Part shown: one piece after another, positions 1 to 64,000 of the stretch
How the letters are laid out: every line of letters begins with the position of its first letter
How positions within the stretch are numbered: the first letter of the stretch is position 1
Virus record (IMG/VR): IMGVR_UViG_3300025875_000002
Coordinates: 64,001-128,000 of that record
Reading direction: 5' to 3' (one strand)
From: a virus
Lineage: Duplodnaviria > Heunggongvirae > Uroviricota > Caudoviricetes
Length of the DNA: 64,000 nucleotides
Position numbers and translations under genes: made by a program
The notes under the pieces: generated by a model
Database searches by the model: none
What the model was told of the DNA's origin: nothing
Seen by the model: only the letters and a program-made list of their open reading frames with translations

Positions 1-105
1 CCGACACGGTAAATTAGTTCTTAGATCAACCGGGTAGCCACTAACGCGCTGAGTGGCTAGCGAGCTAGCAAAGCAAAACGGCCCGGTTGATCTTGAAAAT
101 AGCTC

Positions 106-134
106 TTGACAGACTGAAACACACAGACTATAGT
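106..134 (+). promoter_or_regulatory. SigA-type early promoter TTGACA-17-TATAGT with upstream GATCTTGA box
   Basis: TTGACA 106-111, TATAGT 129-134, GATCTTGA 89-96; AAGGAG RBS before the ATG at 189. Confidence 0.8.
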
Positions 135-188
135 AGTAAATGAGAGAGGGACAAAAAGTCCCCTCCACAGACACAAGGAGAAATCATC

Positions 189-608
189 ATGGCCGCTCGT
201 AAGACTGTTGGCGCTTCCGCTGTCCGTAGCTGGTTCACCGCTCTGGACGCCACGGAGCGTGAGGCGCTTGACCTGACTGACGCCACCATCGGTGGTCGTG
301 GCAAGATCAGCGTCAAGATTATCAAGGCTTTCGAGAAGACCACGCGGCAGAATTACGTTGCTGGTTACGTTGAGCCCGTCACGGTTGAGGGTAAGCGGGA
401 GGGTAAGGACGGTCGGAAGCGTAGCGTTAAGGTGACCGCTACTCTCAGTGAGATGCGTGAGTGGGCTTCCTCTCCCGAGGCTGTTGCGGCCGGTATCAAG
501 GTGGGTAGCCGTGGTCGCCTTCCTGCTTCCGTCAAGCAGGCTTTCGCGGCCCGCCCGGTCGAGCCTAAGGTGGCCGCTTCCGTCACTGACACTACTGTCA
601 CCGCTTGA
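189..608 (+). CDS. lsr2: Lsr2-like DNA-binding protein with two tandem Lsr2 DNA-binding motifs
   Basis: AVRSWF..IGGRGKISVKIIKAF and EMREWA..VGSRGRLPASVKQAF both resemble the Lsr2 C-terminal motif IREWA..RGRIP..V..AY; good RBS. Confidence 0.75.
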   Translation: MAARKTVGASAVRSWFTALDATEREALDLTDATIGGRGKISVKIIKAFEKTTRQNYVAGYVEPVTVEGKREGKDGRKRSVKVTATLSEMREWASSPEAVAAGIKVGSRGRLPASVKQAFAARPVEPKVAASVTDTTVTA

Positions 609-633
609 CAGTAGGGCACTAACGTACTAAGCT
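605..633 (+). promoter_or_regulatory. SigA-type promoter TTGACA-17-TAAGCT upstream of a non-coding unit
   Basis: TTGACA 605-610, TAAGCT 628-633; no ORF before the next promoter at 740. Confidence 0.7.
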
Positions 634-684
634 AGACAATAGAACGGCCCCGCCGGGTGGCTGCAACGTCACCCGGCGGGATGA

Positions 685-738
685 GGCGGGAATGGCCCAA
701 CGGTTTCCCCAAGAGTGGTTCGATTCCACTGCCCGCCA
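685..738 (+). ncRNA. tRNA-like mini-RNA (acceptor stem plus T arm, no anticodon arm)
   Basis: GGCGGG 685-690 pairs with CCCGCC 732-737; T arm AGTGG-TTCGATT-CCACT 714-730; discriminator A738; only 22 nt where D and anticodon arms would be. Confidence 0.5.
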
Positions 739-739
739 C

Positions 740-768
740 TTGACAGGCTAGGCAATAGGGCTTAGACT
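740..768 (+). promoter_or_regulatory. SigA-type promoter TTGACA-17-TAGACT
   Basis: Consensus hexamers, 17-nt spacer, followed by AAGGAG RBS and ORF 793. Confidence 0.75.
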
Positions 769-792
769 GATCACACACAAGGAGACAGAATC

Positions 793-984
793 ATGCCTGC
801 TCTTAGCCGGAAGATCAAGTCCGTCACGATCACCACACCTAGTGGTGACACGCACACCTACCGTGACGTGAGCCGGGTCTTTACAAACGGCAACAAGACT
901 GTTACTGTGATGAAGGGTAGCAACGTGCCCGCCGTGGTCAAGGGTCTGCCCTACGCTAAGGTGAGCTACACTCACTATAAGTGA
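793..984 (+). CDS. hypothetical early protein (63 aa)
   Basis: Own promoter and RBS; phage-like codon usage. Confidence 0.7.
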   Translation: MPALSRKIKSVTITTPSGDTHTYRDVSRVFTNGNKTVTVMKGSNVPAVVKGLPYAKVSYTHYK

Positions 985-1061
985 TCTTGGACCGGGATTC
1001 CCTGTTCCACAAAACTAAATCCTCCCGGTTTGTCAAGAGGGAAGCGGAAATAAAAAACCTC

Positions 1062-1090
1062 TTGACACCCTTTACCACATGCCCTAGACT
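1062..1090 (+). promoter_or_regulatory. SigA-type promoter TTGACA-17-TAGACT
   Basis: TTGACA 1062-1067, TAGACT 1085-1090; the -35 lies in one arm of IR TGTCAAGAGG/CCTCTTGACA. Confidence 0.75.
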
Positions 1091-1128
1091 AAAAATACAC
1101 AAGCGGAACACAATCAAGGAGAAATGAA

Positions 1129-1314
1129 ATGGGAAAGCGCACTGCAACTAACCGCCGTGAGCAGACCGTTAAGGGCCGTGACGTTAGTCGAGTCAACCGG
1201 GTGCTGGACATTCGGCGTTCGAACGCTTCCGGCCCGATGCCTAGCGGCGCACGGTATGATCGTTCTAAGGTCCGGAATGCGATGCAGGCTGGCCGCTTCG
1301 ATTTTGATGAGTGA
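1129..1314 (+). CDS. basic hypothetical protein (61 aa)
   Basis: AAGGAG RBS, promoter at 1062. Confidence 0.65.
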   Translation: MGKRTATNRREQTVKGRDVSRVNRVLDIRRSNASGPMPSGARYDRSKVRNAMQAGRFDFDE

Positions 1315-1501
1315 GCATCTAACTAACCCTCACGCTTGCTATGGTGATGAGGTTATGCTAGATTTGGGTGCCGGGCAAATCAACGGGACAGTGATGCATG
1401 CCGATGACGTGGAAATTGAAATTTCTACGGACGGCGGGGATACGCCACACACGTTCTACATTGATGATCTTGTTGATATCATGATCATCACGCGGGCCTA
1501 A
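1307..1501 (+). CDS. hypothetical protein (64 aa)
   Basis: ATG 1307 overlaps the stop of the previous ORF; 3' part of track ORF 1124-1501. Confidence 0.6.
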   Translation: MSEHLTNPHACYGDEVMLDLGAGQINGTVMHADDVEIEISTDGGDTPHTFYIDDLVDIMIITRA

Positions 1502-1586
1502 AGAATCTTGGTCGGGCCGGTAGACAGGAACCGACCCGACTACACTAAAAACTGTAAGCAACACAAACCGACAGGAAAAGGTTACC

Positions 1587-2240
1587 GTGTCCTTGGTTGC
1601 TAGCACTGAGAATATCCTCAACGTCTACCGTAACGCTACGGTGCAGGATATCGTGGACGGTACGGAATGGTATGCGCGTGCGCGTCGTCTGGCAATGGAT
1701 CTTGACCCGGCAGACCCGGTTAAGGGTGCCGCTGCTATCGCTTTGGTCTCGCCCATGACGCCGTGGGATCGGAATGTGTGGCTTGCTGGTGAGGCTTACC
1801 GGTTGCACGCTGCTGATCTCGACGTGGGGACGCTACTGCCTACCCTTAAGGGTAATGCGCGTAAGGTTGCGCGGGTTTTGAATGGCGAGAATCCCGCTAA
1901 TGTCGTCGGTGGTCTTAAGGTGACTGCTTTCTGGCTTACCATTGCCGACCCGACTAACCCTAGCGCTGTTGTGATTGATCGGCACGCTTACGATATCGCG
2001 GTGGGTGAGACCACTAATGACGAAATCCGTTCCCGTGCGATTGGCACGCCTAAGCGTTATGCTGCTCTCGCTGCTCTTTACGTTGAGGCGGCTGACATTC
2101 TCTCTAAGGAAAGCGGGCAGACCATTCTCCCGTCCACGGTGCAGGCTATTACTTGGACGGCATGGCGACGGACCATGATCCGGATTTCGGCTGCTGTGAG
2201 GCGTGCGGAAGGTATCACGGACCACACGGCGGTTAACTAA
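1587..2240 (+). CDS. HhH-GPD/DNA-glycosylase-fold-like phage protein
   Basis: Motifs GxKVTAF, VVIDRH, QAITW..WR recall HhH-GPD-type folds; family assignment tentative. Confidence 0.5.
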   Translation: MSLVASTENILNVYRNATVQDIVDGTEWYARARRLAMDLDPADPVKGAAAIALVSPMTPWDRNVWLAGEAYRLHAADLDVGTLLPTLKGNARKVARVLNGENPANVVGGLKVTAFWLTIADPTNPSAVVIDRHAYDIAVGETTNDEIRSRAIGTPKRYAALAALYVEAADILSKESGQTILPSTVQAITWTAWRRTMIRISAAVRRAEGITDHTAVN

Positions 2241-2350
2241 TGGCTGGCCTACTGGTCGCCCTGTTAGCGCTTCCGCTGGTCCTGCTATGCCTAGGGATGC
2301 TATGGATTATCGTCACAGTAGTTAAGGATTAAAAATCTTGATCGGCCCGG

Positions 2351-2379
2351 TTGGCAACGTTGACCGGGCCGGTTATGAT
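2351..2379 (+). promoter_or_regulatory. promoter TTGGCA-17-TATGAT embedded in a stem-loop
   Basis: AATCTTGA box with TTGA at 2338; IR 2341-2352/2362-2373 ends at the -10. Confidence 0.7.
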
Positions 2380-2409
2380 TTAGATGCACAAACCGGAGAG
2401 AGGCACAAA

Positions 2410-2694
2410 ATGATCACCCTGCACTGCGAGAGCGTTGATTGCAACCGGGAAATTGGTTACGGTGAGACCCTTGACGATGCAACCGAAATGGCGTACGATG
2501 ATGGGCACCACTACGATAGTGAGGCTAGTGTGTGGACTTGCTCTCCGTGTGTCACTGCTCAGTATGAGTATTGGGCGCGTGAGTTGCCTGTCCTGGCCGC
2601 TGAGCAGTCCGTGAGGGACCAGCAGACACGAGACGATGACTTCCTGGCAGCGTGGGACCTTACCCTAGACTCGCTTAGGGACTGTGCCAGCTAA
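2410..2694 (+). CDS. acidic Cys-containing hypothetical protein
   Basis: ATG 2410 after GGAGAG; CxxxxC and CxxC motifs. Confidence 0.65.
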   Translation: MITLHCESVDCNREIGYGETLDDATEMAYDDGHHYDSEASVWTCSPCVTAQYEYWARELPVLAAEQSVRDQQTRDDDFLAAWDLTLDSLRDCAS

Positions 2695-2713
2695 AGAATC
2701 TTGATCGGGAGGG

Positions 2714-2742
2714 TTGACTTTTAACCCTCCCGATCATAGACT
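2714..2742 (+). promoter_or_regulatory. promoter TTGACT-17-TAGACT within a perfect 14-bp IR; leaderless start at 2749
   Basis: IR TGATCGGGAGGGTT/AACCCTCCCGATCA at 2702-2736; ATG 6 nt after the -10. Confidence 0.75.
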
Positions 2743-2748
2743 GTACAT

Positions 2749-3105
2749 ATGGAAGTCAGACCGATATGCATTAATTGCAACCGAAAGCCGGTACATAGAA
2801 AGCGTGCCGCTAACGGAGAATGGCGTTACAATAAAAAGTGTGACGCATGTATGCGTGATCCGGAAAAACTAAAGGAACGTAACAAAAGGAAAACTGGACC
2901 ACAATCGCATAAGAAAGACCATTGCGAAAAGTGCGGATTTATCCCTATTGTTCCATTCCAATTGCAGGTTGACCATATTGACGGGAATCGCGCAAATAAC
3001 GATCCCGCTAATTATCAAACTCTATGCGCTAATTGTCACGCGCTAAAAACGTGGACGATGGGAGACTACCGGAGAGGCAGAAAAAATCTTGATCCAGGCT
3101 CTTGA
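2749..3105 (+). CDS. HNH endonuclease
   Basis: CEKC..LQVDHIDGNRANNDPANYQTLCANCH. Confidence 0.9.
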   Translation: MEVRPICINCNRKPVHRKRAANGEWRYNKKCDACMRDPEKLKERNKRKTGPQSHKKDHCEKCGFIPIVPFQLQVDHIDGNRANNDPANYQTLCANCHALKTWTMGDYRRGRKNLDPGS

Positions 3106-3130
3106 CACTGCCGGGACGGTAGCCTAAGCT
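3102..3130 (+). promoter_or_regulatory. promoter TTGACA-17-TAAGCT with AATCTTGA box
   Basis: Box TTGA at 3089, 13 nt before the -35. Confidence 0.75.
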
Positions 3131-3166
3131 TTAGGTACAAAGACAAACCGAGCAAAGGAAAAGACA

Positions 3167-3397
3167 ATGGCGGCACGGTGCGGCTGGTGCGGGAATTCCG
3201 GTTTTGTCAGTAGCATGGTCTGCACCAATTGTCCTAAGGAAAAGAATAACCGTTATTTCCCTGGCATTAAAGCCAAAAAGAAGGATGACACGCTAAAGAG
3301 TGGTCATCGGCACACAAATGACCTTTTCCTTTATGAGACCGCTAAAGGAATATATTTCACGTGTAAGTGCGGACACACACATAAAGTGGAATTGTGA
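3167..3397 (+). CDS. small Cys/His-rich (Zn-binding) hypothetical protein
   Basis: CGWC..CTNC..HRH..CKCGH; AAGGA RBS. Confidence 0.65.
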   Translation: MAARCGWCGNSGFVSSMVCTNCPKEKNNRYFPGIKAKKKDDTLKSGHRHTNDLFLYETAKGIYFTCKCGHTHKVEL

Positions 3398-3486
3398 GAA
3401 ACGTTAATCCGGAATGGTATTACGGTTGGGATCAGGAACCGGACGACGAAGAGACGGTTACGGAGAGTGACGAAGAAGAATCTTGA
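3394..3486 (+). CDS. 30-aa highly acidic peptide
   Basis: GTG overlaps the previous stop (GTGA); MRNVNPEWYYGWDQEPDDEETVTESDEEES. Confidence 0.5.
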   Translation: MRNVNPEWYYGWDQEPDDEETVTESDEEES

Positions 3487-3495
3487 TCCCGGCCC

Positions 3496-3524
3496 TTGAC
3501 CCGGCCCGGTTGATCGGTTAAGCT
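3496..3524 (+). promoter_or_regulatory. promoter TTGACC-17-TAAGCT with AATCTTGA box
   Basis: Box TTGA at 3483, 13 nt before the -35. Confidence 0.75.
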
Positions 3525-3559
3525 AAAGCTACCAAACACCGAGACGAAGGAAAAAGATC

Positions 3560-3790
3560 ATGCGTAAGCTTTCCACCACCGAGACCGCTATGCAAGATCA
3601 GGTTAAGGCCGATCAGCGTGAGAGCTTCAAGATCACGAACACCTCACCGCTTCCCACTTTCGAGGACGGCATTGGGGCCGGTTTTGAGTGGGTCGGTGGA
3701 TCGCTTATGCTTAACTGTGACCCTTTCGCTAAGGTTCACCCTATCCGTTACGCGGGTAGTTTCGGCGGGCGGAATGTGTGGGGACTGTGA
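3560..3790 (+). CDS. hypothetical protein (76 aa)
   Basis: Own promoter and AAGGA RBS. Confidence 0.65.
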   Translation: MRKLSTTETAMQDQVKADQRESFKITNTSPLPTFEDGIGAGFEWVGGSLMLNCDPFAKVHPIRYAGSFGGRNVWGL

Positions 3791-3848
3791 TTGTCATAGG
3801 TCTTTGTGTCCTGTTCGGAATCATCTTTCTAAAAGAAGGGTTTAAGAA

Positions 3849-4013
3849 ATGATTTTTCTCATTCTGTCTGCGCTATTCCTGGCAGGCTTTTTCTCGCTTA
3901 GGCAGTGGGATAAGTGTAATGATTACTCACTCCCCGGTTACGTTTTTGCTGCCGGGATTGTTTGTGGGGTTATGACTATAGTCATGATCGTTTTGTGGGG
4001 CGGCAACGCCTAA
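3849..4013 (+). CDS. small two-TM membrane protein (54 aa)
   Basis: Hand-translated MIFLILSALFLAGFF..YVFAAGIVCGVMTIVMIVLWGGNA. Confidence 0.55.
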   Translation: MIFLILSALFLAGFFSLRQWDKCNDYSLPGYVFAAGIVCGVMTIVMIVLWGGNA

Positions 4014-4032
4014 AAAATCTTGAAGCTAGGGC

Positions 4033-4061
4033 TTGACCCTGGCAGACAGACACGCTAGGCT
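4033..4061 (+). promoter_or_regulatory. promoter TTGACC-17-TAGGCT with AATCTTGA box
   Basis: Box TTGA at 4020, 13 nt before the -35. Confidence 0.75.
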
Positions 4062-4092
4062 TTAGATACACAAACCGATAAGGGAGAACAAA

Positions 4093-4290
4093 ATGAAGCT
4101 GGTCCTCACTTTCTCGCTTGACTCTAACGCTTTCGACGGAGAGGCTGGTGCCGCTGCTGCCGCTGCTAAGCTCCGTGAGGCTGCCGACGCGCTTAGCTGT
4201 ATTGAGGTGCCGTTGGTTGATGCTATGGGCACCGTTCACACCTTCCGTGAGGGTCGGCGTCGGGCGGGTTTCGTCAGCATCGAAAGCTAA
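4093..4290 (+). CDS. hypothetical protein (65 aa)
   Basis: Own promoter and AAGGGAG RBS. Confidence 0.65.
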   Translation: MKLVLTFSLDSNAFDGEAGAAAAAAKLREAADALSCIEVPLVDAMGTVHTFREGRRRAGFVSIES

Positions 4291-4309
4291 AAGATCATGG
4301 CGGGGAGGC

Positions 4310-4338
4310 TTGACAGGGTTGAGCCTCCCCGCTAGACT
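4310..4338 (+). promoter_or_regulatory. promoter TTGACA-17-TAGACT inside a perfect 11-bp IR
   Basis: GCGGGGAGGCT 4300-4310 / AGCCTCCCCGC 4322-4332. Confidence 0.75.
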
Positions 4339-4380
4339 TTGGATAACAGAGAGACACACACACTAACAAAGGAAATCGAA

Positions 4381-4626
4381 ATGGATTCGTGGGGATCGAC
4401 TTTCGAGGAAATTCAGGCCGCTAACGCCGCTCACATGGCACATGAGGAAGCGGAGAATAAGCGCCGTGCACGTCACGCGCTGCTTAACCGCTTTAGTGCG
4501 GCAGAGTCGGATATCGTTGCAATCCTTAAGGATTTTGAGGCTGCTAGCGTGGCCGGTACAGTTGTGCCGCACACCTATCTTGGGATCATGATGCGGATTG
4601 CCGACGCGCTGGACGATAATGGATAA
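4381..4626 (+). CDS. hypothetical protein
   Basis: AAGGA RBS before ATG 4381. Confidence 0.6.
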   Translation: MDSWGSTFEEIQAANAAHMAHEEAENKRRARHALLNRFSAAESDIVAILKDFEAASVAGTVVPHTYLGIMMRIADALDDNG

Positions 4627-4631
4627 GGATA

Positions 4632-4814
4632 ATGGAAATCTTCAAGATCGCGGTGGGATTCACTAATTCCCGCCCGGTTATTCCCGAGGAATTCACTTCC
4701 TTTGTCATCATAGCGGAAGAGAATCTAACGAAAGCTAAAATGGCTGCTGCTCAAATGGTTGGATGCCGCGCCGAAATGGTAACGTCCACTACTCTAATTG
4801 AAGTGAGGATTTAA
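4632..4814 (+). CDS. hypothetical protein (60 aa)
   Basis: AAGGA RBS, operon-like spacing. Confidence 0.6.
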   Translation: MEIFKIAVGFTNSRPVIPEEFTSFVIIAEENLTKAKMAAAQMVGCRAEMVTSTTLIEVRI

Positions 4815-5162
4815 TGGTTTCTGATTATTCCGTGGGCCGGATTGCTACTGGAATTGAGAAGATCGGTAATGCAATGGAAAAGATTGCAAATTCGGTTGCT
4901 AAGGCGGCAGACACCTACGTAAACAATAGCACAACTAAGCGGGCCGGTCAAGAGTGAGATTCTTCCGGGGTCTAGGCTACGCTCTGGTCATGGTCTGGCC
5001 GGTATGGTCGGGACTGTACCTAGCCGTTAGGTAGGCTAGTCGGGCCGGTAGCTTGATCAACAGGCTTAAGGGTAGTCGGGTATAGGAGAGGACAAACCGG
5101 GCCGGTACAGAGCATCTGAGAGGGTATTGACAGACTCACAACAGACAGACTAGGATAAGAGC

Positions 5163-5348
5163 ATGGAAATCAAGACAGGACACCTAGTCATCCTCTCTAC
5201 ACTTTGTGTGGTGATAGGGTTGACTACCGGCATTACGGCACTGTACGATGGTGGGACGTTCGACTGGTTCAATGTGGTTGCCATTCTAGTGTGTGGCATC
5301 GGGGCCGGTATTCCGATAGGTGCAGTCATGACGGGACGGGGCCGGTAG
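5163..5348 (+). CDS. two-TM membrane protein
   Basis: Two hydrophobic stretches; TTGACA-18-TAGGAT promoter at 5127-5156, 6 nt before the ATG. Confidence 0.65.
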   Translation: MEIKTGHLVILSTLCVVIGLTTGITALYDGGTFDWFNVVAILVCGIGAGIPIGAVMTGRGR

Positions 5349-5353
5349 ATAGA

Positions 5354-5566
5354 ATGAGAATCAATCTTAACGGAGAACAACTAGATAGAATCAACACTAG
5401 TCTCCTGCTAAAGTCATTAGACTATCAACAGTACGTTAATCTCGCCAAGACAAAGAAAGAAAAAGAGGAATGGCAGGCTGAGCTAGACGACAATAATGCG
5501 TTGAGGCTTTTTCTACAGGCACAGCGGGTCGTGCCGACGTCCGAAGGACCCATTCAAATCAACTGA
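5354..5566 (+). CDS. hypothetical protein
   Basis: 3' part of track ORF 5204-5566 from ATG 5354. Confidence 0.5.
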   Translation: MRINLNGEQLDRINTSLLLKSLDYQQYVNLAKTKKEKEEWQAELDDNNALRLFLQAQRVVPTSEGPIQIN

Positions 5567-6008
5567 TTGGTTGAATAATGCAAATAATGGTAGATTAAGC
5601 TTATTCAACCGATCAGTTAACAATAAAATAGAGGTAGGAAATATCCACAATTCGAACAAAATTGTGGAAAAACCTGTGGATAAACCCCTTTTTTGGTTGT
5701 TTTTGGGCCTAAAACCCTCAAAAAAGGCAAATTTCGGTTACATTTCTGTTTCCAGTTCCATTTTCGGTTTGGATTTCGATTTTGGAAACACAAAAAACCC
5801 GCGCTATGCAGGCTGGTTAAATTTTTAAGTTATTCAGCGTGGCTTTTGCTGATCTTTATTCAATACCCTTGTCAGGACTACGTCCCTATTCACTCTCTAC
5901 CTTAGCTAAAGCTTTCTGTCGGATTGGGTGAACGCATATTGACTTAATAAGAATAACATCTTTTAATTGATCTGTCAAATGATCTTGAAACCGGGGGTCT
6001 TGACATTC

Positions 6009-6116
6009 CCTATCTAAGTGACTACTCTCTAAAGGGAGGGCGAAAGGTAGACTATGATCTTGATAATCCCTATCTAGTTAGTTCCTATCTAGTGTTGACT
6101 CTCTCTCCTATCTAGT
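6009..6116 (+). repeat. direct repeats CCTATCTA(A)GT x4
   Basis: 6009-6019, 6069-6078, 6084-6093, 6107-6116; overlap promoters TTGACA 6000 and TTGACT-17-TAAGCT 6095-6123. Confidence 0.75.
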
Positions 6117-6162
6117 ATAAGCTATACCTAACACAAGCAACCGGGGCCGGGAGGCACAGAAG

Positions 6163-6303
6163 ATGATCAGAGTAATTGACAGGGTAGGGACTGCAACCCT
6201 TGCGCTGGTCGGATTTGGCTGGTATGCTTTTACTGGAATCGGAAGCGGTCTCCTAGTGGGATTGATCTTCCTGATTGCTTTCTTGATCTTGACGAACGAC
6301 TAA
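6163..6303 (+). CDS. 46-aa membrane protein
   Basis: GGAGG RBS; hydrophobic sequence; promoter at 6095. Confidence 0.55.
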   Translation: MIRVIDRVGTATLALVGFGWYAFTGIGSGLLVGLIFLIAFLILTND

Positions 6304-6624
6304 TCAAGATCAACTCGACTTTCAAGATCATCAAAATTAAATCATGGTGGCGCTTGCGCCACAGCGGCAGAGCCGCTAGACTATAACTAGGCAAACGGGC
6401 CGGTAGAAGAAGAGAAGAAACTCTTGACAAAAAGTCTTCAACGCTCTAAGGTAGATGTATAACTCTACCGAGACCGGCGCATGACCGATGATCTTGGCCG
6501 GGTCTACGATGGAAAGGTGAATGATCTTGATTCACTGATCACCAAGATCAACTCATAACTCCAAATTGCGGGTAGGCATCAATTGAAGTCTACCCTATCC
6601 ATGTGCTACATTGCAAGACCTTGG

Positions 6625-6672
6625 GCCGGGAAATCTTGGGAAATAAATCCTGAGATTTCCCGGCTTTTTCTT
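6625..6672. terminator. 12-bp hairpin with U-tract just downstream of promoter TTGAAG-18-TACATT (6583-6612)
   Basis: GCCGGGAAATCT 6625-6636 / AGATTTCCCGGC 6653-6664, then TTTTTCTT. Confidence 0.7.
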
Positions 6673-6849
6673 GCCCATCGTAACAGGGTCTGGTAAAATT
6701 AAAAAACTACCGTCAATTTTGAGACCATTCATAAATGCCCCATTCTTCAAGATCAATCAACGAAGGTTAGTTGCCAGCAACAATTAGTTATTGATCTTAG
6801 TTAGGTTAAGCTAAGTTGATCTTGAAACGCCGGCGTCGCGCTAGGTAAC

Positions 6850-7438
6850 GATCTTGATGACGGAAAGTAGTTTCAAGATTTTTGGATTTCCGGTACTGTT
6901 GATCTTCAAACGGACCTATACTTCTCACGTAAGCAAGACACGGACTAGCAGGAGGATAGACAATGGCTCACAGCCGGAACGATGGGTGCGCAGACGGCAC
7001 GGATGTAGTTTGGTATGAGCACGATGCAGCTCTCACAACCGGGGAAGCAATGGCCATCGCGGGGGAAGCGTGCGAGTCGCACCCAATCGACGATGCGGCT
7101 GCCCTGCTGTCGATCAGTGCCACCGACCGTGGGTGATCGCATTTGGTTCGCAGTCTGTAACGGTCTGGTTCCCGCGCTGGTCCTGTTGCTTCTGTTGATC
7201 ATCCTGGTCTGTTCGATCTTCTGATACATGGTCCCCCGGTACCGGTTAACGTTTAGTCGTCCGGTACCGGGGTTGAACCATGATCATTTGGCTTATCTGC
7301 CGGAGTCACTCTCCGTGTTGATCTTGAACAGAAAGTAGTTCAAGAAATTTCTGATTTTGGGTACTGTTGATCTTCGTTCGAACCGATACTTCTAATGTGA
7401 GCGAGAGACGCTCACCACTAGCAGTAGGAGAAATCATG
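6850..7438 (+). repeat. two ~115-bp imperfect direct repeats (6850-6965, 7320-7438) carrying operator-like IR, promoter and RBS
   Basis: Shared GATCTTGA..GAAAGTAGTT..CAAGA..GGTACTGTTGATCTTC..ATACTTCT..ACTAGCAG..AGGA. Confidence 0.8.
6963..7136 (+). CDS. hypothetical protein (57 aa)
   Basis: GGAGG RBS within repeat copy 1; hand-translated open frame. Confidence 0.55.
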   Translation: MAHSRNDGCADGTDVVWYEHDAALTTGEAMAIAGEACESHPIDDAAALLSISATDRG

Positions 7439-7702
7439 TACACCACCACCGCCGACCGTCTCGCTCTCGCCCGCCGGGACGCAGAGCACCTCGACACCTA
7501 CGGCACGCCCGTCCCGCGTGAGGCACGCCGTTTCGCTCTCCGCGCGGTTGCCGCTCTGGTGGGCATCCTCGCCGCTGTCTTCGTCTTCGCGCCGATGATC
7601 GGTCACGCGGAAGACGTGCGGCACTGTCAGACCGTGCACGCAGCCGGTCCGTCCGACGCTCCGGAAGCTCTCCGCTGTGAGTCGGTTCTGTTCGGAAAGT
7701 GA
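7436..7702 (+). CDS. single-TM hypothetical protein, GC-rich
   Basis: AGGAG RBS within repeat copy 2; TM segment FALRAVAALVGILAAVFVFAPM. Confidence 0.65.
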   Translation: MYTTTADRLALARRDAEHLDTYGTPVPREARRFALRAVAALVGILAAVFVFAPMIGHAEDVRHCQTVHAAGPSDAPEALRCESVLFGK

Positions 7703-7791
7703 AAAAAGGGGGCCGGTTGGACTTGACCCAACCGGCCCCCCGGACCGATACTGAGAACACAGCAAGCAACCCACTAGCAGGAGGAATGATC

Positions 7792-8052
7792 ATGTACAGC
7801 TTTGACGCAGACGACAGCCGGGACTACGCGGAGGAGGCCTACTGGTCCAACTACTGCGGGGAGTGTGACGGCACGTGCACGGGACAGCATGATGAGCCCG
7901 CACCATGTGACCGGGTCGGCTGCCTGAACGATTCTCAGATCGGAAACCGCTTCTGTTCGGATGAGTGCGCGGACGTGGTCAACCGGGACAGTGACAACTA
8001 CACGCTGTGCGTGGCCGATGCGTGCGACTGCGAGAGTGATGATCTTGACTGA
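7792..8052 (+). CDS. Cys-rich, very acidic hypothetical protein
   Basis: AGGAGG RBS, TTGACC-18-GATACT promoter; about 10 Cys and many Asp/Glu. Confidence 0.65.
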   Translation: MYSFDADDSRDYAEEAYWSNYCGECDGTCTGQHDEPAPCDRVGCLNDSQIGNRFCSDECADVVNRDSDNYTLCVADACDCESDDLD

Positions 8053-8428
8053 CACACCGTGTGTGTACACACGGACAGGGCGCGTGTGTGTATACACTGT
8101 GGGCATGCTTGCACTAGTGGGCATGATCGTTGCACTGATCAACTACTGACAGACGGAGCGCACAAATCATGATCGTTTTCGAAAACAACAGCGTCGCACA
8201 TGTGTTCGATCAAAAGTGCCCGTGTCGATCATGTGCCATGCGCCGACACCCGTCATGGAAGGGGCCGAAATGATCTAGAAAGGAGGGTGACGGAGGGTAA
8301 GAGATTCCTTACCCTCCGTCACTTCAAGATCACCGCCGGCGTTACGGTTTTATCAAGATCAAAAACAAAAATTCATGTGCGCACTAAATGATCTTGAAAG
8401 TACGTTTTTGTTGCTGTTTCGGTTATCA

Positions 8429-8716
8429 TTAACACACACTCAACTTTTGAAGGTACAATTTAGGTAACTCTGTGTATGTGGTTCCGTCACTCTCTGTAAC
8501 AAGGGCAAACCCGCCCGGCAACAAATGGACTGAACGCATATCTAAGTACGGCTGCATGTCTGTAGCCCTAGACTTCCATTCGTCACATTTTATACACTGC
8601 CATAAGCTGATCATGAATGTCTTATTGTTCTTTCCGGAACCGTAGGTACCGTAGTAGCCGCCGAACTCTAACCTTTGAGCACCGAAGTATAGCCAATCGT
8701 GACTGTGTAGTCTCAT
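8429..8716 (-). CDS. hypothetical protein
   Basis: Part of a tightly packed leftward ORF string with overlapping starts and stops. Confidence 0.55.
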   Translation of the reverse strand: MRLHSHDWLYFGAQRLEFGGYYGTYGSGKNNKTFMISLWQCIKCDEWKSRATDMQPYLDMRSVHLLPGGFALVTESDGTTYTELPKLYLQKLSVC

Positions 8717-9093
8717 ATCTCAGGCCACACTACGATACCAGGGTTTACTACCCCTTGTGTATTATCCCTAGCCACCCCAAAATAACCGGGCTCAATGCTC
8801 ACACCGTCCAGCTCAATGTATAGCTCTATTACCTCCTGCATCTGCTCTGGCAACTGGCTGATAAGATACTTTAGGGCAAGCTTTTCTTCCAAATCGGGAG
8901 ACCGAATGATAAGGTCAAACCGTGACCTTCTACCCAAATACTTTGTGTAAATTGTCCACTCCCAATTGTCAGTAAATGCCCGATATTCTCGCGCTAACTG
9001 AAAGGACACCCCAAAAATCTTTTTGCATTCTTCCACTAGCTGCTTATGAATCTGGTTCGCTCGCTCTAGTCGAATTTCCTGTTCAAGCGTCAC
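8713..9093 (-). CDS. hypothetical protein
   Basis: ATGA overlaps on both sides. Confidence 0.6.
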   Translation of the reverse strand: MTLEQEIRLERANQIHKQLVEECKKIFGVSFQLAREYRAFTDNWEWTIYTKYLGRRSRFDLIIRSPDLEEKLALKYLISQLPEQMQEVIELYIELDGVSIEPGYFGVARDNTQGVVNPGIVVWPEI

Positions 9094-9317
9094 CAGATAT
9101 CACTCTTCCACTCTGGACAGACGCCCTCAACACACGAAAGCCCCGGTTGGCTACGAAACATTTCGCTTCCCAACTTTCTTATTGCTTCTTCTTGTGTCTT
9201 AGCGTAGACGCATAAGCTGCCTGAGCCGTGCATACTGTGCTGGTGTCTATCTCTATCCCAGGCTCTCCACATTTGATTGCCCATGAACTCTACTAAGATA
9301 CCGCGAATTTCGTTCAT
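9090..9317 (-). CDS. hypothetical protein
   Basis: GAGGA RBS, overlap with the next ORF. Confidence 0.55.
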   Translation of the reverse strand: MNEIRGILVEFMGNQMWRAWDRDRHQHSMHGSGSLCVYAKTQEEAIRKLGSEMFRSQPGLSCVEGVCPEWKSDIW

Positions 9318-9547
9318 AGTTCCTCATCCCACCAAATAATAATCTCTGGATCGGTACCGGCCTTTGTCATCGTTCTAACTTTAGCCTCGCTAGGCACCCG
9401 GCACAACACGTCGATCAAATCTTCTGCCGTGTAAGTATTATTGCCTGGTATTTTGACTTGGTTTCTCTTGTTTACCATTTTAACTCCTCGTTTCCGGCGG
9501 CTTGCCGCAAAGGCTAACGGGCGAGTAGACTAATTGTCTACCCGCCC

Positions 9548-9745
9548 TTAGCGCATTCTACTCATAACGTATTCTGGAATGCAACCTAAATTCTTGTACA
9601 CCTTGCGACCAATAATCGCGTTCTGTGGTTGTCCCATAATGACTTCTAGCTTGAACTTAGGGCATCTTGAACAACCGTGGAGAATTGCTGTCTGTCCTTC
9701 AATGATACCGGCGGTTGAAACGTACCACTTATGTAGTATATGCAT
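9548..9745 (-). CDS. hypothetical protein
   Basis: Coupled to ORF 9745-10035. Confidence 0.5.
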   Translation of the reverse strand: MHILHKWYVSTAGIIEGQTAILHGCSRCPKFKLEVIMGQPQNAIIGRKVYKNLGCIPEYVMSRMR

Positions 9746-10035
9746 TAGTAGATATACTTCTTCTTGAAATCATCATTTCTAGACCGGGGATTGTGGTGCT
9801 TAAAGTTCCAGATCACCCGCATAAGACCAATGAGCGCAAAAATAGGAATGACAGCAGGCCACAGCAAACCGCCTGCGATGCTCAAAAGCACAGTCATGAA
9901 CCATACGAAACACCAAAAGCCGAACTCATCGTTTCCAATGTCATCAAACATGCCACTGTACTTATAGAACAGGTATCCTACACCCGGGGCTGTAATTAGA
10001 GCCACTACAATGTAGGCGACGTCACTTTCTGTCAT
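9745..10035 (-). CDS. membrane protein
   Basis: Hydrophobic segments; GGAG RBS. Confidence 0.65.
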   Translation of the reverse strand: MTESDVAYIVVALITAPGVGYLFYKYSGMFDDIGNDEFGFWCFVWFMTVLLSIAGGLLWPAVIPIFALIGLMRVIWNFKHHNPRSRNDDFKKKYIY

Positions 10036-10361
10036 TATGCTCCCTAGTCTCGGACGGATATTCGTTTTCTAGCTCAAAGATACACTTATCTAGTTGATAG
10101 ATCATGCCGTCAACAACCTCGTTGTCCATGCGTCCAAGCACACGAGCGCGCATCTTCCACTCATTGATTATGTCTTCAAGCATTAATATACCTCAACGTT
10201 GACTAGAAACCGGGCCTCTTCGCCCGTCTCAGGATCGGTAACAGTAATACGTAGCTGATCCTCAGCCCGCGTTTCTACCTTGAAGAAAAGTCCTAGGCCA
10301 TCGTGATATTCATTGTCCATGGCAATCAATGAGTTAGTTATGTCCCAAATGTCTACGTCCA

Positions 10362-10898
10362 TTACTTTCCTCCAAAGAGCTTAACTGTATTTTCAGCTAT
10401 CTTATCAATAAATAGTCCTACACCAGCTAAGATAGTCGCGGGCACTACAACCGGTGCTGCCAAGATGGAAAAGAACAGGACCATTGGAAGGTCCTTAAAC
10501 CAGTTTTCGCAGCGTGCTGGGTTTACTGCGGCACCCCAACGTACGCCCGTCCAGATGAGGCGGCGTCTAAGTGGTGGGACTCCAAGCTCTCGCATGATGC
10601 GACGGAAAATGGCATCGGTGTCCCGCCCGTTTGGGGTTCCCGTGTCAGAATGGTTGCCTGTCGTTAACCAAGCATGATTTAGTGCAGTACAGAAGTAATC
10701 ATGGACCACTGCTGCTAGTGTATACCTTCCGTAGCTAGGAATCAACCATTGAACCGCCGCTGGTACAGAAGCAAAATCCGTCTTAAACCCTTCTGGGATA
10801 GTAAACACCTCATCCTTGCCCTCATAGACTACGGGCTCTTCTAGTTCCCATAATCTATCACCACAACTACGTACTCTAATCACATTAGACTTAAACAA
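10362..10898 (-). CDS. DUF1353-family protein
   Basis: IPEGFKTDFASVP..P.YGRYTLAAVVHDY..D.IFRRIM motif typical of DUF1353. Confidence 0.85.
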   Translation of the reverse strand: MFKSNVIRVRSCGDRLWELEEPVVYEGKDEVFTIPEGFKTDFASVPAAVQWLIPSYGRYTLAAVVHDYFCTALNHAWLTTGNHSDTGTPNGRDTDAIFRRIMRELGVPPLRRRLIWTGVRWGAAVNPARCENWFKDLPMVLFFSILAAPVVVPATILAGVGLFIDKIAENTVKLFGGK

Positions 10899-11046
10899 TT
10901 CTCATCAATTCCTTACCGTATCGTATCCATCCAATCATGCACTTAAAACATGCCAAGAACTCTACTTCGTCAATCACATCCATAAGATACATGTAGTATG
11001 CGCCGCAATGCCTACAGCCCACTTCAATTTGAGAAGTAGTTGCCAT

Positions 11047-11250
11047 TTAGTCTTCTTCCACTCTAAATGCTGGGGGTGGTGTTACAAAAATGCCATCGGC
11101 ATGTAATTTTACGAGACTTTCTGCCTCGCCTGGGTTGACATTGCTGTAAATACCCATCAAAACGTCATAGATACGACGCAAGGTGACAAAATTAGCCATA
11201 TCAAGCTCGTCTTCTAGGTCGTGTTCAACCATATCATCAGCCATCCTCAT
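11047..11250 (-). CDS. hypothetical protein
   Basis: Packed leftward ORF. Confidence 0.55.
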   Translation of the reverse strand: MRMADDMVEHDLEDELDMANFVTLRRIYDVLMGIYSNVNPGEAESLVKLHADGIFVTPPPAFRVEED

Positions 11251-11470
11251 CTTCCGGTCCAGAAAAATGGTCTAGTGACATGTGCGCTAGACCATATAGA
11301 TTATGAAATGGAGACTCTGTACATGAATGAAGATACTCAGTAACTTCACCGTCGTCTGCCGAAGGCCCGGCGGCGGTCAAAATGTAATCAGTCATAAACG
11401 CACCGTTCATTTCATCCTTAAAATGATCTTTGACGGCATTGTCTAGGGCTTGCTTAGTATCTTCACTCAT
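11237..11470 (-). CDS. acidic hypothetical protein
   Basis: Packed leftward ORF. Confidence 0.55.
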   Translation of the reverse strand: MSEDTKQALDNAVKDHFKDEMNGAFMTDYILTAAGPSADDGEVTEYLHSCTESPFHNLYGLAHMSLDHFSGPEDEDG

Positions 11471-11691
11471 TAGCCGTCCAACTCCTCCAATAGTTCGAAT
11501 AGGTCCTTGGCTAGCTCTGGATGATCAAACTTAGCGTTGTTTGCATAACAGATCATGGCAGAAATAGCATAAGGATCGTTAGCCAGATCAAGAACGAAGT
11601 AACGTGCGTTCGCCTTATCCCCGCCGGGCGCGTCACGCCCGTCGGTACGCTCAACCTTATACTTCTCATATAGTCCTCTTACGTCACTCAT
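11470..11691 (-). CDS. conserved phage protein (GLYxKYxVxRxDG..YFVLD family)
   Basis: Motif recurrent in many phages; function unknown to me. Confidence 0.65.
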   Translation of the reverse strand: MSDVRGLYEKYKVERTDGRDAPGGDKANARYFVLDLANDPYAISAMICYANNAKFDHPELAKDLFELLEELDG

Positions 11692-11875
11692 CAAAATACT
11701 TCCTTAATGCCTCAACCTTTTCGCGGAGAGGCTTTATTCTTGCTTCTTGCTTAGCGATAGCAGTCTCGTACTGTTCCTTGTCGGCTGCTAAATATCCTTC
11801 TTGCTTTTCAAGCTGGATTTTTGCATCACGCAACGCGTCATACAGAATCTCACCAATTACTTCGTCGTCACTCAT
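11684..11875 (-). CDS. coiled-coil hypothetical protein
   Basis: GAGGA RBS, heptad pattern. Confidence 0.55.
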   Translation of the reverse strand: MSDDEVIGEILYDALRDAKIQLEKQEGYLAADKEQYETAIAKQEARIKPLREKVEALRKYFDE

Positions 11876-12340
11876 CGTATTCCTCTGATTTGTCTTTTAG
11901 GTTTTCGTTCTCATCTTCAAGTTCTTGCACCTTGTCTTTTAAGACCTGAGTTCGAGGGTCAAGCATTGACTCAAACTCTTCTTTAGCCTGGATGACGTCG
12001 TACTTATCTTGATTACTTCTGCGATTAGTCACCCTTTACTTCTTCCTTATCGGGTACCTCTGTAATGAGGGTAACCCCAGAGGTACCGCACGGGAATGCC
12101 CAAAGAATCTTCTCACCACGCTCGTTAATCATACCAATGATGGTCTCAACTTCTGAGGCGTAATGTCTGTTGTAATGCTTGTAAGTTGTCATTCGTCACC
12201 CACAGTCTTTTCCATGATGATCGTGACGGCAGTCTGTAACGTACCAAACGGAGTCACAGAAATTATACGCTCGCCAGAACTCTCAAACTTCTTAAAGAGG
12301 TCAGACAAGTCCTTAACATACTTGCAATGACACGTGTAGA

Positions 12341-13033
12341 TCATACTTCCTTCAAAGTAGCCTGAACCGCAACAGGAAAGTGGACCTTCAATATATCACG
12401 CACTGCTTCGGCATATGAACGTATTTCGCTCTGCGCATCGTGCGCAAGGCGCTGGTGCAGGAAGTGTAGTCCTGCTCCTAGACTGAATGTCCAACGCCAC
12501 CTAACCATAAGACCGTATGCTGGGAGGAATAGCCTTGCCTGTTCCGGCGCGGCACCCTCTCTCATGGCCCACTCGTAAAGCTCCGTGCCCTCGTCCTGCT
12601 GGGCAATCAACTGGTCAGTCAAAGCTCTACCGACGTGCAAATCTAGGACGGGGCCAGAACCCTGCTTCCTATTCTCAGGGGCAGAGCGCCACTGATCAGG
12701 GGCCGGGATGTAATACTCTACGTTCTCAGTGATGTATCTACGGCTAGACTCGTTCCATCCGAACTGATCCTCTAGGTGCGAGCTAGCCACAGCATACTTG
12801 AACCACTGCCTTGCTGTCAAGAGGGGAGCGTAGACTTCTAGAGTGATCGCTGAGTGTCGGAACGTAGACGTGTGCTCGTCCTTAACCAAGAACGCAAGTA
12901 GTCTTGCTTCCTTCTCTTCGAAGCTGGCAGAAGCTCTATCAAAACTAACCTTAGCTGAGTTAACAATGTCTAGGTCCGATCCCATGTGCTTATCATACCT
13001 CACGTACCCCTTGTCCAATACGTCGATCTTCAA
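12341..13033 (-). CDS. thyX: FAD-dependent thymidylate synthase ThyX
   Basis: HTSTFRH..RQWFKY..SWNESSRRY-like (GWNESSRRY)..EQARLFLP..QRL..HAQxEIR. Confidence 0.95.
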   Translation of the reverse strand: MKIDVLDKGYVRYDKHMGSDLDIVNSAKVSFDRASASFEEKEARLLAFLVKDEHTSTFRHSAITLEVYAPLLTARQWFKYAVASSHLEDQFGWNESSRRYITENVEYYIPAPDQWRSAPENRKQGSGPVLDLHVGRALTDQLIAQQDEGTELYEWAMREGAAPEQARLFLPAYGLMVRWRWTFSLGAGLHFLHQRLAHDAQSEIRSYAEAVRDILKVHFPVAVQATLKEV

Positions 13034-13484
13034 TAGTGCTCTCCATCCATTCTACTATCTTCCTAAGTTCTCTTAGGCTTCCGTTATTCTTAAGCTGATT
13101 GGCTCTACGGCTCATCCAAGTGACATTACCTTTAACATATCCAAGTTCAGGTATTAGTCTGTCTATCTCGGCAGCATTCATATCCGTTTTTGAAGCTTCA
13201 CGATTAAGCTCAATACCCAGGATCGGACAATTATTAGTCCATATAGAGGCAAGATACAATTCATCCAAGTCAAACTCTACGCCTAGATATTTAGCTCGCG
13301 CTCTTGCTCTAGTGGCCTTGTGCTTAAAGAATGAGTTAATTCTATGCTTTTCATAGCGGTCTCGCTGAGCATATTTTTCACATTTCTTGCAGCGTGTTCT
13401 ACGCTTTCCTTCACGATACTTTTCACCGTTACGAAGAGAAAATTCTTCTTCTAGCTTTTCCTGGTTACATCCTATACACTTCAT
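12993..13484 (-). CDS. free-standing HNH-type endonuclease
   Basis: CIGC..CKKC zinc finger; CPILG..IDRLIPELGYVKGNVTWMSRRANQLKNN; own promoter TTGACT-17-TAGTAT, leaderless. Confidence 0.8.
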   Translation of the reverse strand: MKCIGCNQEKLEEEFSLRNGEKYREGKRRTRCKKCEKYAQRDRYEKHRINSFFKHKATRARARAKYLGVEFDLDELYLASIWTNNCPILGIELNREASKTDMNAAEIDRLIPELGYVKGNVTWMSRRANQLKNNGSLRELRKIVEWMESTIEDRRIGQGVREV

Positions 13485-13532
13485 ACACCTATACTATATT
13501 TATGGGTGTTAAAAGTCAAGTATAATTCCCAC

Positions 13533-13751
13533 TTACTTCCACCACTCCAACTTATACCTTGTTGTGAGTAAACCATTGGACTTAGCGGCGCGTTGCTCTG
13601 CAATCAAATCAGCATCCATATTGTCTACTTGAACCATTGCGGACAAGATGCGGGGAACGACCTCTTCGCGTGGAACCTTATACTGAGCACTGAGATAATT
13701 GATCATTGTGTCAATTTCATTATCAGTAGCCATCAAGGTCATCGCCCACAT
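13533..13751 (-). CDS. hypothetical protein
   Basis: ORF track; ribbon-helix-helix-like size. Confidence 0.5.
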   Translation of the reverse strand: MWAMTLMATDNEIDTMINYLSAQYKVPREEVVPRILSAMVQVDNMDADLIAEQRAAKSNGLLTTRYKLEWWK

Positions 13752-14004
13752 GCTTTACATAGCGTACGTAACCCTTGTCTAGTACAGGGATAATTAATTC
13801 ATTCGTCATTTATTTCTCCTCTTACTTGCACTGTCAAATTAGGCGGGTCTTCAAGAATAAAGATGAACGACCGCATTCGGCCCGGTGATTCGTGTTGAAT
13901 GTTGAAAGAGATAATCTTGTAACCATCTCGATTAATCTCATCAACCATTCTATCGATAGCATCAATGCCACCATCGGGATTAGATAGAATCATAGTCTTA
14001 TACA

Positions 14005-14394
14005 TTACCAAATCTCACCCTTCTCGTAGCTGTTAATCTGGCCCTGTAGGCTGCTTGGTGGTCTGTCTGTAGACCTGTTGATAAGCGGAGTTGTAATCGG
14101 ACTTCTAGGAACTAGCTTGTCTGGAACTACAGTGTACTGCGCTTCAAAAACGCTTGCAGGCCAGAAGCTAAACTTGCCGTCTGCTGTTCTTACTAAATAA
14201 GTACCGGTGGTTCCCTTAACCGGGCCGGTCAAGGTAGGAATTACAAGAACGTTGTCCCAAGCATCATCAATGCTAGCGGGATGCTCATTCTTCTGAACCT
14301 CGCCACCACACCAAAGGGCTGCTTCCTTCAAATTGCTGCTGTCAAGCCTTATTGCCTTAACAGGCTCAGGTGATTTAACATAATCCCTAATCAT
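14005..14394 (-). CDS. conserved phage protein (IPTL.G....G.Y family)
   Basis: VKAIRL..VIPTLTGPVKGTTGTYLVRTADGKF..VFEAQY resembles a widespread phage family. Confidence 0.6.
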   Translation of the reverse strand: MIRDYVKSPEPVKAIRLDSSNLKEAALWCGGEVQKNEHPASIDDAWDNVLVIPTLTGPVKGTTGTYLVRTADGKFSFWPASVFEAQYTVVPDKLVPRSPITTPLINRSTDRPPSSLQGQINSYEKGEIW

Positions 14395-14620
14395 TTTCTA
14401 ACTCCTCATGAAATTTAACTATTTTGTCGTACAGAATGTCTAACGCTCCATCTAGCTTGAACACACCACAAGTTGTCTCAAAGTTATGATGGTTACACGT
14501 GGCTCTCAGAATCCACCACTGGTCACAGCGGAAGCTGTAATACCAGTCCTCGCACGTGAGCCACGTGCCCGCGATGAAGTCATCCAATTTCATTGGTAAA
14601 CCAGCATTCCGCCTGAACAC
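14387..14620 (-). CDS. hypothetical protein
   Basis: Packed leftward ORF. Confidence 0.5.
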   Translation of the reverse strand: MFRRNAGLPMKLDDFIAGTWLTCEDWYYSFRCDQWWILRATCNHHNFETTCGVFKLDGALDILYDKIVKFHEELEND

Positions 14621-14905
14621 CCTCAGGTTCTAATGTTATGTAAATGTAATAGAACTTGCGAGCACACTTTGGACAAATCCAATCATCACCAATCTCGGCC
14701 GGGACCGGCGGTTCACAGGGAATATCAGGTAGGTTATCCGGGTCCAGCATCGGACTCATCAAGAATAAGTCTTAGATCCCGCTGTGCCTGCTTCATGGCT
14801 TCATCGTAGCCCCGGTGACGAATCTGATCTTCCGGGGTTCTAAGGAGTGCAGGCCGGTAGACAGGCGACATTTGATTCACGTACGTTCTTACCTTATCAA
14901 GCTTA

Positions 14906-15208
14906 TCAGTCACAATCAAAATTTTCCTCATCATCATCGACAGCCACAAAGCCCTTCCTGGGCGGGTTGACTGCGGTCTTATCAAGACCAATAGGAAAAC
15001 GAGGTCGGTATGTTGCGCTCCCGTCCTCGTCCAACCAATTATTCAACTCGACAGCGTGATAACCAGTGTATTCATAAATTTCACCATCCATGTCAAGATC
15101 CTTTCCTGGTGCAATCGGCTGGTTGATTGGAAGGTGAAACTCCCAATACGGATTGTCATAATAAGGTGAGTTAACCATTACTCGGGTTCTTCCTTCTCTT
15201 CGGCACAT
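14906..15208 (-). CDS. hypothetical protein
   Basis: Packed leftward ORF (start probably near 15178). Confidence 0.5.
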   Translation of the reverse strand: MCRREGRTRVMVNSPYYDNPYWEFHLPINQPIAPGKDLDMDGEIYEYTGYHAVELNNWLDEDGSATYRPRFPIGLDKTAVNPPRKGFVAVDDDEENFDCD

Positions 15209-15403
15209 TCTCTGTAGTAAACGGCTCGCTGGAGCAACCAGATTTGGATAGACTCTTTAGAATAACTAGAATTGCCATACATACCTTTGGCAAGCTTTTC
15301 TATGGCTTCCGCCTGCGCAATGTTTTCGGAACGAGTATAATGCTTTGCCATCGTACCCCCTTAAGCCTTAAGGCTTTCATTTCAAAAAGAAAGGCTGATG
15401 CCT

Positions 15404-15601
15404 TTACTCAGGCACGTCGCCGGTTTGAACCCAGGTGTCGTACTCTTCTGCCGTCCATCCAAGGAAATCTTGTAGCGGCTTTCTACTGCTTCCCTTAGTG
15501 TGCCACAGCTCAACACGTCTGTCAACTTCACTTTCCGTAGTTGCCTTCGTAGCTCTCTGTGGTTCTTTGGGTGCGTTAATGTCACTTGTTGTAATTACCA
15601 T
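15404..15601 (-). CDS. hypothetical protein
   Basis: AAGGAGAG RBS. Confidence 0.6.
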   Translation of the reverse strand: MVITTSDINAPKEPQRATKATTESEVDRRVELWHTKGSSRKPLQDFLGWTAEEYDTWVQTGDVPE

Positions 15602-15618
15602 TTCTCTCCTTAAATAGA

Positions 15619-15648
15619 CTAAACCGGGAGCGTAAACCCCCGGTTTAG
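15619..15648. terminator. intrinsic terminator hairpin
   Basis: CTAAACCGGG..CCCGGTTTAG. Confidence 0.7.
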
Positions 15649-15681
15649 CTGCCTGGTTTTAGACATAACTGTCCTTAAATC

Positions 15682-15768
15682 TCAGAAGATGTAAACTAAC
15701 TGCGCAATGCTGACTAGTACACCTGTTACGACGATAACTGCGTCACGTAGCGTTGGTAGATTCCTCAT
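15682..15768 (-). CDS. 28-aa hydrophobic peptide
   Basis: GGGAGGTG RBS; MRNLPTLRDAVIVVTGVLVSIAQLVYIF; TATACT upstream, terminator downstream. Confidence 0.6.
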   Translation of the reverse strand: MRNLPTLRDAVIVVTGVLVSIAQLVYIF

Positions 15769-15828
15769 ACTTCACCTCCCTTTGTCCTCTTAGTATACTA
15801 CATCTAGGTCTATGAAGCATAGTTGTGC

Positions 15829-15993
15829 TTAAGCCGATCTTCGGGCTTTGTCATACCTATTTCTATGAACCATTTTCCTAGTTGGCGTCTTTTTTTTATA
15901 GCTTAAACAGTTAACGCCAATATTTGATCCGCAGTCTGGACAAGAAAGGGAAGAAACCATTTCTTCTCTAGTTATAATTCTATGTTCTAGCAT
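15829..15993 (-). CDS. 54-aa zinc-finger-like protein
   Basis: AAGGAG RBS; CPDC..C..H.NR. Confidence 0.6.
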   Translation of the reverse strand: MLEHRIITREEMVSSLSCPDCGSNIGVNCLSYKKKTPTRKMVHRNRYDKARRSA

Positions 15994-15999
15994 TTGTTC

Positions 16000-16470
16000 T
16001 CCTTCGTTAGATAGATGTACATTCCCCCCCCCCCGTGCCTAGAGAGGTGTATTAGAAGAAATACCTCTCGCTTGAAGAGTCTGCGTCAATGTCACGGATG
16101 AGCCCTCCAAGTCACACGGCTCACCCCTGGGGCCACCGTTTCGAGTATTGAGACGAGCGCTTTACGCTACTTTGAACTGCTCAGTGGGTTCTTCCATTTA
16201 ATTTAACCGGCCGGGGTGGTGGAGACTGGCGGAAGAACTGGGTAAAAGAAGGCCATCTAGCTGGAAGGACATTGACACTTTCCAGGGATTTCTCCACCCC
16301 GATCATTATGTGTCGCTGTTGAACTCAGCGTATAGATATCTCCGTTAGGTTCCGACCTGAGGCAAGCCAGGGCATTATTGCAGCCCGATTCTAACAGAGA
16401 GCTTGGGAATAGAAAAGGCCCCAAACAACCACCGCTTTCGCGGGCCTCATAGGTTGCTTGGGGCTGATGA
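16000..16470 (-). ncRNA. candidate ~470-nt structured ncRNA or 5' leader
   Basis: Promoter TTGCTA-17-TACAAT on the minus strand (about 16506-16478); several stems; no sizeable ORF. Confidence 0.4.
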
Positions 16471-16608
16471 CACTACTATTGTAGCATAAACTTTTGTCCT
16501 TAGCAACCGGTGAGGCTTCCAGTTGAACTTAATAAGACTATACCACGATCCATTTTAAGGTGCAAACGCCGGTTTTGAATCTGAAACTCAGTCTGATATA
16601 CTTCATGT

Positions 16609-18927
16609 ATGCCATATTACTTCGTTACCGAGGAAGACCAAGCAGCAGTGCTGCCGGTTTCCCACCGGCCCATCAGCTCAGATTATATTCTAACAGTAGA
16701 GTTTACTAAGCGCTTTGACCGGTTTAATCCGCAAGTGCCTTTCTTGACTTTGCCAGTAACAGTTTCAGGCAATTACTTGAACATAACACTAACCCAGGCC
16801 CAGGTTAACAGCATCAGAACATCTTATTTTAAGATTAAGGCAGCGAAGCCCGGTACAGAGTTTTATGTAGATAATGGTAAAATATCTTATTCGCCAAAGA
16901 CAGCAACAGCACCAGTAGTTGATGTGGTAACCCAAGAAGAGTTTGATGCAGTTGAAATTCCAACAATAGCAGAGATCGAATCTATTGCCAAGGCAAAGGT
17001 TGCAGCTGACATTGAAGAGGTTTTGCCTTCTAGATTAAGTACAGTGGAACTAAGGGCGGCCTTTGTGCCGCTCCTCGGCCCCGCCAACGGCACGGCCGAC
17101 GCCGCCTGGATCAACGCCAAGATCGCGGGCGGCGGCTACTTCCGGGGCAACCCCGGCGCGACCTACCTGCTGGAGTCGCGCCTCATCGTGCCCTCCAACA
17201 CGCACATCGACTTCACCGGCTGCACCCTGCAGTTCAAGCAGACTCTCACCAGCGGAAACCTCTGCACCAACTACTCGCAGGCCAACCCGAAGTCCGTGGG
17301 CGGAGTAACGGCCAATGTCGGGGACACCACGTTCTACAGCGACACCCCGCTGAGGGGCCAGGTGTCGGTCGGCGACAACATCGTCATCTTCCAGGCGGGT
17401 GTCGACGGCATCCCATTGACCGCGATCGTCACCGCAGTGAACAGCTCCACGTCGGTCACCATCGACCGGCCCATCGCCAAAGCCGTTACCAACACCACCG
17501 CGCGGGTTTACGGCACCGACCACGACATCACCATCCAGGGCGGCGTCTGGAACCGGGGCGCGGTCGGCGGTTACGGAGCCGTCGAAGGCCACGGCCTCAA
17601 CTTCCGGTTCGTCCAGCGGCTGCACGTCGACATCGACGAGTACCACGCGACCGCCGGCACCTACGCCCTCTGCGTCGCCGCCGTCTGGGACTACAAGATC
17701 GGCTGCGGGTGGATGGACAACAAGTCTCTCGACGGCCTGCACGTCATGGGACCCGCCTACGACGGGGAGTGCACTCGCCTCGCCGGGAACACCAACGATG
17801 ACTCCCTCGCGTTGCTCTGCGCCGACGCCATCGGCCCCCTGACCGACGTGGCCGGAGACATCATCGGCTTCACCTGGAACATCGTCCGCACCCAGGCCGA
17901 ACAGTCCATCGTGAAGATCATGTCCGGTCCGGGGCTGACCATCGGCGGCATCCGGGGTGGCATCACGCAGGGCACCTACAAGCTGCGTCACGCCGTCTGG
18001 ATCGGCGAAGACCTCGCCAACCCCGGCGTGATGAAGGGCAACTGGGGCACCATCGACGTCGGCATCATCGATGCCGCACCCGTGGCCGGCTTCAACCAGT
18101 GGGCGCCCCTTGGCCTGCATAGCCCCAACGCCGGGCTGATCAAGGCCACCATCCGCTCCAAGTCCCCGCTCCCCCGCGCCCTGGTCGACACTGCCGGCTC
18201 CACCCCGGTCGTCATCCGCCGCCTCGATCTGGAACTCGACGCGCTCGGCCCGGTCCCGATCCTGCTGGCCACCAACACCAACATGACCATCGACTCGATG
18301 GACGTCCGGGGCCGCTACGACCAAGTGTCCGGCAGCCTGTCTCCGATGCAGATCAGCGCAGGAGCCTGGAACGACATCGACTCCTCCAAGCTGACCTCCT
18401 CGCTGACAGCCCGCACCCTCATCGCGGCCAGCGGCACCGGCAGCTACACCGAGCGCAGCCCCAAGCTGATCATCCCCTTCGTCGGGATGCTCAACCCCAA
18501 CGCCGGGGCGTGGAGCGCCGCCAACCGGGCCGTGTTCGACAGGTTCACGCTCATCACGTCAACCACCCTGCGGTACGTCAACTGGATCGTCAGCACCCAG
18601 TCCGGCAACGTCCAGGTCGGCATCGTCAAGCTGGCCGGCGTCGGCCACGGTGACTACACCGTGGTCATGGACTCCGGTGTGATCCCCTGCCCCGCCGCAG
18701 GGAACATCTGCACCGATCTGGGGGCCAAGACCCTGCCCCCTGGTGACTACGCGGTGTTCCTGTGGGCCGACAACGCCACATTCCAGACCCGTGCCGCTGG
18801 GGCATCCGGGCTGGCCGCGCTGCGGGTGTCAGGCAGCCTCGACGGGCTTGGCACGGGCGTCCAGGCCACCGGGAACTTCTCCTACGGAACCCTGTACTTC
18901 GCCGCAACCGTCGAGGCTGACGTCTGA
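16609..18927 (+). CDS. virion-associated protein: phage N-terminal anchor fused to GC-rich pectin-lyase-like beta-helix/tailspike domain
   Basis: Abrupt AT-to-GC shift at ~17060; beta-helix-type segments (LDGLHVMG, NTNDDSLAL); leaderless promoter 16575-16602. Confidence 0.65.
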   Translation: MPYYFVTEEDQAAVLPVSHRPISSDYILTVEFTKRFDRFNPQVPFLTLPVTVSGNYLNITLTQAQVNSIRTSYFKIKAAKPGTEFYVDNGKISYSPKTATAPVVDVVTQEEFDAVEIPTIAEIESIAKAKVAADIEEVLPSRLSTVELRAAFVPLLGPANGTADAAWINAKIAGGGYFRGNPGATYLLESRLIVPSNTHIDFTGCTLQFKQTLTSGNLCTNYSQANPKSVGGVTANVGDTTFYSDTPLRGQVSVGDNIVIFQAGVDGIPLTAIVTAVNSSTSVTIDRPIAKAVTNTTARVYGTDHDITIQGGVWNRGAVGGYGAVEGHGLNFRFVQRLHVDIDEYHATAGTYALCVAAVWDYKIGCGWMDNKSLDGLHVMGPAYDGECTRLAGNTNDDSLALLCADAIGPLTDVAGDIIGFTWNIVRTQAEQSIVKIMSGPGLTIGGIRGGITQGTYKLRHAVWIGEDLANPGVMKGNWGTIDVGIIDAAPVAGFNQWAPLGLHSPNAGLIKATIRSKSPLPRALVDTAGSTPVVIRRLDLELDALGPVPILLATNTNMTIDSMDVRGRYDQVSGSLSPMQISAGAWNDIDSSKLTSSLTARTLIAASGTGSYTERSPKLIIPFVGMLNPNAGAWSAANRAVFDRFTLITSTTLRYVNWIVSTQSGNVQVGIVKLAGVGHGDYTVVMDSGVIPCPAAGNICTDLGAKTLPPGDYAVFLWADNATFQTRAAGASGLAALRVSGSLDGLGTGVQATGNFSYGTLYFAATVEADV
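17046..17065 (+). repeat. left junction site L, GGAACTAAGGGCGGCCTTTG (copy 1)
   Basis: 20/20 identical to 26796-26815; sits at the composition boundary. Confidence 0.9.
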
Positions 18928-19193
18928 CCCATCGGTGATTGGCTTGAAGCAGACCGCTCGGCGAGCGACCCATCCAACCGACCCTTCCAAGTCAAGGCAG
19001 GCCGTTCGACCAAGAACCAACTCAGGCACGCCGCGGTGATGGTGGCGGGAAAGGACAACAGGGCGACAGCTGTCCGGTCGTGAATTCCTACGCTTAGCCA
19101 GTCGCGTGAGCCGCTCTTTCCGCGACTCCGTGGCTGGCCCCATGCCGTGGAGTTTACGCAGTCGATCCGGAGCAACTCGCCCGGCGGGTGCGT

Positions 19194-19210
19194 CTAAGGG
19201 GGCGCTTCGT
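19194..19210 (+). repeat. right junction site R, CTAAGGGGGCGCTTCGT (copy 1)
   Basis: 17/17 identical to 28071-28087; GC-rich tract ends here. Confidence 0.9.
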
Positions 19211-19217
19211 ACTAGTC

Positions 19218-19250
19218 AACAAAGCACACCGTTCTAAGGTGTGCTTTGTT
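19218..19250. terminator. intrinsic terminator
   Basis: AACAAAGCACACC-loop-GGTGTGCTTTGTT followed by ATTTT. Confidence 0.8.
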
Positions 19251-19369
19251 ATTTTGTGACATAAAATAACTTGAACGTTCTAAATCCATAAACTCAGCGG
19301 GTGTATACTTAAGAGACTAAATTCAAGGAAGAAGCCCCACTGTAGGCGGGGCTTAGGAGGGTACATTAT

Positions 19370-21316
19370 ATGAGTATTATGGACGATATGGGCGTACTGC
19401 GCGACCCGTACAAGGCATTCATTGCTGTGTCTCGTTACGCTCGTTGGGACGATGATCTTGGTCGCCGCGAGGTATGGAGTGAGACAGTTAAGCGTTATGT
19501 GGACTACATGCATAACCACATGGATAAGAATTACCCGGGAGCCATCAATGATGACTTCTGGCCCCGCGCGTATGACACAATTGCAAACCACAAGGTAATG
19601 GGCTCAATGCGTGCCCTGATGACCGCCGGTCCAGCATTGGACCGTAGTCACGTAGCAGGATACAACTGTTCATTCATTACGATTGACCACCCACGCGCAT
19701 TCGATGAGTCGCTATACATTCTCATGAATGGAACCGGACTTGGTTTCAGTGCTGAGAAGAAATATACCTCAAAGCTGCCGGTTGTAAATGAGCACTTTGA
19801 GCACACTAAGACTGTAGTAAAGGTACAAGACAGTAAGGAAGGTTGGGCACGTGGGCTTCGTGAACTTATTGCCATGCTCTATGTTGGACAGATTCCTGCA
19901 ATTGATATTACGGCACTTCGTCCAGCGGGAGCAAAGCTTAAGACATTCGGAGGTCGCTCATCGGGACCACAGCCACTTGTCAATCTATTCGATTTCGTCA
20001 TCGAAACATTCAAGCGTGCCGCTGGAAGACAGCTTACGCCTCTTGAATGTCATGACATTATGTGCAAGATTGGAGAGGTTGTGGTTGTCGGTGGAGTACG
20101 ACGTTCGGCCCTAATCAGTCTAGGTGACTTAGACGACTACGATATGGCAAAGGCAAAGAGCGGTTCATGGTGGGAAGCAAACCCACAGCGCGCACTTGCT
20201 AACAACTCTGCAACATATTACAAGAAGCCAAGCATCGGAGAGTTCCTTTCAGAATGGAAGAACTTGTACGAGTCTAAGTCTGGTGAACGCGGTATTGTTA
20301 ACATGGAAAACATGCAGAAGGCAGCGTACGCACCTCGCCGTGACGGTAGCAAGCTCATGGGTACTAACCCATGTGGAGAAATTTCTTTGAGGCCATACCA
20401 GTTCTGCAATTTGACCGAGGTCATTATTGAAGAGAGTGATACAGAAGAAACGTTGTTGGAGAAGGTTGAAATTGCTACTATTCTTGGTACCATTCAGTCT
20501 TCATTCACCAACTTCAAGTACCTACGTAAGATTTGGAGAGACAACTGTGAAGAAGAAAGACTCTTGGGAGTTTCGCTCACTGGGCAATTCGGAAACAAGC
20601 TCACGTCCGGACTTTTGGGTCTCGACAAGCTATCTGACACCCTTGACGCACTCAGGGAAAAGTCAATTGAGACGAACAGCGTTGTTGCAGACGCAATGGG
20701 GATCAACCGTTCTACGGCAATCACTACGGTCAAGCCTTCGGGAACAGTTTCACAGCTTACCGGTACGTCTTCGGGAATGCACCCTTGGCACAACGATTTC
20801 TACATTCGTTCAGTACGCCAAGACAATAAGGACCCACTAACAAGGTTCTTGTCAGACGCCGGCATTCCAAATGAGCCAGATGTAATGAAGCCAAACGACA
20901 CAACAGTCTTTTACTTCCCACAGAAGGCACCGGAAGGCGCGGTTACTAGAATGCATATTAGTGCAATAGAACACCTAGAGTTCTGGAAGATTTACAAGGA
21001 GCACTGGACTGAGCACAATCCAAGTGTAACGATCAATGTGCGCGAGGACGAATGGGTAGCAGTCGCTGACTGGGTTTACAAGAATTGGGATGTAGTTGGA
21101 GGAATCAGCTTCCTTCCTTATTCTGAGCACACCTATCAGCAGGCACCATATCAGGACACAGACGAGTCTGGATACAACCAGTTTGTTGCTGACATGCCAG
21201 CTTCAATTGATTGGTCTATCTTGCCATTCTATGAGTCAGAGGACAACACCTCTGGTTCACAGACACTGGCTTGCGTAGCTGGGGCTTGCGAACTAGTTGG
21301 ATCGGCTGACAAGTAA
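19370..21316 (+). CDS. nrdJ: class II (adenosylcobalamin-dependent) ribonucleotide reductase
   Basis: YNCSF, TNPCGEI, FCNLTEV, TTVKPSGTVSQL, C-terminal CVAGACEL; no R2 subunit adjacent. Confidence 0.9.
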   Translation: MSIMDDMGVLRDPYKAFIAVSRYARWDDDLGRREVWSETVKRYVDYMHNHMDKNYPGAINDDFWPRAYDTIANHKVMGSMRALMTAGPALDRSHVAGYNCSFITIDHPRAFDESLYILMNGTGLGFSAEKKYTSKLPVVNEHFEHTKTVVKVQDSKEGWARGLRELIAMLYVGQIPAIDITALRPAGAKLKTFGGRSSGPQPLVNLFDFVIETFKRAAGRQLTPLECHDIMCKIGEVVVVGGVRRSALISLGDLDDYDMAKAKSGSWWEANPQRALANNSATYYKKPSIGEFLSEWKNLYESKSGERGIVNMENMQKAAYAPRRDGSKLMGTNPCGEISLRPYQFCNLTEVIIEESDTEETLLEKVEIATILGTIQSSFTNFKYLRKIWRDNCEEERLLGVSLTGQFGNKLTSGLLGLDKLSDTLDALREKSIETNSVVADAMGINRSTAITTVKPSGTVSQLTGTSSGMHPWHNDFYIRSVRQDNKDPLTRFLSDAGIPNEPDVMKPNDTTVFYFPQKAPEGAVTRMHISAIEHLEFWKIYKEHWTEHNPSVTINVREDEWVAVADWVYKNWDVVGGISFLPYSEHTYQQAPYQDTDESGYNQFVADMPASIDWSILPFYESEDNTSGSQTLACVAGACELVGSADK

Positions 21317-21406
21317 GCAATGTCATGGCCGTCCTCCGGGGCGGCTTTTGACATTTTAGGACGAGAAGAGTATATTGAAGGTGTGAGAAATGAGGAGGTG
21401 AATTAA

Positions 21407-22384
21407 ATGGTAGCATCACAGAATGGATGGAGAGCAAATGACCGAACAGTCATTGCTAGTATTGACGTGCCCGGAGGGAAGCTAGCCGTACGCAAGGGAA
21501 GCATTGGAGTAATTTTCCAGCACCTTGCAAATAGGTTTCACAACGAAGTAGAAAAGCTAGTTTGGCCGGGTAACTGGGGATATGCAGAGCGCGAAGTGCG
21601 TGGAGGAACTGATTTGTCAAATCATGCTTCCGGAACGGCAATTGATCTAAATGCTCCGAAGCATCCACTTGGCACAGCACCAAGTGCAAATTACAGCGCC
21701 GCACAGATCAACAAGATTCACGAAATTGTAAACTTCTACGAAGGAATCATTCGTTGGGGCGGTGACTATGTTGGGCGAAAGGACGGCATGCATTTTGAGA
21801 TTAACGATGGAATTAATGAAACTCAGGTTGATCGTATTGCAAGTAAGTGTATGACGGCGACACCTAAGTTTACGGTTACCGGCGCATTCTTGGAAGGCGC
21901 TAACAGGTATGGACGCGCAGGTAATCCTGTCAACGCAGAAGGATTCACCCGTGACGGACTGGGCCGGGTACAGACCTTTGAGCACGCTATTGCACTGTGG
22001 CACAAAGAGCGCACGGGGGCAAAGGCTTACTTTGTTTCTATCCCAGGAGCAATCTATGATTACTGGCGTGGACGCGGCGCAGAGGATCCAGAGAATCCAA
22101 CTTCACTTGGCTATCCAGTATCAGACGACGCAGTCTGGCAGGATGGAAAGGGTGTTGGACAGGTCTTTGAGCGTGGTCTCATTGTATGGGGCCCCGACAC
22201 GGGAGTTCATGCCGTAGTCGGACCAATTAGGGATACGTGGGAGTATCTAGGCGCCGAAAGGAATCTAGGTTATCCAGTCAATGACCAACGTCCAGAAGGA
22301 TCTTCTTTCAGACAAGCGTTCCAGCGTGGTGACCTTGTCGAAGATTTGAATGGCAAGGTTGTTATGTTTGCGAAGAAGTTCTGA
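21407..22384 (+). CDS. endolysin: M15-type peptidase plus LGFP-like repeats
   Basis: SQNGW..SNHASGTAIDLNA..RWGGDY..DGMHFEI; C-terminal LGYPVSD/LGYPVND and Q.F.RG repeats. Confidence 0.85.
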   Translation: MVASQNGWRANDRTVIASIDVPGGKLAVRKGSIGVIFQHLANRFHNEVEKLVWPGNWGYAEREVRGGTDLSNHASGTAIDLNAPKHPLGTAPSANYSAAQINKIHEIVNFYEGIIRWGGDYVGRKDGMHFEINDGINETQVDRIASKCMTATPKFTVTGAFLEGANRYGRAGNPVNAEGFTRDGLGRVQTFEHAIALWHKERTGAKAYFVSIPGAIYDYWRGRGAEDPENPTSLGYPVSDDAVWQDGKGVGQVFERGLIVWGPDTGVHAVVGPIRDTWEYLGAERNLGYPVNDQRPEGSSFRQAFQRGDLVEDLNGKVVMFAKKF

Positions 22385-22568
22385 TTCTGATATAATACAG
22401 GTACAACCTTCGGGGACTGCGCGGCTTGTGGGCCGATTGACAGACTGATAGTTGTTGGGTCAGTTCGTGCGAATTGATCTACCTTAGGAATGGTTATTGA
22501 AGTTACCGGCAAAACCTCGCTTCGGCGAGGTTTTTGCTGTTTCATGGGTAGGGTGTTACAATTGTTTT

Positions 22569-24035
22569 ATGAATTATGAATTAGAGATCCGTAAGAGCAA
22601 CCCGGCGGTGTTTAATAACTTGACTGGCGCGCTGCCTCCGCTTGTGGCCGGTGCAGGATCGGCTAGCTTGATAACTACTCCCATAATAACTCCATTTTCA
22701 GCATGGACTAATGGAAAAGAGCGCCAGTCCTTTAGTGTAGAGGTTTGGCATCTCCCAACAGTTAATGGTTTGGTGATTGGACATTCAGACGAAGGTGTTT
22801 TCTTTGAAGATGGCAGCTACAGATTAAGGCTTAACTTTAATGATGCTACCTTCACAGAAGGCATTTGGCCCGCCCCGGAAGTTAAGTCTCGTCACGTGGT
22901 CATAACTTATGACTCATCAAGGTTTTCACTATATGTAGACGGCATTAACGTTATTTCACTAGATGTGCCTAGCCTGGTTACTTTTGAAGCTGCCAGTGAA
23001 CCAATTACTACCGGCACTGGCATTTATGATTCGCTAGCACTTTACTACAGAGTATTGACACCGGAAGATATTAGTATCCATTATTCTTGGGGCCATGACG
23101 CAATGAGCTTTATAACTATTGCTAGTACTAAGGGTGCGTCAGCATTCACTTTGGCTTTTAATGATGTAGACGTTTATGATGCAGTTGTGTTCGATTCAAC
23201 AAATTGGAATCAAGGTCTCTTGACAAACATAACGTCTACCGATCCATTGACTACAACCTTAACTGGTGCAACTTGGGACACAATGATTCCGTTGGGAGCA
23301 TTTCAAGATGTTACTCCTGGCGTTTATCTTTCTTGGGCGGGACGTGGAGTTGTGGTTCGGTATTCATTGGACGGAAGCGCTTGGACGGCAGCAACCAATA
23401 GATCAACCATCTTAGAAGACGTTGATCTGACTGATGTTGTTCTTTATATAAGAATGGAACTAGAGGTTAATGGGTTTGTTGATAATTTGAAGTTGTATTT
23501 GCTGGCTGATCGTGTTATGCAACCGTACAGCGGCACCCGGTTGCTTACTTTCAAATCCGCATCAATGGACGAAACGCCCGGTCATCAGTTGGAATATCAA
23601 GCCGACCAAGGTGCAACCATCCATGGGGGATATATACAAATTGAACCTGATCTTACTGGAGCACACGCTCATAGCATAAGAACTATTGAAATGTGGGCAA
23701 AGTCAAGCACGCCGATAACCATATCGGCGCCGGTACAGACTACTTATCGTAATGGAGTAGTAAGCAGTACATTTGATGGGCAGTGGGCACACTATGTGTT
23801 TGTTCTAACCGCAGCAACTAACGACCCAATTAAAATTGCTAATGGACAGACCTTAAGCGTAGGCACGCTAGCCGCATACTCTGATCCGCTTACAGCATCC
23901 AAGATCAGTACTTTGTATAGCCTAAATATTGGCGCTGCACCAATACAAATGATTGATTCTGGAACAATTGGTGTTACGGAATCAAGCCCCGCGTTTGATG
24001 TTTATGCCTACACTTGGGCCATTGTTTCCGGCTGA
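22569..24035 (+). CDS. LamG/concanavalin-like domain structural protein
   Basis: FSVEVW..HVVITYD..LYVDG..DSLALY; start supported by promoter TTGCTG-17-TACAAT 6 nt upstream. Confidence 0.7.
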   Translation: MNYELEIRKSNPAVFNNLTGALPPLVAGAGSASLITTPIITPFSAWTNGKERQSFSVEVWHLPTVNGLVIGHSDEGVFFEDGSYRLRLNFNDATFTEGIWPAPEVKSRHVVITYDSSRFSLYVDGINVISLDVPSLVTFEAASEPITTGTGIYDSLALYYRVLTPEDISIHYSWGHDAMSFITIASTKGASAFTLAFNDVDVYDAVVFDSTNWNQGLLTNITSTDPLTTTLTGATWDTMIPLGAFQDVTPGVYLSWAGRGVVVRYSLDGSAWTAATNRSTILEDVDLTDVVLYIRMELEVNGFVDNLKLYLLADRVMQPYSGTRLLTFKSASMDETPGHQLEYQADQGATIHGGYIQIEPDLTGAHAHSIRTIEMWAKSSTPITISAPVQTTYRNGVVSSTFDGQWAHYVFVLTAATNDPIKIANGQTLSVGTLAAYSDPLTASKISTLYSLNIGAAPIQMIDSGTIGVTESSPAFDVYAYTWAIVSG

Positions 24036-24100
24036 CGGGTAAAAATGTGTCACGGGTGTACCATATTTGCATATAAGATAAAGCGTGTTAGTATGAGTCT

Positions 24101-24436
24101 ATGAGTAATTTAAAGGCTGTGCAGCAGGGTATTCCATATGGAGTGTATGTTTGGCGCATCGACGGTAAGGCCGTGGTTAATGAAAATTTAGAATATCTTC
24201 AAATTGCCTCTCGGCGCGGCGATCTACTTAAGATCGCTGCGTTAAAGAAGTTTGTTAATGACGTACTCGACATCCACGAAGGCGAAGCATTCTTTGAAGA
24301 GGGTAGTCGCCCAATTAGCCATGAAGAGTGGGAAGACCAGATGGCTCGCCAGCGCAATGGTGAAGTTCCAGATCCTTACGACCTCGGTAACCTTATCGAA
24401 GAATATAATTATGAAAGAGGGATTGATAATAAGTGA
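24101..24436 (+). CDS. conserved protein upstream of portal
   Basis: Leaderless promoter; overlaps the portal start. Confidence 0.7.
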   Translation: MSNLKAVQQGIPYGVYVWRIDGKAVVNENLEYLQIASRRGDLLKIAALKKFVNDVLDIHEGEAFFEEGSRPISHEEWEDQMARQRNGEVPDPYDLGNLIEEYNYERGIDNK

Positions 24437-26094
24437 CTAGGAGAGCAGTTGACGACGATGAGTTGTCAGCTTTTGACAATATTTCAGCCAAGGTAATTGG
24501 CGACGGTGAGAGGGTGCTCGTCACCGACATTGTCGATCCTTTTTCACTTTCTGGTGACAACCTGCGTAAGGTGCAGGGCCTTGACCCAAATGCCAAGCGC
24601 CGCCGGTCTCGCAAGCTAGAAAAGTCTTATACAGGCCACGAAGACTCAGGCACAAAGCGTGATGAGATAGAAGGACAAGTAGACGCTTACAATTTGTTTG
24701 GTGTGGTTCTTCCTAAGTACAACATGGACTACCTTGCCAAGATTTATGAAATGAGTGCTCCTCACTACGCGGCAGTTAAGGCAAAGGTTGCAAACATCGC
24801 CGGTCTAGGGTTTGATTTTACTCTTACTCATGCTATGCAACGTAAGATGGCAGCAGCAGATGATGCCAAGAAGGAGCGTATGCGCAAGCAGCTAGACAAC
24901 ATGAAGGAAGATGTTTATAGCTGGCTAGATGACACAAACGCAGAAGACACTTTTTCTGAAACTCTAATCAAGGTTTGGACCGACTACGAGACCATGGGTA
25001 ATGGATACATCGAAATTGGTCGCACAAACTCTGGTCAAGTCGGCTATATCGGTCACATTCCAGCTTCTACCATGCGCGTGCGCAAGGAACGTGATGGCTT
25101 CGTACAAATGGTTTCTAATCGTGTTAAGTTCTTCCGTAACTTTGGTGAAGACACCGCAGACCAGCTAGGCAATGATTTTCGACCAAATGAGATCATTCAT
25201 ATCAAAAAGTACAGCCCAACAAACCAGTTTTATGGAGTGCCAGACATTGTCGCTGCTCAGCAGGCAGTAGTTGGTAACGAATTCGCATCTAGATTTAATC
25301 TAGATTACTTTGAAAACAAGGCCGTTCCTCGCTATGTTATTGTAGTTAAGGGAGGATCGTTCAGCGCCGCCGGTGAGCAGAATTTGCTAGAGTTCTTTGA
25401 GACAGGACTAAAGGGGAAGAATCACCGTACCATTTACATTCCTTTACCAGCGGATGAACAGGATCGAAAGGCTAGTTTCGAAATGAAGCCGGTTGAGGCC
25501 GGTACTCAGGATTCTAGTTTCGTTAACTACCGCCGGGGCAATCTGAGTGATATTCTTATGGCACACCGTGTTCCAGTATCTAAGGTTTCAATGGCAGAGA
25601 ACGTTAGCCTTGCTGCATCTAGAGATGCAGATAAGAACTTCAAGGAACAGGTTTGTCGTCCAGAACAGAAGATGTTTGAAAAGAAGATCAATAAGATCAT
25701 AGGCGAAGTTACTGATGTGTTCCGTCTAAAGCTAAATGAGCTTGTCCTAACCGATGAAGATACTCAAAGCAAGATTGACGAGCGTGATCTTCGTTGGGGC
25801 AAGACTACCGTTAATGAGATTCGTGCAGCTCGTGGAGAATCACCTCTTCCTTGGGGAGATGAGCGTTCACAGCTACCTTCACAGGCGGTTGACCCAGAAA
25901 CTATGGCGCTACAGCAAAAGCAGGCCAAGACTCAGGCAGATGCAGCTAAGGCCGCCGCCAAGGCACCAGCTAATGCAGAAGCTAATGCACAGCAGGCAGG
26001 TACACGTACGCGAGACGCCGAGCGTTCAGCAGGAGCAACCGATTCAGCCGGGGAGGGAAGAAATGAGCAAGGATCAGGTAGGACAGCTGCGTAA
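24433..26094 (+). CDS. portal protein
   Basis: DYETMGNGYIEIGR..HIPASTMR..EIIHIKKYSP..YGVP..FENKAVP; position before protease and capsid. Confidence 0.9.
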   Translation: MTRRAVDDDELSAFDNISAKVIGDGERVLVTDIVDPFSLSGDNLRKVQGLDPNAKRRRSRKLEKSYTGHEDSGTKRDEIEGQVDAYNLFGVVLPKYNMDYLAKIYEMSAPHYAAVKAKVANIAGLGFDFTLTHAMQRKMAAADDAKKERMRKQLDNMKEDVYSWLDDTNAEDTFSETLIKVWTDYETMGNGYIEIGRTNSGQVGYIGHIPASTMRVRKERDGFVQMVSNRVKFFRNFGEDTADQLGNDFRPNEIIHIKKYSPTNQFYGVPDIVAAQQAVVGNEFASRFNLDYFENKAVPRYVIVVKGGSFSAAGEQNLLEFFETGLKGKNHRTIYIPLPADEQDRKASFEMKPVEAGTQDSSFVNYRRGNLSDILMAHRVPVSKVSMAENVSLAASRDADKNFKEQVCRPEQKMFEKKINKIIGEVTDVFRLKLNELVLTDEDTQSKIDERDLRWGKTTVNEIRAARGESPLPWGDERSQLPSQAVDPETMALQQKQAKTQADAAKAAAKAPANAEANAQQAGTRTRDAERSAGATDSAGEGRNEQGSGRTAA

Positions 26095-26421
26095 AGGTGA
26101 ATACATCATTAGTAGAAAGACTCTAGGGGAAAGACTCTTGGAGTCAGCAACTCAGGCGGTTGATTCAGACGAGCCAAACAAGTCATGCATTAGGGGACCA
26201 CATGAGACCACAGAAGAAGAGTAACCTGCCCGGTTGCATAAGGAGGAAAAATGCTAAAACTACTCTTATTAATCATACTAGTAGTACTGTTAACCGCACT
26301 GATCGCTAGTGCTTACACTGGACTACAATCCTGGAGAAGAAGTAATAGGTACGTTGATCCAGAGAAGAGAAATACAAACCTAAAGTTATGACTTTGGAGA
26401 AAAATGAGGTAAAATATAACC

Positions 26422-28065
26422 ATGTCAACAGCATCATTTACAACCCGCGCCGGTAGCCCGGCCGGTACAGTAGCATACGTCGCCCCGGTAGCAGGAGCCA
26501 CTTACACGGTAGAGTTTTCAAGAAACAGTTCATTCAGAACTATTCTTATTACAAAGCCTGTAATTCTAAATGATAATGCCGTAACCATTTCAATGACAGC
26601 AGCAGAGGTCGACCAGCTAGGAGACGGTTATTACAGAGTTAGAGCTACCAAGGACGATAGAGTTTGGACTCTTGTAGATGGATCAATTGATTATATTCCT
26701 AAGGCTAAGACTACTGGATTAACTGTTGCTGATGTTGTTTCAGACCCTGTTTTTATTGACGCAATTCCAACTGCTGCTGAATTAGCTGCATCACCGGAAC
26801 TAAGGGCGGCCTTTGCGCCACGCGGCCTGCGCAACCTGCCAGGCATGTACCCGCTGGGAGCACGCGCCGGAATCGGCCAGGGCTTCATCGGGACCATCAG
26901 CGGCCAGGACAATCGCTACCGCGTCACTGTCCCGTTCCAGACCAACGAGGTCCGCCTCGTGTACACCAACTGGATCGGCCCTGGCACCGCCGAACGCGAC
27001 GGCACCGCCGACCTCGTCGTGCGCGCCGGGATCGAGATGCCCGACGGCAGCTTCCGGGCGGTCTACTTCGCCGGGCAGAGGGACGTGCGCATCGGCATCG
27101 GCGGGTCTGCTGTCAGCGACCCCGTGGCCGTCGAGCACGCCGGGCCAACCGACCCCAGCCCGTTCCTCTACGTGCGCACCAAGGTCACGGCCTACACCGC
27201 CGGCACGTCGACCCTCGCGCCCGGATCGATCCCGCAGGGTCCACTCATGACCGCCACAGGCGAAGGCACCGACTCCGACCCGGCTGGCGATGTCACCACC
27301 TCCGGCACCGTCGGATCGACGTACAACTTCATGTACGTCCCCGCCGTCGTTGCGGGCAACTGCACTGACGCCGCCCCGATCATCGCCCTGATCGGGGACA
27401 GCATCACCCTGGGCAAGAACGACGGACCCGACAACTACGGCTGGGGCGCCCGTGCCGCCGAAGCTGCTCGACTGCCCTACCTGAAGCTTGCCGAGGGCGG
27501 GGTTCAGGCGCAGTACGTCTCGGTGCCCAACGGCCACGCGCGCACGTTCGCACTGGGCACCGGAGCTACCGACGCGCTGGTCATGCTCGGGACCAATGAC
27601 CTGGGAACGGCCACAGTTTCCGGGGGAGTCATCACCGCCGTGCAGATCTACCTGTACCGGATCTGGCTCGCGTGGTCGCGTCGCGGCGCCCGGGTTCGCG
27701 CCTGCACCCTGGTGCCCCGCGCAACGTCAACCGACTCCTGGGCGACCCTGGGCAACCAGACGCCCATGGCCAGCAATCCGGCTCGCATCATCATCAACGA
27801 CTGGATTCGCGCCGGTGCCCCGCTCGACGCCGCGACCAAGGCACCGGCTGCGGTCGGTGCGCCCGGCTCCATTGTCGCGGGGCAGACCGGACACCCGCTG
27901 GTCGGCTACATCGACACCGCAGATGCTGTCGAATCGGCCCGCAACTCGGGGCTGTGGATCGTCAACGGGTCGGCCAACTACGCGACCTCCGACGGAACCC
28001 ACCCCGGAGGTACGGCCTACGGCCTCATCGCGGCCAAGGTGCCCACTGCGGCGTTCACCGCCTGA
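26422..28065 (+). CDS. virion-associated protein: phage anchor domain fused to GC-rich SGNH/GDSL hydrolase
   Basis: GDSIT, LGTND, DGTHP catalytic blocks; N-terminus paralogous to 16609; AT-to-GC shift at ~26810. Confidence 0.75.
   Translation: MSTASFTTRAGSPAGTVAYVAPVAGATYTVEFSRNSSFRTILITKPVILNDNAVTISMTAAEVDQLGDGYYRVRATKDDRVWTLVDGSIDYIPKAKTTGLTVADVVSDPVFIDAIPTAAELAASPELRAAFAPRGLRNLPGMYPLGARAGIGQGFIGTISGQDNRYRVTVPFQTNEVRLVYTNWIGPGTAERDGTADLVVRAGIEMPDGSFRAVYFAGQRDVRIGIGGSAVSDPVAVEHAGPTDPSPFLYVRTKVTAYTAGTSTLAPGSIPQGPLMTATGEGTDSDPAGDVTTSGTVGSTYNFMYVPAVVAGNCTDAAPIIALIGDSITLGKNDGPDNYGWGARAAEAARLPYLKLAEGGVQAQYVSVPNGHARTFALGTGATDALVMLGTNDLGTATVSGGVITAVQIYLYRIWLAWSRRGARVRACTLVPRATSTDSWATLGNQTPMASNPARIIINDWIRAGAPLDAATKAPAAVGAPGSIVAGQTGHPLVGYIDTADAVESARNSGLWIVNGSANYATSDGTHPGGTAYGLIAAKVPTAAFTA
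26796..26815 (+). repeat. left junction site L (copy 2)
   Basis: Identical to 17046-17065. Confidence 0.9.
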
Positions 28066-28070
28066 CGGCA

Positions 28071-28087
28071 CTAAGGGGGCGCTTCGT
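28071..28087 (+). repeat. right junction site R (copy 2)
   Basis: Identical to 19194-19210; 5 nt after the payload stop codon. Confidence 0.9.
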
Positions 28088-28204
28088 GCCAGCGCGTGAC
28101 ACGGCGACACGGGGAGCTGTTGCCCAGCCTTATCTAACTGATGAAATGGTGTTTTGATACCATTAAATTTTGCATTAAGAAAAGAACAATGGTATATTAC
28201 AAAT

Positions 28205-29554
28205 ATGAAGATTGAGAAGGCAAATTGGCAGAGCGAGGGCGATAGCCTACGCATTACAATGCCATTGCAGAAGGTTGATGTTGAAAAGCGCATCGTTTCT
28301 GGTTTTGCTACTCTCGACAACGAAGATTTGCATGGTGACGTTGTAACTAAGGAAGCTTCTAATAAGGCTTTTGAGCGTTTTCGTGGTAACATTCGCTTGA
28401 TGCACCAGCCAATCCCGGCGGGTAAGTTAGTTAACTTTCGTGAGGAAGAATATTACGATTCAAAGACCGAAAAGCTGTACCGTGGAATTTACGTTGATGC
28501 GTACGTTTCTAAGGGTGCTCCTCAGGTTTGGGAAATGGTTCTAGATGGAACTCTAACGGGCTTCTCAATTGGCGGAAACGTTAAGGATGCTAAGACCGAG
28601 TTCTCTAAGGATGCAAACAAGCAGGTTCGTTACATTAAGGATTACGAGATGGTTGAGCTTTCACTCGTTGACAACCCAGCTAATCAGCTATCAAACATTT
28701 TCAGTATTCAAAAGTCAGCCGATGGAGACACTACGGTTGAAGGCATGATCACAAAGGTCGATGCTGAAAACGTATTCTACTGCAAGAAGGAGCACGACCC
28801 GGTAGCCCTTGTTGGCGCTGAGGAAAGCAAGAATTGCGTAGAGTGCGGCGCCGAGATGAAGAACATCGGATGGTTTGAAAGCGATGGCGGTGACAGAGCA
28901 GAAAAGGTTAACTCCATCGTGGAAAAGTTTGAATCTGATTCAGTTGAGGGAGGTGAAAACATGGCAAAAGCAAAGGTAATTGAAGACAAGACTGTGCAGG
29001 AGCTTGCAGAGGATGAGTCAACTACGGTTGAAACTGCCGAGGAAGTAACCCCTAAGGGTGATGAGACAGTAATCGCACCGGAAGGTGAAGAAGCTGCTTC
29101 TGCTACTAATGTAGAAGACGTAAACGTTACCGTAACAGGTACGGGTGAGTCTAAGACAGAAGAGGCTAAGGAGCTTAACGAGGCCACAGCAATCGCAGAC
29201 GGTACAGAGGCAGAAAACCCTCTAACCAAGATGTTTGAGGAACTAAGCGCGAGCATTCAGAAGTCTCTTGACGCTAATAGTGAAAAGACTGCATCAATCG
29301 TTGCAGAGGCAACCGCCGGTTTCGAAAAGAAGCTAGGCGAACTTGCTGAAAAGCACGATGAGCTTAGCAATAAGTTTGGCACACTGACTGAGAAGTTCCA
29401 GGAAGTTGAGAAGTCTCTAGAAGTTGTAGAGCAGTCGGGTGCAATTAAGAAGTCTGCGGACCTTGGCGGGGACGCAGGAGATTCTTCTCTACAGAAGAGT
29501 AATGAAAAGAGAGTTTGGAAGGGTTCTATCTTCTCATCAGCTGTAATAGGCTAA
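28205..29554 (+). CDS. capsid maturation protease fused to acidic/coiled-coil scaffold
   Basis: RIVSGFAT..D.HGDVV..MHQ..TGFSIGG..ELSLVDNPAN; leaderless promoter TTGCAT-17-TATATT. Confidence 0.9.
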   Translation: MKIEKANWQSEGDSLRITMPLQKVDVEKRIVSGFATLDNEDLHGDVVTKEASNKAFERFRGNIRLMHQPIPAGKLVNFREEEYYDSKTEKLYRGIYVDAYVSKGAPQVWEMVLDGTLTGFSIGGNVKDAKTEFSKDANKQVRYIKDYEMVELSLVDNPANQLSNIFSIQKSADGDTTVEGMITKVDAENVFYCKKEHDPVALVGAEESKNCVECGAEMKNIGWFESDGGDRAEKVNSIVEKFESDSVEGGENMAKAKVIEDKTVQELAEDESTTVETAEEVTPKGDETVIAPEGEEAASATNVEDVNVTVTGTGESKTEEAKELNEATAIADGTEAENPLTKMFEELSASIQKSLDANSEKTASIVAEATAGFEKKLGELAEKHDELSNKFGTLTEKFQEVEKSLEVVEQSGAIKKSADLGGDAGDSSLQKSNEKRVWKGSIFSSAVIG

Positions 29555-29606
29555 AGAACCACTGCAATACAAATACTTTAAATTCACTCAGGAGGTGAAA
29601 AATTAA

Positions 29607-30626
29607 ATGAATGAAAATGAACTACTAGAAAAGGTAATCGTTTCTACTGACATTGGAAGCCAGGCAGGATCAGGTCTTTTGGCCCCTGAGCAGGCAAACC
29701 AGTTCATTGATTATATGTTCGATGCTACTGTTCTTGGTTCACAGGTGCGTACAATTCGTATGCGCTCTACTGAGCAGGAAATCGACCGCATTGGTGTCGG
29801 TAAGCGTCTTATCCGTGCCGCAGTCGAGGCCGTAGACACTGGTGAGAACCAGGGTGTCTTCTTCTCAAAGATTTCTTTGACCACGAAGAAGCTACGTCTA
29901 GACTGGGAGCTTTCAGTTGAGTCCCTAGAGGACAACCTTGAAGGTGAAGCATTGGAGGATCACATCGCTCGTTTGATGGCAACTCAGGCCGGAATGGACC
30001 TAGAGGAGCTAGCAATCAATGGTGACACTGATCTAACAGACCCAACACTTGGAATCTTTGATGGTTGGAGAAAGCGTGCAATTGAGGGAACTGTTGACGG
30101 AGCAGCTCACATCATCGACCACCGTGGCGATGTGTTCAACCGCGCAGCAGCTAACTCTGCTCTTAAGGCAATGCCAAGAGAGTACATGCAGCGTCGTAAC
30201 CAGCTAAAGTTCTTCCTTGGAAGCAACTTGATTCAGGATTACCTTTACAGTCTAACCACTGACCCAGCAGCACCTACCTACGCTAACACCGCAGGTCGAG
30301 TTGTTCCTGAGGGACCAGCAGGTTTCACTGCCGGTACTCTGTTCGGTGTTCCTTACCAGGAGGTTCCACTATTCGATGAAACATACGATTACGTTGGTAC
30401 CGCTCCAACTGGTGCTGACGCTCCACCAGCAGACTCTAACTACGGCGAGGTTTGGCTTACATTCCCACAGAACCTTCTATGGGGTGTAAAGCGTGAAATC
30501 AAGGTCGTACGTGAGTACGCAGCTAAGAAGGACACAATTGAGTACACGATGTTCTGCCGTGTCGGAACCCAGGTTGAAAACACCAAGGCTTTCGTTATCG
30601 TACGTAATGTGCGCGTAGGGGCCTAA
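29607..30626 (+). CDS. major capsid protein (HK97-like fold)
   Basis: GLLAPEQANQFID..KLRLDWELS.E.LEDN.EG..ELAINGD; position; GGAGG RBS. Confidence 0.9.
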   Translation: MNENELLEKVIVSTDIGSQAGSGLLAPEQANQFIDYMFDATVLGSQVRTIRMRSTEQEIDRIGVGKRLIRAAVEAVDTGENQGVFFSKISLTTKKLRLDWELSVESLEDNLEGEALEDHIARLMATQAGMDLEELAINGDTDLTDPTLGIFDGWRKRAIEGTVDGAAHIIDHRGDVFNRAAANSALKAMPREYMQRRNQLKFFLGSNLIQDYLYSLTTDPAAPTYANTAGRVVPEGPAGFTAGTLFGVPYQEVPLFDETYDYVGTAPTGADAPPADSNYGEVWLTFPQNLLWGVKREIKVVREYAAKKDTIEYTMFCRVGTQVENTKAFVIVRNVRVGA

Positions 30627-30656
30627 CCAAAGCGTTTGACTTTGGAAGCATTAAAT

Positions 30657-30692
30657 GATAAACTCTCCTTAAGAAATTAAGGAGAGTTTATC
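30657..30692 (+). promoter_or_regulatory. 16-bp hairpin sequestering the HNH RBS, overlapped by promoter TTGACT-17-TAAACT (30636-30664)
   Basis: GATAAACTCTCCTTAA-GAAA-TTAAGGAGAGTTTATC; AAGGAG lies in the 3' arm. Confidence 0.75.
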
Positions 30693-30696
30693 ATTT

Positions 30697-31314
30697 ATGT
30701 ATGAAAAATATAAGTTAAGAAGTAGATGGTGTAAGATGCTATCTCGCTGTGAAGACGAGGATAACCCACAATATAAAGATTATGGCGGTAGGGGTGTTTT
30801 GGTTTGTGAAGAATGGCACGACTTTGGTATTTTCTTTCTATGGTGTTTGTCTAATGATTTTAGTCCAGAAAAACAGCTAGATAGAATTAATAATAATGGA
30901 AATTATAAGCCGCAAAATTGTAGATTTGTTAGTTCTAGCGAAAATAATAGAAACAAAAGAACAAACAAGATGCTTTCCATTTATGGAGAAATAAAAACTA
31001 TGATTGATTGGTCAGAAGATGATCGATGTAATGTAACGTATTACACTTTAATGCAGCGTGTTCTCCGGGGTTGGGAACCAGAAAAAGCTTTGACTGTAAT
31101 GCCAAATGATACGAGGTCTGGTAAAATTCCACATAATGCAATTCTGATAGAAGCATGGGGAGAATATAAAACTGTAACCGAATGGATTCAAGATGATCGT
31201 TGTGTTTACAAACGCCCGCAAGGAATTTGGGAAAGATTAAATAAATTTAATTGGCCAGCTGAAAAAGCTTTGTCTCAACCGCCGGGCAAAGGCAGACCCC
31301 GAGTTGGTGCTTGA
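30697..31314 (+). CDS. HNH homing endonuclease-like protein
   Basis: YKDYGGRGVLVCEEW..QLDRINNNGNY.PQNCRF..N.RN; repeated W..EKAL DNA-binding modules. Confidence 0.85.
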   Translation: MYEKYKLRSRWCKMLSRCEDEDNPQYKDYGGRGVLVCEEWHDFGIFFLWCLSNDFSPEKQLDRINNNGNYKPQNCRFVSSSENNRNKRTNKMLSIYGEIKTMIDWSEDDRCNVTYYTLMQRVLRGWEPEKALTVMPNDTRSGKIPHNAILIEAWGEYKTVTEWIQDDRCVYKRPQGIWERLNKFNWPAEKALSQPPGKGRPRVGA

Positions 31315-31392
31315 TAAAGATTAGTGTATAATGAGGGGAGTTGAGGGAAACCTTGACTCCCCTCATTACTATTAGATAAGGAATTGATAAAT

Positions 31393-31836
31393 ATGGCAAC
31401 ATTTAACGATCTAACACAGAAGGAACTTCTAGCGGTGGCCGAGATGTTTGGCACGACTGTTAAGTCAGGAGCTAACAAGGCTACAATTATGAAGGAGCTA
31501 GAGCTTGATGGCATTGATTACCAGATGTACGAGAATCAGATGAAATTAGCGATAGCCGAGGCCGGTGAAGATTTGGAGCCGCTGGATGAGGTACCGCTTG
31601 ACGAGACAGAATTGGTCTTGGTTGAGGTGCCTGTTGAGCCGGTAGTTGAAGAGCCAGTATATCGAGTAATCAAGATGACTCGTAAGAATGAGACTTATCA
31701 GATTAACGGCTATACTTTCAAGCAGGATCATCCATATGCATTGGTCAAGGAGGAAGACGCAGACTACCTAGTTGAAAACATTAAAGGTTTTCGCCCGGCA
31801 ACGGGCAAGGAGATTAGGGAGTTCTACGCTAACTAA
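31393..31836 (+). CDS. head-associated structural protein with N-terminal helix-extension-helix motif
   Basis: DLTQKELLAVAEMFG..ANKATIM; position after capsid. Confidence 0.55.
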   Translation: MATFNDLTQKELLAVAEMFGTTVKSGANKATIMKELELDGIDYQMYENQMKLAIAEAGEDLEPLDEVPLDETELVLVEVPVEPVVEEPVYRVIKMTRKNETYQINGYTFKQDHPYALVKEEDADYLVENIKGFRPATGKEIREFYAN

Positions 31837-32117
31837 TGGACTTCGTTCTATTCAAAGGAAGAGACTTTTCAGAGCCATTTAACTTTAAAAATCCTACCGG
31901 AAAGTCTATATATATAAGTGGTGATATAAAGTTGATTCTTGAACGTGGCTCTTGGGCTAGAGAATATACGCCAGGCCACGGCCTTTCGAAAACAAGGACG
32001 CAGGTCACCTGGACGATTCCGTCAGAGGAATCAGCTAATTTTGCATATAACACAATGTACTATACACTATATTTGAACGACACCGAGCTTGTGCGCGGAA
32101 TCCTAAGAGTTCAGTAA
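31836..32117 (+). CDS. hypothetical structural protein
   Basis: Coupled ORF in the late operon. Confidence 0.55.
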   Translation: MDFVLFKGRDFSEPFNFKNPTGKSIYISGDIKLILERGSWAREYTPGHGLSKTRTQVTWTIPSEESANFAYNTMYYTLYLNDTELVRGILRVQ

Positions 32118-32127
32118 GGAGAAAATT

Positions 32128-32511
32128 ATGCCAGATATTATCTTCCCGGGTGAAGATCCAGAAGCGGTCCTAGGAGTTGAAAGACTTCCGAGGAACGTGG
32201 ATTTGGAGTTCTGGAAGGGCGATTCGACAGAGTTTATTGTTAAGTTTACCGACGACGCCAACGCTCCACTGGCTCTTGCAGGGTACACTCCACTGGCTGT
32301 TATGAGGCAGACGTTTAATTCTGCTACGGTATATACATTCGTAACCAGCGTGCAGAACGGTAACGAAGTCAGAGTATATCTTCCTAGTGCAATCAGTAAG
32401 ACCATTCCTGCCGGTAGTTACATCTGGAACTTGCAGTTGACTGCTCCGAATGGCGACGTAAGGACATATTTGGCCGGTGACGTTGTAGTCGTTGCGGAGG
32501 TCGACTCATGA
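32128..32511 (+). CDS. Ig-like/BppU-like structural protein
   Basis: WKGDS..F..GSYIWNLQLT..GDVRTYLAG. Confidence 0.6.
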   Translation: MPDIIFPGEDPEAVLGVERLPRNVDLEFWKGDSTEFIVKFTDDANAPLALAGYTPLAVMRQTFNSATVYTFVTSVQNGNEVRVYLPSAISKTIPAGSYIWNLQLTAPNGDVRTYLAGDVVVVAEVDS

Positions 32512-32708
32512 CCACCGTAATAACAGTAACTGTGCCACCACCAGCAGTAGAAGTAGTTCAAGTGAAGGTTCCGGGAATTCAAGGTCCAAGCGTGCTAAGC
32601 GTTGGCCCAACGAATAGGCTAACACCAGGAATCCCAGGTTTGTGGCTCCAGACCGGTCTGGGTGATGGAACTGATTTTACTCTATGGTTTGAAGATGGTA
32701 ACTCATGA
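32508..32708 (+). CDS. small structural protein
   Basis: ATGA-coupled; VQVKVPGIQG similar to the start of 34472. Confidence 0.55.
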   Translation: MTTVITVTVPPPAVEVVQVKVPGIQGPSVLSVGPTNRLTPGIPGLWLQTGLGDGTDFTLWFEDGNS

Positions 32709-33016
32709 CACTTAGAAACGCTTTCGACGGCCTAGCTACCGAAGGAACGCTAGGTAAGATAATAGCTATCTTGCAGGGTCTACAAAGAAACACTAACTAT
32801 GCAAGAGATGTTCAAGATAGATTAAGGGTCACTGTTGATAACAGCGTAAATGCTAGCGTATCAAACGGAGCAAATAACTCTGCCACCATGCAGGGTGGTG
32901 GCCTTAATCCATTGCATTGGGGAACTAACTCATGGAATTTAGCAGACGACAGGTGGGAGTTTGGAAACGCATTAAACGGAGTATTTAATTCAACAAGAAA
33001 CAGGTGGACATTTTAA
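32705..33016 (+). CDS. hypothetical protein
   Basis: ATGA-coupled. Confidence 0.6.
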   Translation: MTLRNAFDGLATEGTLGKIIAILQGLQRNTNYARDVQDRLRVTVDNSVNASVSNGANNSATMQGGGLNPLHWGTNSWNLADDRWEFGNALNGVFNSTRNRWTF

Positions 33017-34465
33017 ATGGCATTAAGCTATAACTTTAAGCGAGGCGCTGATTTAACTAACTGGCAGTGGTTAGCACCACATCCAGCAGGTACCCTACAG
33101 CCAGGTGCCGGTATATCATACGATGGTAGCCGGTACCTATATACTGCTGTCCAGATAGGAAGCGGTAGCGTTGCTAGCACCACTCAGCTTTGGCGCTATG
33201 ACACTTGGTCTAATGGATGGCAATATATCGTTGGTCTTGCGAACTCATTTAACGGTCTGGATCTTGAATTTGACTCCGTTAGAAACGTACTGTATATCAT
33301 TAATGGTGGTAACCTTAACTCGTGGCAAACTTTCAACTTGAATAAGGTTGCTGTTACAGTGGCCAACCAGTCGATTCCAGCTTGGACGCTGGCGACAATG
33401 ACTCTCGTTTTGCCGTCAGTTGTAAACATTGGTGCATCTCTATCATCACCTGATGAGCTAAGTGTTCCAGATCAAATTGATTCTGGAACTGCCGATGCCA
33501 TTGGAAACACAACAACTGCAATTAAAGCTACCGACGCAACGGGAACATTTGGTCCCGGAATGGTAGGATTGCAGATTAGAGTAACCAGTGGAGCGCAGTC
33601 AACACAGACTCGTACAATTACTGCCGTTACTGATAAGAACAACCTTACCGTGGCACCTACTTTGCCTGCGGCATTGGCAGCAAATGATACTTTTGTTATT
33701 GAGCTTCCAAAGGACACTGCAACGGCCGGAACCACAACAACTCTGACTGACGCAACGGCCGGGTTTATCGTTAACTCTTATGCTAACTCAGACGTCATTA
33801 TTGTTTCAGGTACCGGAGCGGGTCAGCGCAGACGTATCGCTTCTAATACGGCAACAGTTTTTACTTTGGCTGCTGCTGTTACAGGAAACCCAAGAACTGG
33901 TCCGTTTGCTACCGCGCCCGACGCAACCAGCGTGTATCGTATTGTCCCTAGTTCAGATTTTTTGTATTTGCAGAATGGTGGAACTGGACTATATAGATTA
34001 GACATGGTTCAAACAACAGGTACAGCCTGGGTAACTCTAACTGCTCTGCCAGCCGCGACGGCCGGTGGAGGCAATACCCTTTACCCTTATGCATATGCTC
34101 CTTTCCAGATAGTCTGCCTAAGAGGTAGCGGAACATCAACAATTTACTTTTACAATGTGGGTACAAACGCATGGACTACAATGACGACTTACGCCGGGTC
34201 TGAAACATTTAGCACGGGAGCATCATCCGCTGCTATTCATGGCCGTAGAAAACTATTTGTTCAAAAAGAATCAAGCACTAGATGCTATACCTTTAGCATG
34301 CTTACTGGTGAGCTTGAACCAGCAGGTACTTTGCCATACGCTGCCCCTGGTGGTTTGGATGGAAAGCGTGCCAAGTTTGTTCGCACACCTGACGGCATAG
34401 AATGGATGTATTTTCTTCGTGCCGGTGGCCAGGAATTTTTCCGTGTGCCATTGGAATGGTTGTGA
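33017..34465 (+). CDS. beta-propeller (kelch-like) structural protein with inserted Thr-rich repeats
   Basis: Repeated LWRYD..W, YFYN..W blades; two TLTD..G..I..G.GAGQ.R.I repeats. Confidence 0.6.
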   Translation: MALSYNFKRGADLTNWQWLAPHPAGTLQPGAGISYDGSRYLYTAVQIGSGSVASTTQLWRYDTWSNGWQYIVGLANSFNGLDLEFDSVRNVLYIINGGNLNSWQTFNLNKVAVTVANQSIPAWTLATMTLVLPSVVNIGASLSSPDELSVPDQIDSGTADAIGNTTTAIKATDATGTFGPGMVGLQIRVTSGAQSTQTRTITAVTDKNNLTVAPTLPAALAANDTFVIELPKDTATAGTTTTLTDATAGFIVNSYANSDVIIVSGTGAGQRRRIASNTATVFTLAAAVTGNPRTGPFATAPDATSVYRIVPSSDFLYLQNGGTGLYRLDMVQTTGTAWVTLTALPAATAGGGNTLYPYAYAPFQIVCLRGSGTSTIYFYNVGTNAWTTMTTYAGSETFSTGASSAAIHGRRKLFVQKESSTRCYTFSMLTGELEPAGTLPYAAPGGLDGKRAKFVRTPDGIEWMYFLRAGGQEFFRVPLEWL

Positions 34466-34471
34466 TAAGTT

Positions 34472-36757
34472 TTGGCACTTGATTTTTCAAGCGACGTTGA
34501 ATTAATTCAAGTTACTGTCCCTGGTGTAACTGAGGTAATTACAGTTCAGATTCCAGGAATACAGGGATCACAAGGAATTCAGGGCGTGCAGGGTCCTGTT
34601 GGACCAGCAGCCACAATTACTTCTGTTAGCGCAAATTCCCTTCCTGTTGGATCGTCTCCAACGGTTACTTTGGGTGGAACGGCAATTGCTCGTACATTTA
34701 CATTCGGCATCCCAACCGGAGCTACTGGTGCCACTGGATTAACCGGTAACACCGGTTCTACGGGACCCGCCGGTCCAGCGAATGTGCTTACAATAGGTAC
34801 AGTAGGTACAGGTTCACCAGCAGCAACTATTACTGGCACTTCCCCTAATCAAGTTTTGAATTTAACAGTTCCTCAGGGAATCCAAGGCATTCAGGGTCTA
34901 AAAGGTGATCAGGGGATTCAAGGTATCCAGGGTCCAATTGGCCCGCCCGGTTCCAAGGGTGATACTGGTGCAAATGGTACTAGCTTTGTTACTAAGGGAA
35001 CCGTTGCATCTTATGCTAACCTACCTGCTAATCCAGCTGTTAATGACGGTTATAAAGCAACAGATACGGGTAACCTTTATGTTTGGACTGGTAGTGCTTG
35101 GGTAAATCTAGGCAATATTGTTGGACCTAAGGGTGATCAAGGTGATCAAGGTATTCAGGGTATTCAGGGGATCCAAGGCATCCAAGGCATAAAGGGAGAT
35201 ACTGGTCTAACTGGCGCTCAGGGAATCCAAGGTATAAAGGGAGATACTGGTGCTACCGGAGCTACAGGTCCTGCAAATATACTAACGGCTGGTACTGTCA
35301 CCACTGGCACTGCTGGTAGTTCTGCTTCTGTTACAGTAACAGGAACCGCTCCAAATCAAGTATTAAATTTGACCATTCCTTCTGGAGCCCAAGGAATTCA
35401 GGGTGTCCAAGGTGCTACCGGCTCTGCCGGTCCTGCTAATACTTTGACTGTCGGAACGATTGCAACCGGTGCTGCTGGCTCATCTGTTTCTGCCAGTATT
35501 ACTGGTACTGCTCCTAATCAGGTCATTAACCTTACAATTCCAAAGGGTGATAAGGGAGACCAAGGCATCCAGGGTACGGCCGGTGCAACGAATACTCTAT
35601 CAATAGGAACTGTAACAACTGGTGCCGATGGAACAAACGCTGCTGCAACAATTACAGGAACTGCGCCTGCGCAGACTCTGAACTTAACACTGCCTCGCGG
35701 TGCTACAGGATCTGCAAACTCACTTACAATTGGAACAGTAACTACCGGTGTTGCTGGAAGTCCGGCAGCGGCAAGTATTACAGGAACAGCACCCAATCAG
35801 GTATTGAATTTGACAATCCCTACTGGTGCAACTGGAAATAGTGGAGTTACTTCTGTTGACGGCTTGACCGGCGCGGTAACATTGGGAGCTACTGCTGCTA
35901 CCGCAAACAGTTTGGCTCGTCGGAGCGGCACCGGTACTTTGGTAGCAAGTGATGCAACTCTTGTTAGTGAACTTGCCACATACAATCAGGTGCTACTTGG
36001 TATTAATACTGCTCGTTATGTGACCACCACTTCGACCACCGGATCTTATACTTTGGTCTCAGCCGACCTTGGTAAGATGATTCTAATTACTTCTGCTTCG
36101 GCAGCGGCCCTAACAGTTCCACCCGCAACTTCTGTAAACTTCCCACTGGGTGCAACAATTGAAGTTGCACAGGGAGGTGCTGGGCAGGTTATCATTTCGC
36201 CCGGTACAGGTGTTACCATCAGCTCTCCTAACGGAAGCATGGCAATAAGGTCACAATATGGTAGAGCTAAGCTTATCAAGATTGCTACCGACCTTTGGTA
36301 TTTGGATGGTGATATCGATGATTTGCAGCAGTCTCCTAGGATAAGGGTCTACAGAGCAACAAGTACAGGATACTATTCAACTAGCGTATATTACCCTGTT
36401 CCTTGGGACGGTTATGATGCTGCGCAGTCGTACAATCCGGGCAATACATGGTTTTCATATGACTTCGCCACGGCCGGTACAGATCGTAGAATTCTAGTCA
36501 AGAAGGCTGGTCTGTATCATATAGAACATGCGTCTTCTGGAACACAAAATGTTTTGGCGGCTAGAATAGTAAATATGACTGCTGCCACAACGGCCGGTAC
36601 CACAATTAGCTCTGCCAAGTCATCATCAGTTTCTACTATTACTAGGTTGGCTGCAAACTCATATGTGGGGGCTACAGTAATTCAGCCTGACATGGATACT
36701 GCGGACGGAACCAATGGTGATAAGAATCATTTCATTATTACTAGAATTTCTGCATAA
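34472..36757 (+). CDS. collagen-like fibre protein
   Basis: GXY runs (GIQGIQG) and about six GTVTTG..A..TGTAPNQ.LNLTIP repeats. Confidence 0.85.
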   Translation: MALDFSSDVELIQVTVPGVTEVITVQIPGIQGSQGIQGVQGPVGPAATITSVSANSLPVGSSPTVTLGGTAIARTFTFGIPTGATGATGLTGNTGSTGPAGPANVLTIGTVGTGSPAATITGTSPNQVLNLTVPQGIQGIQGLKGDQGIQGIQGPIGPPGSKGDTGANGTSFVTKGTVASYANLPANPAVNDGYKATDTGNLYVWTGSAWVNLGNIVGPKGDQGDQGIQGIQGIQGIQGIKGDTGLTGAQGIQGIKGDTGATGATGPANILTAGTVTTGTAGSSASVTVTGTAPNQVLNLTIPSGAQGIQGVQGATGSAGPANTLTVGTIATGAAGSSVSASITGTAPNQVINLTIPKGDKGDQGIQGTAGATNTLSIGTVTTGADGTNAAATITGTAPAQTLNLTLPRGATGSANSLTIGTVTTGVAGSPAAASITGTAPNQVLNLTIPTGATGNSGVTSVDGLTGAVTLGATAATANSLARRSGTGTLVASDATLVSELATYNQVLLGINTARYVTTTSTTGSYTLVSADLGKMILITSASAAALTVPPATSVNFPLGATIEVAQGGAGQVIISPGTGVTISSPNGSMAIRSQYGRAKLIKIATDLWYLDGDIDDLQQSPRIRVYRATSTGYYSTSVYYPVPWDGYDAAQSYNPGNTWFSYDFATAGTDRRILVKKAGLYHIEHASSGTQNVLAARIVNMTAATTAGTTISSAKSSSVSTITRLAANSYVGATVIQPDMDTADGTNGDKNHFIITRISA

Positions 36758-36818
36758 TCTTTGCATGTTAATGGTTAGAATGCTAAAATATAATTAGCCG
36801 GGAGGTTACAATAAGAAT

Positions 36819-37703
36819 ATGAACATAGACAGGGATACCAATTCAGACGTAATCTTTGAGCACCCATTCGTGGGTCCATTGACTGCTTCTGTGTATCGTA
36901 ATGACGTCAAGATAGCTGAGCGTACAGAAATAACACCTGCCGCCGGTAGATTTACTATGCCTTTGACATATAGAGAAACGCAGTTCGATGGCCCGCTTAC
37001 AATTGAGTGGACTGGACTGGACGCCAGCCTTGTATTCAAGCGCACAATGACAGTAGACGTTGTTACTCCTTTGGTATCAACCAGTCGTTTGCGTACTTTG
37101 TTTGACAACACCAACTGGACAGATGCCGAGTTGCGTGAAATTGAAAACATGGTGCGGGTATTTATTGAGTCTTATACCGGCCAAACATTTAGATATGAAA
37201 TTGGCACCCAATACGTAACTGGAAATGGAGAAAAGAAGATAGCTCTTCCAAAGCGCTTGATTAGAGCTACAGATATCACCGGCGGCCCAGTTGGATATTA
37301 TTCGGTTTCTTCTAACGGATGGTACTTGTATGTTAACAACAAGAACTTCTTAACAACTAAGGAGGCACCACCCGAAGACTATGCTGAGAACTACACCTAT
37401 ATGACTAGAGGCGTGATTGTCGTTCCTGATTCATACTGGAAGCAGTTTAGGGTCGGCGCGCGTTATGCCATTACGGGCGAATGGGGCTACTACTCTGTTC
37501 CTGCTGACATTGAGGAGGCGGCCATGCTGCTAGCAAATGACTACGCCTGTGGAGATAATTTGTACCGCGATAGGTATTTGGACTCCATGAAGTCAGGTGA
37601 CTGGACAATGGTCTTCAATTCAGGAGCATTTAGAGGAACTGGTAACGTCCGTGCTGACCAATTACTAGAGCCTTACCGTCGTCAGGGAATGATCATTATA
37701 TGA
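36819..37703 (+). CDS. head-to-tail adaptor
   Basis: FIESYTGQTF..ITGEWGY.SVPADIEEAA; position. Confidence 0.7.
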   Translation: MNIDRDTNSDVIFEHPFVGPLTASVYRNDVKIAERTEITPAAGRFTMPLTYRETQFDGPLTIEWTGLDASLVFKRTMTVDVVTPLVSTSRLRTLFDNTNWTDAELREIENMVRVFIESYTGQTFRYEIGTQYVTGNGEKKIALPKRLIRATDITGGPVGYYSVSSNGWYLYVNNKNFLTTKEAPPEDYAENYTYMTRGVIVVPDSYWKQFRVGARYAITGEWGYYSVPADIEEAAMLLANDYACGDNLYRDRYLDSMKSGDWTMVFNSGAFRGTGNVRADQLLEPYRRQGMIII

Positions 37704-38215
37704 GATGCCTAACATCAGTAAGATTCAACATGACTGCAACTGTTCTTGATTATGCTCCACGTGCTGATGCGGTGGATGAGGCCATTGTCGGTGGGCACTA
37801 TGTAACAATTCAGGATCCCGATACTGGTGCAATTCAACAAGTTTGGGTTGAGGATCAAGCAGTGGTTCCAGCATACAATAACAGTCCGCGAGTGGCAATC
37901 AATCGGTATGATCTGCCGTGTTTTGCTCGTGGATTCACAGAATTAGGATTCCGTTCTAGCGCGAACAATCAATCATTTGATGATGGAGTTTACCGTGCAA
38001 CAGAAGTAATTCAAGTTACTTTTCCAGCTCAGTACAGTTTAAATAGAAGCCAGTTCATTACCAACATTCGCGGACGTGACAAGCGACCGTTATGGATTGA
38101 AGAAGAAACCGGCGAGCCAACGGTATTTGAGGTCCAAGGAGTCACTCCAACATTTGACCCATTCGGACGACACATTGATAATATTGCAGTTTTGAATAGG
38201 TCCGTCGTTCAGTGA
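37700..38215 (+). CDS. head-to-tail stopper/closure protein
   Basis: Position; VFEVQGVTPTFDPFG motif. Confidence 0.6.
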   Translation: MRCLTSVRFNMTATVLDYAPRADAVDEAIVGGHYVTIQDPDTGAIQQVWVEDQAVVPAYNNSPRVAINRYDLPCFARGFTELGFRSSANNQSFDDGVYRATEVIQVTFPAQYSLNRSQFITNIRGRDKRPLWIEEETGEPTVFEVQGVTPTFDPFGRHIDNIAVLNRSVVQ

Positions 38216-39057
38216 GTAAGGTTAACTTCGGTATGGATAATTCGGAGGCCGAAGGAGTTATAGGATACATCGACGGCATGACTGCGACGGTTGAAACAGA
38301 TCGATACATTGGATCTGTTATAAGCTATGTAAACAGTAGGCTTGGTGATGAATTTGGTATTGCAGTTGACGTTGCTGCACACAACATGCCAGAATCTTTC
38401 ATGCATGTGTACGAATGGGGTAACAGCTATCAAGATTACTCAACAGTAGGCGATGCAGCCAACAGATTGTGGCGCTTGACAACAGTAGGGCATTCTCGGG
38501 GAACCAGCAAGACGATGGGATATGCATTTTTACCATCCAATAGACCGACACCAATTAACCCTATTCTACAAGGAAGGGTTAAGGCAGACCTTCACGTGTT
38601 TACATGGAAGGCCCCGGTTATGGAATATGGTATGAGAGTAACAGTTAAGCGCAAGCCGGGAACCGACTTCCTTGTCTTTACCGACAATGAGACCGATGAG
38701 ATTCGTGTGACCAAAGGTCCACACACCTTCACGGCAGGCATCAGTCCGCACGGCCGTCAGCAACAAAAGGGTGTATTTACTTCCTTCTTCGTTGGTTGGT
38801 GGTCAACAGAGGCACAAAATATTTTTGATACTGATATAAAGAAAGAACTAGAGCGGGATCTAGTTAGTGAAGGAAAGATGATGGCCACAGCCCGCCGGTT
38901 AAGAACCAGAACTAAGTCCTTCGATATCAATACATCCTATGCGGGTCAGGCAACGTTTGGCGCAGCAAAACGTCAAGCACAAAAGGATTTGAAGAAGATA
39001 CAACGAGGATACGACAGTAAGTCAGCACAGAAGAGGTTGAAGAAGTATGGCATCTAA
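38212..39057 (+). CDS. neck/tail-completion protein
   Basis: Position between stopper and tail terminator. Confidence 0.5.
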   Translation: MSKVNFGMDNSEAEGVIGYIDGMTATVETDRYIGSVISYVNSRLGDEFGIAVDVAAHNMPESFMHVYEWGNSYQDYSTVGDAANRLWRLTTVGHSRGTSKTMGYAFLPSNRPTPINPILQGRVKADLHVFTWKAPVMEYGMRVTVKRKPGTDFLVFTDNETDEIRVTKGPHTFTAGISPHGRQQQKGVFTSFFVGWWSTEAQNIFDTDIKKELERDLVSEGKMMATARRLRTRTKSFDINTSYAGQATFGAAKRQAQKDLKKIQRGYDSKSAQKRLKKYGI

Positions 39058-39568
39058 TTATAGGAATCTACATGCGGTCCACGCCCTAAACAGGTACTTG
39101 TGGTCACGCATTGAAGCCAATGGCATTATGCAAAAGATTAGGTACAATAACGTTGACCTGACTCCGTTGGTGCCAGTCGAAGAGACGCCAGAACTTCTTA
39201 CTGCTATCGAAGCACAGGCCGGTGTAGGAAGTCTGCCATTCATTGTTTACAACTGGACAAAGATAGACAATGGACAGCTCTGGATGTTGGAGACTAACGA
39301 GATTGCTTATGCAATAAGATCAGTAGATGATGGAGTGATGAGGCAGCTCATCAACTTATTCGATGACGAGTTTAAGGATTACGATGAAGCAGCTAAGAGA
39401 GTAAATAACTATTTGTTTGCTTTGCCGCCCACTAAGTTGCAAGAGTTTGATTTTAAGTATTTAAAGGTGTCTAGTCTTGGCGGACAGATGCCGGTCACTG
39501 AAGAGAATGGCCAGAATGAAGCAATCATAAGCATTACTGCTACATTCACTCAGCCAGCTCGTAGATAA
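39047..39568 (+). CDS. tail terminator-like protein
   Basis: Position before the major tail protein; LPFIVY motif. Confidence 0.55.
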   Translation: MASNYRNLHAVHALNRYLWSRIEANGIMQKIRYNNVDLTPLVPVEETPELLTAIEAQAGVGSLPFIVYNWTKIDNGQLWMLETNEIAYAIRSVDDGVMRQLINLFDDEFKDYDEAAKRVNNYLFALPPTKLQEFDFKYLKVSSLGGQMPVTEENGQNEAIISITATFTQPARR

Positions 39569-39664
39569 TTTTGACTTTTAATCAATTTAGGGATACGATA
39601 CAACTGAGAAGATAGGGTCTAGCCAACCACACAGATTTTTTACCTAGGAGGTGAAATATAAATC

Positions 39665-40303
39665 ATGACACTAGAAACAAGAAACATTATCATTGGTGCA
39701 TCAAGGTTTTTCGTTAGTGTAGCCGATTCAACTGGCACATTGCCAGCCCGTCCAGTTTTGACTGGAACCACTGCACTTGCACCAGTTACAACTGACTGGC
39801 GTGACGTTGGTTTCACAACTGACGGAGTTGAGGTATCTTACGAGCCTGACTACGGAGATGTTGAAGTTGACCAGCTACTTGACTCTGCTGTTATTTACAA
39901 GCAGGGTATGCGTGTTACTGTTAACACCACACTAATGGAGGCAACTCTAGAAAACTTGCTAGTAATTTGGGGGCAGACTCGTCCAGTAGCAGTAGGAACT
40001 GACGTAACGGAAGTTAGCATCAGCGCCGGTAACTTGGGAGACTTCCCATTGGAGCGTTCACTGCTTTTCGTTGGTCCTTCTCCAAGAACTCCAGCAGCAG
40101 TTTCTGGAGCAGTTCCAGCCGGTTCAGTTCGTAGAGAGCGTGTATACCACATCTCACGTGCTGTTCAGACCGAAAGCTCTTCTATGGCACTTCGTCGTGC
40201 AGAGGCAACCAGCTTGCCAGCTTCATTCCGTTGCTTGCCTAATCCTAACGCAACAGGTGGTCCAGCATATGGTACTGTCGCGGACAGAACTATTACTACG
40301 TGA
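39665..40303 (+). CDS. major tail protein
   Basis: WRDVGFTTDGVEVSYEP..VEVDQ..TTLMEATLENL. Confidence 0.85.
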   Translation: MTLETRNIIIGASRFFVSVADSTGTLPARPVLTGTTALAPVTTDWRDVGFTTDGVEVSYEPDYGDVEVDQLLDSAVIYKQGMRVTVNTTLMEATLENLLVIWGQTRPVAVGTDVTEVSISAGNLGDFPLERSLLFVGPSPRTPAAVSGAVPAGSVRRERVYHISRAVQTESSSMALRRAEATSLPASFRCLPNPNATGGPAYGTVADRTITT

Positions 40304-40321
40304 TAACTGAGTTTTGATGAT

Positions 40322-40350
40322 CCGGCCATTCCTTCGGGGGTGGCCGGTTT
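40322..40350 (+). terminator. terminator after major tail gene
   Basis: CCGGCCATTCC-TTCG-GGGGTGGCCGG then TTT. Confidence 0.7.
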
Positions 40351-40419
40351 CATTTTGCTTCTTAATTGATTTTTTGGTACACTAAGAATTACAAAGACCA
40401 ACTACTAAGGAGTAATATA

Positions 40420-41159
40420 ATGGCAAATACGGTATACACCGTTGAAGAATATGAGCTACAGGACGGCTCACTAGTCACACTAAAGCCTGCAAACATTGCG
40501 GTAAGCCGTAAGGGTCACGAACTCATTAACAAGCTGGGCCAGAATCCAGAGGTGGCTGAGGGCGAGCCGGAACCGGAAGAGCAGGATGACATTCATCAGT
40601 TGTTGGATATTGTATGCCTATGCCTTAAGCGTCAGCGACCAGAGTTTGAAACAATTGATAAGAATGGTAAGAAGGTTCCAAACTACGAGGTCATGGAAGA
40701 ACTATTCGACCTAGACACAGCGTTTAAGGTAATTGAAATTGAATTAGGCGTGAAGCTAAATGACCCAAAACTCCTGGAGGCAGCGATGAAGCTGGCGATG
40801 GCAGCGGAAGCACAAAACGAGGTCAACGGTTCGACGAACTAGAATTAGCCGAGCTTGAAGCAGAAGCTTTCTTGTTGGGGAACTGGAAGAACTTTGAAGA
40901 GTTAGAAGACTCGTTAAGTTTGCCTGAACTAGATTTAATCTTGAAGCACAAGAGAGAATCCGAAAGAGATCATCAGATGTTCCTTGCGGCAATACATAGA
41001 ATTGATCTAAGCAAGAATCAAAAGAACGATGTAGAGCAGAGGCTAGAGGAGGTAAGACGCCGAGCAGCAGAGCAGGAGCTTGGTGTAGATGAAGTTGACA
41101 GGCAAGAATTCGCTGCATTCGGACTTGGATTCGAAGTAGTAGAAGAGGGAGCTGAGTAA
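40420..41159 (+). CDS. tail assembly chaperones: 40420-40842 and a -1 frameshift extension to 41159
   Basis: Slippery C CCA AAA at 40764-40770; -1 frame open from there to TAA 41159 and closed just upstream by TGA 40761. Confidence 0.8.
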
Positions 41160-44100
41160 AACGCAAGATATTGTTGTACGGTTTAATGGTAAGGCAGACT
41201 TTGGTGATGTGCGAAAGGAAATCGTACAGCTACAGGCTGCCTTTTCCCGCATGGAAGCATCAATGGCGGCAGCTCGTAAGAGCGCTGACCCAGATGACAA
41301 GATCGGGGTATACAAGGATCAGCTAGCTCAGCTAGCACAAATTAAGTCTGCATACAACAATGCTGCAATGGCTTCCGGAAACTGGCACGTCCAGACCGTC
41401 AAGAACATTTCAGAGTCAGAAAAGCTAACTGATCAAATTAAGCGTCAGAAGCTTGGTGTTCGTGATCTTGTAAAGTATTACAAGGAATACCAAAGTACTT
41501 CTGGAAAGAGCGGCGCTCTTTCTGAGGCAATCAAGGAGCAAACTGCTCTTCGTAATGCTACCGCATCACAGATGACAGGAAACGTTTTCGGAAAGAACGA
41601 AACTGACCTTCACGTTCCAAAAAATCTTGGAAGCGATCTTGACAACGTCAGAACAAAGCTTGGTCTAATAAACCAGGCTATTGGTTCTGCTTCAACAAGC
41701 ATGGTAAACTGGGGTAAGAATACTCAATGGGCCGGTCGTCAGATCACTGTTGGTTTGACTATGCCTTTGGGTATTGCGGCTGTAGGCGCAGCAGCCCTTG
41801 CTTTGCAAGTAGATAAGAGCCTTACTGACGTTGCTAAGGTTTATGACACCGTGTCTCAATCTCAGATGGGACAGGAAAAGGAACTTGCTGCTGTACGTGA
41901 GCAGGGATTGGCAACGGCGACCCGTGCCGCCCAGGAGTACGGGTCGAGTCTACAGGACACTCTAGACGCACAGGCCCAGCTAGCTGCAACAGGACTAAAC
42001 GGCGCTAAGCTACAGCAGGCAACCAATGAGACAATGAGAATTGCTACATTGGGACAGATGGATTACCAGAAGTCAGTCGATATGACTGTTGCTTTACAGA
42101 CTGCATTTGGTTTGAGCAATGAGGATTTGACAAAGTCATTCGACACCATGAACGCGGTTGAGAATGCAACAAGCCTAAGCATTCAGGATATTGCTGACGC
42201 GGTCCCCCGTGCAGCAAGCGCAATGGCGGCTTTGGGCGGTTCAGTAAACGACATGATCGTTATGCTTACTGCCATGAAGGAGTCTGGTGTAGACGCAGCA
42301 GAAGCAGCTAACGCAATCAAGAGCGCCACCTCTACAATTCTTTCTCCTTCTACAAAGGCTAAGAATTACTGGCAGGAGACTTTTGGCGTAGACATTACCG
42401 AGATGGCTAAGGAGTCAAAGGGTAATCTTCTACAGATGATGAAGGACCTGGCAAAGGTTACTCATGGTAAGGACGCTCAGGAAGTAACCAATGGTATTAA
42501 CTTGCTATTCGGTAAGTATCAGTTCAACCGTGCAGCGGCCCTATTTGGTAATCTAGGTGATGCCATGACTGGAACACTAAACCAGACCGCTACGGCCATG
42601 CAGACAGTCGGTGAATCTAGTGAGGATCTTGCCGCAACTGCTGCGACCGAGCTAGAGCGTTGGCAGAAGTCTGTTAGTGGAAAGTTCAAGCGGGCAACAG
42701 AGTCAATTAAGGCAGAGCTTGTTCCTCTTGGAATGGTAGCTTTGCAGGTAGTTACTCCTATCATTCAGCTTGTGTCACAGATGATTGCTGGGTTTAATAA
42801 CCTTCCCGGTTCAGCCAAGATGATTCTCCTTGTGTCTGCTGGCTTGCTAGCTCTTATCGGCCCGGCAATGATGCTTGTTGGTATCTTTGCTAACCTTGCT
42901 GGTTCTGTAATCAAGTTTGGCTCAACAATGGCAAACCTTAGGCTTCGCTTTAAGGCAATAAACTCAGAAGAAGCTGCCGCAGAAATTCTAGCTAAGAAGG
43001 CAAAGTCTCGTTTCGACACTGAGGGTGCCGCAGCAGCCAACCTAACACTACAGCTACAAGCTTTGACAAAGGCCATGGAACAGACTGCGCTTGCTCAGGG
43101 TGCCCTTTCAATGGATAGTACCGGCAAGATGGTTTCAAGTCGAGCTGATGGCGCGGTTACTGGAACTCGTCAGGTGGCTCAGCGTGCAAATGGCTCTTTG
43201 ATGTATGCTGCCGGATCAGTTGATGCTAGTGGAAATAAGATCGGCGGACAGACAATTAGTAAGGCGGACGCTGCTGAGTGGGAGAAGGTAAGGGGTACTA
43301 GTGTAGTAGTTTCAGAAAATGCCAAGAAGACTCGTGTCAGTATGGACGGAGTTGGAAAGGCTCTAGGTGCTATCACTGCCGCCGGTTTAGTGTTTGGAAC
43401 AATGCAAACTGGTGCAGACGGCACACTAAACACAGTACTTAACATTGCTATGGTTGTTGGCACGATAGGAATGACATTCCCTGGTGCATTCACGAAGGTT
43501 CTGGGCAAGGCCAAGGAACTGCTTACAACTATGAAGGGTGTGGGCGCTGCCACCGCTGTAGCTAGCACAAAGGGTAAGGCTATTGGTGCTATGGCGACAT
43601 TGACAACTGGATTCAAGACTAATGGAATCAAGGGTGTCGGTCAAGCCGTTAGCGCTCTAGCCCCTAAGTTCGCAAGTATTGCAAGCATTGCAACTAAGAT
43701 TTTCTTGCCAGCAGGTATTCTTGCCGGTGGTGTTTTTATGATCAAGAAGATCGCTGATGCAATGAATGAAGTAGAAAATAGACAAAAGGCAATCGGCTCA
43801 TCAGCTAAGAACTGGGCCGATGTTTTGGGATACACTTATACACCTGGCGTGTATGATGGTGCCGCTAAGGCACTTGACACTTTAGCGGCTCGCAAGCCTG
43901 ATGTTGATGCTCTTACCGAAGCTAATGAAAGTCTTGTTGAGTCTCTAAGGGAGGCAGCCAAGGAGGGCGGCGACTTCGGTAAGGTGTATGATATGGCCAT
44001 GCAAGAAGCACTAAAGGTTGTTACTTCTGGTGGAACCGCAGCACAGGCCAAGCAGGCATTCATGATCTCTCTACAGGCCGCCGGTTTGCAGCAAGTGGAA

Positions 44101-47100
44101 ATGGGTCCTCTAGAGCTACAATTTGATAGTGTTGACTTGACAGATCCAACACAGATCAAGAGCCAGCTAACTAAGCAGCTTAATAATATTATTCAGTCAA
44201 TTCCACGTGGCATTGATGCAATGAATGGTAGCTGGTTCAGAAATGCAATGGGTGGAAATCTAAGCAGTGAGGCTAGAGCCGCTGGCCTAAATGCAGGACA
44301 GACTTTTGCTAGAATGTTCATGTCAGCAGCTACTCCTGCTGAACAAGCTGATATATTCAGTAACTTTACTAGCCAGCTAGACAGTGAGTTCTCCGGGTCA
44401 TTTAATCAAATTTATAACAATTTGGACGATGACTGGAAGGCTAAGTTCGATAAGCTTGGCATTGACTCAATTGGTTCACTTCGCGCAGCGCTCGGTAAGA
44501 TTGATGATGAGGGCGAGTTGATTGACTGGAACATGGCAATTGGCACCAAGGGTCAGTCTGCTATGGCATCATATGTCGAGTTGATGGAAACCATGCTCCA
44601 GGGTATGGTTGATGAAGGACTGATCACCGAAGACAAGATGAAGGAAATCGAAGATGGCCTTTGGAGTATGGATGATGTTAAGGTTGAGCTTGATGTTGAC
44701 GATTCTGCCGTTACCGATGCAAAGGACGACGTTGACGAAGCAGCGGCAGCAGTAAATGATCTAGATGGAACGAACATCGAGATTACTGCGGACATGCGCA
44801 CCAACCAGCTTAAGTCTTCAATGAGTGGTACAATGGATGCCATCTACGCTGAGGCAGATCGTCGCCTACAGGCGTCACAAGATGCTCAAATCAATTCAAT
44901 TCAGGCCGCTGGCGATAAGCGCCAGGCGGCACTAGAAGCGCGCGGTAAGCGCGAAGATGCTTACTGGGATGCACGCAGCGATGCTCTAGATAAGGCACAG
45001 CAGGCCGAAGATGATATCTTCGGCGACGCTTGGGACAATCGTGAAAAGGGCGAGAAGGCATCATGGGATCGCTCTGAGGACAATCTAAGCGATTACTGGG
45101 ATCAGCGCGAAAAGGACACCGAAGCATATTATGACAATGAGTCAGATCGTATTGACGCTACCATTGAAGCGATAAATGATGAGACTGATTCCAGAACAGA
45201 AGCAATTCAGGTCCAGATAGATGCCGAGACTGATGCTGATGACATGCGTCAGAAGCTGTTTGATCGTGAAAAGACACGCATTGAGCGTATGGCAGAGCTA
45301 CAGAATGATAACATTGATTTCAATTCAGCTCTTGGCAGTGGTAATCTAGACGAGGCCGCCAGAGTCTACAATAGCACCGGTGCTAAGGTGCAGCAGTGGG
45401 GTCTTGATGATCAGAATGACGCTCTAGATGAGATTGCAGAGAAGCGTAAGAAGGAGCTAGAAGATAGCATTGATCTTATTGAGGACGAACGTGATGCACG
45501 TATTGATTCTCTAAACGATCAGAAGGATGCTATTTCTGATGCTAAGGACTTCCGTATGGAAGCATTGAAGGCTGAGCGTGAAGCGGCAGAAGAGTCTTTC
45601 GAAGCTCAGCGTGCGGCAGCAGAAGATTCACTCGCGCGCCAGCGCGAGCTAGAAGAGCGGGCACTAAAGGCTCGGCAGGATGATGCAAAGAAGCTTGTTG
45701 AATCTCAGCGTCAGGCTCAGCAGGATTCTTTGGCTAATGCCAAGACTGCCGACCAGGCTAGGACTGCTAGTGCTCAGGCGTCTGCTCAGGCTCAGTTTGA
45801 AGCAGACCGTCGCGGTCTAGCACAGCGCTTGCAGGAGCTTCAGGCATTCACGCCTCGTAACCAGGCAGAGCTGAATGACCACATTGCCAAGGTAGAGCAG
45901 GCATATCGTGATTACGGTATCAACCTTTCTGCTCAAGGAAATGGATGGGCCCAGTTCATTGGGGGTGCTTTGAGGACAAATGTTAATACTGCTGCTATCA
46001 GCTTGCAGAATGACATTAACTGGCAGGCAATGGGTAAGGTTATTTCTGATCGTGTTGCTAGCAGTACTGGAATGTCAGCAAATGACTTGCAGTTCTTCAT
46101 TCAAAACGGTAGATTCCCTAAGCAGGGAATAACTGGAATTTTTGATCAGGTTTTGGGTGCTGTTCAGCGTCTTGCTTCTAGTGTCGGTTCCCGACACACC
46201 GGAGGTTTGACGCCAGGAACAGCCGGGTTCTCTGCGAAGGACAGAACAGGAGTTCCTCGTTCTGCCAGCCTATTCCCGTCTGAGACAATGGCAATATTAA
46301 AGCGTGGTGAGTTTGTTGTAAATGAAAAGGCTACACGTTCTAATTATGGTCTCCTGCAACAGATTAACTCTGGTGCAATTGCTCGACACGAAGGAGGAGT
46401 TGCAGAAGCTGCGCCTACGATGGTCGGTGGTATGGCATCTATGCAGGGTCAGGTAATTGAAATGGCTTTGGAGTCATGGGTTGCTCAGGCGATGGCACAA
46501 CAGGCAGCAACAAAGATTGCAGTTCAGCAGAATTCGGAGGGACTTCTTGGTGGTGGTGCTTTCGGCGGCGTAGCACAGGGCGGAAGTCAGATTGATCGTA
46601 TGTTTAATACCATCAAGGCAGCCTTCCCTAAGGCTCGACTAAATGATGGTTACCGCCCGGGTGCTAGCGACATGCACGGTCAGGGTAAGGCTGTTGACCT
46701 TGGTTTGCAGGGAGTGGCCGGTGGATTGGGAAATAGCTATCTTGCTTCTATGAACCAGTGGATTGCAGATAATATCCCTAACGTATATGAGCTTATTTAC
46801 GATGGAACGGGAGATAATCGTCCTGACCTTAAGCGTGGAGCGGCTTATAATTACGGAGCCGCATTGCAGGCTCAGCACCGTAATCACGTTCACTGGGCCA
46901 TGCAGTCATTCCACAAGGGAGGCGGTTTTGGACTACCTCAGCTTAATGCTGGTGCGTTCACCATGAGCGAGGGGCTAGCAAATTTGCATCCCGGTGAAGC
47001 AGTATTGACAAAACCACTAACTGACGGGTTTAAGCAGAATGTTGCAAACTCAACAGAGAACGGTTACAATGTAACTATCGATCTAAGAGGTGCTTTGGTA

Positions 47101-47187
47101 AGAGAAGATGTTGACATTGAGCGTGCCGTTGCTAAGGCAATTGACGCAAGAGAATCTAGAAATGGTAGAAGAAGGGTTGTTGCATAA
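41152..47187 (+). CDS. tape measure protein (start CTG 41152 or GTG 41209)
   Basis: About 2000 aa, Ala-rich helical, TP901-type core, TM segments, C-terminal peptidase-like motif. Confidence 0.9.
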   Translation: MSKTQDIVVRFNGKADFGDVRKEIVQLQAAFSRMEASMAAARKSADPDDKIGVYKDQLAQLAQIKSAYNNAAMASGNWHVQTVKNISESEKLTDQIKRQKLGVRDLVKYYKEYQSTSGKSGALSEAIKEQTALRNATASQMTGNVFGKNETDLHVPKNLGSDLDNVRTKLGLINQAIGSASTSMVNWGKNTQWAGRQITVGLTMPLGIAAVGAAALALQVDKSLTDVAKVYDTVSQSQMGQEKELAAVREQGLATATRAAQEYGSSLQDTLDAQAQLAATGLNGAKLQQATNETMRIATLGQMDYQKSVDMTVALQTAFGLSNEDLTKSFDTMNAVENATSLSIQDIADAVPRAASAMAALGGSVNDMIVMLTAMKESGVDAAEAANAIKSATSTILSPSTKAKNYWQETFGVDITEMAKESKGNLLQMMKDLAKVTHGKDAQEVTNGINLLFGKYQFNRAAALFGNLGDAMTGTLNQTATAMQTVGESSEDLAATAATELERWQKSVSGKFKRATESIKAELVPLGMVALQVVTPIIQLVSQMIAGFNNLPGSAKMILLVSAGLLALIGPAMMLVGIFANLAGSVIKFGSTMANLRLRFKAINSEEAAAEILAKKAKSRFDTEGAAAANLTLQLQALTKAMEQTALAQGALSMDSTGKMVSSRADGAVTGTRQVAQRANGSLMYAAGSVDASGNKIGGQTISKADAAEWEKVRGTSVVVSENAKKTRVSMDGVGKALGAITAAGLVFGTMQTGADGTLNTVLNIAMVVGTIGMTFPGAFTKVLGKAKELLTTMKGVGAATAVASTKGKAIGAMATLTTGFKTNGIKGVGQAVSALAPKFASIASIATKIFLPAGILAGGVFMIKKIADAMNEVENRQKAIGSSAKNWADVLGYTYTPGVYDGAAKALDTLAARKPDVDALTEANESLVESLREAAKEGGDFGKVYDMAMQEALKVVTSGGTAAQAKQAFMISLQAAGLQQVEMGPLELQFDSVDLTDPTQIKSQLTKQLNNIIQSIPRGIDAMNGSWFRNAMGGNLSSEARAAGLNAGQTFARMFMSAATPAEQADIFSNFTSQLDSEFSGSFNQIYNNLDDDWKAKFDKLGIDSIGSLRAALGKIDDEGELIDWNMAIGTKGQSAMASYVELMETMLQGMVDEGLITEDKMKEIEDGLWSMDDVKVELDVDDSAVTDAKDDVDEAAAAVNDLDGTNIEITADMRTNQLKSSMSGTMDAIYAEADRRLQASQDAQINSIQAAGDKRQAALEARGKREDAYWDARSDALDKAQQAEDDIFGDAWDNREKGEKASWDRSEDNLSDYWDQREKDTEAYYDNESDRIDATIEAINDETDSRTEAIQVQIDAETDADDMRQKLFDREKTRIERMAELQNDNIDFNSALGSGNLDEAARVYNSTGAKVQQWGLDDQNDALDEIAEKRKKELEDSIDLIEDERDARIDSLNDQKDAISDAKDFRMEALKAEREAAEESFEAQRAAAEDSLARQRELEERALKARQDDAKKLVESQRQAQQDSLANAKTADQARTASAQASAQAQFEADRRGLAQRLQELQAFTPRNQAELNDHIAKVEQAYRDYGINLSAQGNGWAQFIGGALRTNVNTAAISLQNDINWQAMGKVISDRVASSTGMSANDLQFFIQNGRFPKQGITGIFDQVLGAVQRLASSVGSRHTGGLTPGTAGFSAKDRTGVPRSASLFPSETMAILKRGEFVVNEKATRSNYGLLQQINSGAIARHEGGVAEAAPTMVGGMASMQGQVIEMALESWVAQAMAQQAATKIAVQQNSEGLLGGGAFGGVAQGGSQIDRMFNTIKAAFPKARLNDGYRPGASDMHGQGKAVDLGLQGVAGGLGNSYLASMNQWIADNIPNVYELIYDGTGDNRPDLKRGAAYNYGAALQAQHRNHVHWAMQSFHKGGGFGLPQLNAGAFTMSEGLANLHPGEAVLTKPLTDGFKQNVANSTENGYNVTIDLRGALVREDVDIERAVAKAIDARESRNGRRRVVA

Positions 47188-47600
47188 TGGCTGGACGAAC
47201 AGCGATGGTTTTCCCCAAGGGGGCAATGGTCCAGTGGAATAATAACAAGCTGACTGACCATAATAGATCAGAGCTTTCCGTAGACATAGAACGTATTGAA
47301 ACGGCAAAGCGTATGGCGAATGGAATGTTGCGAAAGTATATTGTCGCAGATAAGCGTACATTTTCTGTATCTTGGAATGATCTTCCTCATACGAAGAACT
47401 ATACTGTAGACGGATTTTGGGGTGGTAAAGAGATGGAATTGTTTTATAACACGACCCCTGGGTCTTTTCCCCTTAAGGTTACGTATGGTGATAATACTAC
47501 AGAAATATTTACGGTTATGATTACAGAGTTTGGCAAGACAATAAAAAAGAGAGGTCTTTATGACTTCTGGGATGTAGATGTGGAGATGACAGAGGTTTAA
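47187..47600 (+). CDS. distal tail-like protein
   Basis: Immediately after the tape measure gene. Confidence 0.65.
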   Translation: MAGRTAMVFPKGAMVQWNNNKLTDHNRSELSVDIERIETAKRMANGMLRKYIVADKRTFSVSWNDLPHTKNYTVDGFWGGKEMELFYNTTPGSFPLKVTYGDNTTEIFTVMITEFGKTIKKRGLYDFWDVDVEMTEV

Positions 47601-50600
47601 TGAAGGCAGCAACAATTGCGGCTAAGAATCTAATTAAGCAGAGTGATCAGGTAAAAGCGCTTCCGAAGCTTACGGCTGAATGGGAGCATAATCGGTTCAC
47701 TCCATTTGTCGATCCTGAAAATCCTGTAACGGTTACACCGATTGAGACTCAGAATATAGAATGGCAGTCTATCTATGACCTGACATCAATTGCGTTACCA
47801 AATCGTCCAAGAACGGGTATTGCTAAAGCTAGGATAGATAGCAATGGCAAGCTGACTGCCGCCGGTAAGTATAGGGATATTCCGCAATCGTCACGATTCT
47901 ATCTTTCAACACAAGATGACCAGTATAAGTATTGGTCATCACAACAGAAGACCGGGACGACCGCCGGTTCGGGTGGTTATAGTTTCTCAACCCCTATAGA
48001 GTTAACTCTTATGTACGATACACCAACAGTTGCAAATAAGGTGGTTATTGGTTTTGAGTGTAGTTACGCAACTCCGTCAAGTCTTAGCATAGCCGTCACC
48101 ACTGATGGTGTTAATTGGAATACGATTAATACTTTTCCACCAATTGATGTAGATGGTCGAATTACATTGTGGAGGGATAATAATGACACGTGGACTGACG
48201 CCAAGGTTGTTGTTGATCCATACACAATAAAGAATCTTCCAGGAGTTAAGGGAGTTCGTGTAACAGTATACGGAATGAATCAGCCGTCAACCCATCTTGA
48301 TGTATTGCAGATGGGCGCCCGGTTGGAAAGTGATCTTTCTGATTATATAGAAACATACTCAAAAGATTTTGAACTTTCTGATGTATCATTTATTTCCCCT
48401 CTGGGTCAAGCATCATCAAATACTGCTAGTGTAGATTTAAGCAATATTGATAAAATTTTTAATGGTAATAATTCGTCAAGTCCATTTTATGGATTAATTG
48501 GTAAAAAAGTTAAGTTCATAATGGATCTTAGTCTAGATGTTAGGCCAGCTGGAAGCGCAGACGAGCGCGTCCGGGAATTTACTATGTGGACAGACAGTTG
48601 GGGCGGGGAAGAAGAAACCACCTCCAGCATTAAGCTAAAGGATTCTTCTGTATTTTTGCAGGAGATGAGTGCTCCTAAGGTGTTTTGGGGAGCAAGCCCA
48701 GCTGACGCATACAATGGTCAGGCAACCCCGGCCGATGGTGAGGTTATGACTGTAGGTGCTGTTATATGGCAGCTCATGGATCTAGTAGGTCTTAGTAATT
48801 ATCAGTACATTACAGACGTGCTAGATACTGGACAGGCAGTACAATATTACTGGCCTGATGGTGATTCTACCGTATGGGAAGAGATTTCAAGTCTTGCCGA
48901 GGGTACGCAGACTGCTGTCTACTTCGATGAATATGATGTGATGCAGATTAAGACTCGCAATACTATTTTTTCATCACGTGAGACTATTGACTGGAATCTT
49001 GATGCTACGAAGAATGGTATCAAGTTGCCGGACATTGTTGAAATTGAAGTAAGCGATGAAGTCGTTGCAAACGAAGTAGAGGTTACATATAAGCCTACTA
49101 AGTATAGTAACTTTCAAAATGGCCTTCCACAAATGGAGACGGTCTGGGAGTCTGCTGATGACACTGTGATTCTGCGTGCTACACCGCTAACCCGTGACTT
49201 GTTAAAGACAGACACGGTCATGTGGATTAAGTACAGTGAAGCTGCGTATTGGCCATATGGGTCTTATGTTAATATTCGTGGCGAAGTCATAAAGTATAGA
49301 GGTAAGGAATACATTTGGCGCAAGCCCGGTGGAGGATTTGGTTTCGATACAGTCTACAGTGCTGACGATAAGGCTAAGCTTGATGCTGCCAGTGATCCTA
49401 ATCTTGCGTACTTGAACAGTTGGAGTGGCAAGGTAGAAATCACAGAGCGCGGTGTTGGAGGAACTGGAACTGCAAACCATTTCGTTCGTCCGGCTCAGTA
49501 TAACCTAAAGGTAAGCAATCACTTTAATAATGGTTTTTACCCTGTCTCGGCCGGTACAGGCATGAATTACTTCGATGGCACCATGACTTTAGTTTCTCCC
49601 AGCTATGTCGGGGGAAATGACTACTTCATTGCTCAGCATGAAACATTGATAGAGTCAACCAATTCCCAGTATGGAACTAGAATGAGGTTCCCTAGTAGCC
49701 AAATTTATGCGAATAAGCTAGCTGTTGGAGGTATGGTTATTGCCGGTGATTGGGGCGATGCTGGTTATTATGTTAGGCTTTCTCCAACAGAATATGTTGA
49801 GCTAGAAGGACGAGTTAGAAACGAGCTAGCATTAATTGCTATGCCCGGCGATGCCCCGGCAGAAAGTTTGGTTGGTGTCACGGGTGACCTTAAGGGATTT
49901 GCTGCTGCCATTAAGTATGACGAATGGATCGACGTTGACGTTCGTCATGTTGCTCATGCCAATGGAAGTTCAACGGTCACAGTTTACCTTAATGGAGTTT
50001 GGTCAGGACAGTGGGAGATTCCTCTCGCTGTTAGACAACGCTCCCCCGACACCGGTAGGTGGGGAATTTTCAATGGTAATCAGTGTAGAACAGAATATGA
50101 GTATGTTTACGCCATTAATCTTAACAATCGTAATTCAGATTATACTAACCTGTCACCAGACGAGACATCGTTCATTGATCTGGCTCGCGGCGGGTTTGTA
50201 AGCGGATTCATTGAGAGAGAATGGAGATACGGATATTTCTCTAGCATCAATTACGCTGCCTACCGTGAAGGAAGCAGCAAGTTTGTTCAGAATTGGTCAA
50301 TATCTGATAGTTACGTATTGGATGAGTTCGGCCCGGTCGTTCATGAGATGAGAGAATTCAATGCTACATTCGATGATGGTGAAATTCCTGTAAGTCATTC
50401 ATGGCTTAACTTTACTAATGAAGCTCAAATAGTTTGCACAGACTACTATGCTGATCCATTTGGTGCAAAGTTTACTCTGGTTAATACCAGCCGTCGTGAT
50501 GCTGTAGTGAAGGGTGAAGACACATACACTGTTCCCGATGACACTGTAGACCATGATTTCTTTATCTATGGTCGAGTCTTATTGCAAGAAGATGAGTTGA

Positions 50601-50917
50601 CTGTTACTACCAGGGATGAACCTTCTATTAGAAAAAATGGAGTTACTTCCGTTAAGTTTGATAATCGATTCATTCAGTCTGAGGCCTCCGCTATAGATAT
50701 TGGACAGTGGGTAACCAGACTTTGGGCCGGTGGAGTGGATCAAATTGAAGCGGATATATTTGGAAACCCATTCATCCAGATAGGAGATTTGGTTACTCTG
50801 AGTTACCCTGTTAAGGACATGTACCCAGAGACTCATAAGTATTTTGTGGTCGGGATCAAGAATCAATATGAAACTGGTCTTGAAACAACACTAATTTTAA
50901 GGCGAGCCCGGGTTTAA
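47600..50917 (+). CDS. large minor tail / baseplate hub protein
   Basis: 1105 aa; C-terminal GNPFIQIGDLVTL motif typical of Tal/hub proteins. Confidence 0.75.
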   Translation: MKAATIAAKNLIKQSDQVKALPKLTAEWEHNRFTPFVDPENPVTVTPIETQNIEWQSIYDLTSIALPNRPRTGIAKARIDSNGKLTAAGKYRDIPQSSRFYLSTQDDQYKYWSSQQKTGTTAGSGGYSFSTPIELTLMYDTPTVANKVVIGFECSYATPSSLSIAVTTDGVNWNTINTFPPIDVDGRITLWRDNNDTWTDAKVVVDPYTIKNLPGVKGVRVTVYGMNQPSTHLDVLQMGARLESDLSDYIETYSKDFELSDVSFISPLGQASSNTASVDLSNIDKIFNGNNSSSPFYGLIGKKVKFIMDLSLDVRPAGSADERVREFTMWTDSWGGEEETTSSIKLKDSSVFLQEMSAPKVFWGASPADAYNGQATPADGEVMTVGAVIWQLMDLVGLSNYQYITDVLDTGQAVQYYWPDGDSTVWEEISSLAEGTQTAVYFDEYDVMQIKTRNTIFSSRETIDWNLDATKNGIKLPDIVEIEVSDEVVANEVEVTYKPTKYSNFQNGLPQMETVWESADDTVILRATPLTRDLLKTDTVMWIKYSEAAYWPYGSYVNIRGEVIKYRGKEYIWRKPGGGFGFDTVYSADDKAKLDAASDPNLAYLNSWSGKVEITERGVGGTGTANHFVRPAQYNLKVSNHFNNGFYPVSAGTGMNYFDGTMTLVSPSYVGGNDYFIAQHETLIESTNSQYGTRMRFPSSQIYANKLAVGGMVIAGDWGDAGYYVRLSPTEYVELEGRVRNELALIAMPGDAPAESLVGVTGDLKGFAAAIKYDEWIDVDVRHVAHANGSSTVTVYLNGVWSGQWEIPLAVRQRSPDTGRWGIFNGNQCRTEYEYVYAINLNNRNSDYTNLSPDETSFIDLARGGFVSGFIEREWRYGYFSSINYAAYREGSSKFVQNWSISDSYVLDEFGPVVHEMREFNATFDDGEIPVSHSWLNFTNEAQIVCTDYYADPFGAKFTLVNTSRRDAVVKGEDTYTVPDDTVDHDFFIYGRVLLQEDELTVTTRDEPSIRKNGVTSVKFDNRFIQSEASAIDIGQWVTRLWAGGVDQIEADIFGNPFIQIGDLVTLSYPVKDMYPETHKYFVVGIKNQYETGLETTLILRRARV

Positions 50918-50970
50918 GTTCTTAGTCGCTTAATATTTGACATTAATACCTGACCTGCTATAATTGTGCT

Positions 50971-51276
50971 ATGGCTACTTCAAGGGTTAGAGACGTTGTA
51001 ATTGATCCTCGCTTCTTCGTTCCGCCTGGTGTTGTTGACGTTAGGCACCAGAATAACGAGGATGCCGAGGTACTTTATGACGCCTCTACCCTTGCACAGG
51101 AAGGCCCGGTGCTGCAATCACCAGCTTCTGTAATTCCCATGCCACCAACTAGCTATACAATTGTAGATCAGCGAGTACGCATTGCTTCTGACGGCCGAGC
51201 CATTGTAGATGCCATTGTCGATTTCCCTGACGTTGATGGCGTTATTTCAATAGACGTGAGGGTGACGAAAGTTTAA
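50971..51276 (+). CDS. minor tail protein
   Basis: Leaderless promoter TTGACA-16-TATAAT. Confidence 0.65.
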   Translation: MATSRVRDVVIDPRFFVPPGVVDVRHQNNEDAEVLYDASTLAQEGPVLQSPASVIPMPPTSYTIVDQRVRIASDGRAIVDAIVDFPDVDGVISIDVRVTKV

Positions 51277-51672
51277 ATGATTACAACAAATGGAAAGAAC
51301 GTCATTAAGCGTTTCTTCGCTCGTCAAGTTCCACAGATTGCTGGAAGTATGGCATTTGGAACATCATCTAGCGCCCCGGTAGTTGGGGATGTTAAGTTAG
51401 GTGCAGAAGTTCTAAGAGTTCCCATTTCATCTATTGGTGCAGACCTAGACAACAATAGGATTGTATTCAAGGCAGTCATTCCTGCCGGAACGCTGACCAC
51501 CATATCAGAAATTGGTTTGTATTCATCGATTTCTTTTTCAAGCACACTCGACCCGGCAATTATAGATCCTTCAAACGTGTTGGTGTCCCGTGGTATTTTT
51601 GTTACTCCACAAGCTGTGGATGCTGATGTTGACAGTGAAGTCGAATATTCTTTGGGGATTAATATTACATGA
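51277..51672 (+). CDS. minor tail protein
   Basis: MITTNGK..A.G......D..L..E..R..I..EIGLY motif of tail-fibre attachment domains. Confidence 0.65.
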   Translation: MITTNGKNVIKRFFARQVPQIAGSMAFGTSSSAPVVGDVKLGAEVLRVPISSIGADLDNNRIVFKAVIPAGTLTTISEIGLYSSISFSSTLDPAIIDPSNVLVSRGIFVTPQAVDADVDSEVEYSLGINIT

Positions 51673-53897
51673 GAGTTTTACTAAGAGACTTAGCGGCCGG
51701 TCAACAGTATGCTTTGCAGTTTCGTTCTAACACGGGAGAGCAAGTATCAGAGTGGTCACAGATTCAAAGATTTACAACAACCAATGATCTAATCCCGCCT
51801 TCTCAGCCTACCAATTTGACGTGGTATGATTCAGGAGCTGCATTCATAGGTCAATGGGATCAGGTGACAACCCAAGCGACCGTGCCCGCAACACCAATCA
51901 AAGATTTTCGTTACTATCGTTGCAACATTTCTGATGGAACTAAGTCCGTTGACCGGTTCGTGATTCGTGAGTTTATTTCACTTAGCAAGCAAGAAAACAT
52001 TGCTGCCTTTGGAACTTACAAGAACGTTCTGACTTTAAAAGTTTATGCTGTAGACAATACGTACAACGAGTCTACGCCTGCTACTGCCATTATTGACCCT
52101 GCAATTCCACCCATGCCCTCGGTGCCGGTCCTAAAAACCTATTTTGGATCGCTTTTGGCAGAGTGGAATGGCAAAGACTCATCAGGCACCGGTATGCTAG
52201 ATAGCGTTGAGTATTTAGAAGTACATCTAGGAACGACCAATAATTTTACTGCAAGCGCATCTACCTTGCAGGTGCGACTGTACCCAAGTGTAGACGTAAC
52301 TACTCAGAGGGTCTTGCTGTCTGGTCTTACCGATGGAACAACTTACTACGCTAGATTCATCGCTGTTAATTTTGCTGGAAAGAAATCTAATGTTTCAGCG
52401 ATTTCAAATAGTGCGGTCCAATCACGGTTGACTGGATTAGACATTCAACCGAATGGAATTGGAACAGCCCAGATAAACTTCACGGCACGTGATCTTGGTG
52501 GCGCGAATGCATTTTACGGATTGGTTCAGCCTCAGATTGGCGTTAATGGTGTTACTACGCTAAAGGCCGGTGATATATGGTATAACACCAGTACCGGAGT
52601 CAATGCTGGTAAGACATATAGATATGATGGTACACTTTGGAATGAAGACGCTACAATTGGCGTTATTAGTGGTAGTAAGATTATGGCTAACACTCTTACT
52701 GCTAATGCAGTAGGGACCAATCTTTTGATCACAGCATCTGCCAACATGGCAGATGCTGTGATTGATAGTGCCAAGATTAACTTCATAAACGCGGCTAAGA
52801 TTACGACTGGCATTTTGCAGTCAAACCAAACCACTGTAGTTAATAACCTTACTGTTCCTACTTGGTCACTAGATCTTAATGGAAATGCCGTTTTTAACAA
52901 TGGTACTTTTAGAGGAACTGTTGTTGGATCGATCTTCAAGACTTCGGCAGCTAGCAATGACGGCATTATCATTGACCCTAATGCCCCACCATTCGGAGCT
53001 AACCCTGCCGGTGATACTTATGCAGAAATCAGATTGTATGATGATTACACTCGGGCATCAAGAATTAGAGTTGTTAATGAGACAACAGGTACCAATCCAG
53101 GATCAACCTTTCAGCTTACGGCTCCGGGTGCTTTGGGTAACGCCATTAATCCGGGCGACGTTGCTGGCGCCACCCTAATGCTTGACAATAGAGGACAAGC
53201 TCTGCTCTACACCGACACTGGTATCGCTTCTGTATATGGCAAGGACGTTAGAATAAGTGCAATTCCTGGGACAACCAGTCCAAGCAATATTCAAATAGCT
53301 AGCGCTGGCGATATGGTTTTGACTGCTGTCAACAACAAGTCGTGTAGCGTATATGCCTTTGACATGTATGTAATTCCCCCAAACATTAATGGGGTGGGTA
53401 GAGGATATGTTAGATTCATGGGTGGAGACGTGCCCGAAACAACTGGACGAATTGCACTTATAAACACTGCTGGGTATGGTGTTGTGCTTAAGGCATACTA
53501 TAATCCTAGCACCGGTAACCCATTGCGTTTCGAAGTTAGAAATGCTAATGATACTAGCTGGGAAAGAATGGGAGCTACAGCTTTCGATGTGCTTTCCGAT
53601 GTGAATACGAAGGATGAAATCAGAATAATTCTATCTGGTGAAAAGCAATCAATGCTTTCCGAGTTAATGGAAACTGATTTATACTCATATAAGAGAATTA
53701 GAGACGATGATCTTTACAGGCCCACGGAGATTGGTATGATTGCACAGAAGGCCCCGGCGCTAATTACAAGTGGTCCGTCAGGAACGATGACTGTTGACTT
53801 GTATCAGGCGCAAGCCATGCACTTGGCAGCTTTCCAGGAGTTTGTAAAAGAAACAAGAAATGCCATAAAGGAACTTAAGGGAGAAAAGAATGAATAA
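51669..53897 (+). CDS. tail fibre/receptor-binding protein with FN3-like domains and C-terminal S74-like chaperone
   Basis: PPSQPTNLTW, LTDGTTYYARFIAVN; terminal SD...K..I....GMIAQ. Confidence 0.75.
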   Translation: MRVLLRDLAAGQQYALQFRSNTGEQVSEWSQIQRFTTTNDLIPPSQPTNLTWYDSGAAFIGQWDQVTTQATVPATPIKDFRYYRCNISDGTKSVDRFVIREFISLSKQENIAAFGTYKNVLTLKVYAVDNTYNESTPATAIIDPAIPPMPSVPVLKTYFGSLLAEWNGKDSSGTGMLDSVEYLEVHLGTTNNFTASASTLQVRLYPSVDVTTQRVLLSGLTDGTTYYARFIAVNFAGKKSNVSAISNSAVQSRLTGLDIQPNGIGTAQINFTARDLGGANAFYGLVQPQIGVNGVTTLKAGDIWYNTSTGVNAGKTYRYDGTLWNEDATIGVISGSKIMANTLTANAVGTNLLITASANMADAVIDSAKINFINAAKITTGILQSNQTTVVNNLTVPTWSLDLNGNAVFNNGTFRGTVVGSIFKTSAASNDGIIIDPNAPPFGANPAGDTYAEIRLYDDYTRASRIRVVNETTGTNPGSTFQLTAPGALGNAINPGDVAGATLMLDNRGQALLYTDTGIASVYGKDVRISAIPGTTSPSNIQIASAGDMVLTAVNNKSCSVYAFDMYVIPPNINGVGRGYVRFMGGDVPETTGRIALINTAGYGVVLKAYYNPSTGNPLRFEVRNANDTSWERMGATAFDVLSDVNTKDEIRIILSGEKQSMLSELMETDLYSYKRIRDDDLYRPTEIGMIAQKAPALITSGPSGTMTVDLYQAQAMHLAAFQEFVKETRNAIKELKGEKNE

Positions 53898-54072
53898 TCA
53901 AATGGATGCTAATGAACTAATTAATGGTCTTCTTGGCCAGGTCGGTGACCAGGCAAAAGAAGTGGCTATGTTAAAGGTTCAACTTGTACATGCACTGAAT
54001 CAAATTGACGAGCTGACTAAGCAAGTTGAGCCGGTCGAGGAAGTGGTAGACGATGGCAGCGACACCGTATAA
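53890..54072 (+). CDS. small coiled-coil protein
   Basis: Coupled ORF after the fibre gene. Confidence 0.55.
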   Translation: MNNQMDANELINGLLGQVGDQAKEVAMLKVQLVHALNQIDELTKQVEPVEEVVDDGSDTV

Positions 54073-54493
54073 GTCAGTTAATTTTTCTGGCGAAGCGCTG
54101 AGCCAAGCAAAGTTTCAGCAACTTGCAAATAATGGGCAGTGGCTTTTTGAGAATACTCCAAGGGTTAGATATAGCTCATTCGGCGGGTTACTAAAGGATA
54201 GTAACACCAAGATTATTTCTGGTAAGTCACCATACACAGCAGTTAATGCTGATTACGCTCGGGTTGCAGTTTACTTCGGTAGCTTTTTTACTGCCGGTTG
54301 TAAACCTAACGTTACGGCGACAGTTGAGGTCGGCGGCGGTCTTGTAAGAAAGGTAGTGTCACTTACTAGTCTGTCTGGTGGTGGTGTAGACCATACGGGT
54401 TTTGTAGCTGAGTTATTCACCGTAGAGGCGGGCACTCAGAATCGTTTGGTTGAAGCTGGTGGATTTATTCACTGGCAAGCAATAGGTTACTAA
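54053..54493 (+). CDS. minor tail protein
   Basis: C-terminal IHWQAIGY fibre-like ending. Confidence 0.6.
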   Translation: MAATPYKSVNFSGEALSQAKFQQLANNGQWLFENTPRVRYSSFGGLLKDSNTKIISGKSPYTAVNADYARVAVYFGSFFTAGCKPNVTATVEVGGGLVRKVVSLTSLSGGGVDHTGFVAELFTVEAGTQNRLVEAGGFIHWQAIGY

Positions 54494-54520
54494 GTCTTTC
54501 TTATATAGGAGAACCTGAAT

Positions 54521-54787
54521 GTGTTGAAAAAGGGATACTACTCATCTAGGCGTAGAGCAATAATGCTAGCCGGAGACGACATTGATCATTTGACCGTCTT
54601 TGAGCGTGATGAGTGGATTTGCAACATATGCAAGAAGTTGATTGATAGGTCTTTACGCGGGGATAATTGGTGGAGGGCAACACTCGATCATATAATTCCG
54701 CTCTGCAAGGGAGGTACCCACACGTGGGACAACACGGCCGCTGCACATTGGAAATGCAACATGGACAAAGCCGACAGACTGTGCTAG
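54521..54787 (+). CDS. HNH endonuclease
   Basis: VFERDEWICNIC..ATLDHIIPLCKGGTHTWDN..AH..CN. Confidence 0.9.
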   Translation: MLKKGYYSSRRRAIMLAGDDIDHLTVFERDEWICNICKKLIDRSLRGDNWWRATLDHIIPLCKGGTHTWDNTAAAHWKCNMDKADRLC

Positions 54788-54856
54788 ACTGTAGGTTGTC
54801 ATGACAGGGGGGCGCTTTGTGCGTCCCTTTTGTCGTCTAAGTAGAGAGGAAGAATT

Positions 54857-55075
54857 ATGAGTGTTCCAACGAATAAGGAACTGTATGATAATGCTCCCGA
54901 GGATGCATTTGATGCGGTTAAGGGTTGGCTGTCACGACACCAGCCTCCGGGCGAGTGGAGTCCGGTTAGGTCTGATTACAAGAGTTGGCTAGATTGGGCC
55001 ACTGCTAACTTTTTCCTTGATCCTGAAATTAGGGGAGCCTTTAAGAAAGAGTTTGGCATCACCTGGAATGTTTGA
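54857..55075 (+). CDS. hypothetical protein
   Basis: GAGGA RBS after terminator 54800-54836. Confidence 0.55.
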   Translation: MSVPTNKELYDNAPEDAFDAVKGWLSRHQPPGEWSPVRSDYKSWLDWATANFFLDPEIRGAFKKEFGITWNV

Positions 55076-55149
55076 GAATGGAGATACATGAGTAACGATA
55101 TGCGGACCGATAGCTTTGAGACTTGGTTGTGTGTCGTAGAACCGGGTGC

Positions 55150-55380
55150 TGAGCATGATTTCCGCCCGTATACGTATTTTACAGCGATCGTAGAATAATG
55201 GCTGATACGTTAGGTAGACGTTTAGAGTCATATGAAAATGTGCATCACAAGAACGGCAATCGTTCTGATAACAGATCGGAGAATTTAGAATTATGAATCA
55301 AAAGACAGCCAGCCGGTCAACGGATGGAAGATTTGATAGAGTATGCCGAATGGATTTTGAGGGAGTACAGTGAGCGGTGA
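55150..55380 (+). pseudogene. degraded HNH endonuclease gene
   Basis: ILQ(H)RRIM frameshifted near 55185; NVHHKNGNRSDNRSENLEL then TGA 55294 where homologues usually have W; continues QPAGQR..LIEYA. Confidence 0.7.
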
Positions 55381-56134
55381 TCTTAGATGGGCTTTTGCCT
55401 CAGATATTCATTTTCCTCTTCACGATGCGAGGACTGTTGAATTATGGTTGCGTGTTTTAAAGTGGTGGAAGCCCGGTGCAGTAGACTTGCTCGGAGACAT
55501 TGATGATGCTGATTCTACCTCACGCTGGGCAATCGGTCCAGAGACTTCTGTGCCCATTCTAGATGGTGGAGTTGTAGCAACCCGTGAGTTTTTAGCAGAG
55601 ATTAATGGCATTGTACCTGATGCAGATAAGCATTTTTTCGACGGTAATCACGGCTGGTTCAGGCACGAAAAGTATTTGCAAAAGAACGCCCCGGCGATGA
55701 TCGGTCTGATTACACCTGAGTTGCTTTACGAGAGCAACAAGGCCGGTTTCCAGTGGCATCAGTATGAGGAACCACCTACTAGACGTTACGGAGATATGTA
55801 CTGTCATCATGGAGATTCTATTAGTAAGCACGCGGGCGAGAGTGTCAGGAATGATGTTCTAAATTGGGGAGTTAGTCTCATGCGAGGTCATTCTCACCGT
55901 TTGGGTAATTACAACATTACTTATCCAATCACCGGTCAGTCTTTTAGAGGATTCGAAATTGGAAACATGTGTGATTCAAGAAAGATGGACTATGATAGAT
56001 CGCCCAACTGGCAGCAAGGTTTTGCTGTCGGCCATGTATCTGATGTGGGTACGGACAAGGAAACGGCTCACATTCAATTAATTGAAGTGCATGATCATAC
56101 CTGTTTTGTTGATGGAAAGCGTTTCTCCACCTGA
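55370..56134 (+). CDS. calcineurin-like metallophosphoesterase
   Basis: SDIH, LGDIDD, GNH, HHG, GHSHR. Confidence 0.85.
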   Translation: MSGDLRWAFASDIHFPLHDARTVELWLRVLKWWKPGAVDLLGDIDDADSTSRWAIGPETSVPILDGGVVATREFLAEINGIVPDADKHFFDGNHGWFRHEKYLQKNAPAMIGLITPELLYESNKAGFQWHQYEEPPTRRYGDMYCHHGDSISKHAGESVRNDVLNWGVSLMRGHSHRLGNYNITYPITGQSFRGFEIGNMCDSRKMDYDRSPNWQQGFAVGHVSDVGTDKETAHIQLIEVHDHTCFVDGKRFST

Positions 56135-56158
56135 GAGTTTTTATGTTATAATTAGATA

Positions 56159-56563
56159 GTGGCTAAGCACAGAGCGGAGGTGGATAATATGAGGGTTGTA
56201 GCAATAATTGCTAAATACAAAAAGGCTGTCGTTGGCTCATTAGGAGTCATTGTTTCAGCTTACTTTTCAGCTGTTGCTGGTGATGGTGCATTGACAACCT
56301 CTGAATTTGCTAATCTAGTGGCTCTGGCTAGCACAACGATAAGTTTGGCAGTTGCTCCCAATACACCGGGAGCAAAGTACACAAAGTCAATAATCGCAGC
56401 AGTGGGTGCATTAGCAGCAGCAGTAATTTCGGTATGGTCTGGTGGAATTAGCCAGGATGAATTGTCACAAATTGTTGTTGCGGTTGGTACTGCATTGGGT
56501 GTTAGAGAAGTTGGCAACGTAGGAGATCAATACGACAGGATGACTAATGTTACAGTGCAGTAA
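56159..56563 (+). CDS. holin-like membrane protein
   Basis: Four hydrophobic segments with an internal duplication; leaderless TATAAT. Confidence 0.65.
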   Translation: MAKHRAEVDNMRVVAIIAKYKKAVVGSLGVIVSAYFSAVAGDGALTTSEFANLVALASTTISLAVAPNTPGAKYTKSIIAAVGALAAAVISVWSGGISQDELSQIVVAVGTALGVREVGNVGDQYDRMTNVTVQ

Positions 56564-56711
56564 GTGTAAGGGAAGGGTTTTTCTTGATATGGTATTTAGT
56601 GAATACAATCATTACGAACTCTTCTGCATTCGGTGCGGAAAGCGCTGGATGATTCCAAAGGAGAGTAATTACGGAACATGGCTGACAAAGAAACTCGTAA
56701 GTACAACGTAA
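56547..56711 (+). CDS. 54-aa zinc-ribbon protein
   Basis: Hand-translated MLQCSKCKGRVF..LFCIRCGKRW. Confidence 0.65.
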   Translation: MLQCSKCKGRVFLDMVFSEYNHYELFCIRCGKRWMIPKESNYGTWLTKKLVSTT

Positions 56712-57247
56712 ATCCGTCGGTAGGAACTTTATCTGAAAGAACTAAACTTCAAAAGAGTTATTTCTTTCTGGACGGTAAACTTTATAAGTTACTGAGAGAA
56801 CATCGAGCTTCGGATATCTTAGTAACACAAGATATGGAAACCAAGAGGGTTGTTCATTTTATATTAAGTGATGCTAAGCGCAAAATGAAGAATGCTTACG
56901 ACACCATTGAAGTGGCCCGGATGTTAAACAGAACAAGGTCTGTTGTGCAGACCCATATGCTTAAGGGTGCTATCAATCCTCCGGTGCGAATTCACGAAAG
57001 AGGAATGAATCTTTACGGAAAGCCATTCGGAACAATGAAATGGAGTGAAGATGACATTATAGCTCTCCATGAGCATTTGCTTACTGTGGGCTCCGGGCGT
57101 CCCCGCAAGGATGGTATACTATATCCAGCTACACGTCTTCCATCACGTAGGGAGCTAATTGCAATGTTGCGTAACGCACCCATGTTTTATATGAAGACGT
57201 CTAGTGGAGAGTTCATACCGGTTTGGAGCGCTAATAATGAAATATAA
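56678..57247 (+). CDS. helix-turn-helix DNA-binding protein
   Basis: YDTIEVARMLNRTRSVV..WSEDDI. Confidence 0.65.
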   Translation: MADKETRKYNVNPSVGTLSERTKLQKSYFFLDGKLYKLLREHRASDILVTQDMETKRVVHFILSDAKRKMKNAYDTIEVARMLNRTRSVVQTHMLKGAINPPVRIHERGMNLYGKPFGTMKWSEDDIIALHEHLLTVGSGRPRKDGILYPATRLPSRRELIAMLRNAPMFYMKTSSGEFIPVWSANNEI

Positions 57248-57512
57248 ATCAAGTGGAATAAGGGATGAAATCAATCCCGAACTAACGCTTATTCAAGCTG
57301 CATCTGCATTGGATGCAGCAGCAGAAACTGCTGAAAAATTAAACGATGTTGAGGGATTGTTGCAAGCCGCTGGCATGTGGATAAAATTGAGTGATACAAT
57401 TATGCAGCTTACATCTAGTTTGCCGGTTGAGCATGAAGCTAAGTCGAATGATCCCAAAGTGAGCGTCGGATTCCAGCCAGAGGAAATTATATTGAAGGAG
57501 AGAATGTTATGA
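57237..57512 (+). CDS. hypothetical protein
   Basis: Coupled ORF. Confidence 0.55.
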   Translation: MKYKSSGIRDEINPELTLIQAASALDAAAETAEKLNDVEGLLQAAGMWIKLSDTIMQLTSSLPVEHEAKSNDPKVSVGFQPEEIILKERML

Positions 57513-57772
57513 GAGAAGTAGAAGTAGATAAGCCAGTTGTCGATGTTGTCAAGGTTGACCCTCCAAGGATTAGCGTATCCATCGGATTCAAGATGAATAT
57601 GGGTAACTACGAGAGCGCTAACGTCAACATGGGCATTACTGCCTCAGCGTTTCCAAATGAGAAGACAGCCGAGGCTGTTGACAGGGTTTACGCCCTGGCA
57701 GAAGAGAAGCTATTGGAGAAGTTCGGCGCACTAAAGGCTGAGCTTGAAGAGGGCGGTCTAGGTAAGGACTGA
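57509..57772 (+). CDS. conserved phage protein
   Basis: ISVSIGFKMNMGNYESANV motif. Confidence 0.6.
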   Translation: MREVEVDKPVVDVVKVDPPRISVSIGFKMNMGNYESANVNMGITASAFPNEKTAEAVDRVYALAEEKLLEKFGALKAELEEGGLGKD

Positions 57773-58113
57773 TGGATAGGGCAGCCAAAACCCGTAAGGT
57801 CAATGCCCTAATGACCAAGTTCATTCAGCTATACGAGGACAAGTACGGCCAGAAGCCCCGATTCAACAGGAATACAGAGAAGTGGGGTTTTGGTTATATG
57901 GTTGATGACCTCGGCGTGGATTCGTTTCCTACATTGGAATACTACTTCACGCTGAGGCGTAACCAAACTTCGGCCGACTTCCTTCACAACTATCACGATA
58001 TCAATGACTGGATGCGTGAGGATGCTGAGGACGAAATCAAGCGCGAGGCGCTGTTGGAGCAAACAAAGAAGCGAGTAAAGGAGTACGAGGATAGATGGCA
58101 GCAGAAGTCCTAA
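57772..58113 (+). CDS. hypothetical protein (possible helicase loader)
   Basis: Directly upstream of and overlapping the helicase. Confidence 0.5.
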   Translation: MDRAAKTRKVNALMTKFIQLYEDKYGQKPRFNRNTEKWGFGYMVDDLGVDSFPTLEYYFTLRRNQTSADFLHNYHDINDWMREDAEDEIKREALLEQTKKRVKEYEDRWQQKS

Positions 58114-59330
58114 ATGTAATCAACTCAATCTGCAAGAACAAGGATATCTACCTAGTTCTCAGTGAGGATAGAGAAATCTTCGGAGAGTACGGTGACGTAT
58201 TCGATGAGATGAAGGATTACTATAACAAGTACCGCTCGGTTCCGTCCATTGAGGTTTTGCAGAAGATCAATCCTGACGTAGAGGTTGTGCCGGTTGATGC
58301 CGATACAAAGTTCTATGTTGAGAGGATGAAGTCTGAGCACGTAAGAGGCCAGCTAAACAACCTTCTGCTTAAGACAGGTAAGTTCCTCCAAAACGATCAC
58401 CAACCACTAACGATCTTGGAGGGCTTGCAGAAGCAGATTGCCAAGCTGACTCGACTTAGCACAATCGTTCAGGACGTCAACATCATGGACCTGGACGCGG
58501 CTGAGGAGCGGTATGAGCAGGTCCGTAAGGTGGCTGAGGAAAACGGTGGAGCCATTGGTATTCCAACGGGGTTCAAGGGCATCGACTCTGCATATACTAC
58601 CGGTATGGCCCCAGGTCACCTGATCTACGCTATGGGATTCTCAGGCGCGGGTAAGACTTGGTTCGCTGCCCTCATGGCTATTCGTGCATGGCAGCACGGT
58701 ATAAAGCCAATGATCGTCAGTCTAGAGATGACACCGCCAGATATGCAGAACCGTATTCTGACTATGGCCGGTGAAGGTATCTTCAAGAACAACGAGCTTA
58801 GCCGTGGTGAGTATTCACAGGCGGGCATGGAGAAGATGCGTAAGGAAGCTATGGGTAAGGGTGAGTTCATCGTTGTCGGTGGAACTGCCGGTCAAGATGT
58901 GACTCCCAACCTTATTCAAGCTAAGATCGACCAGCACCACCCAGGCATTATCGTCCTTGACTATCAGCAGCTAGCAATGGACAATGAGAAGAACCAGTCA
59001 ATTGTTCCGCGTATGACTAACCTTAGCCGTGAGCTAAAGCTACTGGCGGTTAACAATGGCATTCCGATCATCGTCATTTCATCTGTTACTGACAACGATC
59101 AGGGACGTAACAAGCCACCTACGATTGAGCAGATCGCGTGGGGTCGTGCGATGGAGTACTCTGCCGATATGATTTTTGCCGTTCACAAGATGGACGATGG
59201 ACTCATGGAGGTAGTCGGTCGCAAGAATCGCTTTGGTGATCTTTGGGATATGTTCGTCCGTACAGATTTCAACAGCGGTATTTTCGAGGAAGTCTTTGAA
59301 AGGACAAGCGGTGACCTCGCAACTAATTAG
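58095..59330 (+). CDS. dnaB: DnaB-like replicative helicase
   Basis: Walker A GFSGAGKT, SLEM, IIVLDY, G.NRFG. Confidence 0.92.
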   Translation: MAAEVLNVINSICKNKDIYLVLSEDREIFGEYGDVFDEMKDYYNKYRSVPSIEVLQKINPDVEVVPVDADTKFYVERMKSEHVRGQLNNLLLKTGKFLQNDHQPLTILEGLQKQIAKLTRLSTIVQDVNIMDLDAAEERYEQVRKVAEENGGAIGIPTGFKGIDSAYTTGMAPGHLIYAMGFSGAGKTWFAALMAIRAWQHGIKPMIVSLEMTPPDMQNRILTMAGEGIFKNNELSRGEYSQAGMEKMRKEAMGKGEFIVVGGTAGQDVTPNLIQAKIDQHHPGIIVLDYQQLAMDNEKNQSIVPRMTNLSRELKLLAVNNGIPIIVISSVTDNDQGRNKPPTIEQIAWGRAMEYSADMIFAVHKMDDGLMEVVGRKNRFGDLWDMFVRTDFNSGIFEEVFERTSGDLATN

Positions 59331-59595
59331 GCGATTTCAAATCACAGGCCAGGTCGTCGGTGATAAGATCGTACAGGCAAGAGATACACTAAAGAACACA
59401 ATGCTTGGCATGATGAAAGACGACGGTTATACACCATTGTATGACCTCGATCCTGTGTGGAATCAGGAATGGGTAAAGGAAGATATCTTCGCCTTCACCT
59501 ACACATGGCAAGGCGTACACGTCGGAAAGGATAAGGCATGGCAGACAGAGGGGATCTCAGGTGGGAGGATGATTCCCAGCAGCCCGAAGAAGTAA
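59311..59595 (+). CDS. conserved hypothetical protein
   Basis: GTG 59311 overlapping the helicase end. Confidence 0.55.
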   Translation: MTSQLIRRFQITGQVVGDKIVQARDTLKNTMLGMMKDDGYTPLYDLDPVWNQEWVKEDIFAFTYTWQGVHVGKDKAWQTEGISGGRMIPSSPKK

Positions 59596-60073
59596 AGCAA
59601 TGTATTGATTGCAAGACTCTACTTCCTCTGTCATCTTTCCGAAAGAAGGCCAACCAAAGGACGGCCTGCATTATTACTGTAAGCCCTGCGTCAGAAGGCA
59701 TGAGCAGGGGTATAGAGATAAGCGTCCTGAATTGTTGGAGCGTAATCGTGCCTGGAAGAAAAACAATCCAGAGAGAGCACGTGAGCATAAAAAAGCATTT
59801 GTTAAGAACAATTCCGAAGCAGATCGCATTTATCAGGCAAACAAAAAGGCTCGGAAGCTGGGTGTAGTTGGCGAGTTATCTGTAAAGGATTGGCTTGAAG
59901 TGTTAAGTGCTTGGGGTAGTTCGTGCTTGAAGTGCGGTTCTGATCACTTAGTAGAAATTGATCATGTTGTTCCACTCTCTAAGGGTGGTATGAATGTAAA
60001 AGAAAACATACAGCCACTTTGCAGCGATTGCAATAAGAGAAAGAAGATGAAGATTGAAGACTACAGAAAATGA
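59538..60073 (+). CDS. HNH endonuclease split by a -1 frameshift near 59640-59660
   Basis: CIDC zinc finger in the 59538 frame; KDGLHYYCKPC and CLKC..EIDHVVPLSKGG..NIQPLC..CN in the 59609 frame. Confidence 0.7.
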
Positions 60074-61139
60074 ACTACGATGGGAAGACGACAGTCTTTA
60101 TAGCGAAGACCAAGTAAAGTCTGTCCTTCGCTCTCTTGGCATTGACATAGAAAACGAAACTGAGGCGGTGTTCCTGGCTTATTGTCCGTTTCACGGAAAC
60201 AGGGACACCCCCAGCTTCGCTATCAATAAGACCAGTGGTCTGTACATTTGCTACAACCCTTCGTGTAATAAGACCGGCAAGTTCATGACCTTGATCAAGT
60301 TTGTTGGAAAGCTCAATGACTTCCAGGCTAAGCGCCTGATTGCCAGGAGTAAGATCAAGACCAACTTCGAAGATGAAATCGCTAAGTACAGCGAGGTCAA
60401 GGAATTGTGGTCTCCGTACGTTCACGTTCACCACGACGGACGGCGTGAAGAGAATTATATGGGCCGGGTCAAGCAAGATATGTGGAAGTACGCTGAACCA
60501 CAGTTATACATGAAGGGCCGAGGATTCGAAAAAGTAATTCTTAAGGACTTCGAAATTGGTTACGACGAAGAAATTGATATGGTCTGTGTTCCCATGCACG
60601 ACCCAATGGGAAAGGTAGAGGTTGGTGCAGTGCGCCGGTCGATCAAGGGTAAGACATTCAAGAATACCCCAGGACTACCAACCAGTAAGACTTTGTTCAA
60701 TCTTCACCGGGCCAAGCGCACGGGTGACGTAGTAATTGTCGTTGAGGCATCATTCGACGTTATGAAGCTGGCTCAGGTCGGTTACCCAAATGCCGTTGGT
60801 TTGCTTATGGGTCACTTCTCCAAGGACCACGCCCGGTTGCTAGGAAAGTATTTCAATACCATTGTCATAATGACTGACAACGATAAGCCACAGTTCTATC
60901 AAGGTTGCGGTAAGTGTAAGAAGCTCGGTTCCAACTTATGCAAGGGACACAATCCCGGTGAGGAACTAGGCCAGAAGATTGCAGAAGATATGAGCACCAA
61001 GCGTATCATGTGGGCGCACCACGGAGGGGTCAATAGATTCCCCGATGGTGCAAAGGACGTTGGCGATATGGACGACGAGACCATTCGCTACAGCATCAAG
61101 AATGCCATTTCCCACTTCGAATACACACTTGACTCATGA
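60054..61139 (+). CDS. dnaG: DNA primase (CHC2 zinc finger plus TOPRIM)
   Basis: CPFH..DTPSF..C; VVEASFDV; MTDND; KDVGD. Confidence 0.9.
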   Translation: MKTTENELRWEDDSLYSEDQVKSVLRSLGIDIENETEAVFLAYCPFHGNRDTPSFAINKTSGLYICYNPSCNKTGKFMTLIKFVGKLNDFQAKRLIARSKIKTNFEDEIAKYSEVKELWSPYVHVHHDGRREENYMGRVKQDMWKYAEPQLYMKGRGFEKVILKDFEIGYDEEIDMVCVPMHDPMGKVEVGAVRRSIKGKTFKNTPGLPTSKTLFNLHRAKRTGDVVIVVEASFDVMKLAQVGYPNAVGLLMGHFSKDHARLLGKYFNTIVIMTDNDKPQFYQGCGKCKKLGSNLCKGHNPGEELGQKIAEDMSTKRIMWAHHGGVNRFPDGAKDVGDMDDETIRYSIKNAISHFEYTLDS

Positions 61140-61211
61140 TTACCTATGGTGTACACTAGAACGTAGAAGGGCAAAGCCCTCAAATAAAACTACAAGGAGA
61201 ATCTAACTACT

Positions 61212-61964
61212 ATGGCACTCGTTAAGGGTCTAGCAGCATTTAAGGCAACAAAGGCACAGATTGAAGCGGATCGTGAGGCGCGTGAGCGTCCCAGGGCAAA
61301 TTACTTTAACTGGAAGAACAACAAGAACAAGGAAGACAAGAACGTTGTAAGCGTTCGCTTCCTACAGGAATTCGATACCGCAATCGAAGGTTACCGCGAG
61401 GATCGCGGCCTGCCAGTCATGGCAGTAGAGCATCAGGCTCCGGGTGCTAAGGGATTCATGAGGCGTGCAAACTGTACCCTTGAATCCGAGGGAGCATGCT
61501 ACGCATGCGAGCGTCACAGGGAAGATCGTTCCCTAGGTTGGCAGCAGCGTAGAAACTTCTACATTTGGGCATTGGTTGATTACAGCGACGGCGAGGGTCC
61601 ACAGCCTGTCGTAATCTCTCGTACCTTCGGTTCCTCTTTCGTAGATGACCTAATCCTAGAGGTTGAGTCAGACGATGAGAACCGTATCACCAACAAGATG
61701 TGGAAGGTCATCAAGAGTGGTTCTGGAAAGAGCACCACTTGGAAGCTTCGTGAGGACAAGAAGACTGTCCTTTACGATGATGCTGACGTTGAGGTAATCG
61801 ACTTGGAAGAGGCTGTCCTTCGTCCAATCGAATACGATAAGCAGGCTGAATACTACGGTGCTGTTTACAAGGACGGCGATCCAGTCGATGACGATAACGA
61901 AGCAGCAGGAGCAACGGCAGTAAGCAAGGTTGAAAAGACAGAGACCGGCGAATTGCAGTGGTGA
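61212..61964 (+). CDS. single-stranded DNA-binding protein (T4 gp32-like)
   Basis: VRFL..CT..CYAC zinc motif, G.G..T.W, acidic tail; replication cluster. Confidence 0.7.
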   Translation: MALVKGLAAFKATKAQIEADREARERPRANYFNWKNNKNKEDKNVVSVRFLQEFDTAIEGYREDRGLPVMAVEHQAPGAKGFMRRANCTLESEGACYACERHREDRSLGWQQRRNFYIWALVDYSDGEGPQPVVISRTFGSSFVDDLILEVESDDENRITNKMWKVIKSGSGKSTTWKLREDKKTVLYDDADVEVIDLEEAVLRPIEYDKQAEYYGAVYKDGDPVDDDNEAAGATAVSKVEKTETGELQW

Positions 61965-61970
61965 TTTGGC

Positions 61971-62381
61971 TTGAATCCTAAGGATTCTCGCCACACGATG
62001 CTAGAAAGAGATGGGGCCGTGGGCGTTTGTAGCGTCTGCGGCCCCGTTGATCTTTTATTTGATTCTGCGCATCCGAAAGGTCGGTGTGGCAATGCAAATC
62101 GTGAACGTAACCGTGGAAAGCAACGACAACGATCAACATTCCATGATGGAACTCGAAAGCCTACTTTAGAACAACAGGCAGCTATGCTATCTGATCAAGA
62201 TGGTAAGTGTGCAATTTGTGACGTGACGTTTAACGGAACTCCGTATATAGATCATTGTCATGAATCCAAGCTAGTCCGTGGTCTCCTTTGTAGGAATTGT
62301 AATCTTGGGTTGGGGCTTTTCGGTGATGATGTAGATAAGCTTCGGAGGGCGATTGAGTATGTTTCCAAATCCAGAGTATAG
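61971..62381 (+). CDS. endonuclease VII-family homing endonuclease
   Basis: QDGKCAIC..IDHCHESKLVRGLLCRNCNLGLG. Confidence 0.9.
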   Translation: MNPKDSRHTMLERDGAVGVCSVCGPVDLLFDSAHPKGRCGNANRERNRGKQRQRSTFHDGTRKPTLEQQAAMLSDQDGKCAICDVTFNGTPYIDHCHESKLVRGLLCRNCNLGLGLFGDDVDKLRRAIEYVSKSRV

Positions 62382-62679
62382 CAATTATTTGAAGTCAGAG
62401 GCATGGCGCAGTTTTAGGAATTTATACTTTTCAGTATATCCAAAGATGTGCGCTGTTTGTCATGCGACTCAAAACATACAACTTCATCATCGGCAGTATG
62501 ATAACTACAAAAGTAGGAAGTTTAAGGATTACACGCCGTTGTGTAAGTTCCACCACGATGACTTGACCAAAATTTGGCGGTCTAATAAGAACTATCTCGG
62601 CATGAACTTAGATCAATTCACAACGGCATATATCAAGCAAAGGAAAAACAATGGAAGAGTTCAACGAAGAAGAAGCTAA
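62353..62679 (+). CDS. HNH endonuclease
   Basis: YLKSEAW..CAVC..LHHRQY..LCKFHH. Confidence 0.8.
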   Translation: MSMFPNPEYSNYLKSEAWRSFRNLYFSVYPKMCAVCHATQNIQLHHRQYDNYKSRKFKDYTPLCKFHHDDLTKIWRSNKNYLGMNLDQFTTAYIKQRKNNGRVQRRRS

Positions 62680-62911
62680 GGCTGAACTACAGAACGATCA
62701 GAAGAACCTAGATGTTGTTATTGATCATTTGATTGATTCTGTCAGCCACTTCCGGTCGAATGAGTCTTTGGCCGATATCGAAATGGAAGAGTGGGCCAAG
62801 ATGCTAGAGGTTCTAGACTTGACCAAGTATATTGTTAGCGGTATCATGTATTCCTATGGTATCCCACCGTGCGGGCACGATCACGACGAAGATGAGGAAA
62901 ACGATGAGTGA
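62651..62911 (+). CDS. acidic hypothetical protein
   Basis: AAGGA RBS. Confidence 0.55.
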   Translation: MEEFNEEEAKAELQNDQKNLDVVIDHLIDSVSHFRSNESLADIEMEEWAKMLEVLDLTKYIVSGIMYSYGIPPCGHDHDEDEENDE

Positions 62912-63200
62912 GCTAGAGAACGTTAGAATTTTGAAGAATCATGTTGATCGCAAGCAGTCAACAGAGTATGCTGTCTTCTTTGATATGAATGGATTTGCAT
63001 ATCGTCTAGATTGGGAGCTTGCCGATTCGGCAGACGTTGATCCGCAGCATATAGCTTCATTAATGAAAATGCAGATTGATGCTGATTTTCAGGATCAGGA
63101 TTACGCTGACAGCATTAGCACCAGCCCTGCCGGTAGTTCAAACAAGTATCATGAATACCTAGCTGACGGTTGGGAACTTATAGATTTAACGTTTAGCTAA
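62904..63200 (+). CDS. hypothetical protein
   Basis: Coupled ORF from ATG 62904. Confidence 0.55.
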   Translation: MSELENVRILKNHVDRKQSTEYAVFFDMNGFAYRLDWELADSADVDPQHIASLMKMQIDADFQDQDYADSISTSPAGSSNKYHEYLADGWELIDLTFS

Positions 63201-63364
63201 TGAGTGATTGTACTTGTGGGAAGCAAGAAGGAATTTGTAAGTCACAAAAGCATGATGGTGCTGTTCGGGTAACCTGGCGGGATCAAGAAGGAAATTTACA
63301 CGTCAACGGAACTGGCGCAATATTCGAATAGGGTAGCTCCTCTAAGCTAGGAAAGGATAAGAAT

Positions 63365-63829
63365 ATGTGGAAGGTGTTAGATGAAGACAGACGATACATG
63401 GTATCTGATAACGGTATTGTTAAGGGAGTCCGAGGAACGGTGCTGACTCCTCATGTTGATAAGGATGGATATGCTACTGTTCGTATTGCCGGTAAGACAT
63501 ACCGGGTCCATAAGTTAGTTGCCAATGCATTCATTGGTCCGACCCCGACGGGTTATGAGGTAGGTCATGTTGATGGTGATAGCTCAAACAACGCTGTCGA
63601 GAACTTAAAGTATTGTACTCACGTCGAAAACATTGCTGATAAAACTTTGCACGGAACGATGGCTAACGGCAGCAATAATGGTAACTCTAGACTAAAAGAG
63701 ACTCAGGTCGTTGAAATTAAGCGTAGAATAGCTGCCGGTGAATCTAGCGCAAACGTTGCATTGGACTACGGCGTAGTTGAGGGTACAATTGATCACATCA
63801 AGCAGGGAAGAACGTGGAAGCACTTATGA
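63365..63829 (+). CDS. NUMOD4-HNH homing endonuclease
   Basis: WK....Y.VSDNG.V..VHKLVA.AFIG..VGHVDGD..NN.VENLKY..HVEN. Confidence 0.9.
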   Translation: MWKVLDEDRRYMVSDNGIVKGVRGTVLTPHVDKDGYATVRIAGKTYRVHKLVANAFIGPTPTGYEVGHVDGDSSNNAVENLKYCTHVENIADKTLHGTMANGSNNGNSRLKETQVVEIKRRIAAGESSANVALDYGVVEGTIDHIKQGRTWKHL

Positions 63830-64000
63830 GCAACTATGTTGAGCTTCACTGTCACACTCATTATTCTGCATTGGATGGTCTGAACACTCCTGCCGAATAC
63901 ATGAAGCGATGCAAGGAAATTGGGATGACTCACCTGGCTATGACTGATCACGGTACTTTGGCCGGTCACCGGGAGTTCCAGAAGGCTGCCAAGGAAGCAG
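63826..64000 (+). CDS. dnaE: DNA polymerase III alpha subunit, N-terminal PHP domain (partial)
   Basis: MSNYVELHCHTHYSALDG..AMTDHGTLAG; runs off the window end. Confidence 0.9.
   Translation, partial: MSNYVELHCHTHYSALDGLNTPAEYMKRCKEIGMTHLAMTDHGTLAGHREFQKAAKEA

Follow-up and report, generated by a model that had tools for sequence, protein, structure and literature searches.

The question raised by this locus is how two genes of a low-GC phage came to end in GC-rich segments that encode unrelated enzymes and are bounded by the same two short motifs. The phage, a relative of Streptomyces BE-cluster phages, has a genome of 133,294 bp (47.5% GC); the stretch analysed here, 64 kb in full, is referred to as the window, and its coordinates are used throughout. 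Two GC islands longer than 600 bp were observed in the window, at 17001-19200 (66% GC) and 26801-28100 (69% GC), and no others in the entire genome. In each, a gene with a native low-GC 5′ part continued as GC-rich DNA at a motif designated L, the fusions reading ...VELRAAFVP... in gene 1 and ...PELRAAFAP... in gene 2, with GC3 rising from 0.38 to 0.91 and from 0.28 to 0.86, respectively. A GC jump at L with an in-frame ELRAAF fusion, as claimed by an earlier sequence-only reading, was thereby confirmed in both genes. The first cassette and its surroundings comprised the following features:

16575-16602, + strand: promoter-like site of gene 1 (TTGAAT, 16-nt spacer, TATACT with upstream TG), in native low-GC DNA
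16609-18927, + strand: gene 1, an ORF for a chimeric anchor-plus-enzyme protein of 772 aa, identical in contig L109
16609-17045, + strand: native low-GC N-terminal part of gene 1, Ig-like beta-sandwich anchor and helical linker (...LPSRLSTV)
17046-17065, + strand: L1, left border motif, in frame ELRAAF, inside which the GC switch falls
17066-18927, + strand: payload 1, right-handed beta-helix, tailspike-depolymerase-like
18928-19193, no strand assigned: imported GC-rich (64%) DNA, apparently non-coding, 266 nt from the gene 1 stop to R1
19194-19210, + strand: R1, right border motif, its last base being the end of the GC-rich DNA
19218-19250, + strand: intrinsic terminator after R1 in low-GC phage DNA, 13-bp stem followed by a T run (z -3.95)

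The second cassette, whose gene likewise has a native promoter, lay between the portal and prohead protease genes:

26422-28065, + strand: gene 2, chimeric anchor-plus-esterase protein of 547 aa
26422-26795, + strand: native low-GC N-terminal part of gene 2, Ig-like beta-sandwich (aa 1-92) and short helices
26796-26815, + strand: L2, left border motif, an exact L match of identical 20 nt, ELRAAF
26816-28065, + strand: payload 2, beta-sandwich and SGNH/GDSL esterase module (phrog_8480, E 9e-40)
28071-28087, + strand: R2, right border motif, identical to R1 and beginning 5 nt past the gene 2 stop
28088-28127, + strand: GC-rich donor flank of 40 nt carried in past R2

L is a 20-nt motif, GGAACTAAGGGCGGCCTTTG, read as ELRAAF, with exact copies at 17046-17065 and 26796-26815. 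No further copy was found in the 64-kb window with up to 3 mismatches or in the remainder of the 133,294-bp genome, and 0 of 100 shuffled sequences gave an L match. The 17-nt motif R, CTAAGGGGGCGCTTCGT, had exact copies only at 19194-19210 and 28071-28087 in the window and the rest of the genome. The claim that L and R recur identically around an unrelated payload about 10 kb away was accordingly upheld, the folds of payloads 1 and 2 being unrelated to each other. That GC-rich DNA ends at R, before a terminator, held for cassette 1 but not for cassette 2, in which R was not the composition boundary and GC-rich DNA extended about 40 nt further, to about 28127. In 18928-19193, no frame, antisense frames included, had coding-like GC3, the highest value being 0.73.

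The N-terminal domains of genes 1 and 2 were diverged, as the same reading had proposed, being paralogues with 33% identity (E 4e-12), and a profile of the anchor-domain family found 96 representatives. When orthologues of the gene 1 anchor were sought by a word-based search, only the gene 1 protein itself was recovered, and tblastn of the anchor domains against isolated phages gave no match. An AF2 model of the gene 2 N-domain (pLDDT 92), with the L segment within the last linker helix, was used to place the fold: Foldseek matches included a baseplate chain of mycobacteriophage Douge (8zdo_a, E 7e-5), tail-tip chains of T5 and DT57C, a BFVD protein with an LtfC/p132/Gp6 domain, and minor tail proteins of Microbacterium phages. 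These matches suggest that the Ig-like anchor, which is a generic fold, may be an LtfC/p132-like domain for virion attachment, and the products of genes 1 and 2 are probably virion-attached enzymes, that is, accessory fibre or spike proteins.

The best relative of payload 1 was P0004 (35% identical), which carries K1-lyase_C, and its structure matches in Atlas included a Tail_spike_N (TSP1/Gp66) protein cluster and capsule K1 depolymerase (TM 0.62-0.70). Alignment of payload 2 with its relatives showed invariant GDS (325-327) and D524/H527 residues. Neither locus matched any of 50,697 phage records by megablast, and scans of IMG/VR with the two payloads, confirmed by tblastn, yielded no payload relatives; the closest relatives from protein searches were 35-37% identical, and neither payload had a near-identical donor among the sequences searched.

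Comparison with low-GC relatives showed where the native genes end. The orthologue in contig L119 shared 78% nucleotide identity with the gene 1 anchor and linker, and homology stopped at the left edge of L, where the native SLNNSFP... continued exactly. Gene 2 was missing entirely from the closest relative, L029. The portal region (±10 kb) was compared in 80 low-GC relatives: L was missing from all of them even when 3 mismatches were allowed, none encoded ELRAA in any reading frame, and none had a GC island. L and R were absent from the relatives' orthologous loci, a result that speaks against the domain-capture system initially envisaged.

Sequences within 2 mismatches of L were carried by the window phage (twice) and by contigs L005/L006, L013, L014, L015, L016, L017, L019/L027, L023 and L024, and a 13-nt L core, AGGGCGGCCTTTG, was present in L120. 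The backbones of the L carriers ranged from 44% to 71% GC and their N-termini differed. R or R-like sites were located 5-726 nt past the payload stop in the window (twice), L008, G002, G003/L024, L015, G001 (three copies), L013 and L017, and none was seen downstream of the payload in L023 and L120. The R2 region matched the R region of the high-GC contig L008 over 38 nt (E 1e-6). The DNA flanking L and R could not be aligned between carriers. An exact R match in L007 lay inside an unrelated coding region and was probably due to chance.

In high-GC actinophage contigs, L and R enclosed variable C-terminal segments of their own; donor-type phages thus already carry both motifs around their own payloads, which again does not agree with the original proposal. 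In G001, G002 and G003, each L was followed on its own strand by a single R at a distance of 1.2-2.7 kb, and G001 had two L-R pairs with an extra R copy (R2) between them. R was also tandem or repeated: R0-R was seen in L013, and in G001 small ORFs spanning 1.65 kb separate R1 from R2; these repeated copies look like cassette arrays. Among the modules enclosed by the motifs were SGNH esterases of several unrelated kinds, a beta-helix depolymerase and, in L013, a module resembling pectate lyase, besides others. Between the two L005 copies, and between L013 and L014, divergence set in right after L, and L019 and L023, with unlike N-termini, were similar beginning exactly at L. The low-GC phages L015 and L120-122 also had GC-rich payloads joined at L, in L015 together with an R-like end. 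In three or four independent chimeras the left junctions coincided within a few nucleotides. The right junction varied: in cassette 1 and L015 it fell where R ends, in cassette 2 it was 40 nt past R, and L120 has no R.

Host or prophage DNA, which had been suggested as the donor, was not supported as such: exact L was absent from 185,579 species genomes, degenerate L gave 9 matches against about 9 expected by chance, all in unrelated proteins, and the carriers of L and R were high-GC phage contigs. In these, the rare codons GAA, AGG and TTT or TCT, accounting for 16%, 7%, 5% and 6% of their own families in the carrier contigs, were kept in L. Given the amino acids, the codons of L had a probability of about 4e-5 at most sites, the full range being 2e-6 to 9e-4, which supports a conservation of the DNA itself that exceeds the demands of the protein. 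GC3, codons and the distribution of L carriers together lent support to the claims that the C-termini were recently imported at fixed, recurring borders and that the identity of L exceeds protein need.

L and R also resembled each other. The 7-bp core reported previously was indeed shared, but the likeness had been understated: R2 was 79% identical across a 24-nt L repeat and was the sole other member of that repeat family in the 64 kb. The resemblance amounted to 16/22 positions in direct and up to 18/24 in inverted orientation, and R sites were among the best genome-wide matches to L, top-scoring in G001 and G003. In F-type L and R-I sites, imperfect inverted 9-nt arms (GGMACTAAG / CTTYGTGCC) flanked a 6-nt G+C spacer, the spacers being unlike (GGCGGC in L versus GGGGCG in R), and in S-type (ELRAAS) L sites the palindromy was gone. 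R-II contained a GCCCC-WGA-GGGGC hairpin with a TTAGAC-like hexamer after it. A structured RNA at R was rejected, since folding energies of R regions were no better than those of shuffles (z -1.0 to +1.3) and nothing in 16000-29000 matched Rfam. Two further readings, in which R is a ribosome-binding site with a start codon or L an internal start, were likewise rejected because the pattern was inconsistent among copies.

On balance, and with some reservation, we favour the explanation that co-infecting phages exchange modules by short homology at conserved border motifs; a new recombination machine is probably not behind the cassettes. The low-GC Ig-like anchor and helical linker are native, and the sugar-degrading catalytic module would have been taken from high-GC actinobacterial phages. 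L and R are the conserved left and right edges of the exchangeable C-terminal segment of an anchor gene family; L codes for the last residues of the linker (ELRAAF or ELRAAS), and R sits in non-coding DNA past the payload. Since phages of very different GC share both short sequences, recombination of co-infecting genomes within L and R is proposed, by which the whole module would be replaced in frame. General homologous or short-homology functions would act as catalysts, for example the RecA-like protein and PD-(D/E)XK nuclease encoded by the window phage, in whose genome the RecT family was absent, or functions of the host. Because payload GC3 is unameliorated, the import appears to be recent; the direction and timing of transfer, like the route of recombination, are inferred.

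Counted in favour of such exchange were the L-payload-R layout already present in donor-type phages, the right junction that was not fixed, and the presence of RecA-like and PD-(D/E)XK proteins with no known site-specific recombinase. Against it, 20 nt is short for RecA-type recombination, and the low-GC relatives examined were without L. The mutual resemblance of L and R and their partial palindromy are like those of recombinase core sites and weigh against plain exchange, as do the tandem or repeated R copies and the lack of a near-identical payload donor in the searches. A site-specific reaction would likewise account for the shared left junctions and for two right breakpoints that coincide at R's last base.

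The locus had not been recognised as a described system, a view that has to be revised in view of the tailspike genes of E. coli phages. According to Pas et al. 2023, conserved DNA motifs flank the tailspike receptor-binding domain in lytic E. coli phage genera and are proposed recombination hotspots shared across unrelated phage groups (PMC10408124). The layout described there matches that at the present locus, with one motif at the anchor-coding end, a second one (about 20 nt) in non-coding DNA past the gene, and differing catalytic or binding modules between them (PMC10408124). In that study, the left motif of E. coli phages is 44-95 nt long and 63-81% identical, in contrast to 20 nt and near invariance (up to 2/20 changes) here (PMC10408124). 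Further differences are that L keeps codons rare in its carriers, that L and R are alike, and that the exchange spans a GC gap of about 20 points, which resolves the junctions to single nucleotides. Here Actinobacteria are the hosts, and the loci sit next to portal and ribonucleotide-reductase genes, outside the tail module.

Two other arrangements in T-even and T4-type phages bear comparison. Distal tail-fibre adhesins of T-even phages are reportedly swapped at conserved motifs, the His boxes (Tetart et al. 1998). Like L, these are short conserved in-ORF sequences that serve as crossover points for the in-frame replacement of host-range determinants, but His boxes repeat within the variable domain and encode a metal-binding repeat, whereas here one motif is found per side and the right one is non-coding. 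The PeSL promoter/stem-loop elements of T4-type phages are said to be mobile regulatory cassettes (Arbiol et al. 2010). Like L and R, they are short conserved repeats at gene borders, thought to shuffle cassettes by homologous recombination; however, they are intergenic promoter-terminator units bounding whole genes, whereas L is an in-ORF motif that links protein domains.

Phage host range rests largely on the enzyme or binding module carried by the fibre, and this locus is a very clean example of phage trading in host-recognition parts. It would show at single-nucleotide resolution how a low-GC Streptomyces-type phage took two modules from high-GC phages at borders kept by both, and would extend the border-motif exchange model from enterobacterial phages to actinophages. 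Border motifs can evidently persist despite strong codon bias, and a motif kept against that bias is evidence that selection acts on the DNA site as such or on the capacity for exchange. L and R constitute a testable pair for defining the minimal homology for domain swapping and for mining metagenomic repertoires of modules.

It is unlikely, in our judgement, that L and R are instead att-like cores of a dedicated site-specific cassette system with a recombinase supplied by a co-infecting phage or the host. C-terminal enzyme cassettes would then enter and leave at L, a diverged copy of the site (R) remaining behind the cassette, and the catalyst, in place of a known integrase, would be an as yet unrecognised protein family or a host enzyme. 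Should a dedicated enzyme act on L and R, the arrangement would represent a novel type of mobile cassette; an integron-like exchange of host-recognition enzymes among actinobacterial phages whatever their GC is similarly doubtful. Consistent with such sites are the ranking of L and R among each other's best genome-wide matches, the paired, imperfectly inverted arms of 9 nt that enclose a 6-nt spacer in F-type sites, the rare codons kept in L, the tandem R in L013 and the R1, small-ORF block and R2 of G001, the right breakpoint common to cassette 1 and L015, and the fact that R with its 3′ flank (...CTTTGTCGCAG) repeats the sequence beside L in L005-b and L014, short forms that lack a payload.

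The machinery expected of such a system did not turn up. Phage_integrase (PF00589), Resolvase (PF00239) and RVT_1 had no match in the 133-kb genome, nor had PF00589 and PF00239 in the complete L/R-bearing high-GC phages G002 and G003, and among high-GC L/R phages an integrase was observed only in G004 (37%-complete). With no tyrosine integrase, serine recombinase or reverse transcriptase in the genome, the dedicated recombination or templated mechanism first put forward was not borne out. The genes common to the window phage and high-GC L/R phages were HNH-like ORFs, a tape-measure segment and a few other ORFs, none of them except the HNH-like ORFs matching all three of G001-G003, which also tells against a site-specific system. 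Moreover, the L and R spacers differ, yet one tyrosine-recombinase event leaves attL and attR with a common overlap; palindromy is absent from ELRAAS-type L sites; and the stop-to-R distance ranges from 5 to 726 nt with a varying right junction.

Shufflons (Rci/sfx), Mu G and P1 C similarly join a constant N-terminus to alternative C-termini at a short DNA-conserved in-ORF site, and integron cassettes are bounded by related, imperfectly palindromic sites; in contrast to these systems, the present locus has no cognate recombinase gene and no inverted alternative cassette, and its L and R spacers differ. A system of the Mu Gin/gix or P1 Cin/cix type found no counterpart, there being no coding-like antisense frame in 18928-19193 and no resolvase or invertase. 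An invertible segment was rejected for lack of a fusable antisense ORF; the minus-strand SGNH gene of G001 has its own start, and a stop codon separates it from R3. A diversity-generating retroelement was also rejected, with no RVT_1 match and no long direct repeats involving the payloads in the window.

Illegitimate recombination followed by selection of in-frame fusions, with L and R conserved for other reasons, is improbable as well. L would be a structural linker motif and a cluster of rare codons slowing translation at a domain boundary, as its place in the last linker helix of the model and the rarity of GAA, CTA, AGG and TTT in high-GC contigs may suggest; yet L is identical in the low-GC phage, where its codons are not rare, and three or four independent left junctions would not be expected to coincide to a few nucleotides. 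R would be a terminator and/or promoter element inherited with donor DNA, in line with the R-II hairpin and the TTAGAC-like hexamer after it and with the downstream motif of E. coli phages, which is a predicted terminator in the tailspike study (PMC10408124). Against this, R regions do not fold significantly, and R is no general terminator, its three copies in a 49.7-kb contig all adjoining anchor genes.

Much less probable is cleavage by a homing-type nuclease at or close to L or R of a co-infecting genome, with repair from the other phage co-converting the neighbouring payload. HNH-like ORFs are the main genes in common with G001-G003, an HNH_3/HTH gene of L013 lies two genes upstream of the anchor gene, and partly palindromic sites of 20-24 nt suit such enzymes. 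Neither cassette in the window, however, contains or adjoins a nuclease gene, and nuclease-bearing genomes are normally without an intact target, yet L is intact in donors and recipients.

That the cassettes are metagenome-assembly artefacts, contigs of different phages having been fused at shared k-mers, is barely credible, even though the genome is a metagenomic virus record, L is common to the window phage and high-GC phages, and relatives and high-GC L/R contigs were found together in metagenomes 3300025875 and 3300004213, since genes 1 and 2 are both fused in frame, R with its 17 nt is below the usual assembly k-mer size, L015 and L120-122 (the latter from three separate runs) show matching architecture in other data sets, and an independent assembler reproduced cassette 1. 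The Logan contig L109 (run SRR6241621, 3478 nt) was 100% identical to window positions 16432-19909 across both junctions of that cassette; thus, cassette 1 is no assembly chimera.

The 133,294-bp virus record (47.5% GC), of which the window comprises bases 64001-128000, contained only two long GC-rich islands in the genome, at 17001-19200 (66% GC) and 26801-28100 (69% GC). Each island starts within L, a 20-nt motif encoding ELRAAF in frame, inside ORFs 16609-18927 (gene 1) and 26422-28065 (gene 2), respectively; GC3 changes across L from 0.38 to 0.91 in gene 1 and from 0.28 to 0.86 in gene 2. A non-coding 17-nt motif, R, lies 3′ of each GC-rich module (payload). The border features are as follows.

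17046, start of L in gene 1, exact copy (one of two)
26796, start of L in gene 2, exact copy (the other of two)
19194, start of R of cassette 1, exact copy (one of two)
28071, start of R of cassette 2, exact copy (the other of two)
19218-19250, strong terminator of gene 1, in low-GC native DNA

No additional copy of L or R was found across the 133,294-bp genome, even with mismatches allowed. The in-frame composition jump at recurring borders described in the sequence-only reading is real and unusually clean, and the view taken there, that foreign modules were captured at borders that stay fixed, holds. In cassette 1 the GC-rich DNA stops, as that reading stated, at the last base of R, 7 bases ahead of the terminator; in cassette 2 it extends about 40 nt further. 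A Logan contig from SRR6241621 was 100% identical to window 16432-19909, which excludes an assembly artefact as the origin of the chimera. The low-GC genome also has a shorter third patch rich in GC at window 7401-8000 (63.5% over about 600 nt).

The native low-GC N-terminal parts of genes 1 and 2, here called the anchor, were paralogues (33% identity, E 4e-12), and a profile built from the two retrieved 96 cluster representatives ranging from 88 to 3477 residues, indicating that one anchor bears many different C-termini. In the AlphaFold model (pLDDT 92), residues 1-92 form an Ig-like beta-sandwich, after which come short helices, the last of them containing ELRAAF. Fold matches included a baseplate chain of mycobacteriophage Douge, tail-tip chains of T5 and DT57C, an LtfC/p132/Gp6 beta-sandwich protein, and minor tail proteins of Microbacterium phages; because this fold is generic, attachment of the anchor to the virion is something we can only infer. 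Payload 1 was a tailspike-depolymerase-like module folded as a right-handed beta-helix (structure matches with TM 0.62-0.70), whose nearest relative (35% identity) has K1-lyase_C, and payload 2 a beta-sandwich plus SGNH esterase with GDS and D..H residues invariant across relatives. The promoter-like site and the terminator of gene 1 are its own, and both lie in native DNA.

The portal protein shared 55-59% identity with those of Streptomyces BE-cluster phages, e.g. Coruscant and Samisti12, and the gene order near the portal matched theirs, which makes a high-GC actinobacterium the very probable host. In 80 portal-gene loci of related phages, no L, ELRAA (any frame) or GC island was found. Gene 2 is missing altogether from L029, the closest relative (82% identity in the portal), whose portal, small membrane ORF and protease are adjacent. 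The site 5′ of the ribonucleotide reductase (RNR) gene was hypervariable among relatives: L030 and L031 carry anchor-domain genes with native low-GC payloads there, and Coruscant a glycosyltransferase gene alone. A further relative, L119, has an orthologue of the anchor-plus-linker part of gene 1 (78% nucleotide identity), which runs on natively (SLNNSFP...) from the exact position at which L starts in the window.

Other features were noted around these loci. Between the portal gene and gene 2 is a small hydrophobic ORF of about 46 aa (26250-26391); its counterpart in L029, at the same place between portal and protease, is alike in size and hydrophobicity, the nucleotide match being confined to the upstream portal-overlapping ORF. 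A hairpin, GCCCCACTGTAGGCGGGGC, just 5′ of the RNR start (19330-19350) is kept in L030/L031 and may be a regulatory element. The interval from the RNR gene to the portal gene contains, like that of Coruscant, genes for an endolysin (21407-22384, PHROG endolysin families) and for a protein with a LamG domain (22497-24035). A long array of repeats with a 9-nt period at 34500-35600 (families D1-D3) encodes collagen-like Gly-X-Y triplets, presumably of a fibre gene.

The exact L 20-mer was present in a 69% GC virus contig (L005/L006, the whole contig G001), in which two anchor-domain paralogues adjoin the portal and a MuF-like gene; they are near-identical as far as L and unrelated beyond, one continuing into an SGNH esterase, the other stopping after a short tail. 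The MuF-like head gene (L005 5988-7748, minus strand) appears from its Cys ... SNC signature to contain an intein-like insertion. Contigs L013, L014, L016 and L017 (66-69% GC) were picked by protein similarity alone and have the same nucleotides at L, differing at no more than 2 of the 20 positions. Within their families, the codons GAA (16%), AGG (7%), TTT (5%), TCT (6%) and CTA (2%) are rare in these contigs, and the L codon set is thus improbable by chance given the amino acids (~4e-5 for most sites, range 2e-6 to 9e-4). A degenerate scan also located L in fibre-like genes whose N-termini are of other kinds (L019/L027, L023, L024), the nucleotide similarity between L019 and L023 starting exactly at L.

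R-type sequences come after payloads in two forms, R-I (...GCACTRAGGGGGCGCTWCGT; window, L008, G002 and G003) and R-II (CCCRCTGCCCCWGAGGGGCCGCTYWGWCGCAG; G001, L013 and L017), the latter usually 5-12 nt past the stop. Over the full lengths of contigs G001, G002 and G003, each L has one R 1.2-2.7 kb downstream on the same strand. Only three R-II copies occur in the 49.7 kb of G001, all in the anchor-gene region: one downstream of each L, plus R2 between the two L-R pairs; one unassociated match to R-I with 3 mismatches was also seen. With a 24-nt L query, R sites were among the best genome-wide matches and scored highest in G001 and G003. R together with its flank reproduces the sequence beside L in payload-less genes, and R copies occur in tandem or bracket a block of small ORFs. 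The block between direct copies R1 and R2 (L005 reversed coordinates 3400-5030, 1.65 kb) includes a cysteine-rich, zinc-finger-like ORF and is preceded by three copies of an operator-like palindrome, TGTCATGACA.

Two other low- or mid-GC phages share this chimeric anatomy. In L015 the anchor has 48% GC, L takes the form ELKAAF, the payload has 70% GC, and the end of an R-like site is the exact point of return to low-GC DNA; in L120-122 an anchor of ~50% GC is followed by the L core AGGGCGGCCTTTG and a payload of 70% GC, and R is absent. L gave only chance-level matches in bacterial genomes; the donors, as far as the search can tell, are therefore high-GC phages, the carriers of L/R, rather than host chromosomes. 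Some of these share metagenomes (3300025875, 3300004213) with relatives of this phage.

The recombinase or reverse transcriptase sought elsewhere in the genome was not encountered: this phage encodes no tyrosine integrase, serine recombinase, reverse transcriptase or RecT, and in two complete L/R-bearing high-GC phages neither tyrosine integrase nor serine recombinase was found. A dedicated, undescribed machine is neither needed nor shown. The phage does encode a RecA-family protein and a PD-(D/E)XK nuclease, and the right junction has no constant position (last base of R, 40 nt past it, or without any R). These facts fit general, short-homology recombination, by which co-infecting phages with common border motifs would exchange modules. 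A site-specific reaction at L and R is kept alive by the very precise left junction in three or four independent chimeras, the identical right breakpoint in cassette 1 and L015, the likeness of L to R, the arrangement of R copies and their flanks, and the partial palindromy of F-type (ELRAAF) L and R-I sites; however, the spacers of L and R differ, ELRAAS-type sites do not keep the palindromy, and no candidate enzyme was found. Maintenance of L for protein and translational reasons only, with junctions selected among random fusions, explains the wide xLRAAF/Y protein motif but neither the coincident junctions nor the restriction of R to these loci. Similar putative hotspots have been discussed for Klebsiella phages (bioRxiv 10.64898/2026.05.12.724579). 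Distinctive in the present case are the GC gap crossed, the rare codons retained in L, the L-R likeness and loci that are not in the tail module.

A 13-nt string, GCAACTCGCCCGG, abuts the left side of R in cassette 1 (window 19160-19193) and, inverted, that of R3 in the high-GC G001 (L005 reverse strand, about 9105-9125 in reversed coordinates). Its presence at both sites is too specific for chance and may be a trace of rearrangement at R.

Follow-up and report, generated by a model that had tools for sequence, protein, structure and literature searches.

The window analysed here is a stretch of 64,000 nucleotides (positions 64,001 to 128,000 of the IMG/VR record IMGVR_UViG_3300025875_000002) from the genome of a low-GC, Streptomyces-type, BE-cluster-like phage. 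The complete genome comprises 133,294 bp (47.5% GC), and a GC content above 65% is found only in two islands, at positions 17001-19250 and 26751-28150. The second island covers most of a gene for a predicted SGNH esterase (ORF 26422-28065), which is flanked by genes for a portal protein (PF04860) and a prohead protease (PF04586), in agreement with an earlier note on this DNA that had placed the gene between portal and protease. The first island covers most of a sister gene, hereafter cassette 1. Both genes consist of a low-GC N-terminal part and a GC-rich payload, and each is furnished with a short motif at the joint of the two parts (L) and a second short motif 3' of the gene (R). The features are summarized in Table 1. 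No tRNA genes were found in the 64-kb window, and no known RNA families were found around L and R. Daubenski gp46, which occupies the same portal-protease interval, was rejected as a counterpart of the esterase gene, as it is an unrelated membrane protein.

Table 1. Features of the esterase locus and of cassette 1 (window coordinates)
Feature	Position	Strand	Remarks
Sister chimeric CDS P0002, 772 aa	16609-18927	+	paralogous N-domain, ELRAAFVP junction, GC-rich payload
L of cassette 1 (L1)	17046-17069	+	23/24 identical to 26796-26819; GC change-point
R of cassette 1 (R1)	19190-19215	+	GC change-point 19205-19206 inside
Native low-GC intrinsic terminator	19218-19250	+	directly 3' of R1; 13-bp stem, then ATTTTGTGAC
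Promoter-like site	26388-26415	+	just 5' of ATG; ATGACT-16-TAAAAT, 9/12 consensus; consensus match only
Segment absent from closest relative (L013)	26392-28165	+	whole gene including low-GC head and leader
Chimeric CDS P0001, 547 aa	26422-28065	+	Ig-like N-domain, junction helix, beta-sandwich, SGNH esterase
Native low-GC N-terminal module	26422-26796	+	Ig-like beta-sandwich (aa 1-92) and helical linker; GC3 0.29
L of esterase cassette (L2), junction motif	26796-26819	+	ELRAAFAP, in frame; left GC change-point inside; residues 125-131 helical in model
GC-rich imported segment	26804-28130	+	GC 0.70, GC3 0.85; bounded by change-points
Payload beta-sandwich (CBM-like)	26890-27320	+	approx. aa 157-300; model aligns with 7TOG and 9KR0
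SGNH catalytic domain	27380-28062	+	GDS(327), G390, N392, D524, H527
R of esterase cassette (R2), L-like 24-26 nt element	28067-28092	+	not translated with the gene; 17-mer common to 19194-19210
GC-rich run-on 3' of R2	28093-28130	+	ends at right change-point 28130, followed by low-GC DNA

The esterase gene changes composition within one reading frame: its GC3 is 0.29 for codons 1-125 and 0.85 for the payload (neighbouring phage genes, 0.44-0.50). Maximum-likelihood change-points were located at 26804 on the left side (support 26784-26815; GC 0.43 to 0.71) and at 28130 on the right side (support 28118-28132; GC 0.70 to 0.40); the precision of such breakpoints is limited to about 10-15 nt, because the maximum-likelihood change-point is pulled onto the GGGCGGCC run. 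The coincidence of the GC boundaries with L and R, on which the earlier note had relied, was thus found on the left, where the boundary falls inside L, but not on the right, where R ends 43 nt short of the boundary of the GC-rich DNA; contrary to what had been proposed, R therefore is not the right end of the imported DNA at this locus. A foreign, unameliorated and recently imported esterase payload is supported, and we infer the direction of transfer. In cassette 1, GC3 rises from 0.38 to 0.91 along the gene.

The N-domain of the esterase gene was modelled with AF2 as an Ig-like fold (pLDDT 91), and its structural matches include phage baseplate proteins; a baseplate chain of a mycobacteriophage ranks first, but Ig domains of a generic kind reach equally good scores. 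This Ig-like anchor domain matched no family in Pfam or PHROG, nothing was returned by tblastn against GenBank phages or by a word search, and the family was recovered only by a full HMM search. It comprises 93 cluster representatives with the domain at residues 1 to approximately 100 in nearly all of them, and with C-termini of 97 to approximately 950 aa that are of collagen-like, beta-helix and SGNH types. The N-domains of the two genes in the window are 33-35% identical at the protein level (E = 3e-10 for the alignment at 33%). The best explanation for the Ig-like domain is that it is the docking part of the esterase gene product, and this product and its sister are modular, probably virion-displayed proteins.

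The SGNH hydrolase motifs reported earlier (GDSIT, GTND and DGTHP) are present in the esterase payload, and the residues G325, D326 and S327 (block I with the nucleophile serine; residues 325-329), G390, N392 and D393 (blocks II/III, oxyanion residues), and D524, G525 and H527 (block V, with Asp and His of the triad) are invariant in 10 homologues. The payload scored below the Pfam gathering thresholds (PF00657, 21.1 bits, cut-off 23.6; PF13472, 17.6 bits, cut-off 32.9), and it matched phrog_8480 (E = 9e-40) and, in a PDB profile search, 9kr0 (E = 1e-19). An alpha/beta/alpha SGNH fold was obtained in the AF2 model (pLDDT mostly 65-90), which matched 9KR0, 7TOG and 7TOJ in Foldseek (E approximately 1e-15), and many single-domain GDSL enzymes also match. 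Profile and model hence point to SGNH acetyl-esterases of the polysaccharide type, in line with the earlier suggestion of a polysaccharide-deacetylating payload; most likely, the predicted esterase removes acetyl groups from a glycopolymer of the host cell surface, the putative substrate, during adsorption. The payload of cassette 1 appears beta-helix-like, as judged from sequence motifs, and matched no family in Pfam or PHROG. In the protein database, the best homologue of the esterase payload reaches only 36% identity. A donor search with positions 26000-29000 as query returned the protease gene as the only match, tblastn with the payloads gave no match in those high-GC contigs in which L or R is also present, and blastn with the DNA of cassette 1 gave none in GenBank phages.

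The identity of L and R between the two cassettes, as stated in the earlier note, was confirmed. L at 26796-26815 is an exact copy of 17046-17065, and the 19-mer GAACTAAGGGCGGCCTTTG has exactly two copies in the window (17047-17065 and 26797-26815; shuffle expectation 0.02). R at 28071-28087 is an exact copy of 19194-19210, where the 17-mer CTAAGGGGGCGCTTCGT likewise has its only two copies in the window (shuffle expectation 0.11), and 20 of 22 positions over 28071-28092 are identical across the cassettes; no further copies of either motif were found anywhere in the 133,294-bp genome. The different spacing of stop codon and R was also reproduced, with 5 nt for the esterase gene (TGA at 28063-28065, start of R at 28071) versus 266 nt for cassette 1 (about 265 nt in the earlier count). 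No frame with coding-type GC3 was found in the 266-nt trailer of cassette 1, so that it is not clearly a displaced remnant of a payload.

L is in frame in both genes, a point absent from the earlier note, and in the esterase gene product the helix ELRAAF bridges the low-GC Ig-like N-terminal domain and the GC-rich payload. The view of L as a free DNA site had to be abandoned; L instead represents the codons of a conserved junction helix in a modular protein family, several members of which retain the motif as a peptide in other codons. Exact matches to the L 19-mer in metagenomes are mostly in unrelated ELRAAF-coding genes, and bare identity of the 19-mer alone is therefore no evidence. The codons used in L are atypical for the low-GC phage and also for a high-GC phage (L009), under whose codon usage their probability is approximately 1.6e-6.

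R of the esterase cassette matches L1 at 19 of 24 positions, and L1 and R2 each have 9 of 12 symmetric pairs in a dyad; a match of 17/24 to R is at chance level in high-GC DNA. R2 matches a high-GC viral contig (L007) over 38 nt at 89% identity, approximately 235 nt downstream of an SGNH fibre-type gene. At R1 and R2 there was no call of an intrinsic terminator and no significant fold, folding of R1, of R2 and of their counterpart in L007 as RNA gave no common or significant structure, and the only strong fold signal near these elements is the native terminator adjoining R1. The R-related element of the high-GC phage L009 consists of a GCCCC-AGA-GGGGC stem followed by CGCTTTGT, for which reason R looks like the remnant of a terminator. 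R was rejected as a widespread bacterial element, with only 10 exact matches in 596 Gb of which nine are seemingly due to chance (the match in Streptomyces prunicolor lies within an unrelated ORF), and as a functional junction peptide (LRGRF), which is absent from every protein of the family.

Genes with the L-type nucleotide joint comprise the two in the window and three from other samples (L111, L112 and L113), i.e. at least four phages. Twelve family genes, chosen partly by the peptide motif, were examined as DNA: all five genes with the joint have a GC step (0.42-0.51 to 0.67-0.70) at one position of the motif, between CTAA and GGGCGGCC, and all seven without it have no change-point (delta lnL <5; Fisher p = 0.0013). 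GC3 of the payload is 0.85-0.96 in all five genes, hence none has been ameliorated. The right change-point lies inside an R-like element, just before TTNGT, in four of the five genes, at 14-22 nt from the stop codon (278 nt in cassette 1), and the R elements vary widely between phages. In the high-GC contigs L008, L009 and L011, the same joint, in the form GAACT(A/G)AGGGCGGCCTT(T/C)G, connects N-modules that are unrelated with payloads of the beta-helix or SGNH type; one of these genes in L009 adjoins the portal gene on its 3' side, and no homology was detectable between the N-module of L009 and the N-domain of the window (hhalign probability 7%). The hairpin element of L009 begins 6 nt past the stop codon and matches the R-like element of L112 at 19 of 23 positions, and TGACCC after the stop codon is common to L008, L009, L111, L112 and cassette 1. 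In another relative (L120), the GC-rich block begins approximately 30 codons 5' of the joint. Of the proposal of a second, independent capture through the same sites, the use of one left joint is supported, as the esterase payload begins at the motif of cassette 1 and the joint recurs in three further genes of other phages, and R as an end point is not; the payloads may stem from independent captures or from exchange with one donor lineage.

These observations also bear on the authenticity of the sequence, since the record is a metagenome-derived contig and its joins are located at repeated 17-24-mers, at which a low-GC and a high-GC phage might have been misjoined through shared short words. 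Such an artefact is highly improbable: the reading frame is kept at both joins and the domain order is sensible, both islands rejoin the phage backbone at a syntenic position, and the identical join is present in independent assemblies from other samples. Repeats of 17-24 nt are, moreover, shorter than the word sizes used by assemblers for final contigs, which counts against an artefact.

In the closest relative, L013, the sequence AAAGTTATGA (window positions 26382-26391) is followed immediately by AAATTTTGC (28166 onward); in the portal-protease interval, the two genomes thus differ by the insertion or deletion of an entire gene. The GC-rich segment had been regarded as the mobile unit, which does not hold for this comparison, as L013 lacks the whole gene with its low-GC head. 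The finding is also at odds with a single old fusion of N-domain, L, payload and R that was passed on by vertical descent and duplication, with payloads that diverged or were replaced illegitimately, and with L and R identical by descent or gene conversion. Paralogous N-domains in both genes, and the confinement of L and R to these two loci genome-wide, would be expected from such a history, but L is identical at 23 of 24 positions beside N-domains of 33-35% identity without nucleotide similarity next to L, the payloads seem to be unrelated (SGNH versus beta-helix-like, the latter predicted from motifs), and all five payloads are unameliorated in GC3. We regard an old chimera of this kind as unlikely.

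The docking end, which is native to the phage, continues in frame into the payload, and the same joint is present in relatives; this argues for module swapping at a conserved seam; since high-GC actinophages have the same joint and R-like elements after the stop codon, L and R appear as conserved flanks of a shared pool of payloads. It is reasonably probable, in our judgement, that payloads are exchanged with high-GC phages through short-homology recombination at these two flanks. L would then be the DNA for the junction helix between the native dock and the acquired enzyme module, and R, a terminator-type element, a leftover of the DNA that follows the stop codon of the donor gene. Replacement of the payload would proceed through general recombination at the flanks, either homologous or over short homology, a pathway that we infer, and a RecA-like protein of the phage or the RecA of the host might supply the recombination without need for a dedicated site-specific enzyme; a RecA-like gene is present in the phage genome (genome positions 132114-132851). 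Against this exchange, flanks of 17-24 nt would offer RecA-type recombination very little homology, and the best homologue of the payload is distant, with no donor among the contigs searched. A sequence-specific enzyme would also be in keeping with a breakpoint that falls at one position of L in five genes, and with the similarity of L and R and their dyad symmetry.

Such an enzyme, a recombinase or nuclease of the host, the donor or the phage, would swap the DNA between L and R as related, non-identical sites of 24 bp with imperfect inverted arms of 9 nt and a GC spacer of 6 nt that differs between L and R, in a manner comparable to engineered recombinase-mediated cassette exchange or to integron cassettes. 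Identical L and R at two loci despite the divergence of the N-domains, the breakpoint at a fixed position of the motif (five genes on the left, four on the right), the L-R similarity with its dyads, and the atypical codon choice in L would agree with this. However, searches of the complete 133-kb genome for Phage_integrase (PF00589) and Resolvase (PF00239), for which the positive controls worked, and for RVT_1 (reverse transcriptase) gave no match; the outer arms of the dyad are not retained in L2, L008, L009 and L011 (sequences read by eye), the R elements are diverse between phages, GC-rich DNA overshoots R by 43 nt at the esterase locus, the GC block of L120 begins 5' of the joint, the exact 19-mer of L also occurs in unrelated ELRAAF-encoding genes, and R-like matches at 17/24 are at chance level in high-GC DNA. 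Of the capture mechanism suggested earlier, the repeated use of the joint was therefore retained, and a tyrosine or serine recombinase or a reverse transcriptase was not found. A dedicated cassette exchange is accordingly unlikely, and it is quite unlikely that L and R are recognition sites of an enzyme that lets low-GC Streptomyces phages load ready-made enzyme modules of co-infecting high-GC phages or prophages onto a fixed dock; if true, such a loading system would represent recombinase-mediated cassette exchange in a natural form, dedicated to host-range modules. A diversity-generating retroelement was rejected, with no RVT_1 match, a single-copy payload, and only two GC islands of unrelated sequence.

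Module exchange in host-recognition genes of phages is already known, and its crossover points are rarely visible. Under the favoured short-homology exchange, the gap of approximately 22-24 GC points marks both ends of the exchange within 10-15 nt, and several low-GC phages have a joint of 16-24 nt in common with high-GC phages whose docking domain is different. The esterase cassette is a concrete, testable case for the long-standing view that the shuffling of phage modules is guided by short conserved linkers. The uniform lack of amelioration suggests a fast turnover of payloads, which points to two phage populations of distinct composition that infect the same hosts and often exchange DNA. 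The Ig-like dock with helix and exchangeable enzyme represents a natural plug-in design, and is a candidate for the engineering of Streptomyces phages in laboratory strains.

Several known systems are comparable in part. In integrons (attI/attC) and in invertible tail-fibre segments such as Mu G (Gin-gix), cassettes lie between short related sites, or sites are located at the boundary of the constant and variable parts of a fibre gene; in contrast to these, no recombinase gene was found here, L and R are direct rather than inverted repeats, and conservation of the left site is at the peptide level. Fibre genes are exchanged at short motifs in the gp37/gp38 adhesins of T-even phages and in the collagen-like repeats of receptor-binding genes in Streptococcus thermophilus phages. 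The esterase cassette has in common with these that short conserved sequences in divergent genes serve as crossover points, but its left joint is coding, its right flank is non-coding and looks derived from a terminator, and donor and recipient are from compositionally very different phage groups.

The payload is 27-32% identical over approximately 370 residues to minor tail proteins of actinophages that are annotated as lysophospholipase L1-like esterases (phrog_8480; e.g. Arthrobacter phage TripleJ gp31 and Gordonia phage Rabbitrun gp24), and it shares with them the two-domain esterase architecture and all SGNH catalytic blocks. SGNH receptor-binding enzymes are also described for temperate phages of Klebsiella (PMC13123978). 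The esterase differs from both groups by its distant identity, its other anchor, and its location between portal and protease. With PbeAcXE (7TOG), CspAcXE (7TOJ) and a polyvinyl-alcohol esterase (9KR0) it has an N-terminal beta-sandwich in front of the SGNH domain in common (target-normalised TM 0.62-0.69), though at 16-17% identity, and those are secreted enzymes of cells with substrates unrelated to phage adsorption.

A parallel in gene organization is provided by modular receptor-binding proteins and tailspikes, in which the N-terminal anchor is conserved and the enzymatic domains at the C-terminus can be exchanged, as in the O-antigen tailspikes of E. coli phages (PMC10408124) and in Klebsiella Przondovirus (PMC12692247). 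As in these, a conserved N-terminal dock carries unrelated catalytic or binding modules, which are exchanged horizontally at a fixed domain boundary. Here, however, the anchor is an Ig-like family outside Pfam and PHROG, neither chimeric gene is part of the tail module, the GC content of the imported modules is about 22-24 points away from that of the recipient, and phages of 47% and of 69% GC have the joint in common down to its nucleotides.

The source virus genome comprises 133,294 bp (47.5% GC content; complete by CheckV), of which bases 64001-128000 form the window. Its protease region shows 64-70% nucleotide identity to Streptomyces phages of BE-cluster type (Samistivirus and relatives), and the gene order around the GC-rich esterase island (cassette 2) is as in phage Daubenski, i.e. 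RNR, LysM-like protein, 512-aa protein, 111-aa protein, portal, small gene, protease and major capsid. A small hydrophobic ORF (MLKLLLLIILVVLL...) lies right behind the portal gene; a small membrane-type ORF occupies the matching position in the closest relative found (L013) and in Daubenski (gp46; in some relatives the annotation reads membrane protein). The window also contains a moderately GC-rich region (61%). The positions of all features are summarized in the table.

Coordinates of the features discussed (window positions unless another sequence is named)
Feature	Position	Remark
Moderately GC-rich region	7351-8050	
Promoter-like site, cassette 1 gene	16575-16602	ends 6 nt 5' of ATG
Chimeric ORF, cassette 1	16609-18927	772 aa
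L 19-mer, cassette 1	17047-17065	
Left change-point, cassette 1	17054	within L
Trailer, cassette 1 stop to R	18928-19193	266 nt, 64% GC
R 17-mer, cassette 1	19194-19210	
Right change-point, cassette 1	19206	within R
Small hydrophobic ORF	26252-26350	
Promoter-like site, cassette 2 gene	26388-26415	ends 6 nt 5' of ATG
Segment separating the strings contiguous in L013	26392-28165	
Chimeric ORF, cassette 2	26422-28065	547 aa
L 19-mer, cassette 2	26797-26815	
Left change-point, cassette 2	26804	support 26784-26815
R 17-mer, cassette 2	28071-28087	
Right change-point, cassette 2	28130	support 28118-28132
RecA-like gene	genome 132114-132851	outside window
Hairpin element	L009: 3675-3700, 7766-7791, 9416-9441	26 nt
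Head-morphogenesis-like protein	L009: 5988-7748 (minus)	586 aa
Ig-like N-domain gene and GC-rich block	L120: 2580-4547	gene of 151 aa, GC-rich from about residue 95

Just two islands of more than 65% GC are present in the whole genome, cassette 2 and its sister, cassette 1. The short left (L) and right (R) motifs, described in the earlier note as identical at both, are indeed so: the L 19-mer and the R 17-mer each occur in exactly two copies in the window (shuffle expectation 0.02 and 0.11, respectively), and neither has a further copy in the remainder of the genome. GC3 rises at L from 0.29 to 0.85 in the cassette 2 gene and from 0.38 to 0.91 in the cassette 1 gene; other phage genes have 0.44-0.50. 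Given these exact copies, the two islands, the change-points and the GC3 steps, the observation of GC-rich cassettes with shared L and R is real, with one exception: the claimed coincidence of GC boundaries with the motifs holds at the left edge of cassette 2, which lies in L, and fails at its right edge, where GC-rich DNA continues 43 nt beyond R. The cassette 1 trailer has coding-type GC3 in no frame and no database match.

Both ORFs start in low-GC DNA and pass in-frame through L, which they read in the same phase (ELRAAFAP in cassette 2, ELRAAFVP in cassette 1); L is thus coding within both chimeric genes. Their N-terminal parts (33% identity, E = 3e-10; 35% by global alignment) are paralogous as judged by sequence comparison. 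A profile of this N-domain, run against 1.84 billion proteins, retrieved 93 cluster representatives; almost all have the domain at residues 1 to about 100, followed by very diverse C-termini (collagen-like repeats, beta-helices, SGNH esterases, short tails). The structural model, built with 51 family members, shows a beta-sandwich of Ig type (pLDDT 91) and then short helices, the last of which is ELRAAF (residues 125-131); of PDB entries, a mycobacteriophage baseplate chain matches best, but generic Ig domains reach similar scores. Both chimeric genes are preceded by a promoter-like site of their own, which suggests independent, leaderless or near-leaderless expression.

The payload of cassette 2 (residues 157-545) was correctly recognized as an SGNH hydrolase: its blocks are invariant across ten homologues, and it matches phrog_8480 (E = 9e-40), actinophage minor-tail and 'lysophospholipase L1-like' esterases (27-32% identity) and, as a family profile, solved SGNH enzymes (E = 1e-19), remaining narrowly below Pfam gathering scores. 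The AF2 model, of moderate confidence, matches 9KR0, 7TOG and 7TOJ, two-domain polysaccharide and polymer acetyl-esterases, at E about 1e-15. On this basis, deacetylation of a surface glycopolymer is a reasonable predicted function.

In L013 (portal 82%, protease 87% identical) the portal-protease gap is about 220 nt, and AAAGTTATGA directly abuts AAATTTTGC; because the same strings are split in the window, what differs is the whole gene, including the N-domain, its leader (low in GC) and a low-GC tail of 36 nt, rather than the GC-rich part alone. Among related loci fetched by portal similarity, only L014, L015 and L017 contain N-domain genes, located 5' of RNR at the cassette-1 locus or close to it and with native-GC C-termini, one of them an SGNH esterase; none of the three carries a GC-rich payload. 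A single old chimera followed by vertical descent is a less likely account of the cassettes, and we consider it improbable.

DNA of further N-domain family members was taken from unrelated assemblies. L111, L112 and L113 have an N-part low in GC (with GC3 of 0.41-0.62), a joint identical to the cassette 1 L at 21/24, 19/24 and 17/24 positions, respectively, a payload of 0.69-0.70 GC (GC3 0.90-0.96), and an R-like element within about 5-12 nt 3' of the stop, after which low GC returns. An assembly artefact, also a less likely explanation, is highly improbable, as joins that keep the frame are seen again in independent assemblies. The left maximum-likelihood change-point falls at one motif position, between CTAA and GGGCGGCC, in all five L-type genes, and is absent (delta lnL below 5) in all seven family genes without an L-type nucleotide joint (Fisher p = 0.0013; 5 genes with, 7 without); the right one lies in the R-like element, just 5' of TTNGT, in four of five. 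Two family genes blur this anatomy: L121 has a weak GC step only, and in L120, a low-GC relative on an SRA-derived contig, the switch lies about 30 codons upstream of the L-type joint. The L120 block extends across at least two further genes, which makes it an import of several genes, at least 1.9 kb long.

A degenerate L pattern matched five IMG/VR loci, and in four of these (three distinct phages, GC 0.66-0.71) L is at the boundary of an N-terminal module and a beta-helix/SGNH payload. L009 (69% GC) has two paralogous N-modules, both ending at L, whose similarity (295 nt) ends within about 5 nt of it. One of the two genes, composed of N-module, ELRAAS and SGNH, is directly 3' of portal, as in the window, and its N-module has no detectable relation to the Ig-like domain of the window, so the joint has a wider distribution than either docking domain. 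Codon choice in L (GAA CTA AGG GCG GCC TTT) is atypical for L009 (CTA, 1.7% of Leu codons; AGG, 3.4% of Arg codons), which argues for shared ancestry of the joint or nucleotide-level constraint. Of the three L009 hairpin copies, one begins 6 nt 3' of the stop codon of this N-module-L-SGNH gene, and the hairpin matches the post-stop R-like element of L112 at 19/23 positions; TGACCC after the stop is common to L008, L009, L111, L112 and cassette 1, and the cassette 2 R matches L007 (72% GC; 38 nt at 89%) about 235 nt past another SGNH fibre-type gene. On these grounds R looks like what is left of a terminator flank of donor type; in the window its fold is not significant and no terminator was called. 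L009 also encodes, downstream of portal, a head-morphogenesis-like protein with a putative intein-like insertion.

Payloads were probably replaced by general, short-homology recombination: two conserved flanks would be common to the recipient and a high-GC phage pool, and recombination over them would exchange the payload. The genome encodes a RecA-like protein (PF00154, E = 2e-32; 352-aa open frame) near the right end of the record, and no RecT or ERF. A dedicated, sequence-specific exchange system is unlikely. L and R are alike at 19/24 positions, each with 9/12 dyad-symmetric pairs; the outer dyad arms are not kept in other copies, 17/24 matches to R are at chance level in high-GC DNA, and the exact L 19-mer is also present in unrelated genes that simply happen to encode ELRAAF. 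Searches of the genome, with working positive controls, gave no match for a tyrosine or serine recombinase or a reverse transcriptase.

A conserved N-terminal anchor with swapped enzymatic C-termini is standard in receptor-binding proteins of phages (PMC10408124, PMC12692247), whose known receptor-binding enzymes include SGNH esterases (PMC13123978). The present case differs from these in the very large difference in base composition between import and recipient, in a joint whose nucleotide sequence is conserved between phage groups that differ in docking domain, in the recurring 3' flank, and in payloads that are uniformly unameliorated, which implies rapid payload turnover.

Follow-up and report, generated by a model that had tools for sequence, protein, structure and literature searches.

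A non-coding look-alike of an in-frame junction motif past two chimeric genes of a phage genome

The window, that is the whole stretch of 64,000 nucleotides analysed here, comprises bases 64001-128000 of a virus record of 133,294 bases that is rated complete by CheckV. At the DNA level, this phage is distantly related (67-74% identity) to large Streptomyces phages of about 47-50% GC, belonging to clusters BE/BK (Stanwilliamsviridae). Two islands of 67-70% GC, at 17050-19213 and 26800-28130, stand out against a background of about 46% GC, and each of them starts inside a gene.

The second island belongs to ORF2 (26422..28065, on the + strand, as are the other parts of the two cassettes and the terminators described below), a gene of 547 aa that appears to be chimeric on the basis of the ORF list, the GC profile and weak Pfam GDSL matches: a low-GC Ig-like anchor is joined to a 69% GC module of the SGNH/GDSL esterase type. 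A promoter-like site (26388..26415), predicted purely from a consensus match (9/12 in a scan), lies 5' of the gene. The anchor part (26422..26799) is followed by the L2 box (26800..26819), which constitutes the in-frame junction ELRAAFAP and at which the GC content rises from about 45% to about 69%. A second box, R2, is situated past the gene; its extended form occupies 28067..28094, and its core (28071-28090) begins 5 nt past the ORF2 stop. Next come 40 GC-rich nucleotides (28091..28130), the beginning of which coincides with the last 4 nt of the extended R2 box and which are non-coding and without relatives, and finally an AT-rich tail of 36 nt (28131..28166) with a weak 8-bp hairpin (28145-28164) that is not significant (fold z -1.4).

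Together, these elements make up a unit (26392..28166) of which the limits are given by the related phages. In L015, the closest relative with data here (its protease is 88% identical), nothing separates the stop of a small membrane-protein gene from the protease promoter, and the window has an extra 1.78 kb (26392-28166) at this position, with the promoter-like site, ORF2, R2, the 40 nt and the AT-rich tail. In L013-L017, homology to the window is lost at about 26392 and regained at 28165-28167. Since the relatives are devoid of the whole 1.78-kb unit, the low-GC anchor, the GC-rich insert and R2 are to be regarded as one accessory unit, within which GC-rich DNA begins at the L box and continues, 40 nt beyond R2, to about 28130. 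L015 also has the conserved small membrane-protein gene (26252-26391; about 46 aa), the stop of which forms the left edge of the unit.

Cassette 1 has the same build: a promoter-like site, an anchor, an L box, a module, a spacer, an R box and a terminator. Its gene, ORF1 (16609..18927; 772 aa), is a sister chimeric gene in which a paralogous anchor is joined, at the L1 box (17050..17069, ELRAAFVP), to a module of 67% GC. A GC-rich spacer (18928..19193) extends from the ORF1 stop to the R1 box (19194..19213), where the GC-rich DNA stops, and 5 nt past R1 an intrinsic terminator is predicted (19218..19250), with an AT-rich stem of 13 bp and a T run (fold z -5.5). A residual codon periodicity is discernible in the spacer when it is read in the frame of ORF1, with a third-position GC of 0.73 and a coding score 30-40 bits above that in the other + frames. 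ORF1 may have been cut short by a premature stop relative to the donor gene. The cassette occupies a variable slot, with the ribonucleotide reductase gene downstream of it; in the relatives L021 and L070, this slot contains homologous anchors with other C-termini at native GC content.

The N-terminal parts of ORF1 and ORF2 are paralogous, with 33% identity over about 130 residues, while their GC-rich C-terminal parts are unrelated. A profile of both N-terminal parts retrieves 60 cluster representatives of 97-946 aa, in which the domain is always N-terminal and the C-termini vary widely, from collagen-like repeats, esterases and beta-helix-like parts to almost nothing. The latter, short-form members end 4-35 residues past the motif (P0034, P0051, L011 gene B and L111). 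No relatives of the anchor are found among phage isolates by tblastn. According to an AlphaFold model of the ORF2 N-terminus (mean pLDDT 88), an Ig-like beta-sandwich (residues 1-92) is followed by a linker and a short helix bearing the junction motif. Foldseek searches with this model return Ig-like domains, some of which stem from phage baseplate and tail-tip proteins; fold and gene position suggest that the Ig-like domain anchors the protein to the virion. In about two dozen members of the family, the anchor ends in L-[RKNTED]-x-x-[FY], with free choice at the x positions (AA, AN, NS, SK, TN, EV, DV and others).

The ORF2 module is a putative SGNH/GDSL-type esterase. Its Pfam GDSL scores remain under the curated cut-offs (21.1 versus 23.6 bits), and relatives at 32-37% identity bear PF13472, with the GDSI, G.ND and DG.HP columns invariant in the alignment. 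Neither module has close relatives in IMG/VR, and the ORF2 module was not found in 401 Streptomyces genomes (E<=1e-10). The chimeric genes are known from a single assembly, each chimeric protein from one contig.

The L box (CTAAGGGCGGCCTTTGYGCC) is found at 17050 and 26800, where it is read in frame as L-R-A-A-F, and the R box (CTAAGGGGGCGCTTCGTRCY) at 19194 and 28071. A previous, sequence-only reading of this DNA had described R as a degenerate copy of L with 16/20 matching positions, and this holds: R2 (28071-28090) differs from L1 (17050-17069) at 4/20. A degenerate pattern for L and R occurs at exactly four sites in the window (17050, 19194, 26800 and 28071), versus 0.04 expected from shuffles, and the 133-kb genome as a whole has no fifth one. 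The four sites all have the same orientation (+ strand); L and R are thus direct repeats, with an identical 7-nt core (CTAAGGG) and differing arms. L2 and R2 are alike over 31 nt (25/31, with one gap), a score that is reached by 0/1000 shuffles of the 400 nt past the stop; the likeness of L1 and R1 alone is not significant in the same test (160/1000). Between R1 and R2, 17 nt are identical and three of the five bases that follow agree; the flanks are otherwise unrelated. Given the rarity of the pattern, the L2-R2 likeness over 31 nt and the identity of R1 and R2 over 17 nt, R is not a chance match; it is a true relative of L, a non-coding look-alike of the junction motif. The L box also has a dyad symmetry of 10/12, as read from its letters.

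Read in the L frame, R2 gives LRGRFVPAR, as in the LRGRFVP reading noted earlier, and R1 gives LRGRFVLVN; the family motif L-R-x-x-F-V-P is kept in R2. Of the four differences between R2 and L, three concern the two residues at which the motif varies (AA -> GR), and the fourth is synonymous (TTT -> TTC). The next two codons, for Val and Pro, are kept in R2 as well, one of them with a synonymous change. Because its differences from L are structured by codons, R looks like a junction that was once coding. In both cassettes, L and R are separated by a distance that is 2 mod 3 (2144 nt in cassette 1, 1271 nt in cassette 2; the probability that both are so by chance is about 1 in 9), which places the TAA inside R in frame with the module ORF. 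For ORF2, the TAA of R2 is a tandem stop two codons past the TGA, which is not the case for the box of contig L008 described below.

Exact scans of IMG/VR reveal 16-21 nt identical to L, in frame at an anchor/module border, in the 67-68% GC contigs L009, L011 and L012, and L1 has a 21-nt word in common with high-GC contigs. In L011 and L012, two paralogous genes each contain the same L box, and in L009 it follows a different N-terminal domain. The copies in the high-GC contigs retain codons that are rare for such a GC content. These comparisons indicate that L-type boxes act as functional junctions in at least three unrelated phage lineages, so that a conserved junction DNA motif common to unrelated phages, as in modules of the type described by Pas et al. 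(2023), is present here. L011, like L012, L108 and L109, encodes two paralogues with a common 91-aa N-terminal domain and the exact L box; of the L011 paralogues, one, a short form of 131 aa, has a separate SGNH gene behind it, and the other is fused to an SGNH module. The same contig has a hairpin element (GAGGGGCCGCTT) in three copies, each 3' of a different gene, and encodes a 586-aa portal/MuF-like protein (5988-7748, - strand) with, by eye, an apparent Hint/intein-like insert, a Cys-led block ending in ...VVSNC.

Exact 17-mer scans for R yield 2 matches in IMG/VR, 17 in metagenome contigs and 10 in GTDB. With the exception of L008 (identical to contig L095), these matches have unrelated surroundings (Slackia, Pseudomonas and others) and are in line with chance. 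A match in Streptomyces prunicolor shares four extra bases but is not in a phage context. The box in L008 (8407-8434) matches R2 at 27/28 positions, including GGCA upstream and CCAGCG downstream, and is the only true homologue of R in these scans. L008 is an unrelated phage contig of 72% GC, in which the R-type box lies 240 nt past the stop of a 610-aa esterase-type gene with an unrelated module; at its own junction, this gene has V-Q-R-A-A-F and an L-like core. In the L frame, no more than about 40 codons are open through the L008 box, and this box, like R1 and R2, is a post-gene, non-functional copy. As the homologue in L008 is again situated past a gene and is conserved with both flanks, R is more likely a conserved unit of its own than a local relic. 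A downstream non-coding motif that is common to unrelated phages, the second feature of modules of the Pas et al. (2023) type, is thereby found as well, with three R-type instances known. L008 and three relatives of the phage studied here (L013, L019 and L070) come from one metagenome (3300025875), so that possible donors and recipients co-occur; for L008 itself, only 43%-identical contigs were found as relatives. Neither an L-type box at a right border nor an R-type box as a functional junction is seen in the 60 representatives or in exact scans of three DNA collections.

High-GC contigs contain, 3' of several genes, G-rich R-like elements of the GAGGGGCCGC type, often in hairpins. The R-like elements after genes in L011, L110, L112 and L009 were considered as lineage-specific copies of L and rejected, for they belong to repeated GC hairpin families and are individually not significant. 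For these two reasons, GAGGGGCCGC-type elements are not counted as R homologues or as evidence either way.

The 40 nt following R2 had been proposed to be a remnant of a displaced cassette. Its description is borne out: some 40 nt of about 70% GC (28091-28130) separate R2 from AT-rich sequence, cassette 1 returns at once to AT-rich DNA with the strong terminator directly past R1, and translation of the 40 nt in the L frame does yield the peptide that had been given (ARDTATRGAVAQP). The interpretation as a stump is not, since neither a coding signal nor a DNA or peptide relative nor a protein with an LRGRF junction is found. The coding log-likelihood of the 40 nt under the codon usage of the modules is negative in all six frames, and the third-position GC in the L frame is 0.50, versus 0.85-0.91 in the modules. 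No DNA relatives exist in 50,697 phage records, and the segments 28060-28135 and 18928-19215 have chance-level matches only in phage isolates. A tblastn search with the remnant peptide against phage records, as had been suggested, gives E values of 2 or more and thus no relative, and a word-based search of 5.8 billion proteins finds no peptide relatives, near-length or longer. The L-frame ORF that begins in R2 has 28 codons and ends at a stop at 28155-28157, in the tail of the unit; past R, 22-28 codons are open. No notable or stable fold is present in the 40 nt, which contain a tandem 8-mer (GACACGGC GACACGGG) at 28099-28116. The possibility that they are a collapsed C-terminal domain of the short form was tried and dropped: a profile of five tails scores 0.6 bits against the L-frame peptides of R2 and R1, and 959/5000 shuffles do as well.

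Genes with the junction E-L-R-G-R-F-V, which had been expected among relatives, are encountered neither in the 60 family representatives nor when contigs of IMG/VR, metagenomes and GTDB are scanned for exact 17-mers, and word-based searches of 5.8 billion proteins with L-frame peptides, short or long, bring up no protein with an L-R-G-R-F junction. The sequence-only reading had named two results that would speak against a displaced junction, the lack of any gene with an LRGRFV junction and the membership of R in a terminator family; the former was obtained, the latter was not. R has no significant hairpin (R1 z -1.4 and R2 z +0.7 versus shuffles), and Rfam has nothing at R. R1, R2 and the L008 box are all without a partner arm, yet they are alike beyond the would-be loop. 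R is not an intrinsic terminator; the predicted terminator of cassette 1 is the separate structure at 19218-19250. The stem at 54805-54836, which had been noted as similar, is a genuine phage terminator that resembles the R core in its 5' arm and loop (14/16 positions), but the genome has no further R-like site, and hence there is no terminator family here.

Neither a tyrosine recombinase (PF00589) nor a serine recombinase (PF00239) gives a match in the complete genome, and RecT, ERF and YqaJ are not found in it. A RecA-family gene, outside the window at genome position 132114-132851 (PF00154, 108 bits), is the only recombination protein found among those searched. An imperfect inverted repeat or hairpin of the attC type is absent at R, and three DNA collections contain neither an empty site (the left flank of L, the core and the right flank of R) nor a circle junction.

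Both cassettes start at an L-type box (ELRAAF, the end of the Ig-like anchor), and both bear the identical 17-nt R core past the module stop. In the explanation that we tentatively prefer, R is an L-derived right-border box that provides short homology for module exchange, and the 40 nt are hitchhiking donor flank. L and R would serve, or would have served, as left and right short-homology arms for the exchange of modules between phages. Since R resembles L, a module flanked by both could enter an anchor gene that has one box, and it could be imagined that any single-box anchor gene would be open to insertion through general homologous recombination, with the phage RecA-family gene and the functions of the host itself as machinery and no dedicated site-specific recombinase. 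R would resemble L because a junction box is its ancestor. Since GC-rich DNA continues past R2 in cassette 2, the crossover there was not at R2 itself; the right crossover would have occurred about 40 nt further on, and for that reason the 40 GC-rich bases would be carried-along donor flank and not what is left of an older module. The recombination step as such is inferred. The unit of 1.78 kb as a whole, which brings its own promoter and tail, would be an accessory gene without a counterpart in the closest relative. The border-box explanation is supported by cassette 1, where the GC-rich DNA ends exactly at R1. Against it stands that no relative was found with the same anchor and, between an L and an R box, a different module, although homologous anchors do carry many C-termini. 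Moreover, 17-28 nt is short for RecA-type recombination, R-type boxes number only three so far, and the chimeric genes come from one assembly.

The codon-structured differences between L and R agree at least as well with a junction that was once translated as with an arm acting purely at the DNA level. This is the strength of the view put forward at first, in which R is the ancestral junction of the anchor, from an "empty socket" short form or an older module, that was pushed downstream by an insertion at CTAAGGG and is still followed by the old tail or stump. Of that proposal, the relation of R to L and the codon pattern remain and the cassette stump falls; the pushing event itself is not traceable at this locus, as the closest relative lacks the entire gene unit. 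We consider it rather unlikely. R keeps the L-R-x-x-F-V-P motif with changes mainly in its variable residues, "empty" short-form anchors do exist in the family, and the 28-codon L-frame ORF of R2 stops in the tail of the unit; but there is no LRGRF junction in representatives, proteins (word-based) or DNA collections (exact), the 40 nt have neither an L-frame coding signal nor a likeness to short-form tails, R1 equals R2 although their anchors are only 33% identical, and the R-type box of L008 with both its flanks also lies past a gene, with at most about 40 open codons. An element past gene A of L011 matches the box of the short paralogue gene B and its continuation at 19/21 positions (16/2000 shuffles), but this match is equalled by other windows of that locus and the element belongs to a repeated GC hairpin family. 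It is quite improbable that R is instead a vestigial piece of a donor 3' UTR or terminator carried along with the modules, in which case its likeness to L would be partly compositional (G-rich, then CTT/TTT). The GAGGGGCCGC-type elements after several genes of high-GC contigs, often hairpins, the phage terminator matching the R core at 14/16 and the coliphage downstream motif, a predicted terminator (PMC10408124), could be quoted for such an origin. It leaves unexplained why three boxes without a partner arm and, for R1 and R2, with no significant fold agree past the would-be loop, why 0/1000 shuffles match the 31-nt likeness of L2 and R2, and why CTAAGGG, unnecessary for a terminator, is shared.

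A dedicated system, comparable to an integron or shufflon, might insert circular cassettes at the 7-bp CTAAGGG, with L and R as attL/attR-like products. The identical core with differing arms in direct repeats, the directional L and R classes kept in two unrelated phages and the dyad symmetry of L are all in line with this idea, which is nevertheless very unlikely in view of a complete genome without tyrosine or serine recombinases, the failure to find an empty site or circle junction in any collection scanned, an R box without an attC-like hairpin, the single cassette per anchor and the GC-rich DNA extending 40 nt beyond R2. In a broader form, to which we likewise give a slim chance, L and R are a directional pair of 20-28-nt border sites at which a dedicated activity, encoded by phage, host or donor, inserts enzyme modules in frame behind Ig-like anchors across unrelated actinophages; if true, this would amount to an integron-like capture of domains acting inside genes. 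Finally, the GC-rich segments could be assembly chimeras joined at shared k-mers, as each chimeric protein is known from one contig only and the 21-nt word of L1 is common with high-GC contigs. This is extremely unlikely: one native box would need long words matching both L-type and R-type boxes, which differ at 4/20, four such joins would be required in one contig, and the modules have no close match in any collection.

Phages alter what they degrade or bind by exchanging enzyme or receptor-binding modules, and it is only partly understood how clean in-frame swaps arise between unrelated phages without flanking homology. If the L/R pair is a set of portable homology arms, a module could enter any gene with a single junction box. 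This would explain the uptake of two 69%-GC modules by a 46%-GC phage and would provide a simple rule predicting the sites of module exchange, testable in laboratory Streptomyces phages. Should R be no more than a relic, it would still mark the borders of exchange cleanly.

Several known systems share part of this arrangement. Short conserved sequences in and around the distal tail fibre adhesin gene of T-even phages are said, in work of Tetart, Desplats and Krisch from 1998 (J Mol Biol 282:543, cited in PMC10408124), to permit swaps of specificity segments; these motifs are reportedly coding and inside the fibre gene, with no post-gene copy of the junction described. Orphan C-terminal modules of Rhs/CdiA polymorphic toxins are reminiscent of the present case in that a conserved motif lies at the border between the constant and the variable C-terminal part and displaced junction copies can sit downstream. 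Unlike in Rhs/CdiA, there is no immunity gene here, and the orphan module that had been imagined past R is not there: the 22-28 open codons have no coding signal and no homologue. Integron cassettes (attI/attC) are likewise single-gene units bounded by related short direct sites, but the likeness to an integron array drawn earlier does not extend further, as there is no integrase, attC hairpin or array and the insertion is in frame within a gene. Invertible tail-fibre switches, such as Mu Gin and the shufflon, differ by their inverted sites and their serine or tyrosine recombinases, neither of which is present here. The closest parallel is offered by lytic coliphages, where a junction motif and a 20-nt downstream motif flank the receptor-binding domains of tailspikes across genera; both motifs are common to unrelated phages and have been put forward as hot spots of recombination through which modules are exchanged (Pas et al. 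2023, Virol J 20:174, PMC10408124). These tailspikes resemble the present case in having one DNA motif where anchor and enzyme meet and another in non-coding DNA past the gene. In contrast to them, the hosts here are actinobacterial, modules of about 69% GC are found in a recipient of 46% GC, and the downstream motif is a 16/20 direct look-alike of the junction and not a predicted terminator. The phenomenon seems to be a variant of the known module exchange guided by border motifs, unusual in that the in-frame junction has a direct-repeat look-alike as its right-hand counterpart.
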